Below are positions 1-64,000 of a stretch of DNA of 64,000 nucleotides, in pieces; position 1 is the stretch's first letter, and the number at the start of each line of letters is the position of its first letter. The stretch is from Gemmatimonadales bacterium (GTDB lineage Bacteria > Gemmatimonadota > Gemmatimonadetes > Gemmatimonadales > GWC2-71-9), in assembly GCA_035501775.1 (NCBI GenBank), contig DATJVM010000064.1, forward strand, positions 81,171 to 145,170, written 5' to 3'. Position numbers and translations under genes: made by a program. Below the pieces are notes generated by a model. It made no database searches. It was not told where the DNA came from and saw nothing but the letters and a program-made list of their open reading frames with translations.

Positions 1-1
1 G

Positions 2-91
2 GTCTCGACCCTGCCGAACACCGCTTCCGTGCGTGGGATGCTGTTCAAGGTGCGCCACCTCGTCGAGGTGGGACCGGCTCAGGAGAAGTAA
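2..91 (+). CDS. rpmD: 50S ribosomal protein L30 (uL30), C-terminal fragment cut by the window edge
   Basis: Frame 2 reads ...LPNTASVRGMLFKVRHLVEVGPAQEK*, which matches the conserved L30 C-terminus. The stop directly abuts the rplO ATG, as at the end of the spc operon. Confidence 0.75.
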   Translation, partial: VSTLPNTASVRGMLFKVRHLVEVGPAQEK

Positions 92-550
92 ATGGCGGAA
101 AAGATCACTCCGATCACGCTGTCCACGCTCCAGCCCGCGCCTGGCGCGCGGCGAGGGAGCAAGCGGGTTGGTCGCGGGCCCGGATCGGGCAAGGGCAAGA
201 CCGCCGGGCGGGGCCACAAGGGACACAAGGCCCGCCAGGCAGGCGAGACCAATCCCGGATTTGAAGGCGGACAGATGCCGATGTATCGGCGCCTGCCCAA
301 GCGGGGGTTCACCAACCCGTTCAAGGTGCACGCCCAGCCGATCAACCTGAAGGACCTGGTCCGGTTGTCCGCGACCGAAGTGAATCCCGACACGCTGCTG
401 GCGGCCGGGCTGATCTCGAAGCGGGACGTACCGATCAAGCTGCTGGGTACCGGCGAGGCGACGCGTGCGTACATCGTGCGCGGGGTGGCCCTCTCGGGAT
501 CGGCCCGCTCCAAGATCGAGCAGGCGGGTGGGAAGATCGGGCCCGAATGA
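92..550 (+). CDS. rplO: 50S ribosomal protein L15 (uL15)
   Basis: 152 aa with a Gly/Arg/Lys-rich N-terminus (GRGPGSGKGKTAGRGHKGHKAR) and GFEGGQMPMYRRLPKRGF. Sits in the conserved L30-L15-SecY-Adk-Map order. Confidence 0.95.
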   Translation: MAEKITPITLSTLQPAPGARRGSKRVGRGPGSGKGKTAGRGHKGHKARQAGETNPGFEGGQMPMYRRLPKRGFTNPFKVHAQPINLKDLVRLSATEVNPDTLLAAGLISKRDVPIKLLGTGEATRAYIVRGVALSGSARSKIEQAGGKIGPE

Positions 551-1860
551 CCGCGGCGACCCGGCCCCACCTCGGTATGGACCCCGATCTGCTCAGGAAG
601 ATCGGGTTCACCGTGCTGTGCCTGGTCGTCTACCGCGTCGGGGCGCACATCTTCGCTCCGGGTGTAAACGTCCAGGCGGTCACGGACTTCATCCGGAACT
701 CGTCGGCGGCCGGGCTGTTCGGGCTGTACGACACGCTGGGTGGCGGCCTCTCCCGGGCCACCGTCTTCGCGCTCGGCATCATGCCCTACATCTCGGCGTC
801 CATCATCTTCCAGCTCGCGGGCGGGATTGTCCCGTCCGTGGGCAAGATGCAGAAGGATGAGCAGGGGAAGAAGACGCTCGAGCAGTGGACCCGCTATCTC
901 ACCGTGGGCATCGCGCTCACGCAGGCCTACACCTTCGCGGTCTTCACCGAGACCATTCCGAACGCCGTCCCCAACGCCGGCTTCTGGAGCCGGCTCTCGA
1001 TGGTGGTGGTACTTACCACGGGAGCCGTCTTCGTGATGTGGCTGGGTGAGCAGATCACGGAGCGGGGGATCGGGAATGGCATGAGCCTCCTGATCACCTT
1101 CTCGATCCTGGATCGGCTGCTGCCCGGCCTGGTCAACATGGCCGGCTTCTGGAAGGCGGGCGCACTGACCCTCGGGAAGATCACGTTCTTCGCGGTGGTC
1201 CTGCTGGCCGTGGCGGCCGCGGTGACCGCGATGTACCTCGCCGCGCGGCGTATTCCGGTCCAGATCCCGCGCAAGGTGGTGGGGCGCGGTCGGATGACGC
1301 AGGGACAGAAGACATTCATCCCGATCGGCCTTATCACCTCGGGCGTCATGCCGATTGTCTTTGCCCAGACGATCATCATTGTGCCCGGCACGGTGGCCAA
1401 CTTCATCCAGAACCCGACCGCTCGGGCCTTCGCCGACTTCTTTACGCCTGGCGATCTCCCGTATGACCTGACCTTTGCGGTCCTGATCCTGCTCTTCACG
1501 TATTTCTATACGTCAATCATCTTCAACTCGGTGGACCTGGCGGAGAACCTCAAGAAGCAGGGCGGGTTCATTCCCGGGGTAAAGCCGGGTGCCAGCACCG
1601 CGGATTACATCGACAACGTGCTGGCGCGCGTCACCCTGCCCGGCGCGATTTTTCTCGCGCTAATTGCTCTCATCCCGGTCTTTCTCACCAAGAACATGGG
1701 CTTCCAGCAGCAGTTTGGCGGGACGTCTGTGCTCATCGTGGTGGGGGTTCTGCTCGACACCTGGCGACAGATCGAGCAGCATCGCACGCTCCGCCGCTAC
1801 GACAGCTTCATGAAGGGCGGGCGGATCAAGTTCCGCGGACGCCAGCAGCGATTCATCTGA
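547..1860 (+). CDS. secY: Preprotein translocase subunit SecY
   Basis: 437 aa multi-TM protein with SecY motifs (GIMPYISASIIFQL, WLGEQITERGIGNGMSLLI). The ATG overlaps the rplO stop (ATGA). Confidence 0.95.
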   Translation: MTAATRPHLGMDPDLLRKIGFTVLCLVVYRVGAHIFAPGVNVQAVTDFIRNSSAAGLFGLYDTLGGGLSRATVFALGIMPYISASIIFQLAGGIVPSVGKMQKDEQGKKTLEQWTRYLTVGIALTQAYTFAVFTETIPNAVPNAGFWSRLSMVVVLTTGAVFVMWLGEQITERGIGNGMSLLITFSILDRLLPGLVNMAGFWKAGALTLGKITFFAVVLLAVAAAVTAMYLAARRIPVQIPRKVVGRGRMTQGQKTFIPIGLITSGVMPIVFAQTIIIVPGTVANFIQNPTARAFADFFTPGDLPYDLTFAVLILLFTYFYTSIIFNSVDLAENLKKQGGFIPGVKPGASTADYIDNVLARVTLPGAIFLALIALIPVFLTKNMGFQQQFGGTSVLIVVGVLLDTWRQIEQHRTLRRYDSFMKGGRIKFRGRQQRFI

Positions 1861-1919
1861 ACGCCGGCGGGCGGGCTGCCTGGGCCGCCCGCCGTCTCGT
1901 CTGATCTAAGGGACCCATC

Positions 1920-2483
1920 ATGGACATCCTGCTTCTCGGGCCGCCCGGTGCGGGGAAAGGCACCCAGGGCGCGCTTCTGGCCGAGCGGCTCGGGCTGCCG
2001 AAGTTCGCGACCGGCGACCTGCTGCGTGATGCCGTGAAGCGCGGCACGCCGATCGGGCTTGAAGCCAAGGCCGTCATGGAAGCGGGCAAACTGGTGAGCG
2101 ACGAGATCATCATGGGGGTGGTCCGCGAAGAGCTGGCCAAGCCCGAGGCCCGCAACGGCGTGATCTTCGACGGGGTGGTGCGGACCGTCCCCCAGGCCGA
2201 AGGGGTCACGCGGCTGCTCGGCGAGCTCGGGCGCCAGATGGACCATGTGCTCTTCTTCGACGTTCCCGATGCGGAGATCTTGGCCCGGCTCGAGAAGCGG
2301 CGCTCGCTCGAGGGCCGCGCCGATGACGATCCCAAGGCCGTCGCGATCCGTCTCAAGGCCTACCGGGAGCAGACCGCACCGGTCCTGGAGTGGTACCGCG
2401 GCCGCGGCAGGGTAGACCTCGTGCCGGCCGTGGGCACGATCGATGATATTGCGGCCCAAGTTCGAGGGCTGCTATTGAAGTGA
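1920..2483 (+). CDS. adk: Adenylate kinase (short-lid type)
   Basis: P-loop GPPGAGKGTQ, then TGDLLR and FDGVVRT motifs. 187 aa, located after secY. Confidence 0.95.
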   Translation: MDILLLGPPGAGKGTQGALLAERLGLPKFATGDLLRDAVKRGTPIGLEAKAVMEAGKLVSDEIIMGVVREELAKPEARNGVIFDGVVRTVPQAEGVTRLLGELGRQMDHVLFFDVPDAEILARLEKRRSLEGRADDDPKAVAIRLKAYREQTAPVLEWYRGRGRVDLVPAVGTIDDIAAQVRGLLLK

Positions 2484-2532
2484 GGGCGGTCCGCTCCCCC
2501 AAGTCGAGGGGCTGGTCCGGTCGGTGTCAGCC

Positions 2533-3282
2533 ATGATCACCATCAAGTCCCCGCGCGAAATCGAAACGATGGCCCGAGCCGGGCACATCGTCTGGGAAAC
2601 GCTGGAGCTGATGCGGCGCTCGGCGCGGCCGGGCCTGAGCACGGCCGAGCTGGATGCCATCGCCGAGGCGTTCATCCGCGGGCACCCCGGCGCCAAGCCG
2701 TCCTTCAAGGGCCTCTACGGCTTTCCCAAGACACTGTGTACCTCGATCAACGACGAGATCGTCCACGGCATCCCCAGCGCCAAGCGGGTGCTCCGGGAAG
2801 GCAATCTGGTGAGCATCGACGTGGGCGTCCGGCTCGAGGGCCTGCACGCCGATTCGGCAACCACCGTCGGGGTGGGGGAGGTCTCGCCGGAGGCGGACCG
2901 CCTGATGCGGGTGACCCAGGAGTGCCTCGCCGCGGGTATCGCGCAGGCCCGCGCGGGAAACCACGTGGGTGACATCGGCCACGCGGTCCAGACCATTGCC
3001 GAGGCGGCTGGCTTCGGGGTGGTGCGGGAACTGGTCGGCCATGGGATCGGCACCCAGTTCCACGAGGAGCCGCAGGTGCCGAATCATGGCCAGCCCAAGC
3101 GGGGACCGCGTCTTCTTGAGGGGATGACCATAGCGATCGAGCCCATGATCACCGCCGGAGGATACGCGACGCGAACCCTGCCCGACAAATGGACCGTCGT
3201 GACGGCCGATGGCAGCCTGGCGGCCCACTACGAGCACACCGTCGCGATCACGGGCAACGGCGCGAGAATCCTGACCATCTGA
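2533..3282 (+). CDS. map: Type I methionine aminopeptidase
   Basis: MITIKSPREIE N-terminus and metal-site segments (VSIDVGV, HGIG, IEPM, YEHTV). I prefer the ATG at 2533 over the in-frame GTG at 2524. Confidence 0.9.
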   Translation: MITIKSPREIETMARAGHIVWETLELMRRSARPGLSTAELDAIAEAFIRGHPGAKPSFKGLYGFPKTLCTSINDEIVHGIPSAKRVLREGNLVSIDVGVRLEGLHADSATTVGVGEVSPEADRLMRVTQECLAAGIAQARAGNHVGDIGHAVQTIAEAAGFGVVRELVGHGIGTQFHEEPQVPNHGQPKRGPRLLEGMTIAIEPMITAGGYATRTLPDKWTVVTADGSLAAHYEHTVAITGNGARILTI

Positions 3283-3299
3283 ACGGGTAGCCGCCCGGC

Positions 3300-3896
3300 T
3301 TACCGCTCCCTTCCGCCGTCCCCCTTTTCCCGGATCTCGGTCACCAGCGGCTGGATCTCCCGCAATTCCCTCTCTGCCTGGTCCCAGAGCGGCCTCAGGC
3401 TCTCCGGCCGCCCCGCCGCCTCGGCATTGGCTCGGACGTTGACGGCGGAGCCCGCCGCCGCGGCTGCGGCGAGCAGGGCCGCCATCACCGCATCTCCTAC
3501 GGCCGCTGGCGGTGCCAGATCGACTGCGCGCCGCACCAGAAGCGTCGCGTCCCGGCACCCGGAGACGACAGCCGCGGGAACCCGGACGGCTTCCTGCCAG
3601 GCCTGGGCCAGTTCGGCTCCACCGGCTCGGCGCGCCTTCACGACGGCGCGATAGGCAGCTTCGTCGCGCTCGGATAGCGCCAGCAACCTGCCACGAAGAG
3701 CGTCAGCCCGCTCCGCCAGTTGCCCCAGTTCAAGTTGGCCAGCCTGATCGGCTCGGGCCGACCCTAAGCGGGCGAGCATACCCGCCAGGGCCGCGGCCAG
3801 GGCGGCCACGACCGCCGCGACGGCCCCGCCACCGGGCGCCGGGGATCCGGCCGCCACCGCCTCCGCAAAGGCTTCGATTGAAGGCTGGTCATTCAT
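3300..3896 (-). CDS. Cyclodeaminase/cyclohydrolase family protein (FTCD C-terminal-like)
   Basis: 198 aa, all-helical and Ala-rich. The N-terminal pattern FAEAVAAGSPAPGGGAVAAVVAALAAALAGM is typical of the formiminotransferase-cyclodeaminase C-domain family. Confidence 0.65.
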   Translation of the reverse strand: MNDQPSIEAFAEAVAAGSPAPGGGAVAAVVAALAAALAGMLARLGSARADQAGQLELGQLAERADALRGRLLALSERDEAAYRAVVKARRAGGAELAQAWQEAVRVPAAVVSGCRDATLLVRRAVDLAPPAAVGDAVMAALLAAAAAAGSAVNVRANAEAAGRPESLRPLWDQAERELREIQPLVTEIREKGDGGRER

Positions 3897-4680
3897 GGCG
3901 ATTGAGGAGGTTGAGCAGCCATTGGTGAATCGCCTGGTTGCCGGCGAGCACCTCGGAGTGCTCGACGTGAAGGTCGCGCGCGTTGAAGTCCGTCACCAAC
4001 CCTCCCGCCTCGCGGACCAGCAGGATGCCCGCTGCGATGTCCCACGCCGACAAGCGCTGCTCCCAGAAGCCGTCCAGCCGACCGGCGGCCACGTCTGCGA
4101 GATCGATAGCCGCCGAGCCCGGGCGCCTGACGCCCGTGGAGCCCAGGAGCACGCTTGCGAGCTGGGCGAGATAGGTCTCGAGGCGATGAAAGTCACGATA
4201 CGGAAACCCGGTCCCGATCAGGGCATGCTCGGGCTCGGTGATGTTCGAAACCGTGACCGGCACTCCATTTTCGAAGGTCCCGCCGCCTTGTGTGGCCGTG
4301 GTCATGCGGCCCAGGGGGACGTGGAGAACCGCGGCGGCTTGCAACCGGCCATCCACGGCCGCCGCGATCGAAACGGCGTAGGCGGGAAAGCCGTGGAGAA
4401 AATTGGTGGTGCCGTCGAGCGGGTCCACGATCCATACCACCCCCTCGCTCACCAGTTCGGGACTCAACTCCTCGCCGACGACCCTGGAGCGCGGCACCTG
4501 CTCGGTCAGAATCCGGGTGATGATGCGTTCGGAGGTGCGATCCACCTCCGTTGCCCAGTCGGCCCGCCCCTTGGCGGACCAGCTGGCAGGGTCCCGGGGT
4601 CGATCGACCCTCTGGAGGTAGGCGCCGGCCTGCTCCGCGGCGAGCGTGGCGATAGCCAGTAAGTCGTTGGGCGATGGCAT
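3889..4680 (-). CDS. Inositol monophosphatase family protein (SuhB-like)
   Basis: Motifs WIVDPLDGTTNF, GEE and AAIDL..VAAGRLDGFWE. The long ORF 3889..5769 is trimmed to the ATG at 4680 because the upstream part is antisense to trpS. The stop overlaps the next gene's start by 8 nt. Confidence 0.85.
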   Translation of the reverse strand: MPSPNDLLAIATLAAEQAGAYLQRVDRPRDPASWSAKGRADWATEVDRTSERIITRILTEQVPRSRVVGEELSPELVSEGVVWIVDPLDGTTNFLHGFPAYAVSIAAAVDGRLQAAAVLHVPLGRMTTATQGGGTFENGVPVTVSNITEPEHALIGTGFPYRDFHRLETYLAQLASVLLGSTGVRRPGSAAIDLADVAAGRLDGFWEQRLSAWDIAAGILLVREAGGLVTDFNARDLHVEHSEVLAGNQAIHQWLLNLLNRHE

Positions 4681-4716
4681 CTTGCGTGGGCCCTCCTCGC
4701 CCGGTAGCTTGCCCCG

Positions 4717-5712
4717 ATGCCGCGAATTTTCTCGGGAATCCAGCCGTCCGGCGAGCTGCATATCGGCAACTGGCTCGGCGCGGTTCAGAACTGGGTCCGG
4801 CTCCAGCAGAGCTACGAGTGCTTCTTCTCGGTGGTCGACCTTCACGCCATCACCGGAAGATATCAGGCCGAGTCCCTGGCCCGGCGGACCTGGGAAATGG
4901 CCATGGGACTCTTGGCCGCGGGGATCGATCCCGATCGCGCCGTCCTCTTCGTGCAGTCCCACGTCCCCGAGCACGCCGAGCTGCAGTGGCTCTTCAATAC
5001 GGTCACGCCGATCGGTGAGCTCGAACGAATGACGCAGTTCAAAGATAAGTCGAGCCGCTTCGAGAGCGTGCCGGCGGGGCTTCTCAACTACCCGGTGCTG
5101 ATGGCCGCGGACATCCTGCTGTACCGCGCCGACCTGGTCCCGGTCGGCGAGGACCAGATCCAGCACCTCGAGCTGACGCGGGAGATCTGCCGGAAATGGA
5201 ATGCGGAGTTCGGTCGAGGCGAGGACTTCTTCAGGGAGCCCCAGCCGCTCCTGACGGAGGCGAAGCGCATCCTTGGCCTCGATGGTCAGGCCAAGATGTC
5301 GAAGAGCCTCGGCAACACGATCGGCATCCTGGACCCGGCCGAGGAGGTCTGGGCCAAGCTCCGTCCCGCCAAGACCGACCCGGCCCGGGTTCGCCGGGAG
5401 GACCCAGGCGACCCTGAGGTCTGCAACATCTACGCCCTGCATCGCCATTTCTCGCCAGCCGCCACGGTGGAGACCGTCGCGGTAAATTGCAGGGGCGCCC
5501 GGTGGGGATGCCTCGACTGCAAGAAGGTGCTGGCCGATAATCTCAATGCGGCTCTGGACCCGATCCGGGCCCGGGCCGCGGAGTATCAGGCGCGGCCCGA
5601 GCGGGTGGTGGAGGTTCTGGGAGACGGAGCTCACCGCGCCCGGCGCGTCGCACGCGACACGATGCGGGAAGTGCGAGAACGGATGGGGTTCATGCCGGCC
5701 GCGAGCGAGTGA
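4717..5712 (+). CDS. trpS: Tryptophan--tRNA ligase
   Basis: Class I signatures: HIGN (HIGH variant) near the N-terminus and KMSKSLGN. 331 aa. Confidence 0.95.
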   Translation: MPRIFSGIQPSGELHIGNWLGAVQNWVRLQQSYECFFSVVDLHAITGRYQAESLARRTWEMAMGLLAAGIDPDRAVLFVQSHVPEHAELQWLFNTVTPIGELERMTQFKDKSSRFESVPAGLLNYPVLMAADILLYRADLVPVGEDQIQHLELTREICRKWNAEFGRGEDFFREPQPLLTEAKRILGLDGQAKMSKSLGNTIGILDPAEEVWAKLRPAKTDPARVRREDPGDPEVCNIYALHRHFSPAATVETVAVNCRGARWGCLDCKKVLADNLNAALDPIRARAAEYQARPERVVEVLGDGAHRARRVARDTMREVRERMGFMPAASE

Positions 5713-5718
5713 GGCTCT

Positions 5719-6741
5719 ATGGAAAAGATCATCAAAGCCGCTGTCGAACGGGGCGCCTCGGACCTTCACATCAAGGCCGGGGATGTCTTCCGCGCCCGCA
5801 TCAACGGCAAGCTGGTTCCGCTCACCAAGCAGCGATTGACCCCGGACCAGACGCGGGCCATCGCCCTCAAGCTGCTCCCCAACGAGGACGACCGGAGCCG
5901 CCTGGATCAGATCAAGGACTTCGACTGCTCCTGGGGAATGCCCGGAGTGGGGCGCTTCCGCGTGAACGTGCTCCGGCAGCGCTCATCGTTCATGATCGTC
6001 ATGCGGGTCATCCCCTTCGCGGTACCGACCATCGAGGATCTCAGATTGCCGCCGGTGGTGGCCCGACTGGCTGAGCTGGAGCAGGGGCTGGTCCTGGTTA
6101 CCGGCGCCTCTGGGAGCGGGAAGAGCTCCACTGTGGCCGCGATGCTCAACCATATCAATCAGAACCTGCATCGCCACATCGTGACGGTGGAGAACCCGAT
6201 CGAGTTCCTCCACCGTGACGTGAAGTGCTCAGTGACCCAGCGCGAAGTGGGGGTGGACACGGAGAGCTTCGGGATCGGCCTGCAAGCCGCGCTCCGCCAG
6301 GACCCGGACGTGATCGTCATCGGCGAGGTCGCCGATGGGGAAACCCTCGACACCGCGATCAAAGCGGCCGAGCGCGGCCATCTGGTCCTTTCCACCATGC
6401 CCACACGGGATGTGGTGGGCACCCTGGGGCGGCTGCACTCGATGTTCCCCAGCGTCGAGCGCGAGATAGGTGGCATCCGCCTCTCGGAGGTGCTGCGAGG
6501 CGTCATCGCGCAGCGCCTGGTCCCGACTCGGGACGAGGGAGACCGGGTGGTGGCTGTCGAGGCGCTGGTGGTGACGTCCGAGGTGCGGGCCGTGTTGCGG
6601 GATACCGAACGGCTGGGCGCGCTCCGGGTGGTCATGACCGAAGGTGAAGAGCTCGGGATGCAGACCTTCGAGCAGCACGGCGCCAGGCTCCGTGAGGAGG
6701 GAGAGATCACGCCGGAGGCTGCCGCCGCCCTCGGCGCGTGA
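5719..6741 (+). CDS. pilT: Type IV pilus retraction ATPase, PilT family
   Basis: N-terminus GASDLHIKAG, Walker A GASGSGKSS, and VTVENPIEF plus the Asp/His box region typical of PilT/PilU. 340 aa. Confidence 0.85.
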   Translation: MEKIIKAAVERGASDLHIKAGDVFRARINGKLVPLTKQRLTPDQTRAIALKLLPNEDDRSRLDQIKDFDCSWGMPGVGRFRVNVLRQRSSFMIVMRVIPFAVPTIEDLRLPPVVARLAELEQGLVLVTGASGSGKSSTVAAMLNHINQNLHRHIVTVENPIEFLHRDVKCSVTQREVGVDTESFGIGLQAALRQDPDVIVIGEVADGETLDTAIKAAERGHLVLSTMPTRDVVGTLGRLHSMFPSVEREIGGIRLSEVLRGVIAQRLVPTRDEGDRVVAVEALVVTSEVRAVLRDTERLGALRVVMTEGEELGMQTFEQHGARLREEGEITPEAAAALGA

Positions 6742-7820
6742 GGGCGGAAGAGGTCTTCCGAGCCCTGGTTGCCCTGCCGCGCGAGGCCGGAACCCCCGAC
6801 AGCCGAGCGGCGCGGACCCTGCTTCGCCGGTACCTCGAGGAGCTCGGGTTCGAGGTCCGCGAAGAGCCATTCACCTTTCAGCCCGTCTCCCTACTCGTCC
6901 TTCCGCTCCTCGGCGCCGGTCTGGGGTGGCTGACAGTGCTCGAGGTTCCACTCCTCATGCTGGCCAGCCTCCCCGGACTCGCCGCGCTCGCGGTCTGGCT
7001 CGCGGGCCTCGTTGCTCTCGCGGCGCTGGCATGGGGGCTCGGAACCGGTGTCGCTGTTCCCGGAGCGGAGACGCGGTCGGACGCCAACCTGATTGCCACG
7101 CCCCGGGGAGGATCGGTCAGGCGGTGGGTAGTAGCCCATCTGGACACGAAGGCCCAGGGGCACTCGATGGCCGGCCGGCTGACCGCGATCTGGCTGCTTG
7201 CCGCAGCCGCCGGGGGCCTCTCCCTGAGCGCCGTCCTTCGCGCCCGCGCGGGTCCACGCTCCGCGATCGAGGTCGCCGGCGTGGCGGGGCTGGCGATCGC
7301 CGCCGGTGCGCTCGCGGGGCGGGGCACGCTTCGGGGCCATTCGCCGGGCGCCCGGGACAACGGAACCGGCGTCCTGGCGGCACTGGTGGCCGCCGAAGAA
7401 GGTCCGGGGGCCGCCGGTGATGCGGGCTTCCTCTTTACGGGCGCGGAAGAGTTTGGCCTGATCGGGGCGAGGCGCTTCATCCGAGCGGGCCAGGTCGGAG
7501 AGGCAGAGGTGGTGAACCTCGACACCATCACCGACCGGGGTCAGCTACATGTGGTGCTGCATGACGAGGGGGCGCGGAGCTTCGCGGGCCGCGTGGCAGG
7601 CGCGCTGGGCGCGGCGCGGGAACCGGTTCGAATCCGGCGCCTTCCCCTGGGAATTCTGGTGGACAGCCTGCCGTTTGCACGGGCGGGCGTGGCCGCCGTG
7701 ACGGTCGCACGCCTCGACTGGCAGGATCTGAGGCGCCTGCACACTCCGCGTGATGACCTCGATGGACTGGGCCTCGAGACCGCCTTCGAGGTTGGGCGGG
7801 CGGTGGCGGGTTTGCGTTGA
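6738..7820 (+). CDS. M28-family metallopeptidase with internal membrane segments
   Basis: Metal-ligand-like motifs HLDT, DNGTGVLAAL and TGAEEFGLIGARRF. Hydrophobic stretches in the middle. The GTG start overlaps the pilT stop. Confidence 0.65.
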   Translation: MRAEEVFRALVALPREAGTPDSRAARTLLRRYLEELGFEVREEPFTFQPVSLLVLPLLGAGLGWLTVLEVPLLMLASLPGLAALAVWLAGLVALAALAWGLGTGVAVPGAETRSDANLIATPRGGSVRRWVVAHLDTKAQGHSMAGRLTAIWLLAAAAGGLSLSAVLRARAGPRSAIEVAGVAGLAIAAGALAGRGTLRGHSPGARDNGTGVLAALVAAEEGPGAAGDAGFLFTGAEEFGLIGARRFIRAGQVGEAEVVNLDTITDRGQLHVVLHDEGARSFAGRVAGALGAAREPVRIRRLPLGILVDSLPFARAGVAAVTVARLDWQDLRRLHTPRDDLDGLGLETAFEVGRAVAGLR

Positions 7821-7903
7821 CAACGGGACCGGCCTGTCTAGTTTTCACCAGAGGATACACCGGGGCCCCGCGAGGGGCCCCGTTTCTTTTGCCCGATCCG
7901 CTC

Positions 7904-9184
7904 ATGTTCACTCCGAAGACGCTCTGTGTCGTGGTCGTCGGCGCCCAATGGGGCGACGAGGGCAAGGGAAAGCTCGTGGATGTCCTGGCCGAGCGGGCCG
8001 ACCTGGTGGTCCGCTACCAGGGCGGAGCCAACGCAGGGCACACGGTCTGCATCGGCGAAGCTCGCTTTGTCCTGCACCAGATCCCGTCGGGGATCCTCCA
8101 CCAGCGAACCAGCTGCATCGTGGGTAACGGGGTCGTGCTCGACCCCGAGACCTTTTTCACCGAGCTGGATGGCTTGGCCGCGCAGGGCGTCGCCACCGAA
8201 GGGCGAATCTTCATCTCCGACCGGGCTCATCTGGTGCTGCCCTACCACAAGCTTCTCGACAAGGCCCACGAGCGCAGTCAGAAGATCGGGACGACGGGCC
8301 GCGGCATCGGGCCAACGTATGAGGACAAGTACGGCCGCCGGGGCATCCGGGTCGGCGACCTGCGGCACCTGGACGCCGCGAAGGCGGTCCTGTCGGAGCG
8401 GGTAGCACGCGCGAACCGGCTGCTATCGGTGATGGGAAGCACCGAGCTGGCCTCGGAGGCCAGCCACCATGAGCTGCTCGATCGTCTGGCCCCGCGGCTT
8501 CTCCCCATGGCGGCCGATACTGGCCTTCTGGTCGACCGCGCGCTGAAGGCCGGACACCGGGTGCTGCTCGAAGGCGCCCAGGGGGCGCTGCTCGATGTCG
8601 ATCACGGCACCTATCCGTTCGTGACCTCCTCCAACACCACGGCCGGAGGAGCGGCAGTCGGGTCCGGCATCGGGCCCACAGCGATAGACGAGGTGCTGGG
8701 AGTCGTGAAAGCCTATACGACCCGGGTCGGCAACGGTCCGCTGCCGACCCAGGCCGAACCCGCGGTCGAGGAGCAACTGCGGAAGCTTGGCGGAGAGTTC
8801 GGTGCCACGACCGGCCGCCCCCGGCGATGCGGCTGGTTCGACGCGACGGTCGTGCGCTATTCGGTGCGAATCAATGGGCTCACCGGTCTGGCCGTCACCA
8901 AGCTCGACGTGCTCGACACCTTCGCCGAGATACCGGTCGGCACCGACTATGTGCTCGACGGGGAGGTATGCCAGGAGCTTCCTGCGGATATCCACGCCCT
9001 GGAGGCCGTAAAGCCCCGCTACGAGCGTCTGCCGGGGTGGCGTCGGCCCACCGCGGCGGCCCGGCGCCTGGCGGACCTGCCACCGGAGGCCCGGGCCTAT
9101 CTGGACCGTCTGCAGGACCTGTCCGGCGCTCCCATCCGGTATGTGAGCGTCGGGACCCGACGCGATCAGATCATCGAAGTCTGA
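7904..9184 (+). CDS. purA: Adenylosuccinate synthase
   Basis: GAQWGDEGKGK P-loop, GTTGRGIGP and TKLDVLD motifs. Start set at the ATG 7904 (MFTPKTLCVVVVG) inside ORF 7817..9184. Confidence 0.95.
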   Translation: MFTPKTLCVVVVGAQWGDEGKGKLVDVLAERADLVVRYQGGANAGHTVCIGEARFVLHQIPSGILHQRTSCIVGNGVVLDPETFFTELDGLAAQGVATEGRIFISDRAHLVLPYHKLLDKAHERSQKIGTTGRGIGPTYEDKYGRRGIRVGDLRHLDAAKAVLSERVARANRLLSVMGSTELASEASHHELLDRLAPRLLPMAADTGLLVDRALKAGHRVLLEGAQGALLDVDHGTYPFVTSSNTTAGGAAVGSGIGPTAIDEVLGVVKAYTTRVGNGPLPTQAEPAVEEQLRKLGGEFGATTGRPRRCGWFDATVVRYSVRINGLTGLAVTKLDVLDTFAEIPVGTDYVLDGEVCQELPADIHALEAVKPRYERLPGWRRPTAAARRLADLPPEARAYLDRLQDLSGAPIRYVSVGTRRDQIIEV

Positions 9185-9191
9185 CCGGCGG

Positions 9192-10184
9192 ATGACCGAG
9201 CGAACCGAGCTGCTGGTGGTCGGGGCCGGCCCGTGCGGCCTGGCGGTGGGGGTGGCCGCGCATCTGGCCGGCCTCCGGTGCATCCTGGTGGATCGCCGCA
9301 CCGTGGTGTCCACCATCGAGCGATACCCCCTCAACATGACCTTCTTCTCGACGCCGGAGAAAATCGAAATCGGCGGCGTGCCATTCATCGCGAGCCATGA
9401 GAAGCCCACCCGGCGCGACGGCCTGCTGTATTACCGCCGGGTCACAGAGCACTTCGGGCTCGACGCCCGGCCGGGCGAGGAGGTGGTGGAGGTCACGCCT
9501 TTGGCGGGTGGAGGCTTCCGCGCGGCGATCCGCCGCCGGCACGACGCCGCGATCTACGAGGCGGCCAACATCGTCTTCGCGACCGGCTACTACGACTGGC
9601 CCAACCTCCTCGGCATCCCGGGAGAGGAGCTGCCCCACGTTTCGCACTATTTCGTGGAAGGTCACCGGCACTGGCACCAGGATGTCGTGGTCATCGGGGC
9701 GGGGAACAGCGCCGTGGATGCCGCGCTCGAGACCTGGCGCGCCGGTGCCCGCGTTGCGCTGGTCCACCTGGAGAGTTCCTTCGACCGCACCGTGAAGCCG
9801 TGGGTGCTGCCCGACATCGCCAACCGCGTGAAGGAAGGGAGTATCGTCGCGCACTGGCGAAGCCGCGCCGTGGCCATCACGCCGGAGGCAGTGGAGATCG
9901 AGTCGCTCGATGGCGGCGCCCGGACCCGCCTCCCCGCGGACGGCGTTCTCGCCATGACGGGCTACCACGCGGACACGGGGCTGCTGGCGAGGCTGGGCGT
10001 GCCGGTAGATCCGACGACCGGCGTCGCTCGTCACGACGACACGACGATGATGACCCCTGTAGTCGGCTGCTATCTCGCCGGGGTCATCGCAAGCGGAAAC
10101 GACGCCAACCGGCTCTTCATCGAGAACGCGCGGGGACACGGGGAGCTGATCGCGGCGGACATCATTCGACGACGCAGTGCCTGA
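9192..10184 (+). CDS. ypdA: YpdA-family FAD/NAD(P)-dependent putative bacillithiol disulfide reductase
   Basis: Near full-length similarity, from memory, to Bacillus YpdA: GAGPCGLA, FFSTPEKIEIGGVPF, ATGYYDWPN, HYFVEGH, VVVIGAGNSAVDAALE, KPWVLPD, AMTGYH, AGVIASGNDANRLFIENARGHG. Confidence 0.8.
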   Translation: MTERTELLVVGAGPCGLAVGVAAHLAGLRCILVDRRTVVSTIERYPLNMTFFSTPEKIEIGGVPFIASHEKPTRRDGLLYYRRVTEHFGLDARPGEEVVEVTPLAGGGFRAAIRRRHDAAIYEAANIVFATGYYDWPNLLGIPGEELPHVSHYFVEGHRHWHQDVVVIGAGNSAVDAALETWRAGARVALVHLESSFDRTVKPWVLPDIANRVKEGSIVAHWRSRAVAITPEAVEIESLDGGARTRLPADGVLAMTGYHADTGLLARLGVPVDPTTGVARHDDTTMMTPVVGCYLAGVIASGNDANRLFIENARGHGELIAADIIRRRSA

Positions 10185-10205
10185 GCAGCAAAGGCACCGC
10201 GAGAA

Positions 10206-10241
10206 ACAACGAAGCCCTCCGCGTGCGGAGGGCTTCGTTGT
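10206..10241. terminator. Bidirectional stem-loop between convergent ypdA and the pilX-like gene
   Basis: Arm ACAACGAAGCCCTCCGC (10206-10222) is perfectly complementary to GCGGAGGGCTTCGTTGT (10225-10241). T-containing tails on both strands. Confidence 0.7.
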
Positions 10242-10261
10242 TGTGGAAGGGTTGGTGCAGC

Positions 10262-12187
10262 TCAGTTCTGGTTCGCCGCGTACCAGTTCACGACGTTGAA
10301 CCGGGTCGGGTCCATCTCGTAGAACCGGTTCTTCACAAAGATGCCGGTCGTCGGGTAGTACGGCGGCGGATAGGTGGAGCCGCAAGCGTCGTACTGGTAG
10401 CGCTTGATGTAGCCCTCACCTGAGGTGAGGCCGACGGCGCCGCGGTAGCCCTGGATAATGCCGCCGTAGGTGACGAGGCAGCCCCGGCCAGCCGTGAAGT
10501 TGCCGCCGATCAGGCAGTGCTCCGCGTTCGAGGAGCCCACTCCGTTCTGTTCCGCGCCAAACGTCTTCAGGGTAAGGATGAACCCGTCGATGGTTTCGTT
10601 CGTCGTGGCGCTATAGCTGCGGAAGGTTCCGGCCGGGCCGGAGATCTGCGAGCCGTTGGTGTTGAGCGTTTGGGGGGCGTTTATCGTGTTGTTGGCAACG
10701 ATGATGGACTGGCCCGAGAAGAACCCCGCGATGTCCCCTGTCTGGCAGGGCCGGGTCGCCGGGTTCTGGTAGTAGTACACATCATCGCCGATGATGATGT
10801 TGCCTGTGGCTGCAACCGTCACGCGGCCGTGAACCGTGCCGCTGACGATGACCTTCCCGCCGACGGAGATGATGCCCTTGAAGCTCGAGTTCCAGGCTCG
10901 ACTCAAGGGGAAGAGGTAGTGCGCGTCGGGACGGCCGGTGATGACCGCGCCAAGCGTGGCCAGGGCGGCCTGGATGCTGCCGGGAGCCGCCACCCAGCTC
11001 CCGCCATCCGGCTGGCCCGAGTTGGGCCAGTTGGCGCCGGTTCCCGGCGCCGTCAGGATCGAGTCGCCGCCGAGGTAGCACTGGGTGGTCCGCACGACGT
11101 TGTTGGCGCCGGTCCCGGCCGAGTTGACGAGGGACGAGTCGCGGCGCTTGGCCTTGTTGGCGTTACTGAGGGCGCCGGTAAAGCCGTGCCGGTGGAGGCT
11201 GTCCGAGGTGGTATCGTGGTAGAACGCCGCCAGGAACTTTCCGCTTGCGCCAGCCACGTCGCCGCAGTTCTTGGAGAGCTCAAGGTAGCTCCCCGAGGCG
11301 CTCGTCGTGCTCGGCAGGCTGGCGGAGACAAAGTTCTCGTCCGTGCCCTGATAGACCCGGAAGAAGCCCTGCACCCCGTAGGTGGGTCCCAAGTCGATCG
11401 TGAGGAACTGAATCCGGGTTCTCGCCTGGCCGGCACCGCCCGCCGTCGACCCGGCGAACTTGGTGTTACCGACGTTCGCAAGGCTGTCGAGCTTGTTGAG
11501 GTCCGCCACCGTGGGCATCGGAATGAGTGCGGCGTTCAGGATCGGGGGCGGCCCGGTAAAGGCCGCGTTGCCCTGGTTCTGGATGCTGCTCTTGGCGGTG
11601 CTCACCTGCCCGGTGAACGTGACGGCCGGCGTCGGCGAGGTGTAGATCTTGAGGAGGTCGTTCGAGAACACCGGTCCCTGGATCTGGTCGCCACCACCGA
11701 ACACGATGGTGTTGCCGGCGGTATCGTTCTCTGAGTTCGTGAAGTACGCGAACTTCGAGAAGCTCTCCTGGTTCACCTCCAGGCGCCGCACCGACTTGTT
11801 CCCGAAACTGTCTGTCGCCACCGAGATGATGCTGCCTACCACCCCATATTGGCCGCTGGTGATGCCGCTTGGACCCACGTAGGTCGACCGAGTGACCTTG
11901 GGGATCGCGGTATTGCTCGCATCCTTGACGGTGACGTTGCTCTCGATGGTCGTATAGCCGTTGTTGGGGAAGAGCGCCTTGTTCCCGTTCAGCGCGCTTC
12001 GCGCCTCCTCGACGCCGGCCAGCGCGGCGTCGTTCACGATCGTGACTCGGTCCCCGTTCTTGCCGATGAGGTTGGCGTTGAGGGTCATCATGACCGCCGC
12101 GATGGCGATCGCGCTCACCGCGAAGGCCACGAGGAGCGTGGTCAGGAGCGCGATGCCGCGCTCGTTGCGAAGGGGTCGGAACGGCAT
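10262..12187 (-). CDS. Large PilX-N-terminal-like pilus-associated protein (putative tip/minor component)
   Basis: 641 aa. The N-terminus NERGIALLTTLLVAFAVSAIAIAAVMM resembles the PilX_N hydrophobic segment. The rest is Gly/Thr/Asn-rich and beta-rich (GKVIVSGTVHGRVTVAATGNIIIGDDVYYY). Last gene of the minor-pilin operon. Confidence 0.6.
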   Translation of the reverse strand: MPFRPLRNERGIALLTTLLVAFAVSAIAIAAVMMTLNANLIGKNGDRVTIVNDAALAGVEEARSALNGNKALFPNNGYTTIESNVTVKDASNTAIPKVTRSTYVGPSGITSGQYGVVGSIISVATDSFGNKSVRRLEVNQESFSKFAYFTNSENDTAGNTIVFGGGDQIQGPVFSNDLLKIYTSPTPAVTFTGQVSTAKSSIQNQGNAAFTGPPPILNAALIPMPTVADLNKLDSLANVGNTKFAGSTAGGAGQARTRIQFLTIDLGPTYGVQGFFRVYQGTDENFVSASLPSTTSASGSYLELSKNCGDVAGASGKFLAAFYHDTTSDSLHRHGFTGALSNANKAKRRDSSLVNSAGTGANNVVRTTQCYLGGDSILTAPGTGANWPNSGQPDGGSWVAAPGSIQAALATLGAVITGRPDAHYLFPLSRAWNSSFKGIISVGGKVIVSGTVHGRVTVAATGNIIIGDDVYYYQNPATRPCQTGDIAGFFSGQSIIVANNTINAPQTLNTNGSQISGPAGTFRSYSATTNETIDGFILTLKTFGAEQNGVGSSNAEHCLIGGNFTAGRGCLVTYGGIIQGYRGAVGLTSGEGYIKRYQYDACGSTYPPPYYPTTGIFVKNRFYEMDPTRFNVVNWYAANQN

Positions 12188-12208
12188 AAGGCGGTCTCCG
12201 AGGACGCG

Positions 12209-13384
12209 TCAGGGATGAAGCGGCGCCGTGACTGTGGCCATCGCCGAGAGCGAGGGCGTGCAGTCCTGCGCGGCCAGGCCGTACTGATAGCCGGGCGCGC
12301 CGACCACGGCGGTCTGATCGTTGTAGCTGGGTGTGGCGAACCCGGCCGGAACCGTGGCGATGGGATCGGGCCAGGTGGTGTCGCCTACGTTGCGGCGCCA
12401 GATGACGTAGGACTTGACGTCCTTCTCACCGCCCACCTCGTCCACGGCCTGATTCCAGGTGAGAATCATCGTGGTGTCCCAGGGGGACACGGTCGAGTCA
12501 ACGTTCCAGTTGGCGCTCACCGCCGACCCGAGGATGGGAATATCGCCGCAACTGGTGACCGCCGCCGTTCCGACGTTGGGCATGGGTACCATGAAGTCGA
12601 TGGCCCGCGTACGGAGGGCGCTGCCGGTGAGGCCGTTGGTCACCGTGAAGGCGACCTCCACTGCCGCCAGGCTGTCGATATGAGCCACCGAACCGGTGTC
12701 GCCCACTGATCCGTGAATGGCGACCGAGTGCTTCATCGGCACCCAGGCCGTCGGGACCGTATCCAGCGTCGCCTTCGAGGTCCCCGCCGAGGGAATGTGG
12801 GTCCAGTAATACCGGAAGAAGTTGGTCCCCGCGGTCTTCTGCACGTTGCGGACGACGACCTCCGGCGCGGCGTTATTCACCTGGCGCTCGAGCAGGTAGT
12901 ATCCGGCCAGCGTGTCCGCCGCGAAGAACCAGGAGATCGTCTCGGCGGGGCTGTTGACCCCGGAGCTTCCCGAGGCGTAATAGTTGGAATCGGGGTAGGC
13001 AAAGACGGGGCTGGTGCCGGGCAGGTTGAACTTCTGTGAAGCCGTGAGGGCGTTCACCTGGCCGGCGGGAAGGCCCGGATTGTAGTAGATGGCGTAGAGG
13101 CTGTCGGTGTTTGACGAGTAGTCGGCGTTGAAGATGAACGAGTTGACCCCGGCATAGACGAGGGAGGGCTGGGCGTAGGGCACGTTCGCCCCGGCCATCC
13201 GGATGTCCTCCGACATCAGCGCCCCGGAGAAGGACAGGTTCTGCAGCATGTCCATATCGCTCGAGTTCTGATCGAGTCCCTTCGACTGCTGGGACAGGAA
13301 GCCCAGGGCTCCCGCCATGATCACCGAGAACACGGTGATGGCGATCATCATTTCGATCAGGGTCATACCACGGCGGTCGCGCAT
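12209..13384 (-). CDS. Prepilin-type N-terminal cleavage/methylation domain protein (PilW-like minor pilin)
   Basis: Class III signal RRG/MTLIEMMIAITVFSVIM. 391 aa after trimming ORF 12209..13645 to the ATG at 13384. C-terminal Fn3-like segment. Confidence 0.8.
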   Translation of the reverse strand: MRDRRGMTLIEMMIAITVFSVIMAGALGFLSQQSKGLDQNSSDMDMLQNLSFSGALMSEDIRMAGANVPYAQPSLVYAGVNSFIFNADYSSNTDSLYAIYYNPGLPAGQVNALTASQKFNLPGTSPVFAYPDSNYYASGSSGVNSPAETISWFFAADTLAGYYLLERQVNNAAPEVVVRNVQKTAGTNFFRYYWTHIPSAGTSKATLDTVPTAWVPMKHSVAIHGSVGDTGSVAHIDSLAAVEVAFTVTNGLTGSALRTRAIDFMVPMPNVGTAAVTSCGDIPILGSAVSANWNVDSTVSPWDTTMILTWNQAVDEVGGEKDVKSYVIWRRNVGDTTWPDPIATVPAGFATPSYNDQTAVVGAPGYQYGLAAQDCTPSLSAMATVTAPLHP

Positions 13385-13398
13385 GACCGTCCTCCCGG

Positions 13399-13803
13399 CT
13401 ATGGCTTGGCGATCGTGACCGTGCGGCTGACCGACGAGGTCAGCGCGGCGGAGGTCACGACCACAGTGACGCGCTTGTAGTCGTTCAGTGAGTCGGCCAC
13501 CCCGGACAGCGTGGCGTCTGTCGTGACGGTTGTGGTCCGGGTGAAATTGTAGGTCCCCAGCCCGGTGACCGTCCCCCGGCACTTGCCGGCCACGTTGGAA
13601 TCGAGCGCCGCGTAGTTGGGCTCCGCGCGACACCGCGCGATCCACGCATCGGCCAGCGCGCCCGCTTCGTTCCGGACCCGGTTGGTCGCGACCGCGGTGG
13701 TAAACCGGATGCCCGCGTAGGGCACGATGAGCAGGGCGATCGCGAGGATGGTGACCGCGATGGCCACTTCGATCAGAGTGAAGCCGGCCTCTCGATTCCG
13801 CAT
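13399..13803 (-). CDS. Prepilin-type minor pilin (PilV-like)
   Basis: EAG/FTLIEVAIAVTILAIAL prepilin motif. 134 aa. Confidence 0.8.
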   Translation of the reverse strand: MRNREAGFTLIEVAIAVTILAIALLIVPYAGIRFTTAVATNRVRNEAGALADAWIARCRAEPNYAALDSNVAGKCRGTVTGLGTYNFTRTTTVTTDATLSGVADSLNDYKRVTVVVTSAALTSSVSRTVTIAKP

Positions 13804-14399
13804 CAGAACCCCCTCAGCCAGGTGCTACCGTTCCATCGCATCCACTCGGCGCGCCCCGTGGCTCGCTCCATATCCATGGACCAGGTCTCGTTGGCATGGC
13901 CGGGCACCCCGGCCATGGCCTTCACGGTGCTGATATACCAGCCGCCGTACTCCTTGGCGCTGCCATTCCGGTAGAGCACGATCGCCGGGAGCCCCGTGGT
14001 GGTCTCCGTATTCGTAAAGTTGATCGCGTTCCCGCCAAAGCCTTGTGCCGGAACGGCCGCGGGCCGCCCGAATACCACGTTCTGGCCGAGGGGGATGAAC
14101 TGCACCCGCTCGTTGGCGCTCACCTGCTCGTCGTTGTTCGAGTCATCGACGACGCGCAGGTCTTTCCCTGCGGCGTCGATGAGAACGAGCATGTTATGCT
14201 GCCGGGCGATGGCCTGGCGCTGGACCGCGAGCAGGGTGGTCCCGAGCGACTGCACCGTGGCCTTGGTCTGGATCCGCGCCAGGTTGATCTGCGGCATCAC
14301 GATCGTCGCAAGGAGCCCGATGATCACCACCACGATGATCATCTCTACCAGAGTGAAGCCCGCCTGCCAGCTGGGGCGGGGCGCCGCTTTCATCTGCAT
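13803..14399 (-). CDS. Prepilin-type minor pilin (GspH/FimT-like)
   Basis: QAG/FTLVEMIIVVVIIGLLATI prepilin motif. ATG at 14399 is preceded by GGAG. The stop overlaps the next gene's start (TGATG). ORF 13803..14594 trimmed. Confidence 0.8.
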   Translation of the reverse strand: MQMKAAPRPSWQAGFTLVEMIIVVVIIGLLATIVMPQINLARIQTKATVQSLGTTLLAVQRQAIARQHNMLVLIDAAGKDLRVVDDSNNDEQVSANERVQFIPLGQNVVFGRPAAVPAQGFGGNAINFTNTETTTGLPAIVLYRNGSAKEYGGWYISTVKAMAGVPGHANETWSMDMERATGRAEWMRWNGSTWLRGF

Positions 14400-14828
14400 T
14401 GTCACTCCGTCAGGGATCGGGACATCGGCTGTGCGCTTCCGCTGCTCCACCAGGTTCTCACTTGAAGCTAGGAAACCGGTTCTGTCCCAGCAACTTGGAG
14501 ACGTCTGGAGCCCCGGGGCGCCGGACGCCCTGATCCGGCCTCTCCGACACAACGCCGTCGGGTCACGAATTCTCTCACGCCCCGAAACGGGCAAGTTCTA
14601 CGCCCTCGGAGGCCCTCTCCACATGTCCACGTCTGGCAGGCACTTGACGGGCTGTCGGAGCGCGGGCGCCACAGTTCGGGGTCTGGCAAACTGCCGCGAA
14701 ACGCTTGTGCCTCATTGAGTTGCGCTAAGATTCCTTAGGCGCCGCCCCGGGGTTCCTGGCCCCGGCTCCCGTCGCCAAGCGGTTGCAGAACAACGAGTTG
14801 GCTCACGAACCCCAGCTTGCTGGCCGGA

Positions 14829-14869
14829 TCCCGTTCCCCTAGGTTTCGGGCCCCAAGTCCCGTTCCCCT
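14829..14869 (+). repeat. Exact 12-mer direct repeat TCCCGTTCCCCT (x2, 29-bp period) in the glyQS leader
   Basis: Copies at 14829-14840 and 14858-14869, 18-58 nt upstream of the glyQS ATG. Confidence 0.6.
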
Positions 14870-14886
14870 CGAACCCCCCACCGAGA

Positions 14887-16215
14887 ATGGCCGACACATC
14901 GCTGATGGAAAAACTGGTGTCGCTCTGCAAGCGACGCGGCTTTGTCTTCCAGTCCTCGGAGATCTACGGCGGGCTCGGCTCGGTGTGGGACTACGGACCG
15001 CTCGGCGTGGAACTCAAGAAGAACGTGAAGGACCGGTGGTGGGAGGCCATGGTGCACGCCCGGGACGACATCGAGGGCCTGGATGCCGCCATCCTCATGC
15101 ATCCTCGCGTCTGGGAGGCATCGGGTCACGTGGCCGGTTTCACCGACCCGCTGGTCGATTGCCGTACCTGCAAGGCCAGGTTCCGGGCCGACAAGCTCGG
15201 CGACGCCCAGTGCCCACAGAAACCCAGTAAGCATCCCGGCGAGCACTCGACCTGCGATCTCACGGAGCCGCGCCTCTTCAACCTCATGTTCAAGACCTTC
15301 ATGGGGCCAGTCGAGGAGCAGGCAGCCGTGGTCTACCTGCGCCCCGAGACAGCCCAAGGGATCTACGTCAACTATCAGAATGTGCTGAACGCGTCCCGCC
15401 AGAAGGTTCCCTTCGGCATCGCACAGATCGGGAAGGCCTTCCGTAACGAGATTACGCCTGGGAACTTCATCTTCCGTACCCGCGAGTTCGAACAGATGGA
15501 GATGCAGTTCTTCGTGAAGCCGGGGACCGACGGGGAGTGGTTCGAGCGGTGGCGGGAGTGGCGGCTGGCCTGGCATCACGCCATTGGCCTGAATCCGGCA
15601 CGGCTCCGGTGGCATCAGCACGGTCCTGGTGAGCTGGCGCATTACGCCAAGGCGGCGTACGACATCGAATTCGAGTTTCCCTTCGGCTGGAACGAGATCG
15701 AGGGGATCCACAACCGGAGCGACTACGATCTGGGGCGGCATCAGGAGTACTCGGGCAAGAAGCTCGAATACTTCGACCAGGCCGGGAACGAACGGTACAT
15801 CCCCTACATCATCGAAACCTCGGCGGGCGCTGACCGGGTCACCCTGACTCTCCTGGTAAACGCGTACCGCGAAGAGGAGGTGGAGGGAGAGACCCGGGTG
15901 GTGCTGGGCTTTCACCCCAGGGTGGCGCCCATCAAGGCGGCGGTGCTGCCCCTGGTCAAGAAGGATGGAATGCCGGAACTGGCCGACCGGATGTACCATG
16001 ATCTCAAACGGCGGTTTCCATGCTTCTATGATGACAGCGGCGCTATAGGGAGGCGCTATCGTCGGATGGACGAAGCGGGGACGCCCTTCTGTTTGACGGT
16101 GGATGGTCAGACTCTGGCCGACGGCACCCTCACCGTCCGGGAACGCGATTCGATGACCCAGGAGCGCGTCCACCAGGACCGGGTGGGCGCATGGATTGAG
16201 GAACGATTGCGCTAG
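14887..16215 (+). CDS. glyQS: Glycine--tRNA ligase (homodimeric class II GlyQS type)
   Basis: [52 protein letters not shown]. 442 aa. Confidence 0.95.
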
Positions 16216-16628
16216 CCGGCCCAGCCCGGAGGCAGACCGCCCCCACCAAGGTCTTGCAGCGCTCCGCTCCCGGCTCGCTGATCGCCTTCGATGGTGAAGG
16301 CGGTGGGGCCTTCCGATTCCTGAAGTCTGAGGCTGGCCAGCTCGCTGTAGGTCCGGGGGGAGCGAATTGCTGGCGGATCACCCATCTGCGACGACTCAGG
16401 CCGAAGCGCCGCCGATGTGATGGAGCGGCTGGCAGAAGCCGGGGGTGGTCCGGTTCTCCGTGGAGTGGCGCCTAAACAACATCGTTGCGGGCGTGGCCCA
16501 GGCCTTGGAGCAGCTGTAGCCCCGCGGGCCGGTCCCGCCAGATGTACGCCCCCGTTAACTTTGACACGCCGGTGCCGACCATCGCTCGCCCAAGGCAATC
16601 AGAGGCGGGCCTCTTCCCAAAGAGCCCT

Positions 16629-16907
16629 ATGACCCACGAGACCGAAACCGCGTTGTCCGGCACTGACGTTTTGCGCCGCGCCAAATCCTTCTTCCAGGAA
16701 CGCGTGCCTGGGAACGCTGCTTATCCGGAGAAGGAGGGGGACAGCTGGCTCACCCTCCGGGGACAGGGAGGGGAGGAGATTGCCCTCTCGGTCGGGCCCG
16801 GCAGCCGCGGGACGCGGGTCCGGGCTTCGACGCTGTTCTTTGATCAGGCCGTCGGGCGCTTTCTCTCCACCCTGCCCGCCCCGTCCGAGAAAGCGGGTGC
16901 CGCGTGA
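16629..16907 (+). CDS. Hypothetical small protein (92 aa)
   Basis: The ATG at 16629 inside ORF 16485..16907 gives a plausible soluble composition. The stop overlaps the next GTG start (GTGA). No recognisable motif. Confidence 0.4.
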   Translation: MTHETETALSGTDVLRRAKSFFQERVPGNAAYPEKEGDSWLTLRGQGGEEIALSVGPGSRGTRVRASTLFFDQAVGRFLSTLPAPSEKAGAA

Positions 16908-17161
16908 CCACGATTCCCGTGCGGGTGACGGTGGCCGACAGCTGGGACCAGGTCTCGCTCGAGCTTCCGGCGGAGGCGCCGCTGTCCGAGGCCAAGAGCA
17001 GGGCCCTCGCGCTGACCCACGTTCGCGGGCGCCCCGATCAGTTCCTCGTCAAGTTCAGAGGGGCGGAGCTGTCCGACGAGGCCCAGAGCCTGGCCCAGGC
17101 CGGCGTTGTGCCGAACGCCGCGCTGATCGTGCTGCGCCGCCGGCGTCGACCGGTGCGCTAG
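16904..17161 (+). CDS. Small ubiquitin-fold-like (beta-grasp, YukD/ubiquitin-like) protein
   Basis: 85 aa. PDQFLVKFRGAELSDEAQSLAQAGVVPNAALIVLRRR aligns without gaps to the ubiquitin segment [37 protein letters not shown] (11/37 identities by eye). LELPAEAPLSEAKSRA resembles LEVEPSDTIENVKAKI. There is no C-terminal GG. Confidence 0.45.
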   Translation: MTTIPVRVTVADSWDQVSLELPAEAPLSEAKSRALALTHVRGRPDQFLVKFRGAELSDEAQSLAQAGVVPNAALIVLRRRRRPVR

Positions 17162-17163
17162 TC

Positions 17164-17436
17164 GTGCCCGACACGCCGCGGCGGACGCCGCCGGGCCGCC
17201 GGATCCTCACGCTGTTCGCCGTCGGGTGCCTGACGCTCGACGGCGTGCTCCTGGTCCTCGCCGGGCTGTGGGGACGTCGCCTCGAGTACGCCATTGGCGG
17301 CGGCCTGTGCCTCCTTGGCGCTCTGCTCGTGCTTCACTTCTGGAAGCGGCATCGCCGGTCACTGGCGGCCTTGGCCGCCGCGCGTCGCGACCTGCGGGAC
17401 GAGGCCCGGGCGCTGCGCGATCTGATCCGGCGATGA
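17164..17436 (+). CDS. Small two-TM membrane protein (GTG start)
   Basis: Two clear hydrophobic helices (ILTLFAVGCLTLDGVLLVLAGLW and GGGLCLLGALLVLHFW) followed by a charged helix. Starts 3 nt after the previous stop and ends 3 nt before the HDAC-like gene. Confidence 0.4.
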   Translation: MPDTPRRTPPGRRILTLFAVGCLTLDGVLLVLAGLWGRRLEYAIGGGLCLLGALLVLHFWKRHRRSLAALAAARRDLRDEARALRDLIRR

Positions 17437-17439
17437 CTC

Positions 17440-18336
17440 ATGGCAGTACCCGTCTTCACGCACCCCGATTGCCTCAAGCACGACCCGGGCCGACACCACC
17501 CTGAAACACCCGCCCGCCTGCAGGCCACGCTGGACCGGCTCGCATCGCTGCCGGTGGCCACGGTGCATCAGGCTCCCGCCGGGGGGCGCGACGAACTGCG
17601 TCTGGTGCATCCCGAGGCGTACTTGGCGCGCCTGGAAGGGATGAGCCGCGCGGGCGGCGGCGAGCTCGATCCGGACACTCCCGTCTGCGCGGCGAGCTGG
17701 GCCGCGGTGCTTGGGGCCACCGGGGCGCTTCGCGCGGCCATCGACGCGGCGCACGCCACCGGAGCGCACGCCTTCGCCGCGATCCGCCCCCCCGGGCACC
17801 ACGCGCTGGAGGCCAACGCCATGGGATTCTGTCAGGTGAACAACGTCGTCGTCGGCGCCCGGCTGGCCCAGCGGCTGGGCCGGAAGCGGGTACTCATCGT
17901 GGATTGGGATGTCCACCATGGGAATGGCACCCAGGCGCTCATGGAGCACGACCCCACGATGCGCTTCGTCTCGCTCCATCAGCACCCCTGGTATCCGGGC
18001 ACCGGCATGGCTGATGAGCGCGGGGTGGGCAATGTGTTCAACGTCCCCCGTGGCCCTGGGGCGCCGGCCGAGCTCTATGTCGAAGACCTGTGGGCCGCCA
18101 TCATCGCGGCGTCGCGCGGCTGGCCTCCCGAGATCGTGCTGATATCGGCCGGATACGACGCGCTGTACGGCGATCCTCTCGGCGGGTTCACCCTGGAGCC
18201 GCCGGACTTTGCCCGACTTACGCTTCGGCTCCGGGAAGAATTCCCGCGCGCCCCGATCGTCGGGGTGCTCGAGGGGGGCTACATTCCTTCGCGCGTGGCG
18301 GAGGGAGTGGCGGAAACGGTTCAGGCCCTCGCATAA
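17440..18336 (+). CDS. Histone deacetylase-family (arginase-fold) deacylase
   Basis: RPPGHHA, MGFCQVNN, DWDVHHGNGTQ and SAGYDA motifs. 298 aa. Confidence 0.9.
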   Translation: MAVPVFTHPDCLKHDPGRHHPETPARLQATLDRLASLPVATVHQAPAGGRDELRLVHPEAYLARLEGMSRAGGGELDPDTPVCAASWAAVLGATGALRAAIDAAHATGAHAFAAIRPPGHHALEANAMGFCQVNNVVVGARLAQRLGRKRVLIVDWDVHHGNGTQALMEHDPTMRFVSLHQHPWYPGTGMADERGVGNVFNVPRGPGAPAELYVEDLWAAIIAASRGWPPEIVLISAGYDALYGDPLGGFTLEPPDFARLTLRLREEFPRAPIVGVLEGGYIPSRVAEGVAETVQALA

Positions 18337-18357
18337 CCCGATTTTGGGGGGAACCCG

Positions 18358-19383
18358 ATGGCGCAGACGCTGCGAATGGACATCGAGATCCTGAGCCTCC
18401 GGACTCGGCATCCGTTCATCATCGCCCGAGGCGGCCAGAGCGAGTACCGCACGGTCTGGGTGCGGCTGCGCGACGGCGATGGGCTGGAAGGCTGGGGCGA
18501 GGCTGCCCCATCGCGCTATTACGGCGAGACCCCCGAAACGGTGCTGGCGGCCCTGGCCGTGTACGGTGGCTCGCTTCCGGCCGATCCGCTGCAGATCGAA
18601 GCAGCAGAGCGCGCCTGGGAGCAGCTGCTGCACCACAACCCCTCGGCGCGTGCCGCTCTCTCCTCGGCGCTCCACGATCTGGCTGGCAAGCGACTGGGGA
18701 TTCCCGTCGCGCGGCTGTTCGGCCTCGATCCCCTGGGCACGCCGCGATCCACCTTCACGATCGGCATCGATACCGCGGACAAGATCCGCCAGAAGGTGGG
18801 CGAAGCCGCCACCTATCCGATTCTCAAGATCAAGCTCGGCAGCGACCGGGACGTGGAGATCCTTCAGACCATCCGCGGGATGACCGACAAGGAGCTCCGG
18901 GTCGACGCGAACGCGGGGTGGACCGTCAAGCAGGCACTGCGCATGCTGCCGGTGCTCAAGGAGTTCGGGGTGACGGTTCTCGAGCAACCCCTGCCGGCCG
19001 AGGACCTGGAGGGCCTGGCCGTGGTCACGCGGGCATCCACGATTCCGGTGATCGCCGATGAGAGCTGCCTGACTGCGACGGACATCCCGCCGTTGGTCGG
19101 CAAGGTAGACGGGATCAATATCAAGCTGGCCAAGTGCGGTAGCCTCCGGGAGGCGCTCCGGATGATCGCGACCGCCCGGGCGCATCACATGATGGTGATG
19201 GTCGGCTGCATGATCGAGAGCTCGATTGCGATCACCGCGGCGGCGCACTTCACTCCACTGGTCGACATCGTGGATCTCGATGGCGCGGCGCTTCTCTCCA
19301 ACGATCCCTTCGTGGGCGCCACCATCGACGGGGGCCAGGTCCGGCTCCCCACCGGTGCGGGTCTCGGCTTGAGCCGACGATGA
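18358..19383 (+). CDS. Dipeptide epimerase (L-Ala-D/L-Glu epimerase-like, enolase superfamily)
   Basis: KIKLG, VDANAGW, LEQPL, IADES and KLAKCGS catalytic/metal motifs of the MLE subgroup. 341 aa. Confidence 0.85.
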   Translation: MAQTLRMDIEILSLRTRHPFIIARGGQSEYRTVWVRLRDGDGLEGWGEAAPSRYYGETPETVLAALAVYGGSLPADPLQIEAAERAWEQLLHHNPSARAALSSALHDLAGKRLGIPVARLFGLDPLGTPRSTFTIGIDTADKIRQKVGEAATYPILKIKLGSDRDVEILQTIRGMTDKELRVDANAGWTVKQALRMLPVLKEFGVTVLEQPLPAEDLEGLAVVTRASTIPVIADESCLTATDIPPLVGKVDGINIKLAKCGSLREALRMIATARAHHMMVMVGCMIESSIAITAAAHFTPLVDIVDLDGAALLSNDPFVGATIDGGQVRLPTGAGLGLSRR

Positions 19384-21791
19384 CGCCCGGCTACGGGCTG
19401 GTGGCTCTTCCGTTGCCGCTGGCTCAGCCCTACACCTACCGCATTCCGGAAAGCCTGGGGGATCGCGCCGTGCCGGGGGCGCGCGTTGTCGTCCCGGTGC
19501 GCCAGCGGGAGATGGTCGGCATCGTGACGGAGGTGGGCGTGCCGGCCCCGGAGCGGGAGACTCGGGCGGTCCTCGCCGCCCCGGACCCTGAACCGGCTCT
19601 CCCCGGCCCGCTGCTCGAGACGGTCCGCTGGATCTCCGGATACTACGGTTCGCCGTTGGGGCTGGCCCTCCGGGCGGCACTGCCGTCCGCCATGTGGGGT
19701 GAATCCCACGTCGTGGCCGTACTCCGAGGCGGCCCGAGCATCGGAGGCGTAGCTGGAGAAGTCCTCGCGGTGCTGGAGCAGAAGGGCGGGGAGGCCCCCG
19801 TTCCGGCGCTCGCCCGCGCGCTTCGAAGGCCGGTGTGGGACGCGGTACACCGCCTGGAACGGGCGGGGCTGCTGGAGCTCCACGTGGTTCCGGTGGACTC
19901 GGGTGCGGCGGTGCAGACGGAGCGCCTCGCGAGGTTGGTCGAGCCCTGGCCCTCGCTCGCCGAGCGGGAGAGGATGTTTCGTCGGAGCCCGGCCCGGCGC
20001 GCGGTGATGGACGCTCTGGAGGAGCTGGGCGGCGCCGCGCCGGTCCGTCACCTGGTGGGGCAGCTGGGGCTGTCCCGGAGCGCCCTCGCTGGCCTCGTCG
20101 ACCGGAGGCTGGTCGAGATCGGCGCCATCGAAACCTCTCGAGATCCCTTTGCTGCCGTCGCGGGCTCGCCGCCGCCCGTCACGCTGACGGGGGCTCAATC
20201 GGTCGCGCGCGAGACCATTCTGGACCTCGCTCCCGGCGGGGGCGCGCTGCTCTTCGGGGTGACGGGAAGCGGCAAGACCCTGGTCTATCTCGAAGTGATC
20301 CGGGAAGCCTTGGCGGCGGGGCGGGGGGCGATCCTGCTCGTTCCCGAGATCGCGCTGACTCCCCAGACCGTGAGCCGAGTGCGGGGGGCCTTCGGCGACG
20401 CGGTTGCGGTGCTGCACAGCGGATTGTCCGACAGCGAAAGGGCCGACCAGTGGCGTCTGCTCCGCCGCGGCGAGCGACGCGTGGCAGTCGGCGCCCGGTC
20501 CGCCATCTTCGCTCCGGTTCGGGAGCTCGGCGTGATCATCCTCGATGAGGAACACGAGGCCAGCTACAAGAACGGCGAGACGCCCCGCTATCACGCCCGC
20601 GACGTGGCCCGGGTGCGGGCCCGGCTCGAGGGCGCGCGCTACGTGCTGGGGAGCGCGACCCCGTCTCCGGAGAGCATGCACCAGGCCGGCAGTCGTCTGG
20701 TCCTGGCGCACCTGCCAGAGCGAGTCGGCACGCAGCCACTCCCGACGGTCGACATGGTCGATCTTCGCACGGCTCCGCGTGTTGCCGAAGCGGGGGCGGT
20801 TCCCTGGTCGGTGGCCTTGGACGAGGCCGTCGTGGCGGCACTCGCCCGCCGGGAGCAGATCCTGCTGCTCCTTAACCGGCGCGGCTACGCCGCCGTCCTG
20901 CAGTGCGTTGACTGCGGGGCGGTGCGGCAATGTCCGCGCTGCAGCATTGCGCTCACCGTCCACCAGGCGCCGGTCGGACTCCGCTGCCACTACTGCGGCC
21001 ACGACGAGCCGTTGCCGGCCAGGTGCGGTGAGTGCGGCGGCGCGGTGCATCGAATGCGCGGGGTTGGAACCCAGCAGGTCGAACGGTTTCTGGCGGGGCG
21101 CTTCGTGGCGGCGCGTCTCGCGCGGATGGATCTCGATACCACGAGCGCCAAGTGGTCGCACCAGGCCATCCTCGACCGCGTCGCCACGGGCGAAGTGGAC
21201 ATCCTCCTCGGCACGCAGATGATCGCCAAGGGCCTCGACTTTCCCAACGTCACCCTGGTGGGGGTGGTCGATGCCGACACCGGCCTCCACCTCCCGGACT
21301 TTCGCTCTGCCGAACGCACCTTTCAGTTGATAGCCCAGGTAGCAGGGCGGGCGGGCCGCGGGCCGGCCGGGGGCCGAGTGGTGGTGCAGACCCGAAGCCC
21401 GCATCATTATGCCCTGGCCGCGGCGGCCCAGCACGACGCGGCTGGCTTCATCGCCCGGGAGCTGGCCGAGCGCCGCGAGCCACCGTACCCGCCCATCACG
21501 GCCCTCGTGAATCTGCTGGTCTCTGGGGAGGACGAGATGCGGGTGTCGGACGCCGCCGGCGAAGTCGGCGCCTGGTGCCGACGGCTCGTCGACGGCCAGC
21601 GCCTCGCCGTCGAGGTGCTCGGACCGGCACCGGCGCCTCTGGCGCGGATCAAATCGCGGTGGCGCTGGCATGTCGTGCTAAGGGGTGCGGGAGAGGAACT
21701 CGGGCGCGTGGTGCGTTACGCGGCGACGCGGCTGCCGCGGCCCGCCGGAGCAAGTGTGAGCATCGACCGAGACCCGATGAGCCTGCTGTAG
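19380..21791 (+). CDS. priA: Primosomal protein N' (replication restart helicase PriA)
   Basis: Walker A GVTGSGKT, a DEEH box, and a Cys-rich zinc region (CVDCGAVRQCPRCSIAL...CHYCG...CGECGG). 803 aa. ATGA overlap with the upstream gene. Confidence 0.95.
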   Translation: MTPGYGLVALPLPLAQPYTYRIPESLGDRAVPGARVVVPVRQREMVGIVTEVGVPAPERETRAVLAAPDPEPALPGPLLETVRWISGYYGSPLGLALRAALPSAMWGESHVVAVLRGGPSIGGVAGEVLAVLEQKGGEAPVPALARALRRPVWDAVHRLERAGLLELHVVPVDSGAAVQTERLARLVEPWPSLAERERMFRRSPARRAVMDALEELGGAAPVRHLVGQLGLSRSALAGLVDRRLVEIGAIETSRDPFAAVAGSPPPVTLTGAQSVARETILDLAPGGGALLFGVTGSGKTLVYLEVIREALAAGRGAILLVPEIALTPQTVSRVRGAFGDAVAVLHSGLSDSERADQWRLLRRGERRVAVGARSAIFAPVRELGVIILDEEHEASYKNGETPRYHARDVARVRARLEGARYVLGSATPSPESMHQAGSRLVLAHLPERVGTQPLPTVDMVDLRTAPRVAEAGAVPWSVALDEAVVAALARREQILLLLNRRGYAAVLQCVDCGAVRQCPRCSIALTVHQAPVGLRCHYCGHDEPLPARCGECGGAVHRMRGVGTQQVERFLAGRFVAARLARMDLDTTSAKWSHQAILDRVATGEVDILLGTQMIAKGLDFPNVTLVGVVDADTGLHLPDFRSAERTFQLIAQVAGRAGRGPAGGRVVVQTRSPHHYALAAAAQHDAAGFIARELAERREPPYPPITALVNLLVSGEDEMRVSDAAGEVGAWCRRLVDGQRLAVEVLGPAPAPLARIKSRWRWHVVLRGAGEELGRVVRYAATRLPRPAGASVSIDRDPMSLL

Positions 21792-21799
21792 GAGGGTGG

Positions 21800-22309
21800 A
21801 TGGCCGAAGAGATCGGAGCCCTCTATTTGCGGGAAGCGACCGAGCGCCTGCGCGCCTACAAGAAGCTGGGCGAGCGGGCGATCGCGCAGGTCTACGACAG
21901 CGGCCTCACCTGGCGGCTCGACCCGGAGTCCAACAGCATCGCGATTCTGGTCAAGCACCTCGCCGGGAACATGCGGTCGCGGTGGACGGGCTTCCTGAGC
22001 TCCGATGGCGAGAAGCCGGACCGTAACCGCGACGCGGAGTTCGAACTCGAGTCCGGGATCACGCGGGAACAGCTCCTCGACTGGTGGGACGACGGCTGGG
22101 CCCGGCTGTTCGAGACCCTCGAGGCGCTCCGCGCCGACGACCTCACGCGCACGGTCATGATCCGCGGGGCGCCCCACTCGGCACTCGAGGCGATCAACGT
22201 CCAGCTCGCCCACTACGCCTACCACGTCGGCCAGATCGTTCAGATTGCCCGGCACCTCGCCGGGCCGGCCTGGAAGACCCTCAGTGTCCCCAGGCGAAAG
22301 CCCTCATGA
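21800..22309 (+). CDS. DinB-superfamily protein (DUF1572-like)
   Basis: 169 aa after trimming ORF 21032..22309 to the ATG at 21800. Four-helix pattern with His residues (LVKHLAGNM ... HYAYHVGQIV) typical of DinB/YfiT-like proteins. Confidence 0.65.
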   Translation: MAEEIGALYLREATERLRAYKKLGERAIAQVYDSGLTWRLDPESNSIAILVKHLAGNMRSRWTGFLSSDGEKPDRNRDAEFELESGITREQLLDWWDDGWARLFETLEALRADDLTRTVMIRGAPHSALEAINVQLAHYAYHVGQIVQIARHLAGPAWKTLSVPRRKPS

Positions 22310-22329
22310 GGTGAGCGCCCGCGCGGCCC

Positions 22330-24480
22330 TCAGGGAAGCGCGGCCCACCCGATCTCCCCCCCCAGGTAGAAATTCCGACCCGGGGACGGCTCAAACACCC
22401 GGCCTGCCGCACCGTTGATCGTGAGCGAGCCCACGTAACGCCTGTCCCAGAGATTGTTCACCGCAACGAAGGGTCGAATCCACGCGCCGCCCGCCCGGCC
22501 TTCCCAGCTCAGGCGGGCGTTGGTCACACCGTTCCCCAGACCGGGCACCTGGCCCTTGGGGGTGGAGCCGAGACCGTCGACGTACAGCGTGTTCTGATCG
22601 TCGGCGTACATGGACGTCGCCATGGTGTGGTCGACGTCCAGCCAGAAGCTAGCAACCGGCCCGGCTCGAAGCCCGAGGCGGACAAAGCCCTTGGGTACGC
22701 CCGGCACCCGCTTCCCGTCGAGCACCGTAGTGGTTGCTCCCGCCACGAGCCGGTAGGTGCCGAAGCGGTAGTTCGAGTAAGTGTAGTTCGCGAAGAGCCG
22801 GAGCTGGTTGATCGGTCGCCCCGTCAAGCCCAGCTCGACTCCGTCGTTCCTCACCTGCCCAGCGTTGGTATAGTAGGAGCGTCCTCCAACCTCCTGATAC
22901 GGAACGATGGCATTGGTGGTCCGATCGATGTAGCCCGTGAGGGTGTAGGTCACGGTGCCGACCGTTCCGCGAACCCCCATCTCGTAGTTGGCGGTGCGCT
23001 GGGGGTTGAGGTCGTTGTTGAACCCGCCGGTGGAGTTGGGCTGGTTTACCAGCTCGGTCGTCGTGGGGGTCTGGAAGCTGGTTGACACGTTGACGTAGGG
23101 GCTGAAGCGCGGATCGGGGACCCAGCTGATGCCCGCGTTCCCGGAGAACGCCGACATCGTCCGCGACCCGCTGTTGTCCACCCCATCGCTCAGGTGATGG
23201 TCTTCGACCACGAAGCGCACTGCGTCGTAGCGGCCGCCCGCCGCGAGGATCAGTTCCTGGACGGGTGAGACGCGAAGTTGGACGAAGGGGCCGACCTCCG
23301 TCACAATCTCGCGCTGATTGAGGATCGAGGTGTCGGGGACGCCGGAGATGGATCGGAAACTGGCGCGATCGTCGCGCTGGCGCTGAACGTCGACCCCGGC
23401 GGTCAATTCGGGGGCCGCCTCGCCATCGCCGAGGTGCTGAATGGTCGAGAGGCGGAGGCCACCCACCTGCCGGTCGATCGTCGTGTAGGTCCCGATGTTG
23501 GGGCCCGGACCGGTGGGCGGAGGCGTGGCCAGAGGGTTGTCGAGATTCCGAAGGACGCCAAAGACCACCGCGTCCCACTGTCCCCGGCTGGTGTGCTGAG
23601 TCAGCGAAAAGGCAAGTTGTCCCTGCGACACCGCTTTGTTCGCCTTGCGGAGGAGGTTGTTCGCCGCCGCCGAGTCTGGGTTAGCGAAGAACTCGGTCTG
23701 GGTCAGCGCCCCGGGGTTATGGGCATTGGGCGCGTCGGTATAGCCGAAGTGAAGCCCCAGGTTGGTCGAGCTCCCGACCACGTAATTACCCGCCAGGCTG
23801 AGTTGCGTGAAATCGGTGCCGCTGTACTGGCGAAAGCCATCCACGTTGGTATGGGAAAGGGAAAGCACCCCGCTCGCGTTCCCCGATCGACCGGAGGTAC
23901 GCTCCGAGATCTTGAAGAGCCCGAAGCTCCCGCCTTCGGCCCGTACCGACTGCGAGAAGGGTCCCGGTGCCGCGCCCTCGGACGTGAGCGAGATGACACC
24001 GCCGGAAGCGTTCCCGTAGAGCGAAGACGCAGCCCCCCGAAGCACTTCGATTCGCGAGATATCACCGTAGTCGACGTTCGTCATCTGACTCTGACCGTCG
24101 GGCAAGGTCTGCGGGACGCCGTCGAGCAGCACCTTGACGCCGCGCAGGCCGAAGTTGGCGCGAATCCCCGCGCCGCGGATGGAGAGTTGCTCGTCGAGGG
24201 AGTAGTTGTAGCGGTTGGCGACGTAGACGCCCGGCAGATTGTTGAGCGCTTCATCGAGGTTGAGCGTCGCCTGGGCGCCCTGGATATCGTGCCGATCCAC
24301 CACGCCGATCGCCGCGGGCACCCGGGCGACGGTCTCCGGGCTCCTGGTCACGGTAACGGTGATCTCGGGGAGCGCGACCCGAGTCGAATCCCGGTGCAGG
24401 GTGTCGCTGACGGTGGGAGCCTGGGCAAGAAGGGCAGGGGCGACCAACGCACTGAGTGCACTGACATACCGCACACGCAT
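22330..24480 (-). CDS. TonB-dependent outer-membrane receptor
   Basis: Signal peptide, plug-domain motifs (ITVTVTR, NNLPGV, IEVLRGAASSLYGNASGGVISL) and a long beta-barrel with alternating pattern. 716 aa. Confidence 0.9.
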   Translation of the reverse strand: MRVRYVSALSALVAPALLAQAPTVSDTLHRDSTRVALPEITVTVTRSPETVARVPAAIGVVDRHDIQGAQATLNLDEALNNLPGVYVANRYNYSLDEQLSIRGAGIRANFGLRGVKVLLDGVPQTLPDGQSQMTNVDYGDISRIEVLRGAASSLYGNASGGVISLTSEGAAPGPFSQSVRAEGGSFGLFKISERTSGRSGNASGVLSLSHTNVDGFRQYSGTDFTQLSLAGNYVVGSSTNLGLHFGYTDAPNAHNPGALTQTEFFANPDSAAANNLLRKANKAVSQGQLAFSLTQHTSRGQWDAVVFGVLRNLDNPLATPPPTGPGPNIGTYTTIDRQVGGLRLSTIQHLGDGEAAPELTAGVDVQRQRDDRASFRSISGVPDTSILNQREIVTEVGPFVQLRVSPVQELILAAGGRYDAVRFVVEDHHLSDGVDNSGSRTMSAFSGNAGISWVPDPRFSPYVNVSTSFQTPTTTELVNQPNSTGGFNNDLNPQRTANYEMGVRGTVGTVTYTLTGYIDRTTNAIVPYQEVGGRSYYTNAGQVRNDGVELGLTGRPINQLRLFANYTYSNYRFGTYRLVAGATTTVLDGKRVPGVPKGFVRLGLRAGPVASFWLDVDHTMATSMYADDQNTLYVDGLGSTPKGQVPGLGNGVTNARLSWEGRAGGAWIRPFVAVNNLWDRRYVGSLTINGAAGRVFEPSPGRNFYLGGEIGWAALP

Positions 24481-24728
24481 CGCGATTCCTCACAAGGATG
24501 GGGGATTTCACCCAAACGACTGGCCAACGGAAGGGGATTGCGCGCGCCATAAGCAGACATCGTGCCCTCGTGGCGAGCGGTGCGGCCCGCTCTGGTGCGG
24601 CGCACGGACCTCGACCTGAATTCCCGGAAGCCCACTCGGGCTGGGTCAAATCCACCAGCGCGGCGTCATATCACCCACTTCATGGCTTGTTCTCCTCCCG
24701 CGCCCGCCCTTAGATTCTGAGCACTCCT

Positions 24729-25817
24729 ATGCCCGTGCAAGACTATTCTGCGCCGGACTTTACGATCCCTGCTCTGGCCAGCGCTCCTCAGGCACGGTTC
24801 GCGGCACTCCCCGCCGACGGCGTACTTCCGGAAGGATTCTTCTCCACGTCCAATCTGCCTACCTACGTCAAGGTCGAATCCGGTTGGGTGCTGCCGACCC
24901 GGCCGAGGATGGACTGCGTGATCGTGCGGCGCGGGCCGACGCTGGAGGTGATCGAGCCGCGCCGGCTGCGACGAGGCGAACAGGTGGCGATGGGGCTGGC
25001 CGAGGACGGTTCCGAGGGCATCTATGTGCACAGCGCCGGATTCTTGGGGGGCGCGCACAGCGCGAACGAGTTCCGGTTCATGTCCTCCGAGGTGAGCCGG
25101 GAACGTCCTGTGGACTACGAGGTCCTGGCGGAACGACTCATCGAGGAGCGGGCGCGGAACGGGTTTCTCATCTGGGTGGCCGGGCCGGCTCTGGTGCACT
25201 CGCGGGCCCGGGGAGACTTCGAGTGGTTCATCCGGAAGGGTTACGTCCATGCCGTCCTGGCCGGCAATGCCGTCGCGGTGCACGACATCGAAGCGGCGAT
25301 CTTCGGCACGACGCTCGGGATGACGAGCTCGGGTCGTCCGACCGACGGGGGCCACGGCTTGCATATGCGGGCCATCAACCAGATCCGGGCCGCCGGATCG
25401 ATCGAGGCCGCGGTGGCCTCGGGGGTGATCACCGATGGCATCATGCACGCCCTGGTGACGCACCGGGTCCCCTTCGTGCTGGCGGGGTCGATCCGCGATG
25501 ACGGTCCCCTGCCGGGCGTCGTCGCCTCGAGCATCGAGGCGCAGGATGCGATGCGCGAGCACACCGCGCGGGCCACCGGCGCGATTCTCATCGCCTCCGC
25601 GCTCCACGCCATTGCCGTCGGAAACATGCTCCCGGCCTACCATACCCACTTCGGCGGGGTCCCCAGGCCCCTGATGACGATCTGCGTGGACCAGACCGAG
25701 TTCGTGGTGAACAAGCTGCGGGACCGCGGGACGCATCAGGCCTACGGGGTGGTGACCAACGCGCAGGACTTCATGCACGTGCTGCGATTCTACGTCGAGA
25801 AAGGTGCCCGGTCGTGA
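24729..25817 (+). CDS. TIGR00300-like protein (LOR/SDH N-terminal-like plus deoxyhypusine-synthase-like fold; archaeal-type ornithine cyclodeaminase family)
   Basis: The segment GPALVHSRARGDFEWFIRKGYVHAVLAGNAVAVHDIEAAIFGTTLG resembles the conserved core of TIGR00300 proteins as I remember it. 362 aa. Needs an HMM check. Confidence 0.5.
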   Translation: MPVQDYSAPDFTIPALASAPQARFAALPADGVLPEGFFSTSNLPTYVKVESGWVLPTRPRMDCVIVRRGPTLEVIEPRRLRRGEQVAMGLAEDGSEGIYVHSAGFLGGAHSANEFRFMSSEVSRERPVDYEVLAERLIEERARNGFLIWVAGPALVHSRARGDFEWFIRKGYVHAVLAGNAVAVHDIEAAIFGTTLGMTSSGRPTDGGHGLHMRAINQIRAAGSIEAAVASGVITDGIMHALVTHRVPFVLAGSIRDDGPLPGVVASSIEAQDAMREHTARATGAILIASALHAIAVGNMLPAYHTHFGGVPRPLMTICVDQTEFVVNKLRDRGTHQAYGVVTNAQDFMHVLRFYVEKGARS

Positions 25818-26197
25818 TCCTCAATCAGCCTGGCTCGGGGTGGGGGCGACTCGCCAGCCATGTCGCCGGGGCGCTGCCCGTGGATGAGATAGACGCGGTC
25901 TGGCAATTCCGCACGATCCGGCGGGACGCGCGGGAGTTCGGCACCGCCCTGCTGTCCCGGCTCGACGGCGAGCAGCAGGAGCGCCGCCGCATCTATACCG
26001 CGCGCTTCGTGCACGTACTCACCGGGAAGGAGCGCGGGAGGTTCGACGCCTGGATCGAGGAGGTCGGAAGCGGACCGGTGACGACGCTCGGCGATCTGCT
26101 TGCCGGGGTCCGCAGACGGCTCGGAGACGAGGACCCCCGGCCGATGGCCGTCCCAGACTGGTTCGCGCCGACCGATGGTGCACCTTCAGACCGCTGA
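25814..26197 (+). CDS. Hypothetical protein (127 aa)
   Basis: GTG start overlaps the upstream stop (GTGA) and the 3' end overlaps the Fur-family gene by 23 nt. No recognisable motif. Confidence 0.4.
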   Translation: MILNQPGSGWGRLASHVAGALPVDEIDAVWQFRTIRRDAREFGTALLSRLDGEQQERRRIYTARFVHVLTGKERGRFDAWIEEVGSGPVTTLGDLLAGVRRRLGDEDPRPMAVPDWFAPTDGAPSDR

Positions 26198-26639
26198 CGG
26201 CGCGGCGCTGCTCGAGCGCTTCCATCAGTTTCTCCGCGACCATCGTCAGCCGGTCACGCGGCAGCGCGACCTGGTGGCGGAAGCGGTGCTGCTCTCCGAC
26301 GATCACCTCTCCGTGGACCAGATCCGGCGCGCGCTCCGGGAGCAGGGGGTGCGGGTCGGCCTCGCCACGATCTACCGGACACTGGATCTCCTGGTCCGGA
26401 GCGGGCTGGTACGGTCACACGATTTCGGACAGGGGTTCCGGCGCTACGAGCCGACCGGACCTCACGCCTATCACCATCATCTGGTCTGCGTGCGCTGCGG
26501 ACGAGTGGAGGAGTTTGCCCACGAGCGCCTGGAACGTCTGCTGCCCATCATCGCGGACGATCACGGCTTCCAGCCCGAGCGGCACCGGGTGGAGATCTAC
26601 GGCGTATGCCGCGAGTGCCGGCGCCGGGTGCTGGGATGA
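26175..26639 (+). CDS. Fur-family metalloregulator (Fur/Zur/PerR type not resolved)
   Basis: Winged-helix segment (SVDQIRRALREQGVRVGLATIYRTLDLLV), a His cluster HAYHHHLVCVRCG, and a C-terminal CRECRRR (two CxxC pairs). Start at ATG 26175. Confidence 0.85.
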   Translation: MVHLQTADGAALLERFHQFLRDHRQPVTRQRDLVAEAVLLSDDHLSVDQIRRALREQGVRVGLATIYRTLDLLVRSGLVRSHDFGQGFRRYEPTGPHAYHHHLVCVRCGRVEEFAHERLERLLPIIADDHGFQPERHRVEIYGVCRECRRRVLG

Positions 26640-27364
26640 GTGAGGCCGCTTCGCTGGGCCTGGCGGTGGCGTTCGCCGCGGGTCTGCTCAGCTTTCTCTC
26701 ACCCTGCGTCCTGCCGCTGGTCCCGTCCTACATCGGGTTCCTCACCGGGCTCTCGCTCGAGGAGATGTCGACGCGGCGGCGGGTGGCGTTCACCCATGCG
26801 CTGGCCTTCGTGGCGGGCTTCTCGCTGGTGTTTCTGCTACTCGGCGCCTCGGCAACCGTGTTGGGCCGGTCGCTCAACTATCACCGGGTCTGGCTGGAGC
26901 GGATCGGCGGTGTCCTGATCATCCTCTTTGGGCTGGTCTGCCTCGAGGTGATTCGCATCCCGGCATTGCTCGCCGAGCGCCGCGTCCACCTGCAGAACAA
27001 GCCGGTAGGCTACCTGGGCTCGATCGTGGTCGGCATGGCCTTCGCGGCCGGGTGGACTCCCTGCATTGGCCCCATTCTCGGCGGCATCTTCACCCTGGCG
27101 TCCGCCACCGACACGGTGGGGCGGGGCACCGCGCTGCTGGGCGCCTATTCCGCGGGCCTGGCCATCCCGTTCCTCCTCGCGGCCTGGGCCGTGGACCGGT
27201 TCCTCGGGTGGTTCCAGCGGTTCCGTCGCTATCTGCCATGGGTAATGCGGGCCAGCGGGGTGCTGCTGGTGGTGGTGGGACTGCTGCTCGTCAGTGGGGA
27301 GTTCACGCGGCTCGCGAGCTGGCTCCAGGCCATCACCCCCGCTGGACTGCTCAATCGCCTTTGA
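26636..27364 (+). CDS. ccdA: Cytochrome c biogenesis / thiol-disulfide transporter CcdA (DsbD transmembrane family)
   Basis: LSFLSPCVLPLVPSYIGFL and AGWTPCIGPILG, the two conserved Cys-containing TM motifs. ATGA overlap with the Fur-family gene. Confidence 0.85.
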   Translation: MSEAASLGLAVAFAAGLLSFLSPCVLPLVPSYIGFLTGLSLEEMSTRRRVAFTHALAFVAGFSLVFLLLGASATVLGRSLNYHRVWLERIGGVLIILFGLVCLEVIRIPALLAERRVHLQNKPVGYLGSIVVGMAFAAGWTPCIGPILGGIFTLASATDTVGRGTALLGAYSAGLAIPFLLAAWAVDRFLGWFQRFRRYLPWVMRASGVLLVVVGLLLVSGEFTRLASWLQAITPAGLLNRL

Positions 27365-27379
27365 GGAGGCAACCCGCTC

Positions 27380-29137
27380 TCATCGTTCCTCGACGGCCTC
27401 TTCCAGCTCCTCCTCCATTTCCTGGCGTCGCAACAGCTCCCAATACCTTCCCTGACAGGCCATCAGCGTCGGATGGGTTCCCTGTTCGACGATGAGACCG
27501 TCCTCGAGCACGATGATCCAGTCCGCGTCCCGGACGGCCGAGAGGCGGTGGGAAACGATGAGCCGGGTCTTGGCGGCGAGCACATCGCGGAGGCCGTTGA
27601 GGATCCGCATCTCGGTCTGGGCGTCGACCGCCGAGAGGGCGTCGTCGAGGACGAAGACCGGCGGATCCTGGGCCAGGGCGCGCGCGATGGCGGTCCGCTG
27701 ACGCTGCCCCCCGGAGAGATTCACTCCGCGCTCGCCAAGCATCGTCTTGAATCCGTCCGGCAGGTCGCCGAGCGCGCTGGACAGCTGGGACACCCGTGCC
27801 ACCCGCTCGAGGCGCCCGTCGTTTGGAGCACCGAGGAGGACGTTCGCCTCGAGGGTGTCGCTGAACAGAAAGGTCTCCTGGGGGACGTAGCCGACGGCGT
27901 GCCGCAGCTCGGCCAGGGAGAGGTCCCGCAGGTCGATCCCGTCCAGCAGGATGCGGCCCCGGTCGGGGTCATAGGCGCGCACGATGAGTTCCGCCAGCGA
28001 CGATTTGCCCGCGCCGGTCGCTCCGACGATGCCGAGCGATCCGCCGGCCGGCACCGTGAAGGAGATCTGCTGCAGGCCCCAGCCCCGTCCCGGCGCGTTG
28101 GGATAGCGAAACCAGACGTCCTGAAAGGCGAGGCTCCGCGCTCCGCCCGCGGGCGGGAGTGAGCGCGGAGCTGGCGGCGAGACGATGGCCGGCCTCGCCT
28201 GAAACAGTTCGTTCATGCGCCCCATCGAGGCCTCTCCGCGCTGGACCAGGTTGACCACCCAGCCCAGGGCGATCATCGGCCAGACCAGCATCACGAGATA
28301 GACGCCAAACGAGATGAACTTGCCGGTCGAAATGGTGCCCTGGATCACCAGCGCGCCCCCAACCCAGATCACGACCACGGCGCCGAGGCCGCCGAGAAGA
28401 GTGAGCAGCGGATGAAACGCGCCAGCGACGCGCGCCAGGGAGAGATTGCGGGCCGCATAGTCCGCGTTTATCGTCGTGAACCGCCCGGTTTCGGCCGCCT
28501 CCTGCCGGTAGGCGCGAACGATTCGCGCGCCTGACAGATTCTCGTGGACGGCACTGGTCAGTGTGGCGTAGGCGGCCTGGACGTGCAGCGTCCGCCGGTG
28601 AATGGCCTGGCCAAAGGCGGCCATGCCGAACGGGAGGGCCACCAGCGGGAGCAGGGCGAGGCCGGTGAGCTCGGGGCTGATGCGCAGCATGTAGGGAAGC
28701 ATGAGGGCCGCGCCCACCAGCGTATCCGACAGATACATCAGGGCCGGCCCCGCGACCATGCGGACGGCGAGCAGGTCGTTGGTGGCGCGGGCCATGATGT
28801 CGCCGGTCGCGTAGCGATCGTAGAATTCTGGTGAGAGCCGCTCGAGGTGAACGAACAGGCGATCCCGGAGATCCGTCTCGATCCGGCGACTCACACCGTT
28901 GAGCGTCTCGCGCATGACGTACCGGGCGATGCCGCTGGCCAGCGCGACCAGGAGAAGCATCAGGATCGCCCGGTGCACCTCGGGGATGCGGGAGGCGGAG
29001 AGCGCGTCGATGCCGCGCTGGAGGTACACCGGGCCAACGGCGCGGAAGTAGTTGGACACGACAACGCACCCCATGCCCACCGCGAAGACGGGCCAGTAGG
29101 GGCGGGCGTAGGGCAGGAGCCGGCGCAGTTGTACCAT
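27380..29137 (-). CDS. ABC exporter, fused permease/ATPase (MsbA/multidrug-like)
   Basis: Six-TM N-domain, Walker A GATGAGKSS, signature LSGGQRQR, Walker B VFVLDDALS. 585 aa. Confidence 0.9.
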   Translation of the reverse strand: MVQLRRLLPYARPYWPVFAVGMGCVVVSNYFRAVGPVYLQRGIDALSASRIPEVHRAILMLLLVALASGIARYVMRETLNGVSRRIETDLRDRLFVHLERLSPEFYDRYATGDIMARATNDLLAVRMVAGPALMYLSDTLVGAALMLPYMLRISPELTGLALLPLVALPFGMAAFGQAIHRRTLHVQAAYATLTSAVHENLSGARIVRAYRQEAAETGRFTTINADYAARNLSLARVAGAFHPLLTLLGGLGAVVVIWVGGALVIQGTISTGKFISFGVYLVMLVWPMIALGWVVNLVQRGEASMGRMNELFQARPAIVSPPAPRSLPPAGGARSLAFQDVWFRYPNAPGRGWGLQQISFTVPAGGSLGIVGATGAGKSSLAELIVRAYDPDRGRILLDGIDLRDLSLAELRHAVGYVPQETFLFSDTLEANVLLGAPNDGRLERVARVSQLSSALGDLPDGFKTMLGERGVNLSGGQRQRTAIARALAQDPPVFVLDDALSAVDAQTEMRILNGLRDVLAAKTRLIVSHRLSAVRDADWIIVLEDGLIVEQGTHPTLMACQGRYWELLRRQEMEEELEEAVEER

Positions 29138-29197
29138 GGGAGTGCAATGTGGCTGGGCGAGGAGAGCCCGGGCAAGTCACCGACGGAGGGACAGGGT

Positions 29198-30031
29198 ATG
29201 ACGAGGACAATGACCGCCGCGCTGACGCTGGCGGTGATGGCATGTGGCGGCCGGGGTGAGCCGCAGCGGGCCACAGCGGACAGCCTGCAGCGCGACCTGC
29301 AGCTCGCCCCCGCGGATTCCAACGTCGCGATCAACGACCGGCCGGCGGCCGAGCCGAGCCCACCCCCCACCCCCGCGCCAGCCGAGCCGAAGCCTGAGCC
29401 GGCGCCGCGGCCGCGGCCCAAGGCGAGGGAATCGGCGCCCAAGCCGACTCCGGCGGCCGCCCCAACCCCGGCGCCGGCCCCCCCACCCAAGCCGATGCCC
29501 GTGACTGTGACGAGCGGTTCCGTCATCACGGCCACCGCCGAAGACAGCCTCCATTCGCGCCACGACAAGGCGGGGCGGCTCTTCCGCGCGGCCATCAGTC
29601 AGGACGTGACCGACGCGAAGGGCCGGGTGGCTATTCCGGCCGGTTCGGTCGTGACCTTCCGGGTGGCGCAGATCGAGGCCGCCGGCAACAAGAGCGAAAA
29701 GGACGGCAAGCTGGTGCTTCAGGCCCAATCTGTTTCCATCAACGGGCAGGACGTCCCGATCTCCGGCACCGCCGATCAGACCACCGTGGAGCACACCCTG
29801 CAGGGTCAGGGGGTGACGGCCGGTGGTGCGCTGCGGGTGGGCGGCGGGGCGGCGGCAGGCGCGATCCTGGGCAAGGTGCTCGGTGGGAAGACTGGCGCCA
29901 TTATCGGCGGTGTGGCCGGGGCCGCCGGCGGAGCGGCGGCGGCGGCACATACCGCGGACCGCGACGTCGTCGTACACCCGGGAGGGAAGGTGAGCTTCAC
30001 GCTGGGGTCCGACTTCAGCATCACTCCCTGA
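29198..30031 (+). CDS. Lipoprotein with Pro-rich linker and C-terminal glycine-zipper segment
   Basis: Lipobox LAVMAC. Linker PPPTPAPAEPKPEPAPRPRPK. C-terminal GAILGKVLGGKTGAIIGGVAGAAGGAAAAA. ORF 28847..30031 trimmed to the ATG at 29198. Confidence 0.65.
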   Translation: MTRTMTAALTLAVMACGGRGEPQRATADSLQRDLQLAPADSNVAINDRPAAEPSPPPTPAPAEPKPEPAPRPRPKARESAPKPTPAAAPTPAPAPPPKPMPVTVTSGSVITATAEDSLHSRHDKAGRLFRAAISQDVTDAKGRVAIPAGSVVTFRVAQIEAAGNKSEKDGKLVLQAQSVSINGQDVPISGTADQTTVEHTLQGQGVTAGGALRVGGGAAAGAILGKVLGGKTGAIIGGVAGAAGGAAAAAHTADRDVVVHPGGKVSFTLGSDFSITP

Positions 30032-30073
30032 CGTCGAGGGTGGCCGGGGTGAGGCACCTGCCCCGGCCATCCC

Positions 30074-31849
30074 TCAGTACCCTGCTCCTCCGCCCCCGCC
30101 GCGCGGGTCCGAGACTCCCTCCCAGCCCTGCGATGTCCGGATGATCGCCTCGACGTCGCCCCAGTGGGGGCGGAATTCGATCTTGTGCCCCATCGCCTGC
30201 AGCGTGTCGATGGTGGCTGCTTGGAATCCGTCCCGCTCCAGGCGGATCGCATCGGGCAGCCCTTGATGATGCAGCCTGGGGGCGGCCACGGCGTCCGCGA
30301 GGGCCATTCGGTGGTCGATCACGTTGGAGATCACGTGGTAGACCTGCGTTATGATCGTGGGGCCGCCCGGAGTGCCGACCACCAGAAACAGCTTGCCGGT
30401 TGAATCGACCACGAGGCTCGGCGTCATGGCAGAAAGCATGCGCTTGCCGGGTTGGATCGCGTTTGCCTCGCCCTGTACGAGGCCGTAGAGATTCGGCTTC
30501 CCCGGCGCGGTGGCGAAATCGTCCATCTCGTCGTTGAGGAGGAAGCCGGCGCCGCCCACGGCGACGGCGCTGCCGTAACTGTCGTTGAGCGTCGTGGTGC
30601 AGCTGACCGCATTCCCCGCGGAGTCGACCACGGAGTAGTGCGTGGTGGAGTTGCCGTCCCGGAGCTCCGGGTTGAACGGCGGCGTGGGGGTCGCCCGCGA
30701 GAGGTTGATCTGTCCGCGGAGAGACGCCGCGTATTGCTTGGAGAGCAGGCGCTCGAGTGGCATCTTCACGAAGGCGGGGTCTCCCAGAAACTCATTTCGA
30801 TCGGTGAATGCGCGGCGCATCGCCTCCGCTTCCCGATGCAGCAGGGCAGGCGTCCCGAACTCCGGCAGCGGGCCGAACCCCTCCATGATGTTGAGAATGA
30901 GCGCCAGCGTCACGCCGCCACTGGAGGAGGGCGGCATCGAGTAGACCGTATCACCGCGATAGCTGATCCGGATCGGGTCGCGCCAGACGGGGCGGTACCC
31001 GGCCAGGTCGGTCCGGGTGATGATTCCGCCGCCGCGGTGCATCTCGGCGACGATCGAGTCCGCCACCCATCCACCGTAGAACCCGTCCACGCCGCGATCC
31101 CGGATGGCGGTGAGCGTCCGGGCCAGGTCGTGCTGCACCCAGAGGCTGCCGGCGGGCGGCGTGAGACCTTCCGAGTTCAGGAAGTAGCGCCGCGTGGACG
31201 GATAGGTATAGAACCATCCACGGTACGCGTCGAGAGAGCGGCTGCGGTGCTCGTCCACGACAAAGCCGTCCTCGGCGAGGTGGATGGCCGGCGCAATGAC
31301 CTGGGTCAGCGGGAGTCGGCCGTAGCGGTGCAGGGCCTCGAGGAGGCCGGCCACCGAACCCGGTACCCCGACCGACAGGTGCCCCTTGGTCGAGAGCAGG
31401 GTCGGCTCGCCCTGGCGGTTCTGGAACATGTTGCGGGTCGCGTGGCCGGGAGCGGTTTCGCGGTAGTCGAGCGCGGTCGTTGCCCCGTCTGCCAGGCGGA
31501 TCAGCATGAATCCGCCACCGCCGATGTTGCCCGCCTCAGGATGCACCACGGCCAGCGCGAACCCGACCGCCACCGCGGCGTCGACCGCGTTGCCGCCCGC
31601 TCTCAGGATGTCGCGTCCCACCTCGCTCGCGATCGGGCTGCCCGACACCACCATGGCACTGGTGCCCCGGGTGACGCGTGCCTGCCCGAGATAGGGCCAG
31701 GCGGCGTTGATGCCGCCCGCCCGCGCGGCCGAGGCGGGCGCCGGGAGGCGGCGGGCACAGGCCTGGAGGAGGGTGAGGCCAAGAAGAGCGAAGGACAGGA
31801 AGCGGCGCACTGACAACCTCACGGGGGTGGAGGAGTAGATTGCTCCCAA
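30074..31849 (-). CDS. ggt: Gamma-glutamyltransferase
   Basis: Autoprocessing/nucleophile region NSTTHYSVVDSAGNAVSCTTTLNDSYGS, GFLLNDEMDDF and GTPGGPTIIT. 591 aa. The exact start is uncertain. Confidence 0.9.
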   Translation of the reverse strand: MGAIYSSTPVRLSVRRFLSFALLGLTLLQACARRLPAPASAARAGGINAAWPYLGQARVTRGTSAMVVSGSPIASEVGRDILRAGGNAVDAAVAVGFALAVVHPEAGNIGGGGFMLIRLADGATTALDYRETAPGHATRNMFQNRQGEPTLLSTKGHLSVGVPGSVAGLLEALHRYGRLPLTQVIAPAIHLAEDGFVVDEHRSRSLDAYRGWFYTYPSTRRYFLNSEGLTPPAGSLWVQHDLARTLTAIRDRGVDGFYGGWVADSIVAEMHRGGGIITRTDLAGYRPVWRDPIRISYRGDTVYSMPPSSSGGVTLALILNIMEGFGPLPEFGTPALLHREAEAMRRAFTDRNEFLGDPAFVKMPLERLLSKQYAASLRGQINLSRATPTPPFNPELRDGNSTTHYSVVDSAGNAVSCTTTLNDSYGSAVAVGGAGFLLNDEMDDFATAPGKPNLYGLVQGEANAIQPGKRMLSAMTPSLVVDSTGKLFLVVGTPGGPTIITQVYHVISNVIDHRMALADAVAAPRLHHQGLPDAIRLERDGFQAATIDTLQAMGHKIEFRPHWGDVEAIIRTSQGWEGVSDPRGGGGGAGY

Positions 31850-31893
31850 TGACCCGAAGCCCCTAATTTAGGGCCCGCTCCCCCCGGGAACCA

Positions 31894-32820
31894 ATGACCG
31901 AGTCCTATCGCGACCCGCGACTCACCGAGCGGCGGAATCCGCGGACCGCGTCTATCGATCGTGCCGCGAGCCTCGAGATCGTGGATCTGATGGCGGCCGA
32001 AGATGCCACGGTCCCGGGCATCGTCGCCGGGGCTCGACTCGAGATCGCACGCGCCATCGATCTGATCGAAGGCGCCTTCCGCGCCGGGGGCCGGCTCTAC
32101 TACGTGGGGGCGGGGACCAGCGGTCGGCTCGGCGTCCTCGATGCGGCGGAGTGTCCCCCGACCTTCGGTACCGACCCCGGACTGGTGAGTGGCATCATCG
32201 CCGGCGGTGCCAAGGCGCTCCTCCGATCCGTGGAAGGGGCGGAAGACGATGTGAACGCCGGGATCACCGAGATGGACACCCAGGGGGTCGGCCCGCGTGA
32301 CGTCGTCATCGGGATCGCGGCGAGCGGCACCACGCCCTTCGTCCGGGCAGCGCTGGGCCGGGCGCAAGCCCTCGGCGCGGGTACGGGCCTGGTTACCTGC
32401 GTCGAGCCACCGGCCGGCCTGCGGGAGACGTGTGACGTCTGCATTGCCCTGCTGGTCGGCCCGGAGGTTATCACGGGATCGACTCGGCTCAAGGCCGGCA
32501 CCGCGACCAAGCTCACGCTCAACATGCTCACCACCGGGGCGATGATCCGCCTCGGAAAGACCTATGGCAACCTGATGGTCGACCTCCAGGCCACCAACGC
32601 GAAGCTGGCCGATCGCAGCGAGCGGATCCTGATGGAAGTCGCTGGCCTGGGGCGCGAGGGGGCCAAACGGGCCCTTGAAAGCGCGGGCGGCCGGGTGAAG
32701 GTGGCCATCGTGATGGCGAAGCGACGCGTGGACCGCACCGAGGCCGAGCACCTGCTCGACCAGCACCGAGGTCATCTGCGGGCGATTGTCGGCGACCCGC
32801 CCGCCGTCCCGCTCGCATGA
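31894..32820 (+). CDS. murQ: N-acetylmuramic acid 6-phosphate etherase
   Basis: SIS-domain motif GAGTSGRLGVLDAAECPPTFG, plus STRLKAGTATK. 308 aa. Confidence 0.9.
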   Translation: MTESYRDPRLTERRNPRTASIDRAASLEIVDLMAAEDATVPGIVAGARLEIARAIDLIEGAFRAGGRLYYVGAGTSGRLGVLDAAECPPTFGTDPGLVSGIIAGGAKALLRSVEGAEDDVNAGITEMDTQGVGPRDVVIGIAASGTTPFVRAALGRAQALGAGTGLVTCVEPPAGLRETCDVCIALLVGPEVITGSTRLKAGTATKLTLNMLTTGAMIRLGKTYGNLMVDLQATNAKLADRSERILMEVAGLGREGAKRALESAGGRVKVAIVMAKRRVDRTEAEHLLDQHRGHLRAIVGDPPAVPLA

Positions 32821-33923
32821 GCGAACGCCCGACCCTGGCGGTGGGGCTCATGAGCGGTACGTCACTCGACGGTGTCGATGCGGCGCTGGTCCGTTTTGCC
32901 GGCCCCACCCATTGCGACCTGGTGCACTTTCTCACCCGCCCCTACAACCCCGAGGAGCGCGACCAGTTGCTCACCGCGATGGCCTCGGGCCGCCCACGCG
33001 AGCTGGCGCTGCTGCACGTGCACGCCGCCGCGTGGGCCGCCGAGGCGGTTGAGGCGCTGCTCGCGGAGGCCCGCGTCCGTCCTGCCGAGCTCGCGTTCAT
33101 CGCGATGCATGGGCAGACCGTCTGGCATGAACCGCCCGCGGTGAGCTGGCAGCTTGGAGAACCGGCGATCCTGGCCGAGCGCTTCGGCGTGCGGGTCGTG
33201 AGCAACTTCCGCGCGCGCGATGTGGCCGCGGGGGGGCAGGGGGCTCCCCTCGTGCCCGCGGCGGATGTTCTGCTCTTTGGTGCCGACGCGCCCCGGATTC
33301 TGCTCAACGTGGGCGGGATGGCGAACCTGACCTACGTGCCGCGTCGTTCCTCCGAGGAGGGGGCGTTCGCGTTCGACACCGGGCCGGGGGTGGCGCTCAT
33401 CGATGCCGTGGCCCGGTTGGTCGACCCGTCCCTCACCTGTGACCGGGACGGCGTGCTCGCCGAGCGCGGGCGAACCGATGAGGCCCTGCTGCACGATCTG
33501 TTGGGCGATCCCTTCTTCGCCGCGCCGCCCCCCAAGAGCACCGGACGAGAACACTTCGGAACCGCGCTGGCCGAACGGATCCATCGTCAGGCGCCGGGCC
33601 CCGATGGCGTTACCACGGCGGTGGAGCTTACCGCGCGGAGCATCGTGGGGGCGATCGAACGCTGGGTGCCCGGGGCGCCGGAGGTCGTGGCCTCGGGCGG
33701 CGGCATGCGGCATCCCGTCCTGGCGTCGCGCCTCGGCCTGCTGCTTCGCTCTCACGGTCAGGCGCTCCGGTCGTTCGACCAGCTTTACTTCACGGGCGAC
33801 GCCAAGGAGGCGGTCGCCTTTGCTCTCCTCGGCTATCTCACCGTGCACGGTCAACCCGGCAATCTCCCCCGGGCCACAGGGGCCCTGGGGCACCGCGTTC
33901 TGGGCCAGATCACCCCGGCATGA
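32817..33923 (+). CDS. anmK: Anhydro-N-acetylmuramic acid kinase
   Basis: GLMSGTSLDGVDAAL N-terminus and NVGGMANLT. ATGA overlap with murQ. 368 aa. Confidence 0.9.
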   Translation: MSERPTLAVGLMSGTSLDGVDAALVRFAGPTHCDLVHFLTRPYNPEERDQLLTAMASGRPRELALLHVHAAAWAAEAVEALLAEARVRPAELAFIAMHGQTVWHEPPAVSWQLGEPAILAERFGVRVVSNFRARDVAAGGQGAPLVPAADVLLFGADAPRILLNVGGMANLTYVPRRSSEEGAFAFDTGPGVALIDAVARLVDPSLTCDRDGVLAERGRTDEALLHDLLGDPFFAAPPPKSTGREHFGTALAERIHRQAPGPDGVTTAVELTARSIVGAIERWVPGAPEVVASGGGMRHPVLASRLGLLLRSHGQALRSFDQLYFTGDAKEAVAFALLGYLTVHGQPGNLPRATGALGHRVLGQITPA

Positions 33924-35356
33924 ATCCCATGCGTCTCGTGCTGCCTGCGCTTCGCTGGCGGGCGGAGACCGGCTTCTTGCACGAGGACCGCGCCATCGAT
34001 CTCGCACTCGAGGCCGGTGTGGGTGGATTCATCGTCTTCGGGGTGGGCGGCGCCCGCGCGGACGAGATTGGACGCCTCACCGAGGAGGTCCGGCACCGGG
34101 CGGGGCGCCCGCTGCTGATCGGCGCCGACCTCGAGCGGGGCGCGGGCCAGCAGGCGAGGCGCCTCACGGAGATCCCGCCGCCCGGCGCGCTCGGGTCCCT
34201 TGGGGACCCCGCGGTGATCGAGTGGGCGGGAGCGACCACGGCCCGGGAGGCAAGACGGATCGGCATCAACTGGGTGTTCGCTCCGGTGGCGGATCTCGAT
34301 CTCGAGCCGGAGAACCCGATCGTGCAGAGCCGGTCGTTCGGGGCATCTCCAGCCGAGGTCGGGGCCGCGGTGGCGACGTGGACCCGTGCGGCCCAGCGGG
34401 AAGGCGTGCTGGCCTGCGCCAAGCATTACCCCGGGCATGGCCGGACCCGCCTCGATTCCCACCACACCGTCCCCTCGGTGACAGTGCCGCTCGAGGCTCT
34501 GGAGCAGAGCGACCTCGAGCCGTTCCGGGCCGCGGTGGCTGCCGGCGTTGCCTCGGTGATGACCGCGCACGTGGCCTTTCCGGCCTGGGACCCCAGCGGT
34601 GTTCCCGCCACGCGGTCCCGGGTGATCCTCAACTACCTGCGGCGCGTGCTCAATTTCGATGGCCTGATCGTCACCGACGCGCTGATCATGGGTGGAGCCC
34701 AAGCCGATGGTGGTGCCGGCGCTGGAGCCCGAGACGCCCTGATGGCGGGCTGCGATCTCCTGCTCTACCCTCCGGATCCCGCGGCCCTGCGGCAGGTGCT
34801 AGACGAGGCTCTGGCTGCGAGCGAGGTGGGGCTGGGTCGGTTGGAGGATGCGCTCGCCCGCTACGAGCGGGCGCTGGCGGTCGCCTTCGCGGGTCCAGAT
34901 CCTGGCACTCCCCCCGACCTCTCGACGCTAACTGCCGCGAGGGTTGCCGACCTGCTGCTCGAGCGAGGCCTGTTGCGCGGCTCCGCCCCCGACCTGGGGG
35001 CGGAGATCGAACTGATCGAGCTCGACGACGACGTCGGCGGATGGTTCCCACCCGGACCGAGCGACCTGGTGCGGCGCGCCCTCGGGCGGGAGCGCATCGT
35101 AGACCACCACGGCGGGAAGCTGGTGGTGCTGGCCTTCGCCGAGCCGCGTGCCGCCAAGGGGCGGGCGGGCTTCTCGCCGGAGACGCGGGCCCGGCTGGCG
35201 GCGGTTCTGCCCCGTGCGGTGCTGCTGGTGCTGTTCGGGCATCCGCGCCTCGCGCGTGAGCTGCCGGGGGAGTGCCCCATCCTGGGCGCGTGGCATCGTC
35301 AGCCGCTCATGCAGGAGGCGGTGTCGCGGTGGATCGCCCGCCGGATGCAGCGGTGA
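33920..35356 (+). CDS. nagZ: Beta-N-acetylhexosaminidase (GH3, NagZ-like, with C-terminal extension)
   Basis: GH3 motifs KHYPGHGRT..DSH, LIVTDAL and RRIGINWVFAPVADL. ATGA overlap with anmK. Confidence 0.85.
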   Translation: MNPMRLVLPALRWRAETGFLHEDRAIDLALEAGVGGFIVFGVGGARADEIGRLTEEVRHRAGRPLLIGADLERGAGQQARRLTEIPPPGALGSLGDPAVIEWAGATTAREARRIGINWVFAPVADLDLEPENPIVQSRSFGASPAEVGAAVATWTRAAQREGVLACAKHYPGHGRTRLDSHHTVPSVTVPLEALEQSDLEPFRAAVAAGVASVMTAHVAFPAWDPSGVPATRSRVILNYLRRVLNFDGLIVTDALIMGGAQADGGAGAGARDALMAGCDLLLYPPDPAALRQVLDEALAASEVGLGRLEDALARYERALAVAFAGPDPGTPPDLSTLTAARVADLLLERGLLRGSAPDLGAEIELIELDDDVGGWFPPGPSDLVRRALGRERIVDHHGGKLVVLAFAEPRAAKGRAGFSPETRARLAAVLPRAVLLVLFGHPRLARELPGECPILGAWHRQPLMQEAVSRWIARRMQR

Positions 35357-36987
35357 CGGCGCTCGACTGGGTAGTGGTCGGCGCATACATCGCGATGAGT
35401 CTGGCGCTCGGGCTCTGGGTCGCGCGCCGGGGCGCGCGTAACCTGGCGGAGTTCTTCGTGGGCGGCCGGGCCATTCCGTGGTGGCTGGCGGCGACCTCCA
35501 TGGCGGCGACGACGTTCAACGTCGATACCCCGCTCTACGTGGCCGGGCGCGTGGCCCGGGCGGGCGTGGCGGGCAACTGGGAGTGGTGGTGCTTCGCCTT
35601 TGCCCACGTGCTGCTGGCGGTGATGCTGGCCAAGCTCTGGCGGCGCGCCAGCGTCGTGACCGATCTGGAGCTGATCGAGCTCAGGTACGACGGGCCTCCG
35701 GCAGCCTTCCTCCGGGGGTTCCGCGCCTTCCTCTTCGCCGTGCCCCTCAATTGCATCTCGATCGGCTACGCCATGCTCGCCCTCCGGAAGGTGGCCGCCG
35801 GGCTCGGCCTGTTCGAGGGGCTGCACGGACTTCCCGGCGACCCCCGCCTCTGGGCGCTGATGCCGATCGTCGTTGTGACGCTCACCTATACCGCCGTGGC
35901 CGGCCTCTGGGGGGTCGTGGTCACCGATCTACTGCAGTACATCCTGGCCATGCTGGGCGCCCTCCTCGTCATGGGGTACGCGCTCCGCGAGGTAGGCGGG
36001 CTCCATGCGCTCACCGCAGACCTCCGGGCCGCCGGCCAGGGAGCCCACCTCCAGCTGGTGCCGCATGGGGAAGACGCGCTGCTGCCGCTGAGCACCATGC
36101 TGGGATACCTGTTCATCCAGTGGTGGGCGTTCCGAAACAGCGACGGGGGGGGAATGTTCGTCCAGCGGCTCTCCGCCACGGCCGACGAGCGGGAAGCCGC
36201 ACGTGCCTCGCACCTGTTCAACGTCCTCAACTACGTGGTGCGCACCTGGCCGTGGGTTCTGGTCGGCCTGGCCGCGCTGGTGCTTCTCCCCGGGCTCAAG
36301 GACCCGGAGCTGGCTTACCCTCTGTTGATGCGGCGCTATCTCCCGCCCGGAGTGCTGGGCCTGGTCTTCGCGAGCCTGGTCGCCGCCTTCATGTCCTCCG
36401 TCTCGACCCAGATCAACTGGGGCGCCAGCTATCTGGTGAACGATCTCTACGGACGCTTTGCCAGGGTGCGCGATGAGCGCAAGCTGCTCGCCGCCGCCCG
36501 TCTGGCGTCGGTGGTGCTCACGCTGCTCGCGGCCACGCTGTCGTTCTTCATGGATGATGTCGGTCAGGTCTTTCGCTTCCTGATCCTGATCGGCAATGGT
36601 CCGGGGCTGGTGCTGCTGTTGCGCTGGTTCTGGTGGCGCATCAATGCCTGGGCCGAAATTGCGGCCATGGCGGCGTCGCCGGTATTCGCGCTGGTCAGCT
36701 TCTGGCCGGGCTTCGAGGGCGCCACCTTCGGGGCCCGCATCGCGTGGACGGCCCTGGGCACGATGGCGGTCTGGGTTCCCGTAATGCTCTGGACCCAGCC
36801 GGAGCGCCCGGAGGTGCTGGAACGGTTCTACCGGCGGGTTCGCCCCGGCGGGGCGTGGGGGCCGCAGGCCGCGGCGACCGGCCTGGCTCCCCTCGACCGG
36901 CTCAGCCGGGATCTCGGACGATGGTTGGTCGCGTGCGCGGTGCTGCTGGCAGGGATGCTTGGCGTGGGTGCGCTCCTACTGCGATAG
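35353..36987 (+). CDS. Sodium:solute symporter (SSF) family transporter
   Basis: About 13 hydrophobic helices and the N-terminal pattern DWVVVGAYIAMSLALGLWVARRGARNLAEFFVGGRAIPWW, typical of SSF. GTG start overlaps the nagZ stop (GTGA). Confidence 0.8.
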   Translation: MTALDWVVVGAYIAMSLALGLWVARRGARNLAEFFVGGRAIPWWLAATSMAATTFNVDTPLYVAGRVARAGVAGNWEWWCFAFAHVLLAVMLAKLWRRASVVTDLELIELRYDGPPAAFLRGFRAFLFAVPLNCISIGYAMLALRKVAAGLGLFEGLHGLPGDPRLWALMPIVVVTLTYTAVAGLWGVVVTDLLQYILAMLGALLVMGYALREVGGLHALTADLRAAGQGAHLQLVPHGEDALLPLSTMLGYLFIQWWAFRNSDGGGMFVQRLSATADEREAARASHLFNVLNYVVRTWPWVLVGLAALVLLPGLKDPELAYPLLMRRYLPPGVLGLVFASLVAAFMSSVSTQINWGASYLVNDLYGRFARVRDERKLLAAARLASVVLTLLAATLSFFMDDVGQVFRFLILIGNGPGLVLLLRWFWWRINAWAEIAAMAASPVFALVSFWPGFEGATFGARIAWTALGTMAVWVPVMLWTQPERPEVLERFYRRVRPGGAWGPQAAATGLAPLDRLSRDLGRWLVACAVLLAGMLGVGALLLR

Positions 36988-39900
36988 CGGCGCGACTGCC
37001 GAAGGCGGCCAGGTCCTCCATCGGGGATGGCTCATTGATGGCGAATCCCTGCGCATAGTCGACGCCGAGGGCGCGGAGGGTGTCGAGCGTCTGGAGATTC
37101 TCGACCCCTTCCGCCACGGTCTTGAGGTGCATTACGTGCCCGACTCGGTTGATGGCCTCCACCATCGCGTACTCCACCGGGTCGGCGTCGATGTGCCGCA
37201 GAAACGCTCCGGCGATCTTGAGGAAGTCCACCGGCAGGCTCTGCAGGTAGGCGAACGAGGACATCCCGCTCCCAAAGTCGTCCAGGGCGAACCAGCATCC
37301 GAGCGCCTTCAGCTCCCGGATGAAGTGCGCGGCCTGGGCCAGATTGGCGATCGCCGCGGTCTCGGTGATCTCGAAGCAGAGCGATTCGGGCGGCAGGTCG
37401 TACCGGTCGAGCTGATCGCGCACGAAGGCGAGCATGCCGGGGTCGCCGAGTGAGGCGCCCGAGAGGTTGATCGACGCGATGGGCCGCATGCCGTTGCCGC
37501 GCTGATGGCCGTACAGGGACATTACCTCGCGCAGCACCCAGCGGTCCACCGCCCCCATCAGGCCGTACCGTTCGGCGGCGGGGATGAAGGCGCCTGGCGC
37601 GATGAGGGTGCCGTCCCGCTCGACCAACCGCAGCAGGACCTCGACGCGGGGACGCTCGCCCGGGTGCGGGCTCAGGGGCAGGATCGCCTGGCCGAACAGG
37701 CGGAACCGGTGCTCCTCGAGCGCGGAGGTGATCCTGGTGACCCACTGCATCTCCCCTTGGCGCAGGGCGAGGACCGCGTCGTTGGGCTCGTAGAAGTGCA
37801 CCCGGTTGCGGCCGCGCTCCTTGGCCGCGTAGCAGGCCGCATCGGCGTGCCGGAGGACCGTGGCAAGGCTCTCGGTTTCGGTGGTGATCGGTACCACTCC
37901 CACGCTTACGCCGAGCGCGAAGGGCTGGCCTTCCCAGGCAAAACGAAACTCCTGGACCGTCTCGAGCAGATCGTGCGCCACGCGGGTGGCCTGGCCGGGT
38001 GGGCAATGCTCGAGCAGGACGCCGAACTCGTCGCCCCCCAGGCGGGCCAGGGTGTCGCGGCGGCGCACTTTCTTGAGCAGCTCGTTGGCCAGTCGGCGCA
38101 GCAACTCGTCGCCCGCTACATGGCCGCAGGTATCGTTGACCACCTTGAACTGGTCGAGATCGAGGAAGCAGAGGGCGTGCTGCACGCCTTCCTGCTGCGC
38201 ACGACTGATCGCGCGGCCAACCCGGCGCTCGAACTCGTGCCGGTTGACGAGCCCTGTCAGGAAGTCGTGGCTGGCCTGATGCGCCAGCTGGCGCGCCAGG
38301 GTCCGCGCCCGGCTCACGTCATGGAAGACGAGGACCGCGCCGATCACCTCGCGCTCTCGATTGGTGACCGGGGCGGCGCTGTCGTCGATGGCGAACTCCC
38401 GTCCATCGGGCCGGACCAGCAGGGAGAGATTGGAGCGCCCAATGACCCGCTTCTCCCGGAGGCAGGTTTCGATCGGATTCTCGAGCGGCTCCCGCGTGGT
38501 CTCATGCACCAGCGAGAGCACGTTGGCGATGGGGAGGCCGATCAGCTCGCTGTTGCGGGATCCGAGGAGCTGCTCCGCCACCGGGTTCAGGTATTCGATG
38601 ATGCCCCTGGCATCGGTCCGGACAACGGCGTCCCCGATGGAGCCAAGCGTAACCTCGGCACGCTCCTTCTCCTCGGCCAGGCGGCGCTCGAAGCGCTTCC
38701 GCTCGCTGATGTCGCGCGCGATCGTGGAGTAGAACTCCACCTCCCCGGCCGGGTTGCGATGGCAGATGATCACCTGCGAGAAGGTGACCTCGCGCCCATC
38801 GGCCGTGAGCAGCGTCGCTTCTCCGCTCCAGGTTCCCGCCTCGGCGGCGGCCGCCAGCGTCTGCGGCCGGAGCAGGACCCGCGCCCAACCCGCGGCCGCC
38901 TCGGGACGGCCGTCCGGCGTCTGGCCGCCGAGCAGGAGCCGCCCGGCCTCGTTGAGATAGATGGCGCGGCCTTCGCGGTCCGCGAAGCACACCGGATCGG
39001 TGGTGGTCTCGAGCACGGCTGCCAGCCGGCGCTGCAGCGCCGACAGTGTGACCGCTCGGTGCTTCGACTGGCGGAGCATCACCAGCACCGCCGTAAAGAG
39101 CACCAGCGTGACCAGGAGCGCCCCGAGCAGCGCGCTCCGCGCGACGTCGAGGACGTGATACGCCTCGCCGGCCTCGCTTTCGGCCGCCAGGCCGAGGCCC
39201 AGTTGATCGTCCCATTCCCAGGCGCCGACCACCGAGATGCCGCGATGGTTGAGGTATCCGCGGAGGTCGAGGCCGGCGTTGCCGTGAATGGCGGACTGCG
39301 CCATCTCGGTCAGGCGCCCGGTGCCCGGCACGACGAGCGGCGTCCCGGCCGTGTCGTCACTGGTTGGATCGCCACTCCCCAGCAGGCGGCCGGCGCGATC
39401 GAAGAAATAGGCGTGGCCCAAGGCGCGGTTGCGGCTCTGTTCGGTCAGCCGGGCAAACTCGCGCTGCGAGGCCAGCGAGGTGACGAGGACCGCGGTGGTG
39501 ATTCCGCTCGCGTCCCGGATCGGCGCGAACGCAGCGAGGCGCGGCACGTGCGCCGTGTCTCCCGGGAAGGGGCTGAACGAGGGCAGCCCATCCATGGCCC
39601 GCTCCAGAGCCGGGGTCATGAACCGCGGCAGGCTTGCCGGGAGCGAATCGGGCCAGCGGGTGAGGGTGGTCTCGTCTCCGTCGATGATCCAAAACCCTTC
39701 GAGGTCGTTGGCGCGGATCGCCCCTTCCAGCAGGCGGTAGGCGTCCCCGGACGGAGCCTCCGCGGTCCCGGTCCGAGCGCGAGCGATGGCGAGCTGGTCC
39801 ACGACTCCCGCCAGCCCCTTCGTGGCGGCCATGGTCGCGGCCTCCGCCTGCTGCCGGGTGGCCCAGTGGTGCACCGCCTCGCGGGATTCCGCGAGGACGG

Positions 39901-40084
39901 TCTGCAGGCCGCGCCCTGCCGACTCCCGGACAGCCCCGTCGATCCGGCTCAGTGCCCACCAGGCGCCAGCTCCGACTCCAACCACGAAAAGCGCGATTCC
40001 ACCCAGCGCCGCCTCCGACGGGAGGCGCGCGAGGGCACCACGCGATTGGCGGTTGAGCCGGAAGGAAGCCATGGCGCCCATCAT
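36902..40084 (-). CDS. Membrane sensor diguanylate cyclase/phosphodiesterase (periplasmic sensor, PAS x2, GGDEF, EAL)
   Basis: Two TM segments flank a ~280-aa outside region. PAS-like repeats follow, then RLGGDEFGVLL (GGDEF). EAL-domain motifs are EVLLR, EITE, ALDDFGSG and KIAG. 1060 aa. Confidence 0.9.
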   Translation of the reverse strand: MMGAMASFRLNRQSRGALARLPSEAALGGIALFVVGVGAGAWWALSRIDGAVRESAGRGLQTVLAESREAVHHWATRQQAEAATMAATKGLAGVVDQLAIARARTGTAEAPSGDAYRLLEGAIRANDLEGFWIIDGDETTLTRWPDSLPASLPRFMTPALERAMDGLPSFSPFPGDTAHVPRLAAFAPIRDASGITTAVLVTSLASQREFARLTEQSRNRALGHAYFFDRAGRLLGSGDPTSDDTAGTPLVVPGTGRLTEMAQSAIHGNAGLDLRGYLNHRGISVVGAWEWDDQLGLGLAAESEAGEAYHVLDVARSALLGALLVTLVLFTAVLVMLRQSKHRAVTLSALQRRLAAVLETTTDPVCFADREGRAIYLNEAGRLLLGGQTPDGRPEAAAGWARVLLRPQTLAAAAEAGTWSGEATLLTADGREVTFSQVIICHRNPAGEVEFYSTIARDISERKRFERRLAEEKERAEVTLGSIGDAVVRTDARGIIEYLNPVAEQLLGSRNSELIGLPIANVLSLVHETTREPLENPIETCLREKRVIGRSNLSLLVRPDGREFAIDDSAAPVTNREREVIGAVLVFHDVSRARTLARQLAHQASHDFLTGLVNRHEFERRVGRAISRAQQEGVQHALCFLDLDQFKVVNDTCGHVAGDELLRRLANELLKKVRRRDTLARLGGDEFGVLLEHCPPGQATRVAHDLLETVQEFRFAWEGQPFALGVSVGVVPITTETESLATVLRHADAACYAAKERGRNRVHFYEPNDAVLALRQGEMQWVTRITSALEEHRFRLFGQAILPLSPHPGERPRVEVLLRLVERDGTLIAPGAFIPAAERYGLMGAVDRWVLREVMSLYGHQRGNGMRPIASINLSGASLGDPGMLAFVRDQLDRYDLPPESLCFEITETAAIANLAQAAHFIRELKALGCWFALDDFGSGMSSFAYLQSLPVDFLKIAGAFLRHIDADPVEYAMVEAINRVGHVMHLKTVAEGVENLQTLDTLRALGVDYAQGFAINEPSPMEDLAAFGSRAAIAVGAHPRQASLPAAPRTRPTIVRDPG

Positions 40085-40173
40085 GTGTGTTGGGTGACGT
40101 TCGGGCGGTGACCGATCTCACCTAAGTGCCCATGCCGTCACAAGATGGCTGGATGGACGGAGCCGGAACTCCG

Positions 40174-41646
40174 CTATTCGCCGGCGAGCAGTTCGTGCAC
40201 GAAGCGTACCGGTACGGCGTAGATGATCCGGCCATTGCTGCCGGTCTGGCCTCCATAAAGGACGCCAATAACACTCCCGTTGCGGTCGAAAATCGGGCTC
40301 CCACTCGAGCCCTCGGCGCCATAGCTGTCCAGCTGGAGAAGGTCGGGGAGAGTACGGGAAACCGTGCCCAGGGTAAGGGTAGCCGCGACACCCTCGTGCG
40401 CCCAGGACGATCCTCCCGCCAGGTCCAGGCCGAGCGGAAAGCCCAGCACCGCCGCGGGCTCGCCCATTTCGTCCGGTCGCGTGCTGTCCGCGAGCGCCTT
40501 CACGACGGGAAACCCGCGGTGCACCGAGGCATGCAGGAGCGCGAGATCCGCCCCCGGATGCACCTTCACGACGTCGGCTCGAAAGTTCTGATTGGTGCCG
40601 TTGAACACCACGCCGATCCGCGAGGCGAGGGTTCCGTTCGAATCGCTCACCACGTGCTTGTTGGTGATGAGGAGCCCGCCGTTGGGATCGGAGCGAACGG
40701 CGAACGCCGTCCCGGTGTAGATCTTCCCGTTGGGGAACTGCACCCACACCATCGCCACCGCATCCCGGTTCGCCGCTGCGATCCCGTGGGCATCGAGCGC
40801 CGCGGCGCCGGCCAGAGTCCGCTGCTGGCGGATGGCCTTCTCGAGACGCCGCTTGAGGCTATTGATCTGGTCGGCGTCGTTCGGGGCGGCCGCGAGTTGC
40901 TGCTTGAGCTGTTCCGCTGCCAACTGCGCGGAATCGAGCGCGGCGCGGAGTCCGGCGCTCCCGGCCGAGAGATCGCCGATCTGCTGCATCAGGCTGTCCA
41001 CCTGGCCGAGCAGTGCCTGCCGCTGCGCGGCCAACCGCCGGTCCGTTTCGTGGGTCTGCCACAGATATGCTCCGGACACACCGACGAGCAGGAGGAGCAG
41101 CCCCGCGGCCGTCAGCCGGAGCCTTCGCGTCTGGCGCGCCACCTCGACGCGGACCCGCGCCGTGGTGCCGCCCAGCGGTCTCCCAGCCGGTACCACCGGT
41201 TGACGATCCTTGGTGGGACGAGGCGGGGCCTGGGGTGGGGTCGACGCCCGCGCCTGCTCCTGACCGCCGAATACCTGTGTGCCACTTCGGGACCCCGCCG
41301 ACTCGGCGGGCGCCCCCGCTCCCGACGGGCGTCGGTCGGGGATGGCCGTGAACTCGACCTGCGGGCCGTTCGGGCCGAACCGGATGATGTCCTTGGTGGC
41401 GAGCGCGCATTCCTTGGTCAGCTGCTTGCCGTTCACGAACGTGCCGTTCGTGCTCCCGATGTCCCGCAGGATGTACTGCTCCCCGACCAATGTGGCGACG
41501 GCATGTCGGCTGGAGACGTCGAGGTCTTTCTCCGGGTCGAACTTGAGTTCGGAATCAGGGTGCCGACCCATCGCGATGTGGGCCTGACTGAGAATGTCAG
41601 TCTGGCCCGCGCGGCTGCCCGAGAGAAAGGTGAACTGGGCCTTCAT
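40174..41646 (-). CDS. FHA domain - TM - coiled coil - trypsin-like (S1/HtrA-like, no PDZ) serine protease
   Basis: N-terminal FHA (MGRHPDSELKF...SSRHA...DIGSTNGTFVNG), TM LTAAGLLLLLVGVSGAYLW, and a Q/A/L-rich coiled coil. The protease core has NKHVV (His), GADLALL (Asp) and GSSGSPIF (Ser). Confidence 0.85.
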   Translation of the reverse strand: MKAQFTFLSGSRAGQTDILSQAHIAMGRHPDSELKFDPEKDLDVSSRHAVATLVGEQYILRDIGSTNGTFVNGKQLTKECALATKDIIRFGPNGPQVEFTAIPDRRPSGAGAPAESAGSRSGTQVFGGQEQARASTPPQAPPRPTKDRQPVVPAGRPLGGTTARVRVEVARQTRRLRLTAAGLLLLLVGVSGAYLWQTHETDRRLAAQRQALLGQVDSLMQQIGDLSAGSAGLRAALDSAQLAAEQLKQQLAAAPNDADQINSLKRRLEKAIRQQRTLAGAAALDAHGIAAANRDAVAMVWVQFPNGKIYTGTAFAVRSDPNGGLLITNKHVVSDSNGTLASRIGVVFNGTNQNFRADVVKVHPGADLALLHASVHRGFPVVKALADSTRPDEMGEPAAVLGFPLGLDLAGGSSWAHEGVAATLTLGTVSRTLPDLLQLDSYGAEGSSGSPIFDRNGSVIGVLYGGQTGSNGRIIYAVPVRFVHELLAGE

Positions 41647-41665
41647 GGCGCTGACGGGCGACCGA

Positions 41666-42688
41666 TCATCCGGTGCCGAGCAGGAAGAAGGCCGCCAGGG
41701 CGAGGAGGAGGAGCGCCAGCAGTCCGTAGATCAGACGGCGCGACTGGGTGGGCTGTTGACTGATCGGGACCGGCGCGGGGCTACCGGTGTAGACCGGCAC
41801 CGGCTCCGTGGTCGCCTCGCCCTCGGTGAGGGGATACACCTGGTGCCCCACCTGGGCCCCCCCCTCGGGCTCCGGAAGGCCGTTGCCACCGAAGCGTGCC
41901 GCGATGACTGTGATGTTGTCCGGGCCACCCCGGGTGTTGGCGAGCTCGATCAGCCGGGAGCAGAGGTCCGCCAGGTCGGCGGCCTTCGCCGCGTATTCCG
42001 CGATTTCCTCCTTCCTGACCAGCCCGGACAGGCCATCCGAGCACAGGACCAGGAGGTCCCCTCGACGCAGTGGTTGCCAGGTGAGGTCGACCTTCACCCG
42101 CGGGTCGGGGCCGAGCGCCTGCAGGATGATGTTCCGGCGCTCGCTCTGCTCGGCTTCTTCCTCGGTGATCTCCCCGGCCTCCACCAGCCGCTGCATGAGG
42201 GACTGGTCCTTGGTGATCTGGGTGATCTCGCCTTTCCGGATGAGATAGGCCCGGCTGTCGCCGACCTGCGCGAGATAGAGGTCGGAGCCGAAGATCCCCG
42301 CGACGGTGGCCGTGGTGCCCATGCCGCGCACCTCGGGATGTTCCCGGGCATGGACGTGGATCCGGCTGTTCGCGAGATCGACCGCCTCCTTCATCCGGTA
42401 GGCGAAGCGCTGCGCGGTGACCTCCGCGTCGTCCGGCCAGACCGTGGTCATGTGCGTGAAGACCAGGTCGGCCGCCATCCGGCTTGCGACCTCACCGGCG
42501 GCGGCTCCGCCCATCCCGTCCGCGACCATGAAGAGGGAGCCGCGGGCACCGACCTCATGCTCACGGACGTCAGGCTGGAGGCTCGCCACCCGGCGGGTGA
42601 GGTCCGCGACGAGGAAGGTGTCCTCGTTGTGCTCGCGGGTTCGGCCGACGTCGGTCTTGCCGAAGACGGAGATATGGACGCTAGGCAC
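41666..42688 (-). CDS. PP2C-family Ser/Thr phosphatase with C-terminal membrane anchor
   Basis: GRTREHNEDTF, MVADGMGGAAAGEVAS, LCSDGLSG and DNITVIAARF. C-terminal TM LIYGLLALLLLALAAFFLL. Confidence 0.9.
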   Translation of the reverse strand: MPSVHISVFGKTDVGRTREHNEDTFLVADLTRRVASLQPDVREHEVGARGSLFMVADGMGGAAAGEVASRMAADLVFTHMTTVWPDDAEVTAQRFAYRMKEAVDLANSRIHVHAREHPEVRGMGTTATVAGIFGSDLYLAQVGDSRAYLIRKGEITQITKDQSLMQRLVEAGEITEEEAEQSERRNIILQALGPDPRVKVDLTWQPLRRGDLLVLCSDGLSGLVRKEEIAEYAAKAADLADLCSRLIELANTRGGPDNITVIAARFGGNGLPEPEGGAQVGHQVYPLTEGEATTEPVPVYTGSPAPVPISQQPTQSRRLIYGLLALLLLALAAFFLLGTG

Positions 42689-42694
42689 GTAACC

Positions 42695-44407
42695 TCATGG
42701 ATGAACGAGCTGCCGGAGCTGCTCAATCAAGGTCTGTCCTGTCGGTGTCGCCCGGAGATCCTGGGATTTCTGAGCCCAGGACAGGGCGTCCGCGTACTTC
42801 TTGTCCTGCTGGTAGGCAACGGCGACCATGTTTGCAGCAATGGCCCGTATCGAGTCCGAGACGTCCTGGCGGTGGTAGATCGCCTCCGACTTCTGTCGGG
42901 CCGCCTCGCGCTTTGAAGGCTCGAAGACGTCGTCGATCTCCGGGAGAACTACCGCGGCGGAGGTAGTCGGGACGGTCGACCGACCAACCTGCCCGCCATC
43001 GGAGTGGCGCGTCGGCTGCTCGCTCGGAGTTCCCGTTCGTCGGCCCCCTGCCGGCTGTGATGGCGCGGGGGCCGGAGGCTTGGCGCTGTCCACCGGCGCC
43101 GGGGGCTGGCTGGGCACGGTCTTGGTCGTGTCCGGCGCCGGCACGGTCTTGGGTGGCGTGTTTGCGGCGAGAGACGGATTCGGTCCCTCGTTTCCGCCGA
43201 ACAGCCGACCCCGGAGCAGGAACCCCGCGCCACCAACGAGCAGGATGCCGATGCCCGCGGCGATCGGGAGCAGCGGCAATCCCCGCTTGGGGGGAGCCGG
43301 CGGTGGCGCCTTGACGCGGGCGGTGCTGGCCGGTGGCTTGGCTCGGGCCTGGGCGGCGGCGGGATCGACTCGGGTGGCCGGAGGCGCCGCGGGTCTCCCA
43401 TGCAGATCCTCGGGCCGGACCAGCTGGGTCCCGGCATCGACGTCGACCTGGCCGGTCAGACGGGTGGCGAGGCCCCGCACGTCGCGGGCGAGATCGCCCG
43501 CGTTGCGATACCGGTCGTTCGGGTTTCGGGCCAGGGCCCGGTCCAGTACCCGCTGGACCTCCGGGGGGAAGCTCACATCGGGGCAGGCCACCGCCAGGGG
43601 CAAGGGATCGTCGGTGAGACGCTTGATCATCGTCTCCTGCTGGCTGTCGGCCGGGAACGGCGAGGCGCCGGTCAGCATGCGATAGAAGACGAGCCCCAGC
43701 GAGTAGATGTCGCTCCGGCCGTCGACCGGGTCGCCGGCGAGCTGCTCGGGACTCATGTACTCCGGGGTGCCGACCACGAATCCCGTCTTGGTCACCTTCT
43801 GCGCCCGCCCCTCATCTCCCCCGATGGCCTTGGCGATCCCGAAGTCCACCACCTTGACGACGTCCTTACCCCGGGTGGTGGTGACCATGATGTTGTCGGG
43901 CTTCAGGTCGCGATGGACGATCCCCATGTCGTGGGCCACCTGCAGCGCCTCGGCGGTCTGCTGGATCATCGCGGCCGCGCGGGGGAGCGGCAGGGTCGAG
44001 ACCTCGTGCAGGAGGTCGGTCAGACTCCTCCCCTCGATGAACTCCATCGCGAGGTAGATCAGCCCTTCGGGGGTCTCGCCGAAATCGTAGATGGAACAGA
44101 CGTTGGGGTGGTTGATGCGGCTGGCGTTGGCGGCTTCCCGATTGAAGCGACTGATCGCTTCGGGGTCGCTCATCGTACCCGGCATCATGATCTTGATGGC
44201 GCAGCGGCGGCCCATCTTCACGTGCTCGGCCAGGTAGACCTGACCCATGCCGCCTTCGCCCAGCTTCTTCGTGATGTGGTAGCGGTCGGCGATCACCTGC
44301 CCGACCAGATCGTTGACGGCCCCGGACTTCCGGAGCGGGGTGCCATCCCGCTCGCAGAACAGCTTCTCGTCGCCGTATTCGGCGCCGCACGTGGTGCAGA
44401 CCTTCAT
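42695..44407 (-). CDS. Hanks-type Ser/Thr protein kinase with N-terminal zinc-ribbon-like motif, one TM and a TPR-like outside tail
   Basis: GEGGMGQVYLAEH, CAIKIM, HRDLKPDNIM, DFGIAK and TPEYMSPEQ. TM LLPIAAGIGILLVGGAGFLL. N-terminus CTTCGAEYGDEKLFCERDG. Confidence 0.9.
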   Translation of the reverse strand: MKVCTTCGAEYGDEKLFCERDGTPLRKSGAVNDLVGQVIADRYHITKKLGEGGMGQVYLAEHVKMGRRCAIKIMMPGTMSDPEAISRFNREAANASRINHPNVCSIYDFGETPEGLIYLAMEFIEGRSLTDLLHEVSTLPLPRAAAMIQQTAEALQVAHDMGIVHRDLKPDNIMVTTTRGKDVVKVVDFGIAKAIGGDEGRAQKVTKTGFVVGTPEYMSPEQLAGDPVDGRSDIYSLGLVFYRMLTGASPFPADSQQETMIKRLTDDPLPLAVACPDVSFPPEVQRVLDRALARNPNDRYRNAGDLARDVRGLATRLTGQVDVDAGTQLVRPEDLHGRPAAPPATRVDPAAAQARAKPPASTARVKAPPPAPPKRGLPLLPIAAGIGILLVGGAGFLLRGRLFGGNEGPNPSLAANTPPKTVPAPDTTKTVPSQPPAPVDSAKPPAPAPSQPAGGRRTGTPSEQPTRHSDGGQVGRSTVPTTSAAVVLPEIDDVFEPSKREAARQKSEAIYHRQDVSDSIRAIAANMVAVAYQQDKKYADALSWAQKSQDLRATPTGQTLIEQLRQLVHP

Positions 44408-45321
44408 GCCAGCTCCGCCCTCAGCATCTGGTCTCCCGCGAGGAGGCGCGCGTTGGGCGACACCCGGCGCTCCCCGCGCACGGCGATCGCCACGCCATTG
44501 CGGCTGCCCGCGTCCACCAGGACGAAATCCGCATCCTCGCTCCGAACGAGCGCGTGGAGCGCACTCATGGATGAATCATACGGAAACTGCCACTCACCCT
44601 GCTCGCGACCCACCCGAACCGTGCGGCCCGGGGAGAGGGTGATGATGTCGCGCGGGCTCCCATCCGCCCGGATCTGGGCGAGGTTGGCGATATCCGCCGC
44701 GGGGGTGAGGCTCCCCAACCGGCGGGTCTGGTCCTGCTCGGGCGGGCGGGGCCCCGGGTAGCCCAGTCGGCGGAAGCGGAGGATCTGGCTGCCGAGGAGC
44801 ACCAGGTCGCCGTCGGTGAGGCGATGGGGCTCGTCGAGATAGAGCCACGTCCCGTTCTTGCTGCCCAAGTCCCGGACAGTCAGGATCCCGTCCAGATAGA
44901 GGAACTGTGCGTGGAGCGGTGAGAGGTAGTCGTCATCCGGAAAGTTGATATCCGCTCCCTGCCGACCCAGCGTGGTCACCGCGGTCGCCAGCGGAAAATG
45001 CTGGGCCACCTGGCCGCTCCGGTCGAGCAGCGCCAGTCGCGGTGAAGTCGGTCCGCTCTTGATCGGCGCCGCGGCAACCTGGGGCTGAGGCCCGGTGTCG
45101 CTGAAGGCCGCGCCGCAGGCGGGGCAGAACTTCGAGCCTTGATCGTTCAGCCGGCCGCAGCGGGTGCAGGCGTGCGCCGCCCGGATCTGGGTGAGTCGGG
45201 CCCCGCATTGGCCGCAGAAGGGCAGGTCCCCCTTCACCGGCGCGTTGCAGGAGGGACACTTCACGGTCGCGCCGGCGGTTGCCACTCCCCGGGAAGCGTC
45301 AGGCACGGGCGGCGACATCAT
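44404..45321 (-). CDS. Double zinc-ribbon plus two FHA domains protein
   Basis: CPSCNAPVKGDLPFCGQCG and CTRCGRLNDQGSKFCPACG, followed by two FHA cores (LGRQGADINFP..SPLHA..DLGSKNGTW and VGREQGEWQFP..SALHA..DAGSRNGV). The stop overlaps the kinase start (ATGA). Confidence 0.85.
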   Translation of the reverse strand: MMSPPVPDASRGVATAGATVKCPSCNAPVKGDLPFCGQCGARLTQIRAAHACTRCGRLNDQGSKFCPACGAAFSDTGPQPQVAAAPIKSGPTSPRLALLDRSGQVAQHFPLATAVTTLGRQGADINFPDDDYLSPLHAQFLYLDGILTVRDLGSKNGTWLYLDEPHRLTDGDLVLLGSQILRFRRLGYPGPRPPEQDQTRRLGSLTPAADIANLAQIRADGSPRDIITLSPGRTVRVGREQGEWQFPYDSSMSALHALVRSEDADFVLVDAGSRNGVAIAVRGERRVSPNARLLAGDQMLRAELA

Positions 45322-45412
45322 CTCGTCCGGGGGACGGATGCGGCTGCAAGGTGGCGACCAGCACGCGCCGTGGGCATGACGATTCGGGGTTCCCCATGCT
45401 GAGACTGAACTA

Positions 45413-45434
45413 GACTAAGGAAGGGCGACTAAGG
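45413..45434. repeat. Direct repeat GACTAAGG x2 (14-bp period) in the divergent promoter region
   Basis: Copies at 45413-45420 and 45427-45434, inside a locally AT-richer stretch between the FHA operon start and the amidase gene. Confidence 0.5.
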
Positions 45435-45509
45435 GAATCTAGAAATCGCGGCGAGGAGCGTCAACCAATGTCCTGCCGTAAGTCGCGGTGCCCGTGTACC
45501 TTGCACCCC

Positions 45510-47453
45510 ATGCGCCGCGGAACCTCGCTCGGCCTTGCTCTCGCCTGCGCCGCAGCCTGCGCTCGTGTGCCACCCGGCACTCCCGTACCCGCCTCGGGGC
45601 CGAGCCGTCTTCCGCCCGTGCCTCTCGTGCGGGGCCCGCTACGGATCGCGGTGGTTTACCCCGCTCCGACGGACGTGGTTGACGTCCGCGATTCCATCTT
45701 CCTGTTCGGCAGCGTGGGGACCGGTCTCGCCCAGCTCACGGTGAACGGTGCCCCCGTGCGGGTCTGGCCCGATGGCGGGTGGCTGGCCTGGGTGGCCGCG
45801 CCGAATCCAGCCGATTCGATCATGTCTTTCATCCTCGCCGCTCGGACCGCGGGAGACTCCGCCACGCTGGTCTATCCGGTCCGACGCTCGCGGCGGTTCA
45901 TCCCCCCGCCGAGCGGAGTCTGGATTGACTCGGCTTCGGCGACCCCCGCCGGGCGGGTCTGGTGGCCGGCCGGAGAGTACCTCCCACTGAGCATACGCGC
46001 CGCGGAAGGTGCTACGGTGCGGGTCCGCTTTCCCGGCGGTCTGGTGGTACCGCTTGCTCCCGATGCAGGGCTGGGGGAGGTATCGGTCGCAATCCGCGCG
46101 TTCGATCGAGACACGAACAACCTGGTGGCGCCCCGGGAGGCGGATCGCTACACCGGCGCGATTCGCGGGCTGGCCGTGGGCAGTGATCCGGGGCCGTTCC
46201 TTGGCCACGGACCGGGTCCTTCGCCCGGTGGGGACAGCGGAGCCGTGGTGGAAGCGATCCTCGGCTCTGATACCGCACGAGTCCGATGGCCCCTGCGCAT
46301 CGCTCTGCTCGACACTGTGCCGGACCTGATGGAATTCAACGATGATACCGCTGGAACCGGGACTACCGATAGTCTCACCGTCGGGAGGGCGCGTCCTGGT
46401 GCCACTTACCATTGGTTCTTCCCGACGGGAACCCGAGTCGTGGCCAGCGGTCGCCTGGGAGACGATCTGCGGGTGCGCCTCTCGCGCGGGCAGGAGGCGT
46501 GGGTGGCCGCCCCCGATGCAGTGCCGCTGCCCCGCGGAGGGGCGGACTTGCGTGGGACGGTGGGGTCCCTGACCCTCACTCCCGCTCCTGACCGACTGAC
46601 GCTGCGCGTGCCAGTCACGGAGCGCGTTCCGTTCCGCGTGGAGGAGAGCGCGGGGCGTCTCACCCTGCGCCTCTACAACGCGGTCAGCGACGCCAACTGG
46701 ACCCGCTACGGTCGGACTGACCCTTACGTGCGGGACATCAGCTGGCAGCAGGAGACGGCCGACGAACTGACCATCACCCTGACCCTCTCCGGTCCGGTCT
46801 GGGGCTACCGTGCCCGGTGGGACCGGAACGACCTGCTCTTCGAAGTTCACCGACCGCCGGCCATTCATGCGGGCCGGCCCCTGGAAGGGTTGCTCATCGT
46901 GGTCGATCCGGGACACCCCCCGCTCGGGGCCACCGGCCCGACCGGACTCCGTGAGGCAGAGGCAAACCTGCACGTCGCCTTATTGCTCCGCGACCTGCTG
47001 GCGGAGGGAGGCGCCCGTGTCGTCATGACGCGGAGCGCCGACCAGAGCCTCGAGTTGTGGCCGCGGGTGAAGCTGGCGGACAGCCTCGGCGCAGATCTCC
47101 TGATCTCGGTGCATAACAACGCCCTGCCGGATGGGGTGAACCCCTTCACGAATAGCGGCGCCAGCGTTTTCTATAATCATCCGCGGAGCCTCCCCTTGGC
47201 GCGGGAGATCCAGGCCGCTCTGGTGGAGCGGCTCGGGGTTCGCGACCTGGGCGTCGCCCGGGGCGACCTGGCCCTGGTCCGCCCGACCTGGATGCCGGCG
47301 GTCCTAACCGAGGGACTCTTCATGATGCTGCCTGACCAGGAGGCGGCGCTGCGCAGTCCGGATGGGCAGCGGGCCTATGCGCTCGCCGTTCGCGATGGGA
47401 TCGTTCACTATCTGCAACGTGTGGCGGAAGGGTCGGGACCGAACGTCCCCTGA
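45510..47453 (+). CDS. N-acetylmuramoyl-L-alanine amidase (Amidase_3) with a long uncharacterised N-terminal region
   Basis: C-terminal VVDPGHPPLGATGPTGLREAEANLHVAL...ADLLISVHNNA...GASVFY...LTEGLFM. Lipoprotein-like N-terminus LALACAAAC from ATG 45510. Confidence 0.8.
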   Translation: MRRGTSLGLALACAAACARVPPGTPVPASGPSRLPPVPLVRGPLRIAVVYPAPTDVVDVRDSIFLFGSVGTGLAQLTVNGAPVRVWPDGGWLAWVAAPNPADSIMSFILAARTAGDSATLVYPVRRSRRFIPPPSGVWIDSASATPAGRVWWPAGEYLPLSIRAAEGATVRVRFPGGLVVPLAPDAGLGEVSVAIRAFDRDTNNLVAPREADRYTGAIRGLAVGSDPGPFLGHGPGPSPGGDSGAVVEAILGSDTARVRWPLRIALLDTVPDLMEFNDDTAGTGTTDSLTVGRARPGATYHWFFPTGTRVVASGRLGDDLRVRLSRGQEAWVAAPDAVPLPRGGADLRGTVGSLTLTPAPDRLTLRVPVTERVPFRVEESAGRLTLRLYNAVSDANWTRYGRTDPYVRDISWQQETADELTITLTLSGPVWGYRARWDRNDLLFEVHRPPAIHAGRPLEGLLIVVDPGHPPLGATGPTGLREAEANLHVALLLRDLLAEGGARVVMTRSADQSLELWPRVKLADSLGADLLISVHNNALPDGVNPFTNSGASVFYNHPRSLPLAREIQAALVERLGVRDLGVARGDLALVRPTWMPAVLTEGLFMMLPDQEAALRSPDGQRAYALAVRDGIVHYLQRVAEGSGPNVP

Positions 47454-47480
47454 CACGAGGCCCCGCCACACGGAATCACA

Positions 47481-49709
47481 ATGCCAGCACGTTTCCATCT
47501 GCTCCGCTACGGTGCCGGCTTGATGTTGTTTGCCGCGGTGCCCGTATGCGCCCAGTCGCCGAGTGACCGGGCGGCCATCGCCCGGTTCAGCGACTCGCTG
47601 GAGAACCTGGAAGACAGCAGCGCCCTGCGCGACCTCGAAGCGCGGCTCATCGAGGTGGCCAAGGCCGACCGCGACAACGCGATGCATCACCTGCGTCTGG
47701 GTTTCGTGGCGCTCCGCCTCGGCGATGTCTCGGGCAAGACGCACTACGACGATGCCGCCGGTGAGTTCGAGTGGGCCACGGAGCTGCAGCCCCAGTGGCC
47801 CTGGGGCTGGTACGGCCTCGGCATCGCGGAGGACCGAATCGGCGATTCCGAGGTGTCCCTGGTACAGGGCCTCCAGGCCATGTTCGGCAAGGATCACCTG
47901 AGTCGGGCCGCCAACGCCTACGCCCATTCGGTGCAGGTGGATCCGTCCTTCGTGCGGGGCCTGGTGGACCTTGCCGCCACCGCGTTACGCCAGCGAATCA
48001 ACATCAAGATCGACCTGGCCCGCGAGGCGCTGCGTCAGGCGGCCCTCACCTCCGCAGCGGCCAATCCCGAAGTGCTGCTCTACCGGGGTCGGGTGGAGCG
48101 GGAGGTGGGGGATATCGACTCCGCGACTGCCGCGTTCCGCGGCTATCTCGTTCGCGGTGGCAACCGGGGACTGGGCCTGCTCGAGCTGGCGCGAACCGAG
48201 CTTCTCCGCGGCTCCCTCCGCGGGCAGCTGCCCTACTATGAGGGGGCCGCCAGCGACGATTCGACCTCGGTGGCCGGGTATCGGCAGGACCTGGAGGTCA
48301 TCGCCAACGACAGCGCCCTCGCCGAGTTCGATCACAGCACCGCGGCCCGGCGGGTGGCTTTCCTGCATCGTTTCTGGGGGCAGCGCGACCGGGCCTCCCT
48401 GCTCGTGGACGGGGCGCGCCTGTGCGAACATTATCGCCGGATCTTTTACGCGCGGAAGAACTTCCAGCTGGTCAGCTCCAACCGGCACTACGATATCGTC
48501 GAGCGATTCCGGAGCGGCAATCCGGATTTCGACGATCGGGGAGTGATCTACATCCGGCACGGCGAACCCACGGAGCGCGCCTCCTATGACGCACCCGGCA
48601 TGCCGCTCAACGAATCCTGGTATTACAAGCGAGCGGATGGGGATCTGGTGTTCCACTTCGTGGCCCGGGAAAAGGTCGGCGACTACCGGCTGGTCGAGAG
48701 CGTGTTCGATATCCTGGGGTTCGGAAGATCCCTGGCGATCCGGGGCGATCGTGAGTCGCCGGCGGACGCGGAGCGGGCCGATCAGCTGGTGCTGACCCGG
48801 GAAGACTTCTCTCCAGTCTATACGCACCTGCTGTCGAGCAGCAATGTGGGAGCGCAGAAGTATTTCACCGAAGAGCGAATGCTGGGGCGCCACAGCATCG
48901 CCATCGGGACCCACTCCGACAGCTACGAGATCTCGTACGCCCGTCACCTCGATGCCCTCACCAGCGTGGTGGTGGCGGGCCATGATTCGAGCGAGAGCCT
49001 CCTGCATGTGTCCTACGCCATACCCGGCTCCGCCCTGCACGAGGTCCCCAGCGACCGGGGCCACCTTTACCCCGTGCGGCTCCGCTTGAGCGTCACCGAC
49101 CGAACCGGCCGTCTCGTCGCCGCCATCGACACGACCCGGCTCTTCCTCGCGACCGACCCGGTACCGGCTCAGGAACACTTGGTCGGACAGGTGAGCGTGC
49201 CGGTGATACCGGGCGAGCTGGTCTATCGTATCGCACTCGAGCAAGGCAGCGACAACGGCACCGTTCTGCCCGCAGACACCATCACGGCCGGAGACTTCGA
49301 GGGGCACCTGTTTTCCCTGAGCGGGCTGGTGGTCGGGCTTCGAGACGCCCACCTCGCCTGGTTGCCAGCTCCGGGGGATACCGTCTGGTTCAACCCGCTC
49401 GGGCGGTTTCGTCGCGCGGCGGAGATGGAGCTGTATTACGAGGTATATGGCGCTCCCGCCGGCGCCGGGCTCAAGACGGAGGTTGCGGTCACCAAGGAAG
49501 GGGGCGGCGGCTTCCTGGGCCTCTTTGGGTCCAAGAAGCCGGCGATTCATCTCGGCTTCGAGGATCAGAGCGAAGGGACCGAGAGCCGCTTTCACCGGAC
49601 GCTGTCCCTCGAGCGTCTGTCCACTGGCCGCTACCACCTCGATGTCAGCGTCACGAATCCGGACGGCGTGACCCGCCGCAGCCACGCGACCTTCGAGGTC
49701 GTACCGTAA
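47481..49709 (+). CDS. Secreted GWxTD-domain-like protein with N-terminal TPR-like region
   Basis: Signal peptide. FLHRFWGQRD...EHYRRIFYARKNF...DDRGVIYIRHGEPTE resembles the GWxTD family core, with a degenerate motif. 742 aa. Confidence 0.55.
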   Translation: MPARFHLLRYGAGLMLFAAVPVCAQSPSDRAAIARFSDSLENLEDSSALRDLEARLIEVAKADRDNAMHHLRLGFVALRLGDVSGKTHYDDAAGEFEWATELQPQWPWGWYGLGIAEDRIGDSEVSLVQGLQAMFGKDHLSRAANAYAHSVQVDPSFVRGLVDLAATALRQRINIKIDLAREALRQAALTSAAANPEVLLYRGRVEREVGDIDSATAAFRGYLVRGGNRGLGLLELARTELLRGSLRGQLPYYEGAASDDSTSVAGYRQDLEVIANDSALAEFDHSTAARRVAFLHRFWGQRDRASLLVDGARLCEHYRRIFYARKNFQLVSSNRHYDIVERFRSGNPDFDDRGVIYIRHGEPTERASYDAPGMPLNESWYYKRADGDLVFHFVAREKVGDYRLVESVFDILGFGRSLAIRGDRESPADAERADQLVLTREDFSPVYTHLLSSSNVGAQKYFTEERMLGRHSIAIGTHSDSYEISYARHLDALTSVVVAGHDSSESLLHVSYAIPGSALHEVPSDRGHLYPVRLRLSVTDRTGRLVAAIDTTRLFLATDPVPAQEHLVGQVSVPVIPGELVYRIALEQGSDNGTVLPADTITAGDFEGHLFSLSGLVVGLRDAHLAWLPAPGDTVWFNPLGRFRRAAEMELYYEVYGAPAGAGLKTEVAVTKEGGGGFLGLFGSKKPAIHLGFEDQSEGTESRFHRTLSLERLSTGRYHLDVSVTNPDGVTRRSHATFEVVP

Positions 49710-49752
49710 GATCCTACGTAACTCCAACGCCTTTCGGCACTTGACTCTAACT

Positions 49753-49776
49753 GACCGAACCGCCTAAGGTTCGGTC
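49753..49776 (+). promoter_or_regulatory. Perfect 9-bp stem hairpin abutting the kinase start codon and covering its AAGG Shine-Dalgarno-like element
   Basis: GACCGAACC (49753-49761) / loop GCCTAA / GGTTCGGTC (49768-49776), followed immediately by the ATG at 49777. Confidence 0.5.
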
Positions 49777-51852
49777 ATGTTCTGTTCCCGCTGCGGCACC
49801 GAAGTCCAGAAGGTGACGCAATTCTGCCCCACCTGCGGTCTCGACCTGCGTGTGACTTCTCCCGTCCAGGCTATCGCGGCTGGAGATGTCACGGAACTCG
49901 AGATCGTCCGCGAGGCGCTGGAAGGTGAGTACGAGCTGGTGGAGGAACTGGGGCGGGGCGGGATGGCCATCGTCTACCGAGCCCGGGACAAGCATCTCGA
50001 GCGCGAGGTAGCCGCGAAGATCCTTCCGTTCTCGCTCGCGTTCGACGCGGAATTCGTAGAGCGCTTCACCCGGGAAGCCCGGACGGCGGCCGGTCTCGAA
50101 CATCCCAACATCATCCCCATCTACCGGGTCGGCAAGACCGGTCGCGTCATCTACTTCGTCATGAAGTTGCTCCGGGGGGGCTCGCTCTCTCGGGTGCTGG
50201 CCGAGCGGCAGAAGCTCACGCCGGCGGAGATTCGGAAGCTCCTGGTCGATGTCGGCGGGGCGCTCGGCTATGCCCACAAGCGGGGCATCGTGCACCGCGA
50301 CATCAAGCCGGATAACGTGATGTTCGACGAGTTCGGCCAATGCGTCGTCACCGATTTCGGCATCGCGAAGGCGGGAACCAGCTCCCGCCTGACCGGCACG
50401 GGGATGTCGATCGGGACTCCCCACTACATGAGCCCGGAACAGGCGAGGGCGCAGAGCATCGACGGCCGGAGCGACCTGTACAGCCTGGGGATCGTCGCCT
50501 ATCAGGCGCTCGTGGGCGAGGTGCCGTACGACGGTGAGGACAGCTTCTCGATCGGGTACAAGCACATCATGGAACCGATCCCGGTCCCGTTGCTCGACAC
50601 CGTCGAGGAGCGCCGGCTGTTCGAGGTCATCAAGCGGCTTATCATGAAGGACCCGCTGGACCGGTTCCAGGACGCGGAAGCCCTGCTCAAGGCCCTCGAG
50701 GGGCAGCCGCGCGAGTCGGTGGCGCAGCGGCGCGTATCGGCGGCGCAGGCGCTCATGGCAGGCCAGTCCACCACGCCTCTTCCAGCCCAGTCGATCATGT
50801 TGCAGCCCGCGTCGGGCGCCCCGGGGCTCCGCGCCGCGCCGCCCTCGCCGCCGTCCGGCGCGCCCGCCGTGTCAGTCGGCCGCGGGCCCGATACGCCGCG
50901 GCGTCCGGTGATGCGGCGATCGGTTGCGGCGGCGGAGCCCGCCGGCACCAACTGGGCGCCCTGGCTGCTGGCGCTGCTGGCGGTGCTGATGTTCGGGGTG
51001 GGTGCCTCCTATCTCTACCGCCACGGCCTCCTCGGTGGTACGCCGGGGCCGACCGGGACGACGGCCGTTCCCACAACCGACTCCGCCACGCCGGCCCCAC
51101 AGGACAGCGTTGCGGTCCGCGATTCCGAGTTTCTCGGTCCGGAGCTGTCGCGCTTCGATTCGACGGCGCAGGCGGCTGAGGCGACCCCCACGCCCGCGCC
51201 CCATCTCCGGCCAGCCGCTCCGGGCGGCCCGCGCCCCCCCGCACCCGGCCCGACCGGTGGCGACAACGGTGTGCTGCAGTTGATCAACCTGCCACCCAGA
51301 AGCGAGATCCTGATCGACGGCAAGCCGATCACCCAGCCCGGCGCGGGAATCACCCTTGCTCCCGGCATGCATGAGCTCGCGATCTCTGCCCCGGACTACC
51401 AGTTCTTCACTGAGAGCGTGGCCGTCGAATCGGGGAAGACGCTTCACTACACGCCGGCGCTCAGCGCCTCGAACGAGCCCCCGCCTCCTCCCGGGTCGCG
51501 CGCCGAGCTGCGCCGCCGCATCCTGGCGCGCCTGGACTGCGACAATCCGACTCCGCTCAATCGCTTCGGGGCGGACTGCTATGATGCGCGGCCACGGCTC
51601 CTGGGGGCCAACGCCAATCGGGTCCCGGTGCCGGCGGGAGTGCAGGGAACACCGTCCATGGTGGTGCTCGTCGTCAAGGTGTCCCGTCAAGGGAAGACGC
51701 TCCAGATCCGCACCCGCGCCCCCTCGAATGAGCCCGCCTTCACCCGCGCGGTTGAGTCCTACGCGGACTCGCTGCGCTGGGCGCCCGCGCTGCGTGACGG
51801 GCAGCCGGTGGATGGCTGGACCCAAGCCGCGTTCGTGCCCGCAACACCGTGA
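49777..51852 (+). CDS. Ser/Thr protein kinase: zinc ribbon - kinase - TM - PEGA-like - TonB_C-like
   Basis: N-terminus CSRCGTEVQKVTQFCPTCG. Kinase motifs GRGGMAIVYRARD, VAAKIL, HRDIKPDNVMF, DFGIAK and TPHYMSPEQ. TM WAPWLLALLAVLMFGVGASYLY. A PEGA-like segment (LPPRSEILIDGKPI...GMHELAISAPDY) is followed by a TonB C-terminal-like end. Confidence 0.85.
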   Translation: MFCSRCGTEVQKVTQFCPTCGLDLRVTSPVQAIAAGDVTELEIVREALEGEYELVEELGRGGMAIVYRARDKHLEREVAAKILPFSLAFDAEFVERFTREARTAAGLEHPNIIPIYRVGKTGRVIYFVMKLLRGGSLSRVLAERQKLTPAEIRKLLVDVGGALGYAHKRGIVHRDIKPDNVMFDEFGQCVVTDFGIAKAGTSSRLTGTGMSIGTPHYMSPEQARAQSIDGRSDLYSLGIVAYQALVGEVPYDGEDSFSIGYKHIMEPIPVPLLDTVEERRLFEVIKRLIMKDPLDRFQDAEALLKALEGQPRESVAQRRVSAAQALMAGQSTTPLPAQSIMLQPASGAPGLRAAPPSPPSGAPAVSVGRGPDTPRRPVMRRSVAAAEPAGTNWAPWLLALLAVLMFGVGASYLYRHGLLGGTPGPTGTTAVPTTDSATPAPQDSVAVRDSEFLGPELSRFDSTAQAAEATPTPAPHLRPAAPGGPRPPAPGPTGGDNGVLQLINLPPRSEILIDGKPITQPGAGITLAPGMHELAISAPDYQFFTESVAVESGKTLHYTPALSASNEPPPPPGSRAELRRRILARLDCDNPTPLNRFGADCYDARPRLLGANANRVPVPAGVQGTPSMVVLVVKVSRQGKTLQIRTRAPSNEPAFTRAVESYADSLRWAPALRDGQPVDGWTQAAFVPATP

Positions 51853-52394
51853 CCGCGTCCCGAATCCATCCCTCGGCCTTCATTGCTCCCTCGGCCATGG
51901 TGATGGGCGAGGTCGAGGTCGGTGAGGAATCGAGCATCTGGTACACCTCGGTACTCCGCGGCGACATGGCCCCGATCCGGATTGGGTCCCAGACCAACCT
52001 GCAGGACGGAACCATCGTGCACGTGGATGAAGGAGTGCCGTGTACGATCGGGAACCGGGTCGGGGTGGGCCACCGGGTCATTCTTCACGGCTGCACCGTC
52101 GAGGATGAATGCCTCATCGGCATGGGCAGTATTCTGCTTAACGGAGTGGTGATTGGTCGGGGCAGCCTGGTCGCGGCCGGCGCGGTGGTGCTGGAGGGAC
52201 AACGGGTGCCGCCGGGCTCGCTGGTGATGGGGTTGCCGGGGCGGGTGATCCGGCCGGTGACGGCGGAGTTGACGCGGCGGATCGAGGCCACCTGGCGGCA
52301 CTACGTGGCGCAAGCGAAGCGGCATCGAAGCGGCGCCTTTCCACTTGTCAAGGGCGGTGATCACGCGGAGCGTCCGAGTTCGGCAACGCGGTGA
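51849..52394 (+). CDS. Gamma-class carbonic anhydrase / hexapeptide-repeat (LbH) family protein
   Basis: VMGEVEVGEESSIWYTSVLRGDMAPIRIGSQTNLQDGTIVH..., typical of YrdA/PaaY-like proteins. GTG start overlaps the kinase stop. Confidence 0.85.
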   Translation: MTASRIHPSAFIAPSAMVMGEVEVGEESSIWYTSVLRGDMAPIRIGSQTNLQDGTIVHVDEGVPCTIGNRVGVGHRVILHGCTVEDECLIGMGSILLNGVVIGRGSLVAAGAVVLEGQRVPPGSLVMGLPGRVIRPVTAELTRRIEATWRHYVAQAKRHRSGAFPLVKGGDHAERPSSATR

Positions 52395-52445
52395 AAGCCG
52401 CGGCGAGGCGCGGATGCTATTTTTGTGATGTGAAAAGCGGTTTCG

Positions 52446-52459
52446 CACGTAATTGCGTG
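52446..52459. promoter_or_regulatory. Near-palindrome CACGTAATTGCGTG in the AT-richer nrdJ leader (candidate operator)
   Basis: 12 of 14 positions are self-complementary. Lies in the 195-bp gene-free region upstream of nrdJ. The regulator is unknown. Confidence 0.3.
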
Positions 52460-52589
52460 GGTTTTTCGGTGTATTGTCGGCGGGGGGAGGGCCTCCTACC
52501 TTTGACTTCCGTTTTTCCTCTGTCACACACTCGTGATCTCGCGATCGTCTGTCGGTGACAGGCGTTCGCCTCGACGTCAGGGACGGGCC

Positions 52590-55136
52590 ATGGCGACTTC
52601 CCCGGATGCAACCCACGCGCTGGATCTCTCGGCTAACGCGATTACGGTCCTCGAGAAGCGATACCTGATCAAGGATGATCGGGGCCGGCCGACCGAGTCG
52701 GCCTCTGATCTGTTCTGGCGGGTGGCGCGCACCATTGCCGAGCCGGACCGCAAGTACGGCGCGTCCGCCGGCGCGGTGGAGGCGCTCGCCGAAGCCTTCT
52801 TCGGGCTGATGGGGCGCCGCATGTTCATGCCCAATTCTCCGACCCTGATGAATGCTGGGCGTCCGCTGGGCCAGCTGTCCGCGTGCTTCGTACTCCCGAT
52901 CGAGGACACGCTCTCCAATGGCAGGAACGGGATCTACGACACCCTGCGGGCCATGGCGCTGGTGCACCAATCGGGCGGGGGCACCGGGTTCTCGTTCTCG
53001 CGGCTGCGGCCCAAGAACGACATCGTGCGTTCCACCATGGGGGTGGCAAGCGGCCCGGTCTCGTTCATGAGCCTGTACGATGCCTCGACCGATGTGGTCA
53101 AGCAGGGTGGGACCCGGCGCGGCGCCAACATGGGGATTCTCCGGGTGGATCATCCGGACATCCTCGACTTCATCTCCTGCAAGGACGACATCACCAAGAT
53201 CACCAACTTCAACATCTCGGTGGCCGTCACGGATGCGTTCATGGCGGCCGTGGAGTCGGACGCCGAATACGATCTGATCCATCCCAAGACCCGCCAGGTG
53301 ACGGGACGGCTCCGGGCCCGTGAGGTGTGGCGGAAGATCATCCACGGAGCGTGGAAGACCGGCGAGCCCGGCGTGTTCTTCATCGACCGAGCCAACTTCT
53401 ACAACCCGGTTCCGCACCTGGGCTCCTACGAGGCGACCAATCCCTGCGGCGAGCAGCCGCTGCTGCCCTACGACGTCTGCAACCTGGGGTCGATCAACGT
53501 CGGCTATTTCGTGAAGGATGGGCAGGTGGACTGGGAGCAGATGCGGCAGGTGGTGCACCTCTCGACCCACTTTCTCGAGAACGTCATCGACGCCAACAAC
53601 TACCCGCTGCCGGAGATCGACGAGCTGTCGAAGCGCATCCGGCGCATCGGGCTCGGAGTGATGGGGTTGGCCGATCTGCTGATCCGGCTGGGCATTCCCT
53701 ATGACAGCGACGAAGGCGTGGAGATGGGCCGCCGCATCATGGCCTTCGTGGATGATGAGGGCAAGGTCGAGTCCGAGCGGCTGGCGGCCCAGCGCGGGCC
53801 ATTCCCCGAATGGGAGCGGAGCATCTGGGGGCCGGATGCGACCTGCGCCCGTGACGCGAAGGGAAACCGGGTTCGCCCCATGCGTCGACTCCGGAACTGC
53901 AACGTGACCACCGTCGCGCCGACCGGCACCATCTCGATCATCGCGGGGTGCTCGTCCGGCATCGAGCCGCTGTTCGCGGTGGCATTCATGCGGAACCAGG
54001 CGGGCGTGCTCATGCCGGATGTAAACGAGGATTTCGTCAGCGTCGCCCGCCGGGAGGGGTGGTATTCCGACGAGTTGATGAAACGCATCGCGGAGGCGGG
54101 CAACATCCACTTCCCCGAAGTGCCCGAGAAGTGGCAGCGTGTGTTCGCGACGGCCAACGAGATCAAGCCCGAGTGGCACATCCGGATGCAGGCCGCGTTC
54201 CAGGCCCACAACGACAGCGCGATCTCCAAGACCTGCAACTTCGCGAACGATGCGAGCGAGACGTACGTCGAGGAGATCTACCGCCTCGCCTACAGCCTCG
54301 GCTGCAAGGGCGTCACCGTCTATCGCGACGGGAGCCGCGAGATGCAGGTGCTCTCCACCGGCTCGACCGCCAAGAAGGTCGCCGAGCAGGCCACAACCAG
54401 CGGCAAGGCCGAGGCCCGCGCCGACCTCGAGGGAATGGTCAGCAGCGGCGGGGAAGCAGCCGCGCCCCGCACCGAGGCGGCGGATCTCTACGGCGAGATC
54501 GCCGAGGTGCGGGCGGAGAACGAGCGCCTGCGGCGGATGGTCCACGACCTCGAGGCCGAGAATCTGCAGCGCCGCCAGAAGCGCTCGCGCCCAGATATGC
54601 TGCGCGGAACTACTCGCCGAATCGAGACCCCGCTCGGCACACTGTACGTGACCATCACGGAGGACGATCGTGCCCAGCCCTTCGAGGTCTTCATGAGCCT
54701 CGGCAAGGCGGGTGGCGCCATCATGGCCGACGTCGAGGCGATGGGGCGGCTGATCAGCCTCGCGCTGCGTTCTGGCATTCCGCTGGCGGAAATCCATCGC
54801 CAGATCCGGGGCATCAGCTCCGATCGTGCCTTTGGCGTCGGTCCGAACAAGGTTCTCTCGGTGCCCGACGCCGTGGGCATCGCCATCGAGAAGTGGATGC
54901 ACGAGAAGCAGGGTGTGCAGCAGGAACTGTTGCCCGGCCACGCCGCGCCGAGCGCGGTCTCGACTCCTACCGTGTCTCAGGTCCAGCGCGCGGTGACCGA
55001 AGCCGGCGAGCAGCAGCTCTCACTTACTCATAACCAGCCGGTGCTCACCGGCGCATGCCCTGACTGCGGCTCGCAGCTCGAGTTCGCCGAAGGGTGCATG
55101 AAATGCCACGTGTGCGGCTTTTCGGAGTGCGGGTGA
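52590..55136 (+). CDS. nrdJ: Adenosylcobalamin-dependent (class II) ribonucleotide reductase with TSCPD-like C-domain and terminal zinc ribbon
   Basis: ITVLEKRYL, PNSPTLMNAG, SACFVL, NPCGEQPLLPYDVCNLGS and TVAPTGTISI. C-terminal CPDCGSQLEFAEGCMKCHVCGFSECG. Start at ATG 52590 inside ORF 52533..55136. Confidence 0.9.
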   Translation: MATSPDATHALDLSANAITVLEKRYLIKDDRGRPTESASDLFWRVARTIAEPDRKYGASAGAVEALAEAFFGLMGRRMFMPNSPTLMNAGRPLGQLSACFVLPIEDTLSNGRNGIYDTLRAMALVHQSGGGTGFSFSRLRPKNDIVRSTMGVASGPVSFMSLYDASTDVVKQGGTRRGANMGILRVDHPDILDFISCKDDITKITNFNISVAVTDAFMAAVESDAEYDLIHPKTRQVTGRLRAREVWRKIIHGAWKTGEPGVFFIDRANFYNPVPHLGSYEATNPCGEQPLLPYDVCNLGSINVGYFVKDGQVDWEQMRQVVHLSTHFLENVIDANNYPLPEIDELSKRIRRIGLGVMGLADLLIRLGIPYDSDEGVEMGRRIMAFVDDEGKVESERLAAQRGPFPEWERSIWGPDATCARDAKGNRVRPMRRLRNCNVTTVAPTGTISIIAGCSSGIEPLFAVAFMRNQAGVLMPDVNEDFVSVARREGWYSDELMKRIAEAGNIHFPEVPEKWQRVFATANEIKPEWHIRMQAAFQAHNDSAISKTCNFANDASETYVEEIYRLAYSLGCKGVTVYRDGSREMQVLSTGSTAKKVAEQATTSGKAEARADLEGMVSSGGEAAAPRTEAADLYGEIAEVRAENERLRRMVHDLEAENLQRRQKRSRPDMLRGTTRRIETPLGTLYVTITEDDRAQPFEVFMSLGKAGGAIMADVEAMGRLISLALRSGIPLAEIHRQIRGISSDRAFGVGPNKVLSVPDAVGIAIEKWMHEKQGVQQELLPGHAAPSAVSTPTVSQVQRAVTEAGEQQLSLTHNQPVLTGACPDCGSQLEFAEGCMKCHVCGFSECG

Positions 55137-55226
55137 GGCGGCAGGGGCGCCTCCCCGCCGGGGACCGCGGGGCGCCGAGGCGCTAGGCTTTCCACCGGTC
55201 AGTCGGGCGGGACCGACGCGCTGGAT

Positions 55227-55266
55227 GGGGTGCATCAGTCGGGGCTGATGCACCCCGCTGCCTTTT
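55227..55266 (+). terminator. Rho-independent-type terminator after nrdJ
   Basis: GGGGTGCATCAG (55227-55238) / loop TCGGGG / CTGATGCACCCC (55245-55256), followed by GCTGCCTTTTCGG. Confidence 0.7.
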
Positions 55267-55282
55267 CGGAGGCCCGGCTTTC

Positions 55283-55498
55283 CTACTCCGCGACGATCTC
55301 GAGGTCTTCCGGCTTCAGAACAACATCGCCGTGCCCGGGAACATCCACCGTGATCAGGTCCTTGAGCTGGTCCCCCGGCTTTCGCTTCACGCGGCTTACC
55401 TCGACAATCACTCCGGTCTTCCCCTTCACGCGCGATACGCCCGTGGCGAGAATCCGGGCCTTGAGCCCGGGCACACACTGGTCGATGTGGGCCATCAT
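55283..55498 (-). CDS. Hypothetical small protein (71 aa), possibly SH3/Tudor-like beta fold
   Basis: The only sizeable ORF in this gap. Alternating charged/hydrophobic beta pattern (GVIVEVSRVKRKPGDQLKDLITVDVPGHGDVVLKPEDLEIV). No family assigned. Confidence 0.35.
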   Translation of the reverse strand: MMAHIDQCVPGLKARILATGVSRVKGKTGVIVEVSRVKRKPGDQLKDLITVDVPGHGDVVLKPEDLEIVAE

Positions 55499-55614
55499 CC
55501 CGCTCCAGTTCAGGTGGGGCCCGGGAGGCGCAGGTCGGTCCGGGCCCCCGTGGGGTTAATATACCTCTCACTGCCGTTCCGCTCCGGGACGGCAGGGCCG
55601 GCTTGGGTATCGTC

Positions 55615-56469
55615 ATGAGCCATTCTTCAGGGCGATTGAGCGTGGGTGCCACGACAGCTAACTCGGATGGAGGCGGACTCGCAGTCGTCTGCAAGCGGCT
55701 GACTCGCACGTTTGGCAGTGTCCGAGCGGTGCGGGACCTCGATCTCGAGGTGCGCTCGGGCATCATCTTCGGGCTTCTGGGACCGAATGGGGCGGGGAAG
55801 AGCACGACCATTCGGATCCTCACGACGCTGCTGCCGCCGACGTCTGGCGAGGCCCGGGTGGCCGGCCTGGATGTGGTTGCCGATGCGGCAAAGGTGCGCC
55901 GGCGAATCGGCTACGTCCCGCAGCTCCTGTCGGCCGATGGGGCGTTGACGGGGCGGGAGAACCTGCTGCTCTCCGCCCGGCTCTACCGCATCCCTCGGGA
56001 CCAACGCGCGGCCCGGATACAGGCCGCCCTCTCATTCATGGAGCTGGAGCATGCGGCAGGGCAGCTGGTCCGCACCTACTCGGGAGGAATGATCCGGCGT
56101 CTTGAACTGGCGCAGGCAATGCTGCACCAGCCCGAGGTGCTGTTTCTGGACGAGCCGACGATCGGGCTCGACCCCGTTGCGCGACACGCGGTGTGGCAGC
56201 ACCTGAGCGCGCTCCGTCGGGAGACCAGCATGACCATTCTCCTCACGACGCACGATATGGATGAGGCCGCGGCATTGTGCGATGAGATCGCGTTCATGCA
56301 CGCCGGCGCCGTCTCGGTGGCCGGACGGCCGGACGATCTCACGGCCGCCATCGGGCCGGAGGCGACCCTGGACGATGTCTTCATCCAGGTCGCAGGCGGC
56401 ACCATAGATGAAGGGGGGACCTACCGTGGCGTCGGACAGCTCCGCAGCTCCATCCGTCGCCGGGGCTGA
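55615..56469 (+). CDS. ABC transporter ATP-binding protein (DrrA/ABC-2 type)
   Basis: Walker A GPNGAGKST, signature YSGGMIRRL, Walker B VLFLDEPT, H-loop TTHDMDE. I prefer ATG 55615 over TTG 55603. Confidence 0.9.
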   Translation: MSHSSGRLSVGATTANSDGGGLAVVCKRLTRTFGSVRAVRDLDLEVRSGIIFGLLGPNGAGKSTTIRILTTLLPPTSGEARVAGLDVVADAAKVRRRIGYVPQLLSADGALTGRENLLLSARLYRIPRDQRAARIQAALSFMELEHAAGQLVRTYSGGMIRRLELAQAMLHQPEVLFLDEPTIGLDPVARHAVWQHLSALRRETSMTILLTTHDMDEAAALCDEIAFMHAGAVSVAGRPDDLTAAIGPEATLDDVFIQVAGGTIDEGGTYRGVGQLRSSIRRRG

Positions 56470-57247
56470 CTCGGCGATCCTCGGATTCGGGGGACAGGTC
56501 GTCGCGATCGCGATTATGGAGGTCACCAAGCTCCTGCGCGATCCTACCGAGATCATCTCCCGGGCCATCCAGCCGGTACTCTGGCTCGTGGTCTTCGGCG
56601 AGGTGTTCACCCGGACCCACGCCATCCCTACCGGGGCGCTGAGCTATCTCGAGTTCATGGCGCCGGGTGTGCTCGCGCAGGGGGTCCTCTTCAGCGCGAT
56701 CTTCTTCGGCATCGCGGTGATCTGGGAGCGGGACCTGGGCATCGTGCACAAGCTGCTGGCCAGTCCGGCGCCCCGTACCACGCTCGTGCTGGGCAAGGCG
56801 GCCGCCGCCGGGCTCCGTGGCCTGCCCCAGGCAATCATGATCTATCTGCTTGCCGCTGTTCTGGGAGCCCGAGTGGCCTATGGGCCGGGCCCGGTGCTGA
56901 CGGCGCTGGGGTTCGTCATTCTTGGATCGGGGCTGTTTGCCACTTTCTCGCTCATCATCGCCTGTCTGGTCCGGACGCGTGAGCGGTTCATGGGCATCGG
57001 ACAGCTGCTGACCATGCCGCTCTTCTTCGCGAGCAACGCGATCTATCCGCTGGAGCTCATGCCGCGGTGGCTGCGGGTCGTGGCGCACCTCAACCCCCTC
57101 ACCTACCTGGTCGATGCGCTCCGTGCCGTGATGGTGCCGGGTGCGGGGACGGTGTACGGCCTCGGGGTGGATCTGGGAATCGTTCTGGCGCTGTTTGTCG
57201 TGCTGATCGGGGTTGCGGCACGGCTCTACCCCGGGCTGGCGCACTAG
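56408..57247 (+). CDS. ABC-2 type transporter permease
   Basis: Six hydrophobic helices with an ABC-2 N-terminal pattern (MEVTKLLRDPTEIISRAIQPVLWLVVFG). The start is uncertain (ATG 56408 or GTG 56426). It overlaps the ATPase gene's 3' end. Confidence 0.8.
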   Translation: MKGGPTVASDSSAAPSVAGADSAILGFGGQVVAIAIMEVTKLLRDPTEIISRAIQPVLWLVVFGEVFTRTHAIPTGALSYLEFMAPGVLAQGVLFSAIFFGIAVIWERDLGIVHKLLASPAPRTTLVLGKAAAAGLRGLPQAIMIYLLAAVLGARVAYGPGPVLTALGFVILGSGLFATFSLIIACLVRTRERFMGIGQLLTMPLFFASNAIYPLELMPRWLRVVAHLNPLTYLVDALRAVMVPGAGTVYGLGVDLGIVLALFVVLIGVAARLYPGLAH

Positions 57248-57346
57248 GCCAAGGGGCAGCCGGCCGGTGCCACGCTGGCGGGCGGGGCTTGCCGGGCCCG
57301 GCAACGTCTGATAGTCTGACGCGGTCCGCCCGCAACCGAGCCGAAC

Positions 57347-57928
57347 ATGCACTACGAGCGCCTCTTCATCGCCGCTGCCGAGATTCCGACGGCCATCTCC
57401 CCGGCCTTTCAGCACCTGCTCGACACCTACGCCTCGGAGACAAACAAGACCGCCGCGATGTGGGCCGAGCTCGGTGATGCCCAGCTCGGCTTCCGGCCCC
57501 ATCCGAAGAGCACCACCCTCCGGGAGCTTCTGGTCCATCAATTGCTCTCCGAGCGGCGATTCTTCGCGGAATTCATCGGTCTCGCGGAGCCTCCGGCCGC
57601 CGAGGTCCTGCCCCCGGGCGAGTCGCCCGCGGTGACCGCCTACGTCGACCGGCTGGTAGGGCTTGCCCGCCCCCGCCTGGCGGCGCTGGCGCCGCGGGAC
57701 GAGCGGTTCTGGCTCGAGCCGGTGCCGTTCTTTGACGTGACCCGCGAGCGGATCTGGGTCTTCTGGCGCCGGGTGCTGCACTCGGCGCATCACCGGGCTC
57801 AAGCCGGATTCTGCCTGAGGCTGCTCGGGGCTCGCGTGCCATCGACCTACGGCCCCACCGCCGACGTGAGCTGGAGCGGGGCTGACCCGACCCGGACCGT
57901 CGCGGCCGCGGAGCGTCCTGGGCAATGA
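57347..57928 (+). CDS. DinB-family protein
   Basis: Four-helix-bundle pattern with conserved His positions (LLVHQLLSERRFF ... VLHSAHHRAQ). 193 aa. Confidence 0.65.
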   Translation: MHYERLFIAAAEIPTAISPAFQHLLDTYASETNKTAAMWAELGDAQLGFRPHPKSTTLRELLVHQLLSERRFFAEFIGLAEPPAAEVLPPGESPAVTAYVDRLVGLARPRLAALAPRDERFWLEPVPFFDVTRERIWVFWRRVLHSAHHRAQAGFCLRLLGARVPSTYGPTADVSWSGADPTRTVAAAERPGQ

Positions 57929-58022
57929 GGGCCGCGGGCTGGCCGCAACTGGTGCCACCGGTTCGGGCGCGCTACCTTCGCCGGGTGCGGACCAGTCTCT
58001 CTCGACCAATACCCAAGGAGCC

Positions 58023-58295
58023 ATGCCGATGACCGAGAAGTCCGGCGATCTCAAGCCGATCAAGCCGAGCCGCATCGCGGAGGAACTGGGCAAGCTGTCT
58101 GCTGCCCGGCGCCGTGGTGAGCTCAAGGCCGATGCGTACGACCAACGGTTCGCGCGTGTCATTCAGGAACTCAGGGAACGGCAGATCGACGGCACGCGGG
58201 ACGACATTCTGGCCGCTCTTAAGCCCCTGCTCGACGCGGGGGACATCACCGAGAAAGAGCATTTCCGCCTGATCGCCCAGCTGGGCATGCGCTGA
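58023..58295 (+). CDS. Small protein with SHOCT-like C-terminal motif
   Basis: ILAALKPLLDAGDITEKEHFRLIAQL fits the SHOCT pattern (L..L..L.d.G.IT.eEf...k..L). 90 aa. Confidence 0.45.
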   Translation: MPMTEKSGDLKPIKPSRIAEELGKLSAARRRGELKADAYDQRFARVIQELRERQIDGTRDDILAALKPLLDAGDITEKEHFRLIAQLGMR

Positions 58296-58363
58296 CACGA
58301 CGAAACTCCGGGCCATCGACACCCCGTAGGGAGCGCCACCCTACAGTCAATCGAGGACCTCCC

Positions 58364-58858
58364 ATGCGGTGGGCGCTCAGCGGCCTTCTTCTGCTTTCGC
58401 TTGACGTGCCGGCTCCGCCGGCCGGCTGTCCCGAACCCGCGCAACGGCAGTTCGATTTCTGGATCGGTGACTGGACCGTCACCGACAGCGCCGGAGCGCA
58501 GACCTTCGGCCACAATCTCGTCACCTTGGAGGAGGCCGGCTGCCTCATCCACGAGCACTGGACCGGACAGGGCGGGGGCACGGGACAGAGCTTCAACTAC
58601 TACGAACCTTCCGCCACGGAATGGCGGCAGATCTGGGTGGCGAGTCGCGGCACCGTGCTGCAGCTGGCGGGCGGCCTGGTCGGATCTAGCATGGTTCTTA
58701 CCGGGAAGGGCGGCTCCACCGCGGGATCTCCGGCCTCGATGGACCGAATCGCCTGGACACCCGAGCCGGATGGCCGGGTGAGGCAGCAGTGGTCTACGTC
58801 GACAGATAGTGGCAGGACCTGGCAGGTTACCTTCGATGGTTGGTATCGGAAGCCGTAA
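58364..58858 (+). CDS. Secreted hypothetical protein (DUF1579-like pattern)
   Basis: Signal-like N-terminus, then FDFWIGDWTV...GCLIHEHW...WRQIWV...TWQVTFDGWYRK. I have seen this pattern in many uncharacterised secreted proteins. Confidence 0.55.
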   Translation: MRWALSGLLLLSLDVPAPPAGCPEPAQRQFDFWIGDWTVTDSAGAQTFGHNLVTLEEAGCLIHEHWTGQGGGTGQSFNYYEPSATEWRQIWVASRGTVLQLAGGLVGSSMVLTGKGGSTAGSPASMDRIAWTPEPDGRVRQQWSTSTDSGRTWQVTFDGWYRKP

Positions 58859-58889
58859 CAGTTTGCCAGCAGCCCCCAAGGTCGTCCCC

Positions 58890-59765
58890 ATGCGTTCAAA
58901 ACCGCTCGGCCCCTCCGTTCCCCCCGTTTCCGTGGTCGGCTACGGAGGGATGCATCTTTCGATCACCGACCGCCCCTCGGACAACGAGTCCCTCCGGGTC
59001 ATCCACGCCGCGCTCGACACCGGGATGACACTCATTGATACCGCGGACGCCTACTGCCTGGACGCCTCCGAAACGGGCCACAACGAGCGGCTGATCGCCC
59101 GAGCGCTCCGGAGCTGGGGCGGGCCCCGCGAGCAGGTGCTTGTCGCCACGAAAGGAGGCATTGTCCGCAGCGGCGGGCGATGGGACCGCGACGGCAGTCC
59201 GGCACATCTGCGTGCGGCCTGCGAGGCTTCGCTCAGGTCGCTCGGCGTGGAGCAGCTCGCGCTCTACCAACTCCATGCCCCCGACCCCGCGGTTCCCTTC
59301 GAGGAGAGCGTCGGCGCTCTGGCCGAGCTCAGGCGCGCGGGGAAGATCCGGTGGGTTGGTCTTTCGAACGTGTCGGTGGAACAGATCCAGCGCGCGGCCC
59401 GGATCGTACCAGTCGTGAGCGTCCAGAATCGACTCAATCCTTTCTTCCGGGAGGCGTTGCTGGATGGCGTGGTGGCGTTTTGCGCGGAACAGGGGATCGG
59501 CTTCCTCGCGTACAGCCCGACCGGAGGTGGCCGGCTCACCAAGAAGCTTCCCTCGCATCCGGTCCTGCTGGATATCGGACGGCGGGTCGGGGCCACGCCG
59601 CACGCGGTCTGCCTCTCGTGGGTCCTCGCCCAGGGCGCGACCGTCTTCGCCATCCCGAGCGCGCGACGGATCGAGCACGTTCAGGACAGCGCGCGCGCGG
59701 CCGATCTGGCGCTCGGGGCGGAGGAACTCTCCCGTATCACCGCGGCGGCCTTCGATCGGACCTAG
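58890..59765 (+). CDS. Aldo/keto reductase
   Basis: [32 protein letters not shown] and VQNRLNP motifs. Start at ATG 58890 inside ORF 58809..59765. Confidence 0.9.
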
Positions 59766-59799
59766 CTCGGGAGCGCCTCCGCTCCGGTATATTGCGGTC

Positions 59800-61020
59800 A
59801 TGACTTCAGTCGAACGTCGTCAGACGGTCAGCAGCTGGATCGGTGGCGTCCCGGTGGGCGGCGTCCACTCCATCGTCGTGCAGTCGATGACCAACACCGA
59901 CACCGCGGATGTGGCCGCCACAGTGGGGCAGGTGGCGGCCCTGGCCCGGGCCGGGAGCGAGCTGGTTCGCGTTACGGTGAATACCGAGGCGGCGGCCCGC
60001 GCCGTGCCTCAAATCGTCGCCCGGTTGACGGACCAGGGAGTGACGGTCCCCATCATCGGGGATTTCCACTACAACGGCCACCTCCTCCTGACTCAGCACC
60101 CGGCGTGTGCCGCGGCGCTGGCCAAGTATCGCATCAACCCCGGGAATGTCGGGGGCAAGCACGCCGACGAGAATTTCCGGGCCATAATCGAGGTGGCGCT
60201 CCGTCACGAACGACCGGTCCGGATCGGCGTCAACTGGGGATCCCTCGACCAGCGGCTCCTGACCGAACTGATGGATGCCAACGCCCAGCTGGCGGAGCCG
60301 CGGGACGCCCGAGCCGTCGTGCTGGATGCGATGGTGGAGAGCGCGCTCCGGTCGGCCGCGCTGGCGGAGGAGATGGGCATGCCGCACGACCGCATCCTCC
60401 TGAGCGCGAAGGTTTCGGGCGTGCAGGATCTCGTCGAGGTGTACCGTGCCCTCGGGCGGGCTTGCGACTACCCGCTCCACCTTGGCCTGACCGAGGCCGG
60501 AATGGGGATGAAGGGCATGGTGGCCAGCACGGCGGGCCTCGCGATCCTTCTGCAGGAGGGGATCGGCGATACGATCCGGGTGTCGCTCACGCCCCGCCCG
60601 GGCGGAGACCGGACCGAGGAGGTGCTGGTGGCCCAGCAGATCCTCCAATCCATCGGCTTGAGGAGCTTTACGCCGCAGGTCACCGCGTGCCCGGGATGCG
60701 GGAGGACGACCAGCTCGTTCTTTCAGCAGATGGCGGAGGATATCCAGGGGTACCTGCGGGAGCAGATGCCCGCGTGGCGCGGACGCTACCCCGGCGTCGA
60801 GGAGCTCAAGGTGGCGGTGATGGGATGTGTTGTGAACGGTCCCGGGGAGTCGAAGCACGCGAACATCGGTATCTCGCTGCCGGGGACCTTCGAGGAGCCC
60901 AGGGCCCCCGTGTATGTGGATGGCAGGCTGTTCGTGACGCTCAAGGGGGAAGCCATCGTGCCCGATTTCCTCCGAATCCTCGATGAATACGTAGAGTCCC
61001 GGTATGCCGCTCCAGCTTGA
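59800..61020 (+). CDS. ispG: 4-hydroxy-3-methylbut-2-en-1-yl diphosphate synthase (flavodoxin)
   Basis: [29 protein letters not shown] and [11 protein letters not shown]. Start at ATG 59800 inside ORF 59464..61020. Confidence 0.95.
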
Positions 61021-61705
61021 CGTCGTGCTGCGCGACCGCCCACTCGCCGGCGCCCTATCGATGTTCGGGGCAGGGCTCCTCACCAGCCTGACACCCTGTG
61101 TGTATCCGATGATCCCCATCGTCGCGGGTGTGCTCGGCGGGGCTGGAGCGCAGAACCGGTCCCGGTGGCGAGCGCTCAGCTTCACGTTGACTTACATCGT
61201 CGGCCTGGCCCTGGTCTACGCTCTGCTCGGGCTGCTGGCCGGAATGACGGGCTCCCTCTTTGGTGGGGTGAGCTCCAATCGCTGGGCGTACTTTGCCGTG
61301 GGCAACCTGCTGCTCGTCTTCGGGCTGGCCCTGCTGGACGTGTTTCCCGTGACGGTTCCCGGGAGGCTGCTCTCGTGGGCCAGCAGTTTCGCCGGGCGCT
61401 CCTACGCCGGCGTCTTCGCCATGGGTGCCACCTCGGGCCTGGTGGCCGCTCCGTGCGGTGCCCCGGCCTTCGCGGCGGCGCTCACCTTCGTCACTGTGAC
61501 GCGGAGCGCGGCGCTGGGCTTCCTGTACCTGTTTGTTTTCTCGCTGGGCATGACGGCTCTCCTGCTGGTCACTGGACTGATCAGCGGCCTGGCGGGGGCC
61601 TTGCCTCGAGGCGGGGCCTGGACAGAGTGGATCAAACGCGGTGCCGGCGTGGTACTCCTTGGGGTGGCCGAGTATTACTTCATCCAGATGGGAAAGGTGT
61701 CATGA
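61004..61705 (+). CDS. CcdA/DsbD-family thiol-disulfide transmembrane protein (second paralog in the window)
   Basis: [17 protein letters not shown] and APCGAPAF Cys motifs. The start could instead be the ATG at 61061. Overlaps the ispG 3' end by 17 nt if 61004 is used. Confidence 0.8.
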
Positions 61706-62220
61706 TCTCCGCAATCCGTGCCCTCAGTCTCTCGGTGGCCGCCGCCGCGGTCCTCTCAGCCTCGCCTCTCGCTGCCCAGGACGAGGCCGGCTTGCGGGTC
61801 GGGGCCCCAGCGCCGGTGGTGAGCGTCGACGACCTCGACGGGAAGCCGATCAGCCTCGGCGAATGGATCGGCAAGAAGCCGGTTCTGCTTGAGTTCTGGG
61901 CCACCTGGTGCACCAACTGCGAGGCGCTGCTCCCCCGCCTCCTGAAGGCCCGGGAGGCCGCCGGGAACCGGGTCGAGTTCGTCGCCGTCAACGTGACGGT
62001 CAACCAGACGCCGGAGCGGGTGCGCAAGTACGTCCAGGAACACGACGTCCCGTTTCGAATCCTGTACGATGACAAAGGAACCGCGACCCGGGCCTATCTC
62101 GCCCCGGCCACCTCGTATGTGGTGATCGTGGACTCGTCCGGCCGGGTCGCATATACGGGCCTTGGCGCGGACCAGCGGTTCGAAGGCGCGCTGAATCGGG
62201 CGGCTGGCCTCGCCGACTAG
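61702..62220 (+). CDS. TlpA/ResA-like periplasmic thioredoxin-fold protein
   Basis: Signal peptide. WATWCTNC (CxxC) in a redoxin context. ATGA overlap with the upstream CcdA-like gene. Confidence 0.85.
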   Translation: MISAIRALSLSVAAAAVLSASPLAAQDEAGLRVGAPAPVVSVDDLDGKPISLGEWIGKKPVLLEFWATWCTNCEALLPRLLKAREAAGNRVEFVAVNVTVNQTPERVRKYVQEHDVPFRILYDDKGTATRAYLAPATSYVVIVDSSGRVAYTGLGADQRFEGALNRAAGLAD

Positions 62221-62228
62221 GGGACGCC

Positions 62229-62816
62229 ATGAGACCGACCGCGCGGATCGCATGGGCTGTCATGCTGGGAACGGGCTGGGCCGCGGGCCCCGTCATGGCT
62301 CAGGACACGACCGCGGGCCGTGCGGCCGCCATCCTGGTTTCCGGGCCACGTATGGGCGACCGCGCCCCCGATTTTTCCCTCCCCTGGGCGTCCAAGGACT
62401 CCCTCAACGGTGATCCCTGGTTCAGTCTGAGCGCTCAGCGCGGCAAGGTCGTGGTCCTTGCCTTCTATCCCAAGGACTTCACGCCGAGCTGCACGGCGGA
62501 GATGAAGACCTTTGCCGACCAGTTCCAGGATCTGTTCGGGAACGACGTCGTGGTCGTGGCCATCAACGCCGATTCGTTGACGACCCACCAGCGGTTTGCC
62601 CAGAGCCTGGGGTTGCCCTTCAGGCTGCTGACCGACCGGGATCAGCGGGTCTCCAACCGATACGGGAGCGCGGACGAGAACGGGTACAACCGGGCCACGA
62701 TCTACGTGGTCGACCGCAAGGGGCTGGTCGTCTATACCGATCTTCGGTTCCGGCCCCTCGAATCGAAATCCTACTCCGAACTCAAGTCAGCGATCCAAGA
62801 CGCCCTCCGGGACTGA
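62229..62816 (+). CDS. Secreted peroxiredoxin (AhpC/TSA, Bcp-like)
   Basis: Signal peptide plus the FYPKDFTPSCT peroxidatic Cys motif. 195 aa. Confidence 0.85.
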   Translation: MRPTARIAWAVMLGTGWAAGPVMAQDTTAGRAAAILVSGPRMGDRAPDFSLPWASKDSLNGDPWFSLSAQRGKVVVLAFYPKDFTPSCTAEMKTFADQFQDLFGNDVVVVAINADSLTTHQRFAQSLGLPFRLLTDRDQRVSNRYGSADENGYNRATIYVVDRKGLVVYTDLRFRPLESKSYSELKSAIQDALRD

Positions 62817-62893
62817 CCCCACTGTCGTTGCTGGAGCTCAGGTTCGGTAGAGAGGGGGGCGTGGGGACGCGGCAATTCAATATCCGAAAGGCG

Positions 62894-62912
62894 TATGCAC
62901 ACGCTGTGCATA
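62894..62912. promoter_or_regulatory. Perfect inverted repeat TATGCACA-cgc-TGTGCATA
   Basis: 8-bp arms at 62894-62901 and 62905-62912. Each arm is also a one-mismatch DnaA-box-like 9-mer when extended. Confidence 0.6.
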
Positions 62913-62942
62913 TATAACAGAAGACTGGCGACACTGTCGTCA

Positions 62943-63216
62943 GTGATCTTTTCAACATTCGACAAGTCCTTCTTCGCATTGTGGGAATTGTGGTTAGCAC
63001 GCTCAGTTCAAGTGGAAAACCACCTCCGCGCGCAGCTCTTTCTGAAATCGTCGCTTCCAGTACCCTGTCCACGGTTCCGCGGATTCCACATGTGGACAAC
63101 CTCTCAAATCCACAGGCGTGGGAGACTCGGCTCGGCTGGGGACGAGCCCCCTCTGGCATTCCTTTCCGGGTGTTGAAAAGTTGCCATGACTCGTCCGCGT
63201 GACTTTTCAACAGTCG
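62943..63216. repeat. Three exact copies of CTTTTCAACA (two direct, one inverted)
   Basis: Direct copies at 62948-62957 and 63203-63212, and the inverted copy TGTTGAAAAG at 63171-63180. The direct copies sit in a longer shared context, GTGA(T)CTTTTCAACA(T/G)TCG. Confidence 0.7.
63085..63096. promoter_or_regulatory. Perfect 12-bp palindrome TCCACATGTGGA
   Basis: Read directly at 63085-63096. Formed by two abutting, convergent DnaA-box-like 9-mers (GATTCCACA / TGTGGACAA). Confidence 0.6.
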
Positions 63217-63232
63217 GGCGTGGGGCCACGAC

Positions 63233-64000
63233 ATGACTGAGGGGCTTCTGTCATGCCGCCGGCTCATCACGTTCGACTCCACTTGCCAAGGCGACGCGAT
63301 CTGGTGGGAACACGGCGCCATCCGGATGGTAGGAGACGGGCTCGAGCTGGAACGCCGAGTACCGAGCCGAGTTCCGAGGTACCACCTGCCGACAGCGCTC
63401 GTCACGCCAGGGCTGGTCGATGGGCACACCCATTTCGGCATGTGGGCCATGCAACGCGCGCGAGTCGACCTGGCCGGTGCGCGAACCTTGTCGGAGGCCC
63501 TGCGTCGGGTACGTCTGGGCCAGGCGGACCAGGGCTGGGTGCGGGGGCACGGCTGGGACGCCAACCACTGGGCGGATCCACCGGATCGGCGGGCGCTCGA
63601 CGCGGCGACCGAGGTTCCGGCTTTCCTGGAATCGATCGACGTCCACGCGGCGTGGGTCAATACCGCCGGCCTTGCCGTCGCCGGAGTGACCCGGCAGACG
63701 CCGGACCCGCCCGGTGGGAGGATCGTGCGGGATCCGGCCGGGGAGCCGACCGGGATTCTCCTGGAGCGTGCCCAAGAGCTGGTCAGGCCCCACCTGCCAC
63801 GGCCTCGGCCGGACGAGCTGCGGGCGAGGATGCGGGAAGCTCAGGCCGCCGCGCACCGGTTCGGAATCACCGGTCTGCACGATGTGGAGGGGCCCGAGGT
63901 ACTGCGAGGCTTCCGGGCGATGGAATTGGCGGAGGAGCTTCGCCTGCGGGTTCTCTTCCACCCGCCAGTCGAGCGACTCTCGACCCTGATCCGTCACCGC
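63233..64000 (+). CDS. Amidohydrolase-family (amidohydrolase_3-like, TIM-barrel metal hydrolase) protein, 3' end beyond window
   Basis: This frame is not in the supplied ORF track because it has no stop inside the window. From ATG 63233 it reads MTEGLLSCRRLITFDS...ALVTPGLVDGHTHFGMWA...GHGWDANHW...IDVHAAWVNTAGL...GRIVRDPAGEPTGILLE. The HxH metal motif is in the right place. Confidence 0.75.
   Translation, partial: MTEGLLSCRRLITFDSTCQGDAIWWEHGAIRMVGDGLELERRVPSRVPRYHLPTALVTPGLVDGHTHFGMWAMQRARVDLAGARTLSEALRRVRLGQADQGWVRGHGWDANHWADPPDRRALDAATEVPAFLESIDVHAAWVNTAGLAVAGVTRQTPDPPGGRIVRDPAGEPTGILLERAQELVRPHLPRPRPDELRARMREAQAAAHRFGITGLHDVEGPEVLRGFRAMELAEELRLRVLFHPPVERLSTLIRHR

Follow-up and report, generated by a model that had tools for sequence, protein, structure and literature searches.

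Our analyses suggest, with a probability of roughly one half, that four tightly packed genes in a Gemmatimonadales genome form a single signalling unit, a Gemmatimonadota-specific threonine-phosphorylation pathway in which the phospho-reader is itself an envelope protease. Across the family, the kinase, the PP2C phosphatase and the FHA-protease are inherited together; proteolysis gated by phosphothreonine (pThr) is what we infer, with indirect support from conserved threonine docking motifs that co-occur with the reader genes. The architecture suggests an uncharacterised route by which cytoplasmic phosphorylation could steer proteolysis in the cell envelope. As the sequence-only reading had supposed, no characterised system appears to be wired alike: full-text literature searches found no description of this four-gene architecture.

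Gene organisation

The DNA analysed, referred to as the window, is a 64-kb stretch of the genome. The cassette and its associated features are as follows (TM, transmembrane segment):

45436-45464, minus strand: predicted cassette promoter, a sigma-70-like site (TTGACG-17 nt-TAGATT)
44404-45321, minus strand: gene 1, DZR-2FHA adaptor, predicted soluble (ORF 305 aa; zinc ribbon aa 22-69, FHA1 95-185, FHA2 212-303)
42695-44407, minus strand: gene 2, bitopic Hanks Ser/Thr kinase (ORF 570 aa; kinase domain aa 43-300, TM aa 379-397)
43418-43435, minus strand: kinase motif 1, A-G-T327-Q-L-V, a conserved island in the juxtamembrane linker
43361-43381, minus strand: kinase motif 2, P-A-T345-R-V-D-P, conserved in the juxtamembrane linker
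41666-42688, minus strand: gene 3, tail-anchored PP2C Ser/Thr phosphatase (ORF 340 aa, GTG start; catalytic domain aa 1-266, TM aa 319-337 of 340)
40174-41646, minus strand: gene 4, FHA-TM-helical stalk-HtrA-like protease (ORF 490 aa; FHA aa 1-102, TM 178-196, protease 297-487)

The packing of these four co-directional genes is exactly as first described: the adaptor and kinase genes share a 4-nt ATGA overlap (44404-44407), gaps of 6 nt and 19 nt separate the kinase from the PP2C and the PP2C from the protease, and a GGDEF-EAL gene lies 89 nt from the protease gene. The putative promoter lies within the 146-bp intergenic stretch between the divergent genes, has a leader of some 110 nt behind it and is the sole promoter-like site within 36500-46000; both of its hexamers are kept in 5/5 aligned orthologous intergenic regions, the spacer and leader being variable. 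On the minus (coding) strand, the cassette interior yielded no promoter-like or terminator-like sites, and a single terminator-like match (41506-41522) was found there on the plus strand.

The same layout recurs in 12/12 fetched Gemmatimonadota genome loci, as far as each contig extends, and on dozens of metagenome contigs, and chance arrangement can thus be rejected. The adjacency could still reflect ancestral gene order in a region that rearranges slowly, with no functional unit behind it, and the wider neighbourhood is likewise syntenic across the phylum. We disfavour this explanation and regard it as highly improbable: the gene spacings are translational-coupling distances, the kinase-PP2C-FHA-protease triad is intact in a wholly different locus type, a type VI secretion system (T6SS) cluster, where 4-nt overlaps are also seen, and the presence of a docking motif in the kinase follows that of the reader gene.

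The four proteins

Profile searches matched FHA, Pkinase, PP2C and Trypsin_2, and the domain inventory proposed from the sequence holds by Pfam, NCBIfam and hydropathy: the FHA domains number three, each with its pThr-binding residues intact, alongside a single kinase, a single PP2C and a single membrane-spanning S1 protease. A hydropathy scan gives a single TM segment in each of the kinase, PP2C and protease, a topology that makes the HtrA-like domain periplasmic and leaves the zinc ribbons, the kinase domain, the PP2C and the three FHA domains on the cytoplasmic side.

In the FHA-protease (Pfam: FHA, 55 bits; Trypsin_2, 74 bits), a disordered linker occupies aa 108-164, a periplasmic helical stalk extends up to aa 296 and the catalytic triad is intact (H331, D367, S450). 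The protease domain is of the S1C, HtrA-like type, and neither Pfam nor the AF2 model shows a PDZ. The model (mean pLDDT 87) shows a confidently helical stalk, and its best Foldseek matches are the protease domains of DegP, DegQ, DegS-deltaPDZ and HtrA1, with TM-scores of about 0.75-0.84 against protease-domain-only entries (DegS-deltaPDZ, HtrA1 catalytic domain). Proteases of the HtrA type are regulated via oligomerisation. A precedent for a membrane-anchored protease with a cytoplasmic domain and a link to an amidase is the mycobacterial HtrA, whose cytoplasmic N-domain is essential and which holds the amidase Ami3 in check (PMC6538288).

The phosphatase, matched by Pfam PP2C/PP2C_2 and by the NCBIfam Stp1/IreP PP2C model (241.8 bits; cutoff 230), does end in the claimed C-terminal membrane anchor, and its identity is 75-86% in 11/12 Gemmatimonadota genome loci, the twelfth (L012) being lower at 58-71% over split hits. 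The kinase (Pkinase, 179 bits) has its catalytic motifs in place (K72, HRD 165, DFG 188) and begins with a zinc-ribbon-like CxxC...CxxD motif that Pfam leaves unscored. Its architecture was described correctly as to the one TM and the Pro-rich outside tail, but the tail measures about 173 aa, not 200; it is a long disordered stretch capped by a conserved helical domain of some 80 aa.

The adaptor (Pfam: DZR, 36 bits; two FHA domains, 67 bits) combines a double zinc ribbon (four CxxC motifs) with two FHA domains that both contain the GR / SxxH / NG pThr-binding residues. The AF2 model is confident for both FHA folds and of low confidence, predicted disordered, for the linker between them (aa 186-211, containing QTRRLGSLTP with T199); yet T199 and a large part of the linker are unchanged in 30/30 homologues of 54-88% identity. 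An invariant but predicted disordered linker parallels the one between the FHA domains of Rv1747, which is reported to be phosphorylated (PMC8339232).

Of all cassette proteins, the adaptor is conserved best in the genome loci, with 76-86% identity in 8/10 of those having it (L011, 66%; L012, about 51%), and the protease is 52-72% identical. This difference would fit a reading in which the FHA-protease is mainly a membrane scaffold or kinase substrate, comparable to TagH/Fha1 and FhaA, its protease domain serving general periplasmic quality control independently of phosphorylation and the kinase acting through the 2xFHA adaptor, the amidase pathway or other substrates. The FHA proteins of known systems (Fha1/TagH, FhaA, FipA) do act as scaffolds and kinase substrates (review PMC13584744). 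We nevertheless consider this account quite unlikely. Every catalytic-triad and FHA pThr-binding residue is kept in 94% or more of 126 divergent family representatives and the fusion is retained family-wide, which argues that proteolysis and pThr reading have been selected together. Moreover, the 2xFHA gene is dispensable, being missing from the T6SS clade and from two further loci (L021 and L069), whereas the FHA-protease is the constant member of the cassette.

Family distribution and the two genomic contexts

The FHA-protease family comprises 282 clusters at 50% identity, and its organism-named members are all from Gemmatimonadota except for one Acidobacteriota-labelled MAG. Gene order is kept in Gemmatimonadota relatives. 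The cassette is not conserved across phyla: judged by organism names, it has so far been found only in Gemmatimonadota. Among metagenome loci, the PP2C lies directly upstream of the protease in 50/52 and the kinase is in place in 25/26; one locus (L065) has an FHA-protease with neither kinase nor PP2C nearby.

Two mutually exclusive contexts are seen for the triad, with 37 amidase-type, 20 T6SS-type and 0 mixed loci. In the type seen in the window, it stands beside a divergent Amidase_3 gene and peptidoglycan-recycling genes; in the sister type, it ends T6SS TssK-L-M blocks, downstream of TssK-TssL-TssM-lipoprotein in 5/5 loci inspected and in some 20 from metagenomes. Between contexts, identity is 54% for the kinase domain and 43-45% for PP2C, which argues that the triad moves as a unit, and the C-terminal periplasmic domains of the two kinase types can be aligned. 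Both types occur within Gemmatimonadaceae and are therefore paralogues with separate contexts.

That position in T6SS clusters is usually occupied by PpkA-PppA-Fha. The sister clade is physically inside such clusters. The nearest known system is the T6SS threonine-phosphorylation pathway, and not the actinobacterial FhaA-FhaB-PstP-RodA-PbpA-PknA-PknB operon with which the cassette had initially been compared. A precedent for an FHA protein reading pThr on a membrane protein comes from Agrobacterium, where Fha binds phosphorylated TssL and activates the T6SS (PMC3953482). The same kinship raises the prospect that the cassette serves a T6SS encoded elsewhere in this genome, which we find very unlikely: T6SS genes were not found in the 64-kb window, the two contexts never mix, the two types are paralogues within one family, and the T6SS type has neither the zinc ribbon nor the TQ motif nor the 2xFHA partner that mark the window type.

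Threonine motifs and proposed mechanism

The two threonine motifs of the kinase are conserved islands in an otherwise unalignable linker. Motif 1, a TQ followed by two hydrophobic residues, is invariant and is proposed as a candidate pThr docking site (T327) for the adaptor. The TQ motif is present in 26/30 kinases directly preceded by a DZR-2FHA gene vs 0/14 of the others (Fisher p = 2.7e-8, the lineages not being independent). Few independent lineages underlie this comparison, namely the T6SS clade and three kinases lacking the upstream gene, with the amidase as the immediate upstream neighbour in L021 and L069. Motif 2, of the general form hydrophobic-P-x-T-R/x-V/I/M, is a proposed candidate site (T345) at which the protease would dock through its FHA domain. 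T[RK][VIL] is found in 33/47 kinase linkers, where shuffles expect 3.9, and most of the others carry PxTx[VM] variants. The PxTRV motif is common to amidase-type and T6SS-type kinases; the lack of conservation at its +3 position is unusual among classical FHA ligands.

We envisage a kinase that perceives an envelope cue with its small periplasmic helical domain and autophosphorylates the two juxtamembrane threonines. Phosphorylated T345 would recruit the protease through its FHA domain and phosphorylated T327 the adaptor, whose T199 is probably phosphorylated as well, allowing multivalent FHA-pThr clustering. Either clustering, or reorientation through the TM helix and helical stalk, could then switch on or position the PDZ-less HtrA-type domain, and the membrane-anchored PP2C would reset the system. 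In its sister-clade form, the triad is wired to the T6SS membrane complex.

Alternatively, information may flow from the outside in, with the HtrA-like domain as the sensor or first actor, like DegS, a membrane-anchored stress sensor. It would cleave the periplasmic tail or sensor domain of the kinase, or another membrane protein, and so tune or end kinase signalling, the FHA domain merely keeping it beside the active kinase; the output would then lie elsewhere than in the protease. The fold is nearest to the DegS/DegP/HtrA protease domains, the disordered Pro-rich tail and small conserved domain of the kinase, found in both contexts, are a plausible substrate, and the co-inheritance data are equally compatible. 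We judge it unlikely, however: the protease is devoid of the PDZ that confers sensing on DegS and DegP, a cytoplasmic phospho-reader on a protease is most simply an input from the kinase, and the cassette has no anti-sigma or transcription-factor partner.

Cell-wall context

The surroundings are envelope-related, and the neighbours were named correctly in the sequence-only reading as a divergent amidase, a second zinc-ribbon kinase and a GGDEF-EAL gene:

45468-47453, plus strand: N-acetylmuramoyl-L-alanine amidase gene (Pfam Amidase_3, 127 bits, aa 477-645)
31894-32820, plus strand: MurQ-like gene (Pfam, tblastn)
32817-33923, plus strand: AnmK gene (Pfam, tblastn)
33920-35356, plus strand: NagZ-like GH3 gene (Pfam, tblastn)
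36902-40084, minus strand: dCache/PAS/GGDEF/EAL gene (Pfam)
49777-51852: second zinc-ribbon kinase gene

The amidase begins with a signal peptide of lipoprotein type (lipobox-like), and no family match was found for its N-terminal region of about 440 aa. It is divergent from and adjoins the cassette in 16/16 loci (the window itself counted) and in 10/13 metagenome loci with enough upstream sequence, the other three having no amidase there, giving 26/29 informative loci overall. The amidase usually accompanies the cassette and is a candidate for its pathway or target. In the gated-proteolysis reading, the cassette probably controls cell-wall hydrolases; the likeliest output in this genome would be control of peptidoglycan hydrolysis, with the periplasmic Amidase_3 lipoprotein or its regulators as the target. 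Part of the adjacency may, however, reflect ancestral gene order and not a functional link, as the wider region (RNR, TPR protein, second kinase, MurQ/AnmK/NagZ, GGT) is broadly syntenic across Gemmatimonadota.

The peptidoglycan-recycling genes MurQ/AnmK/NagZ are associated context outside the operon: in relatives they lie immediately 3' of the protease gene (adjacent and convergent in L014, L015 and L021) or a few genes off (L013), and they are present in many metagenome loci. Outside the module, too, is the GGDEF-EAL gene, whose presence next to the cassette is lineage-specific.

Composition and transcription of the cassette

The cassette is a kinase/PP2C/FHA module of a known sort, and its novelty lies in the membrane-spanning effector. 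In the most far-reaching reading, to which we give a probability of roughly 0.35, the signal would run from the inside out: juxtamembrane phosphothreonines of the kinase would recruit and cluster a bitopic FHA-HtrA protease, leading to cleavage of specific envelope proteins, with a peptidoglycan amidase or its regulators as targets in one paralogue and components of the T6SS membrane complex in the other, and with two phosphothreonine codes on a single kinase tail for two FHA readers. The four genes, taken from the ORF list, are as follows.

44404-45321, minus strand: gene 1, 2xFHA protein (the adaptor), 305 aa
42695-44407, minus strand: gene 2, kinase, 570 aa
41666-42688, minus strand: gene 3, PP2C phosphatase, 340 aa, GTG start
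40174-41646, minus strand: gene 4, FHA-protease, 490 aa

The sequence-only reading had described these as four tightly packed, co-directional genes, and the ORF list and the sequence agree with it exactly in coordinates and junctions: an ATGA start/stop overlap at 44404-44407, then gaps of 6 and 19 nt, with the gene after the cassette 89 nt further on. The observation as a whole is real and was accurately described; its interpretation as phosphothreonine-gated proteolysis is reasonable and unproven.

Upstream of gene 1 lies a promoter-like element, TTGACG-17-TAGATT (45464-45436), the sole such site in 9.5 kb, and both of its hexamers are kept in all five aligned orthologous intergenic regions as the flanking sequence drifts. 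Inside the cassette, we found neither a promoter-like site nor a terminator-like site on the coding (minus) strand, the single terminator-like match (41506-41522) being on the plus strand. Given this promoter pattern, the lack of internal sites and the coupling distances, it is reasonable to read the four genes as one operon.

Two smaller points concern the 5' end. A leader of ~110 nt (45322-45435, minus strand) separates the -10 hexamer from the start codon of gene 1 and contains patches conserved in orthologous loci; a search of the whole window against Rfam, leader included, gave no family at gathering score, no tRNAs were found, and the idea of a riboswitch or other RNA element in the leader was dropped on the Rfam result. 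The start codon itself is a candidate, as in the public annotation the 2xFHA protein (P0400, 300 aa, 100% identical) begins five codons 3' of the ATG used here (45307-45321).

Adaptor, kinase and phosphatase

Profile searches back each of the domains proposed from the sequence (DZR and two FHA domains; Pkinase; PP2C; FHA and Trypsin_2), and a hydropathy scan places single TM anchors in the kinase, at the C-terminus of the PP2C and in the protease. The adaptor combines DZR/zinc ribbons with two FHA stretches (67.4 bits against a Pfam cutoff of 20.7) and has no TM segment in the same kind of scan. Its phosphothreonine-binding residues, GR119/SPLH134/NG156 and GR238/SALH253/NG275, are invariant in 30 of 30 homologues, and the AF2 model gives confident FHA folds for aa 95-185 and 212-303. 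The intervening linker, aa 186-211, is left disordered by the model and is nevertheless near-invariant across the 30 homologues, with T199 sitting within EQDQTRRLGSLTP. Genes 1 and 4 thus both carry FHA domains above gathering score with the Gly-Arg, Ser-x-x-His and Asn-Gly residues of functional readers.

Gene 2 is a Hanks-type kinase (Pkinase 178.8 bits, cutoff 31.7) with the motifs AIK at aa 70-72, HRDLKPDN at 165 and DFG at 188, and one TM segment at aa 379-397 (hydropathy scan). It falls short of the PASTA kinase family PknB/Stk1 (NF033483; 318.5 bits against 450), the match covering the kinase domain only (aa 36-367), and Pfam finds no PASTA domain in it. Gene 3 belongs with the Stp1/IreP phosphatases (NF033484), scoring 241.8 bits against a cutoff of 230 over model positions 1-231 of 232; it has kept two metal-binding motifs, DGMGG (aa 57) and DN (aa 257), and the hydropathy scan puts its TM segment at the extreme C-terminus, aa 319-337 of 340.

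The FHA-protease

Gene 4 joins an FHA domain (55.3 bits, cutoff 20.7) to a Trypsin_2 domain (73.8 bits, Pfam), the former with the binding residues GR27/SSRH45/NG67. Its AF2 model, with a mean pLDDT of 87, consists of the FHA domain (aa 1-102), a disordered linker (aa 108-164), a long helix (aa 162-225) holding the single TM segment that the hydropathy scan places at aa 178-196, a helical stalk up to aa 296 and the protease domain (aa 297-487). In a Foldseek comparison, the model comes closest to the protease domains of DegP, DegQ, DegS-deltaPDZ and human HtrA1 (E ~1e-14), with target TM-scores of ~0.75-0.84 where the entry is a protease domain alone (DegS-deltaPDZ, HtrA1 catalytic domain). 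Among solved structures compared by sequence, M. tuberculosis HtrA1 and MarP are nearest to the protease, and GarA/OdhI to the FHA domain. Across 126 representatives, conservation is at least 94% for every one of the catalytic residues H331, D367 and S450 and the FHA residues R28, S45, H48 and N67, which argues that the proteolytic and the phosphothreonine-reading activities, as predicted from sequence, are both under selection. The charge distribution around the TM segment favours an N-in orientation and phosphothreonine is made in the cytoplasm, and we infer from these that the FHA domain is cytoplasmic and the protease domain periplasmic.

With Trypsin_2, the Foldseek matches and the H331/D367/S450 triad, the protein has the fold and His-Asp-Ser residues of the HtrA/DegP group (S1C; TIGR02037), and yet it scores only 46.4 bits against 416 for degP_htrA_DO and 22 against 423 for DegS. 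No PDZ match was found in gene 4, the protein stopping at the protease domain. Nor does it belong to the MarP family (NF033740), with 55.5 bits against a cutoff of 250 and one TM segment rather than four. The missing PDZ bears on the direction of signalling. The wiring could also run from the outside in, with the protease cleaving the long periplasmic tail of the kinase or sensing in the manner of DegS; the missing PDZ and the cytoplasmic reader speak against this, and we consider such wiring unlikely.

One short sequence is common to two of the proteins: the pentapeptide QTRRL occurs in the adaptor linker, at T199, and just before the protease TM segment, at T173. As a third phospho-site, T173 was kept as no more than a weak lead, being conserved in just 81 of the 126 representatives and lying in a confidently predicted helix.

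Range of the family and conservation of gene order

Searching 1.84 billion cluster representatives with phmmer recovered 282 FHA-protease clusters (50% identity) at E <= 1e-30; the best 150 are mostly full-length FHA-TM-protease proteins of ~420-520 aa, with about two dozen shorter fragments. Named homologues of the protease and the 2xFHA protein come from Gemmatimonadota (Gemmatimonadales, Gemmatimonadaceae, Gemmatimonas sp. and Longimicrobiales), and one family member, in a MAG, is labelled Acidobacteriota. The family is thus large and old and apparently restricted to one phylum, a range judged from names that a minority of the sequences carry.

The gene order, which the sequence-only reading had proposed to look for in relatives, is syntenic: 2xFHA, kinase, PP2C and FHA-protease follow one another at all 12 Gemmatimonadota MAG loci, to the extent of each contig, from a genome scan with a single-protein query that recovers close relatives only. 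In most of the 12, the 2xFHA protein, the kinase domain and the PP2C are ~75-88% identical to those of the window (lower in L011 and L012), and the protease is 52-72% identical. The same arrangement is found in six more distant loci (L013-L015, L021-L023; 33-40% identity). Among 80 further metagenome loci, wherever the sequence suffices, the PP2C comes immediately before the protease in 50 of 52 and the kinase is in place in 25 of 26. For the metagenome search patterns, an alignment of 35 family sequences was too divergent and one of 12 sequences was used instead.

Conservation also speaks to another account of gene 4, in which the FHA-protease would be just a scaffold or substrate and its proteolysis unregulated housekeeping. 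Against it, both the fusion and the catalytic triad are strictly conserved, and we think the scaffold account distinctly unlikely.

On two of the MAG contigs (L010, L012), the cassette genes appear as split or frame-shifted tblastn matches, probably assembly errors rather than pseudogenes. In a metagenome locus, L065, an FHA-TM-protease (9989-11332) stands as an orphan: the 10 kb upstream of it hold neither a kinase nor a PP2C. It comes after TPR and Big_2 proteins and before a CsgG-like gene.

Two genomic contexts

The neighbours named in the sequence-only reading, a divergent amidase, a second zinc-ribbon kinase and a GGDEF-EAL sensor, were recovered by profile searches, and we add a trio of recycling genes.

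45468-47453, divergent from the cassette: Amidase_3 gene (Pfam)
31894-35356, plus strand: overlapping peptidoglycan-recycling trio of MurQ-like etherase, AnmK and NagZ-like GH3
36902-40084, minus strand: dCache-PAS-GGDEF-EAL protein (profile search)
49777-51852, plus strand: second bitopic kinase, with zinc ribbon, Pkinase, TM, PEGA and a TonB_C-like C-terminus

The divergent Amidase_3 gene adjoins the first cassette gene in all 16 informative loci of the first samples, the window counted, and in 10 of 13 metagenome loci (the exceptions are L040, L043 and L058); its product has a lipoprotein-type signal peptide. On the other side, the MurQ-like, AnmK and NagZ-like genes lie immediately downstream of the cassette in many lineages, right against the protease gene in several. 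In the window, an SSF transporter and the GGDEF-EAL gene stand in between, both of them lineage-specific insertions. The GGDEF-EAL gene was accordingly rejected as a part of the module: it follows the protease in L001-L010 and is absent from L011, L012 and all deeper lineages, where MurQ/AnmK/NagZ or other genes come directly after the protease.

The surroundings hold some further regularities. The SSF-family transporter ORF (35272-36987, plus strand) and the GGDEF-EAL ORF (minus strand) are convergent and overlap at their 3' ends by 86 nt (36902-36987), an overlap of ~20 nt in L002. A gamma-glutamyltranspeptidase gene (30074-31849, minus strand) lies just upstream of the recycling trio. After the amidase, most amidase-type loci have a 742-aa secreted protein (47481-49709, plus strand, in the window) with weak TPR matches only, and proteins of 733-981 aa take its position in distant loci. 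Beyond this amidase–TPR pair, the second kinase is a conserved neighbour in most amidase-type loci, abutting the cassette in L058, and it may feed into the same FHA readers.

In a sister clade, the kinase, PP2C and FHA-protease close the 3' end of a T6SS block. This holds in all five loci inspected whole (L016-L020) and in ~20 metagenome loci, among them L027, L028, L030 and L063: TssK, TssL and TssM are followed by a small lipoprotein, the kinase, the PP2C (sometimes missing) and the FHA-protease, with 4-nt overlaps in the block and a CsgG-like gene convergent downstream on the opposite strand. Among the 80 metagenome loci, 37 are of the amidase type, 20 of the T6SS type and none mixed, with 23 too short to classify; as the 12-sequence search patterns derive from the T6SS-type clade, the 37:20 ratio is biased and gives no true frequency. 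The two types share 54% identity in the kinase domain and 43-45% in the PP2C, and the small C-terminal periplasmic domain of the kinase can be aligned between them. These sequence comparisons indicate that the triad is one evolutionary unit joined to two different envelope machines. That the genes are neighbours by chance or by inheritance alone is hardly credible when the whole triad has been relocated into T6SS loci.

The window contains no T6SS genes detectable by tblastn with the TssL and TssM of the sister loci as queries (TssK was not among them). The cassette might still serve a T6SS encoded elsewhere in the genome, and this we hold to be very unlikely, the two contexts being exclusive and several features specific to the amidase type.

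The T6SS-type loci show variation of their own. The lipoprotein in the TssM–kinase interval (172-217 aa) has no Pfam match and is only a candidate TssJ. The PP2C is missing between the kinase and the FHA-protease in L018 (8078-11422), L019 (8243-11353) and L041. The kinases of L016-L020 have D-F-D in place of the canonical D-F-G (VVDFDIAK) and no N-terminal zinc-ribbon motif; the zinc ribbon is likewise absent from the kinase of L021, an amidase-type locus without the 2xFHA partner.

Threonine motifs in the kinase linker

The juxtamembrane linker of the kinase is unalignable but for two short islands, each with a threonine: T327 (AGTQLV, island 1) and T345 (PATRVDP, island 2). Island 2 is present in both contexts; of 47 kinases, 33 have T[RK][VIL] at that place, where shuffling the linkers gives an expectation of 3.9, and the remainder have mostly P-x-T-x-[V/M] variants. 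Island 1, TQ followed by two hydrophobic residues, is found in 26 of the 30 kinases whose gene has a 2xFHA gene immediately before it and in none of the 14 that lack one there (11 of the T6SS type and 3 others, L021 and L069 of the amidase type included); the Fisher p-value of 2.7e-8 overstates the case, as the lineages are not independent and the motif statistics are uncorrected for phylogeny. The co-occurrence is, in any case, seen in at least two separate lineages. Since the presence of the motifs goes together with that of the reader genes, we read the PxTRV threonine, most simply, as a candidate site for the protease FHA, the one common to every cassette, and the TQ threonine as a candidate site for the accessory 2xFHA adaptor.

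The L019 kinase has PSEAQ where the PxTRV threonine would be, a possible phosphomimetic change. In three of the five T6SS-type loci L016-L020, the TssL N-terminus carries an A-T-x-D-P/S motif that resembles the A-T-R-V-D-P island of the kinase and recalls the phosphorylated N-terminal threonine of Agrobacterium TssL.

Proposed mechanism and implications

The mechanism that we propose, and consider about evenly balanced between right and wrong, would start with an envelope cue sensed by the kinase through its periplasmic helical domain. The kinase would then autophosphorylate T327 and T345; the protease FHA would dock on pT345 and the adaptor on pT327, the latter being itself phosphorylated on its linker (T199) and thereby giving rise to multivalent clustering. 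In characterised HtrA relatives, the domain works as an oligomer. Clustering, relayed through the TM helix and the stalk, would activate or position the HtrA-type domain, and the membrane-anchored PP2C would reverse the state. In this genome, the output would be control of peptidoglycan hydrolysis, as the amidase is the usual divergent partner and peptidoglycan-recycling genes flank the cassette; the lipoprotein-type signal peptide would bring the amidase into the same compartment as the protease domain. That the amidase is the specific target is a tentative suggestion, less likely than the model as a whole.

In bacteria, the usual trigger for regulated envelope proteolysis comes from the outside, as with DegS and RseP, and the usual end points of FHA phospho-signalling are cytoplasmic scaffolds, transporters or enzymes. 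If our reading is correct, an FHA domain fused across the membrane to an HtrA-type protease would join these two themes and permit the reversible, kinase-controlled destruction or processing of periplasmic proteins at a chosen place. The inside-out reading would also define a new class of T6SS accessory factor and cell-wall hydrolase regulator: a protease would join the T6SS accessory genes, among which a 2026 review has none (PMC13584744), and the policing of cell-wall hydrolases by proteases (HtrA-Ami3, MarP-RipA, Prc-MepS) would gain a phosphorylation-gated form. To the earlier observation, our analysis adds the T6SS-embedded sister clade, the recurrent amidase/peptidoglycan-recycling context and two reader-specific threonine motifs, and with them testable predictions. 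Wired to two machines, the amidase/recycling locus and the T6SS membrane complex, the triad has the look of a portable module, and its two contexts offer a natural comparison for finding substrates; the predicted docking motifs around T327 and T345 of the kinase and T199 of the adaptor make the hypothesis directly testable. Its reach is limited, as the family apparently belongs to a single phylum that has been little studied and offers few genetic tools, and as every mechanistic step is inferred.

Relation to known systems

Full-text literature searches turned up nothing on a protein that fuses FHA to HtrA or to trypsin, or on this cassette. Both by logic and, judging from sequence, by ancestry, the closest known system is the threonine-phosphorylation pathway of the T6SS, which at its minimum comprises tagE, tagG and tagH (PMC13584744). 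Here as there, a membrane Hanks kinase, a PP2C and an FHA protein are encoded together, and the sister triad sits after TssK-TssL-TssM, the usual place of tagE/ppkA, tagG/pppA and tagH/fha. In Agrobacterium, Fha binds pThr-TssL (PMC3953482); a similar reading of phosphothreonine on a membrane partner is proposed for the cassette. The differences are also clear. The location in a T6SS cluster is seen only in the paralogous clade and not in the window; against the TagH model (TIGR03354, VI_FHA), gene 1 reaches 27 bits of the required 120 and gene 4 has no match; TagH is cytosolic, whereas the FHA protein of the cassette is a bitopic HtrA-like protease, and the 2026 review of T6SS accessory factors has no protease-fused FHA protein in its list (PMC13584744). 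PpkA carries a vWA domain, whereas the cassette kinase has a small helical ectodomain and no vWA match, and the cassette adds a second reader, the DZR-2xFHA protein.

For the output side, mycobacteria offer the nearest parallel. MarP reportedly activates the peptidoglycan hydrolase RipA. HtrA and MarP share with gene 4 a membrane-anchored periplasmic S1 protease domain, Mtb HtrA1 and MarP being its best PDB sequence matches, and they act on a cell-wall hydrolase as the cassette has an amidase gene for its usual neighbour. In M. smegmatis, HtrA-LppZ counteracts the toxic amidase Ami3, and the unique cytoplasmic N-terminal domain of HtrA is essential (PMC6538288), an experimental precedent for a membrane-anchored HtrA restraining an amidase. 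In contrast to these proteins, HtrA having a PDZ and MarP four TM segments, gene 4 has no PDZ and one TM segment, and its cytoplasmic domain is a recognisable FHA tied to a dedicated kinase and phosphatase; Ami3, moreover, is an Amidase_2 and the cassette neighbour an Amidase_3. DegS, DegP and DegQ (MEROPS S1C) share the protease fold (TM-score up to 0.84, DegS-deltaPDZ), and DegS also the N-terminal membrane anchor with a periplasmic catalytic domain, whereas gene 4 has no PDZ, gains a helical stalk of 100 aa as well as a cytoplasmic FHA, and stays far under the cutoffs of the family models. A role in anti-phage defence was rejected: the PADLOC hits (PD-T4-6, mad6, etc.) are generic kinase- and protease-domain matches, and the 2xFHA protein and PP2C have none.

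The sequence-only reading had taken the actinobacterial FhaA-FhaB-PstP-RodA-PbpA-PknA-PknB operon as its reference, and this comparison turned out to extend to the general parts list only. Both combine FHA proteins, a membrane PP2C and a membrane Hanks kinase in a cell-wall-related operon, and the FHA domains of the cassette score best against the FhaB/FipA and OdhI/GarA models. Those scores are nonetheless short of FhaB/FipA membership (FhaB_Rv0019c, 50.8 and 53.7 bits where 125 are required); the ORF list and profile search reveal no RodA or PbpA gene in or beside the cassette, the kinase is not of the PASTA type (318 against 450 bits), and the protease is an extra member. FraH of Anabaena is said to consist of a double zinc ribbon, a Pro-rich stretch and one FHA domain, and not to be encoded with a kinase/PP2C/protease cassette. 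Compared by description, it resembles the adaptor in its N-terminal double zinc ribbon and C-terminal FHA, in being soluble and in its link to the envelope or septum.

Rv1747 offers a likeness for the pairing of reader and effector. It is a membrane effector with its own FHA reader, encoded beside its kinase PknF (PMC3138270, PMC8339232), and PknF phosphorylates threonines in its linker (PMC8339232, PMC3138270). Rv1747 has two FHA domains and a disordered, threonine-bearing linker (PMC8339232), much like the invariant T199 linker of the adaptor. The effector in that case is an ABC exporter, whereas the two-FHA module of the window is a separate, soluble zinc-ribbon protein.
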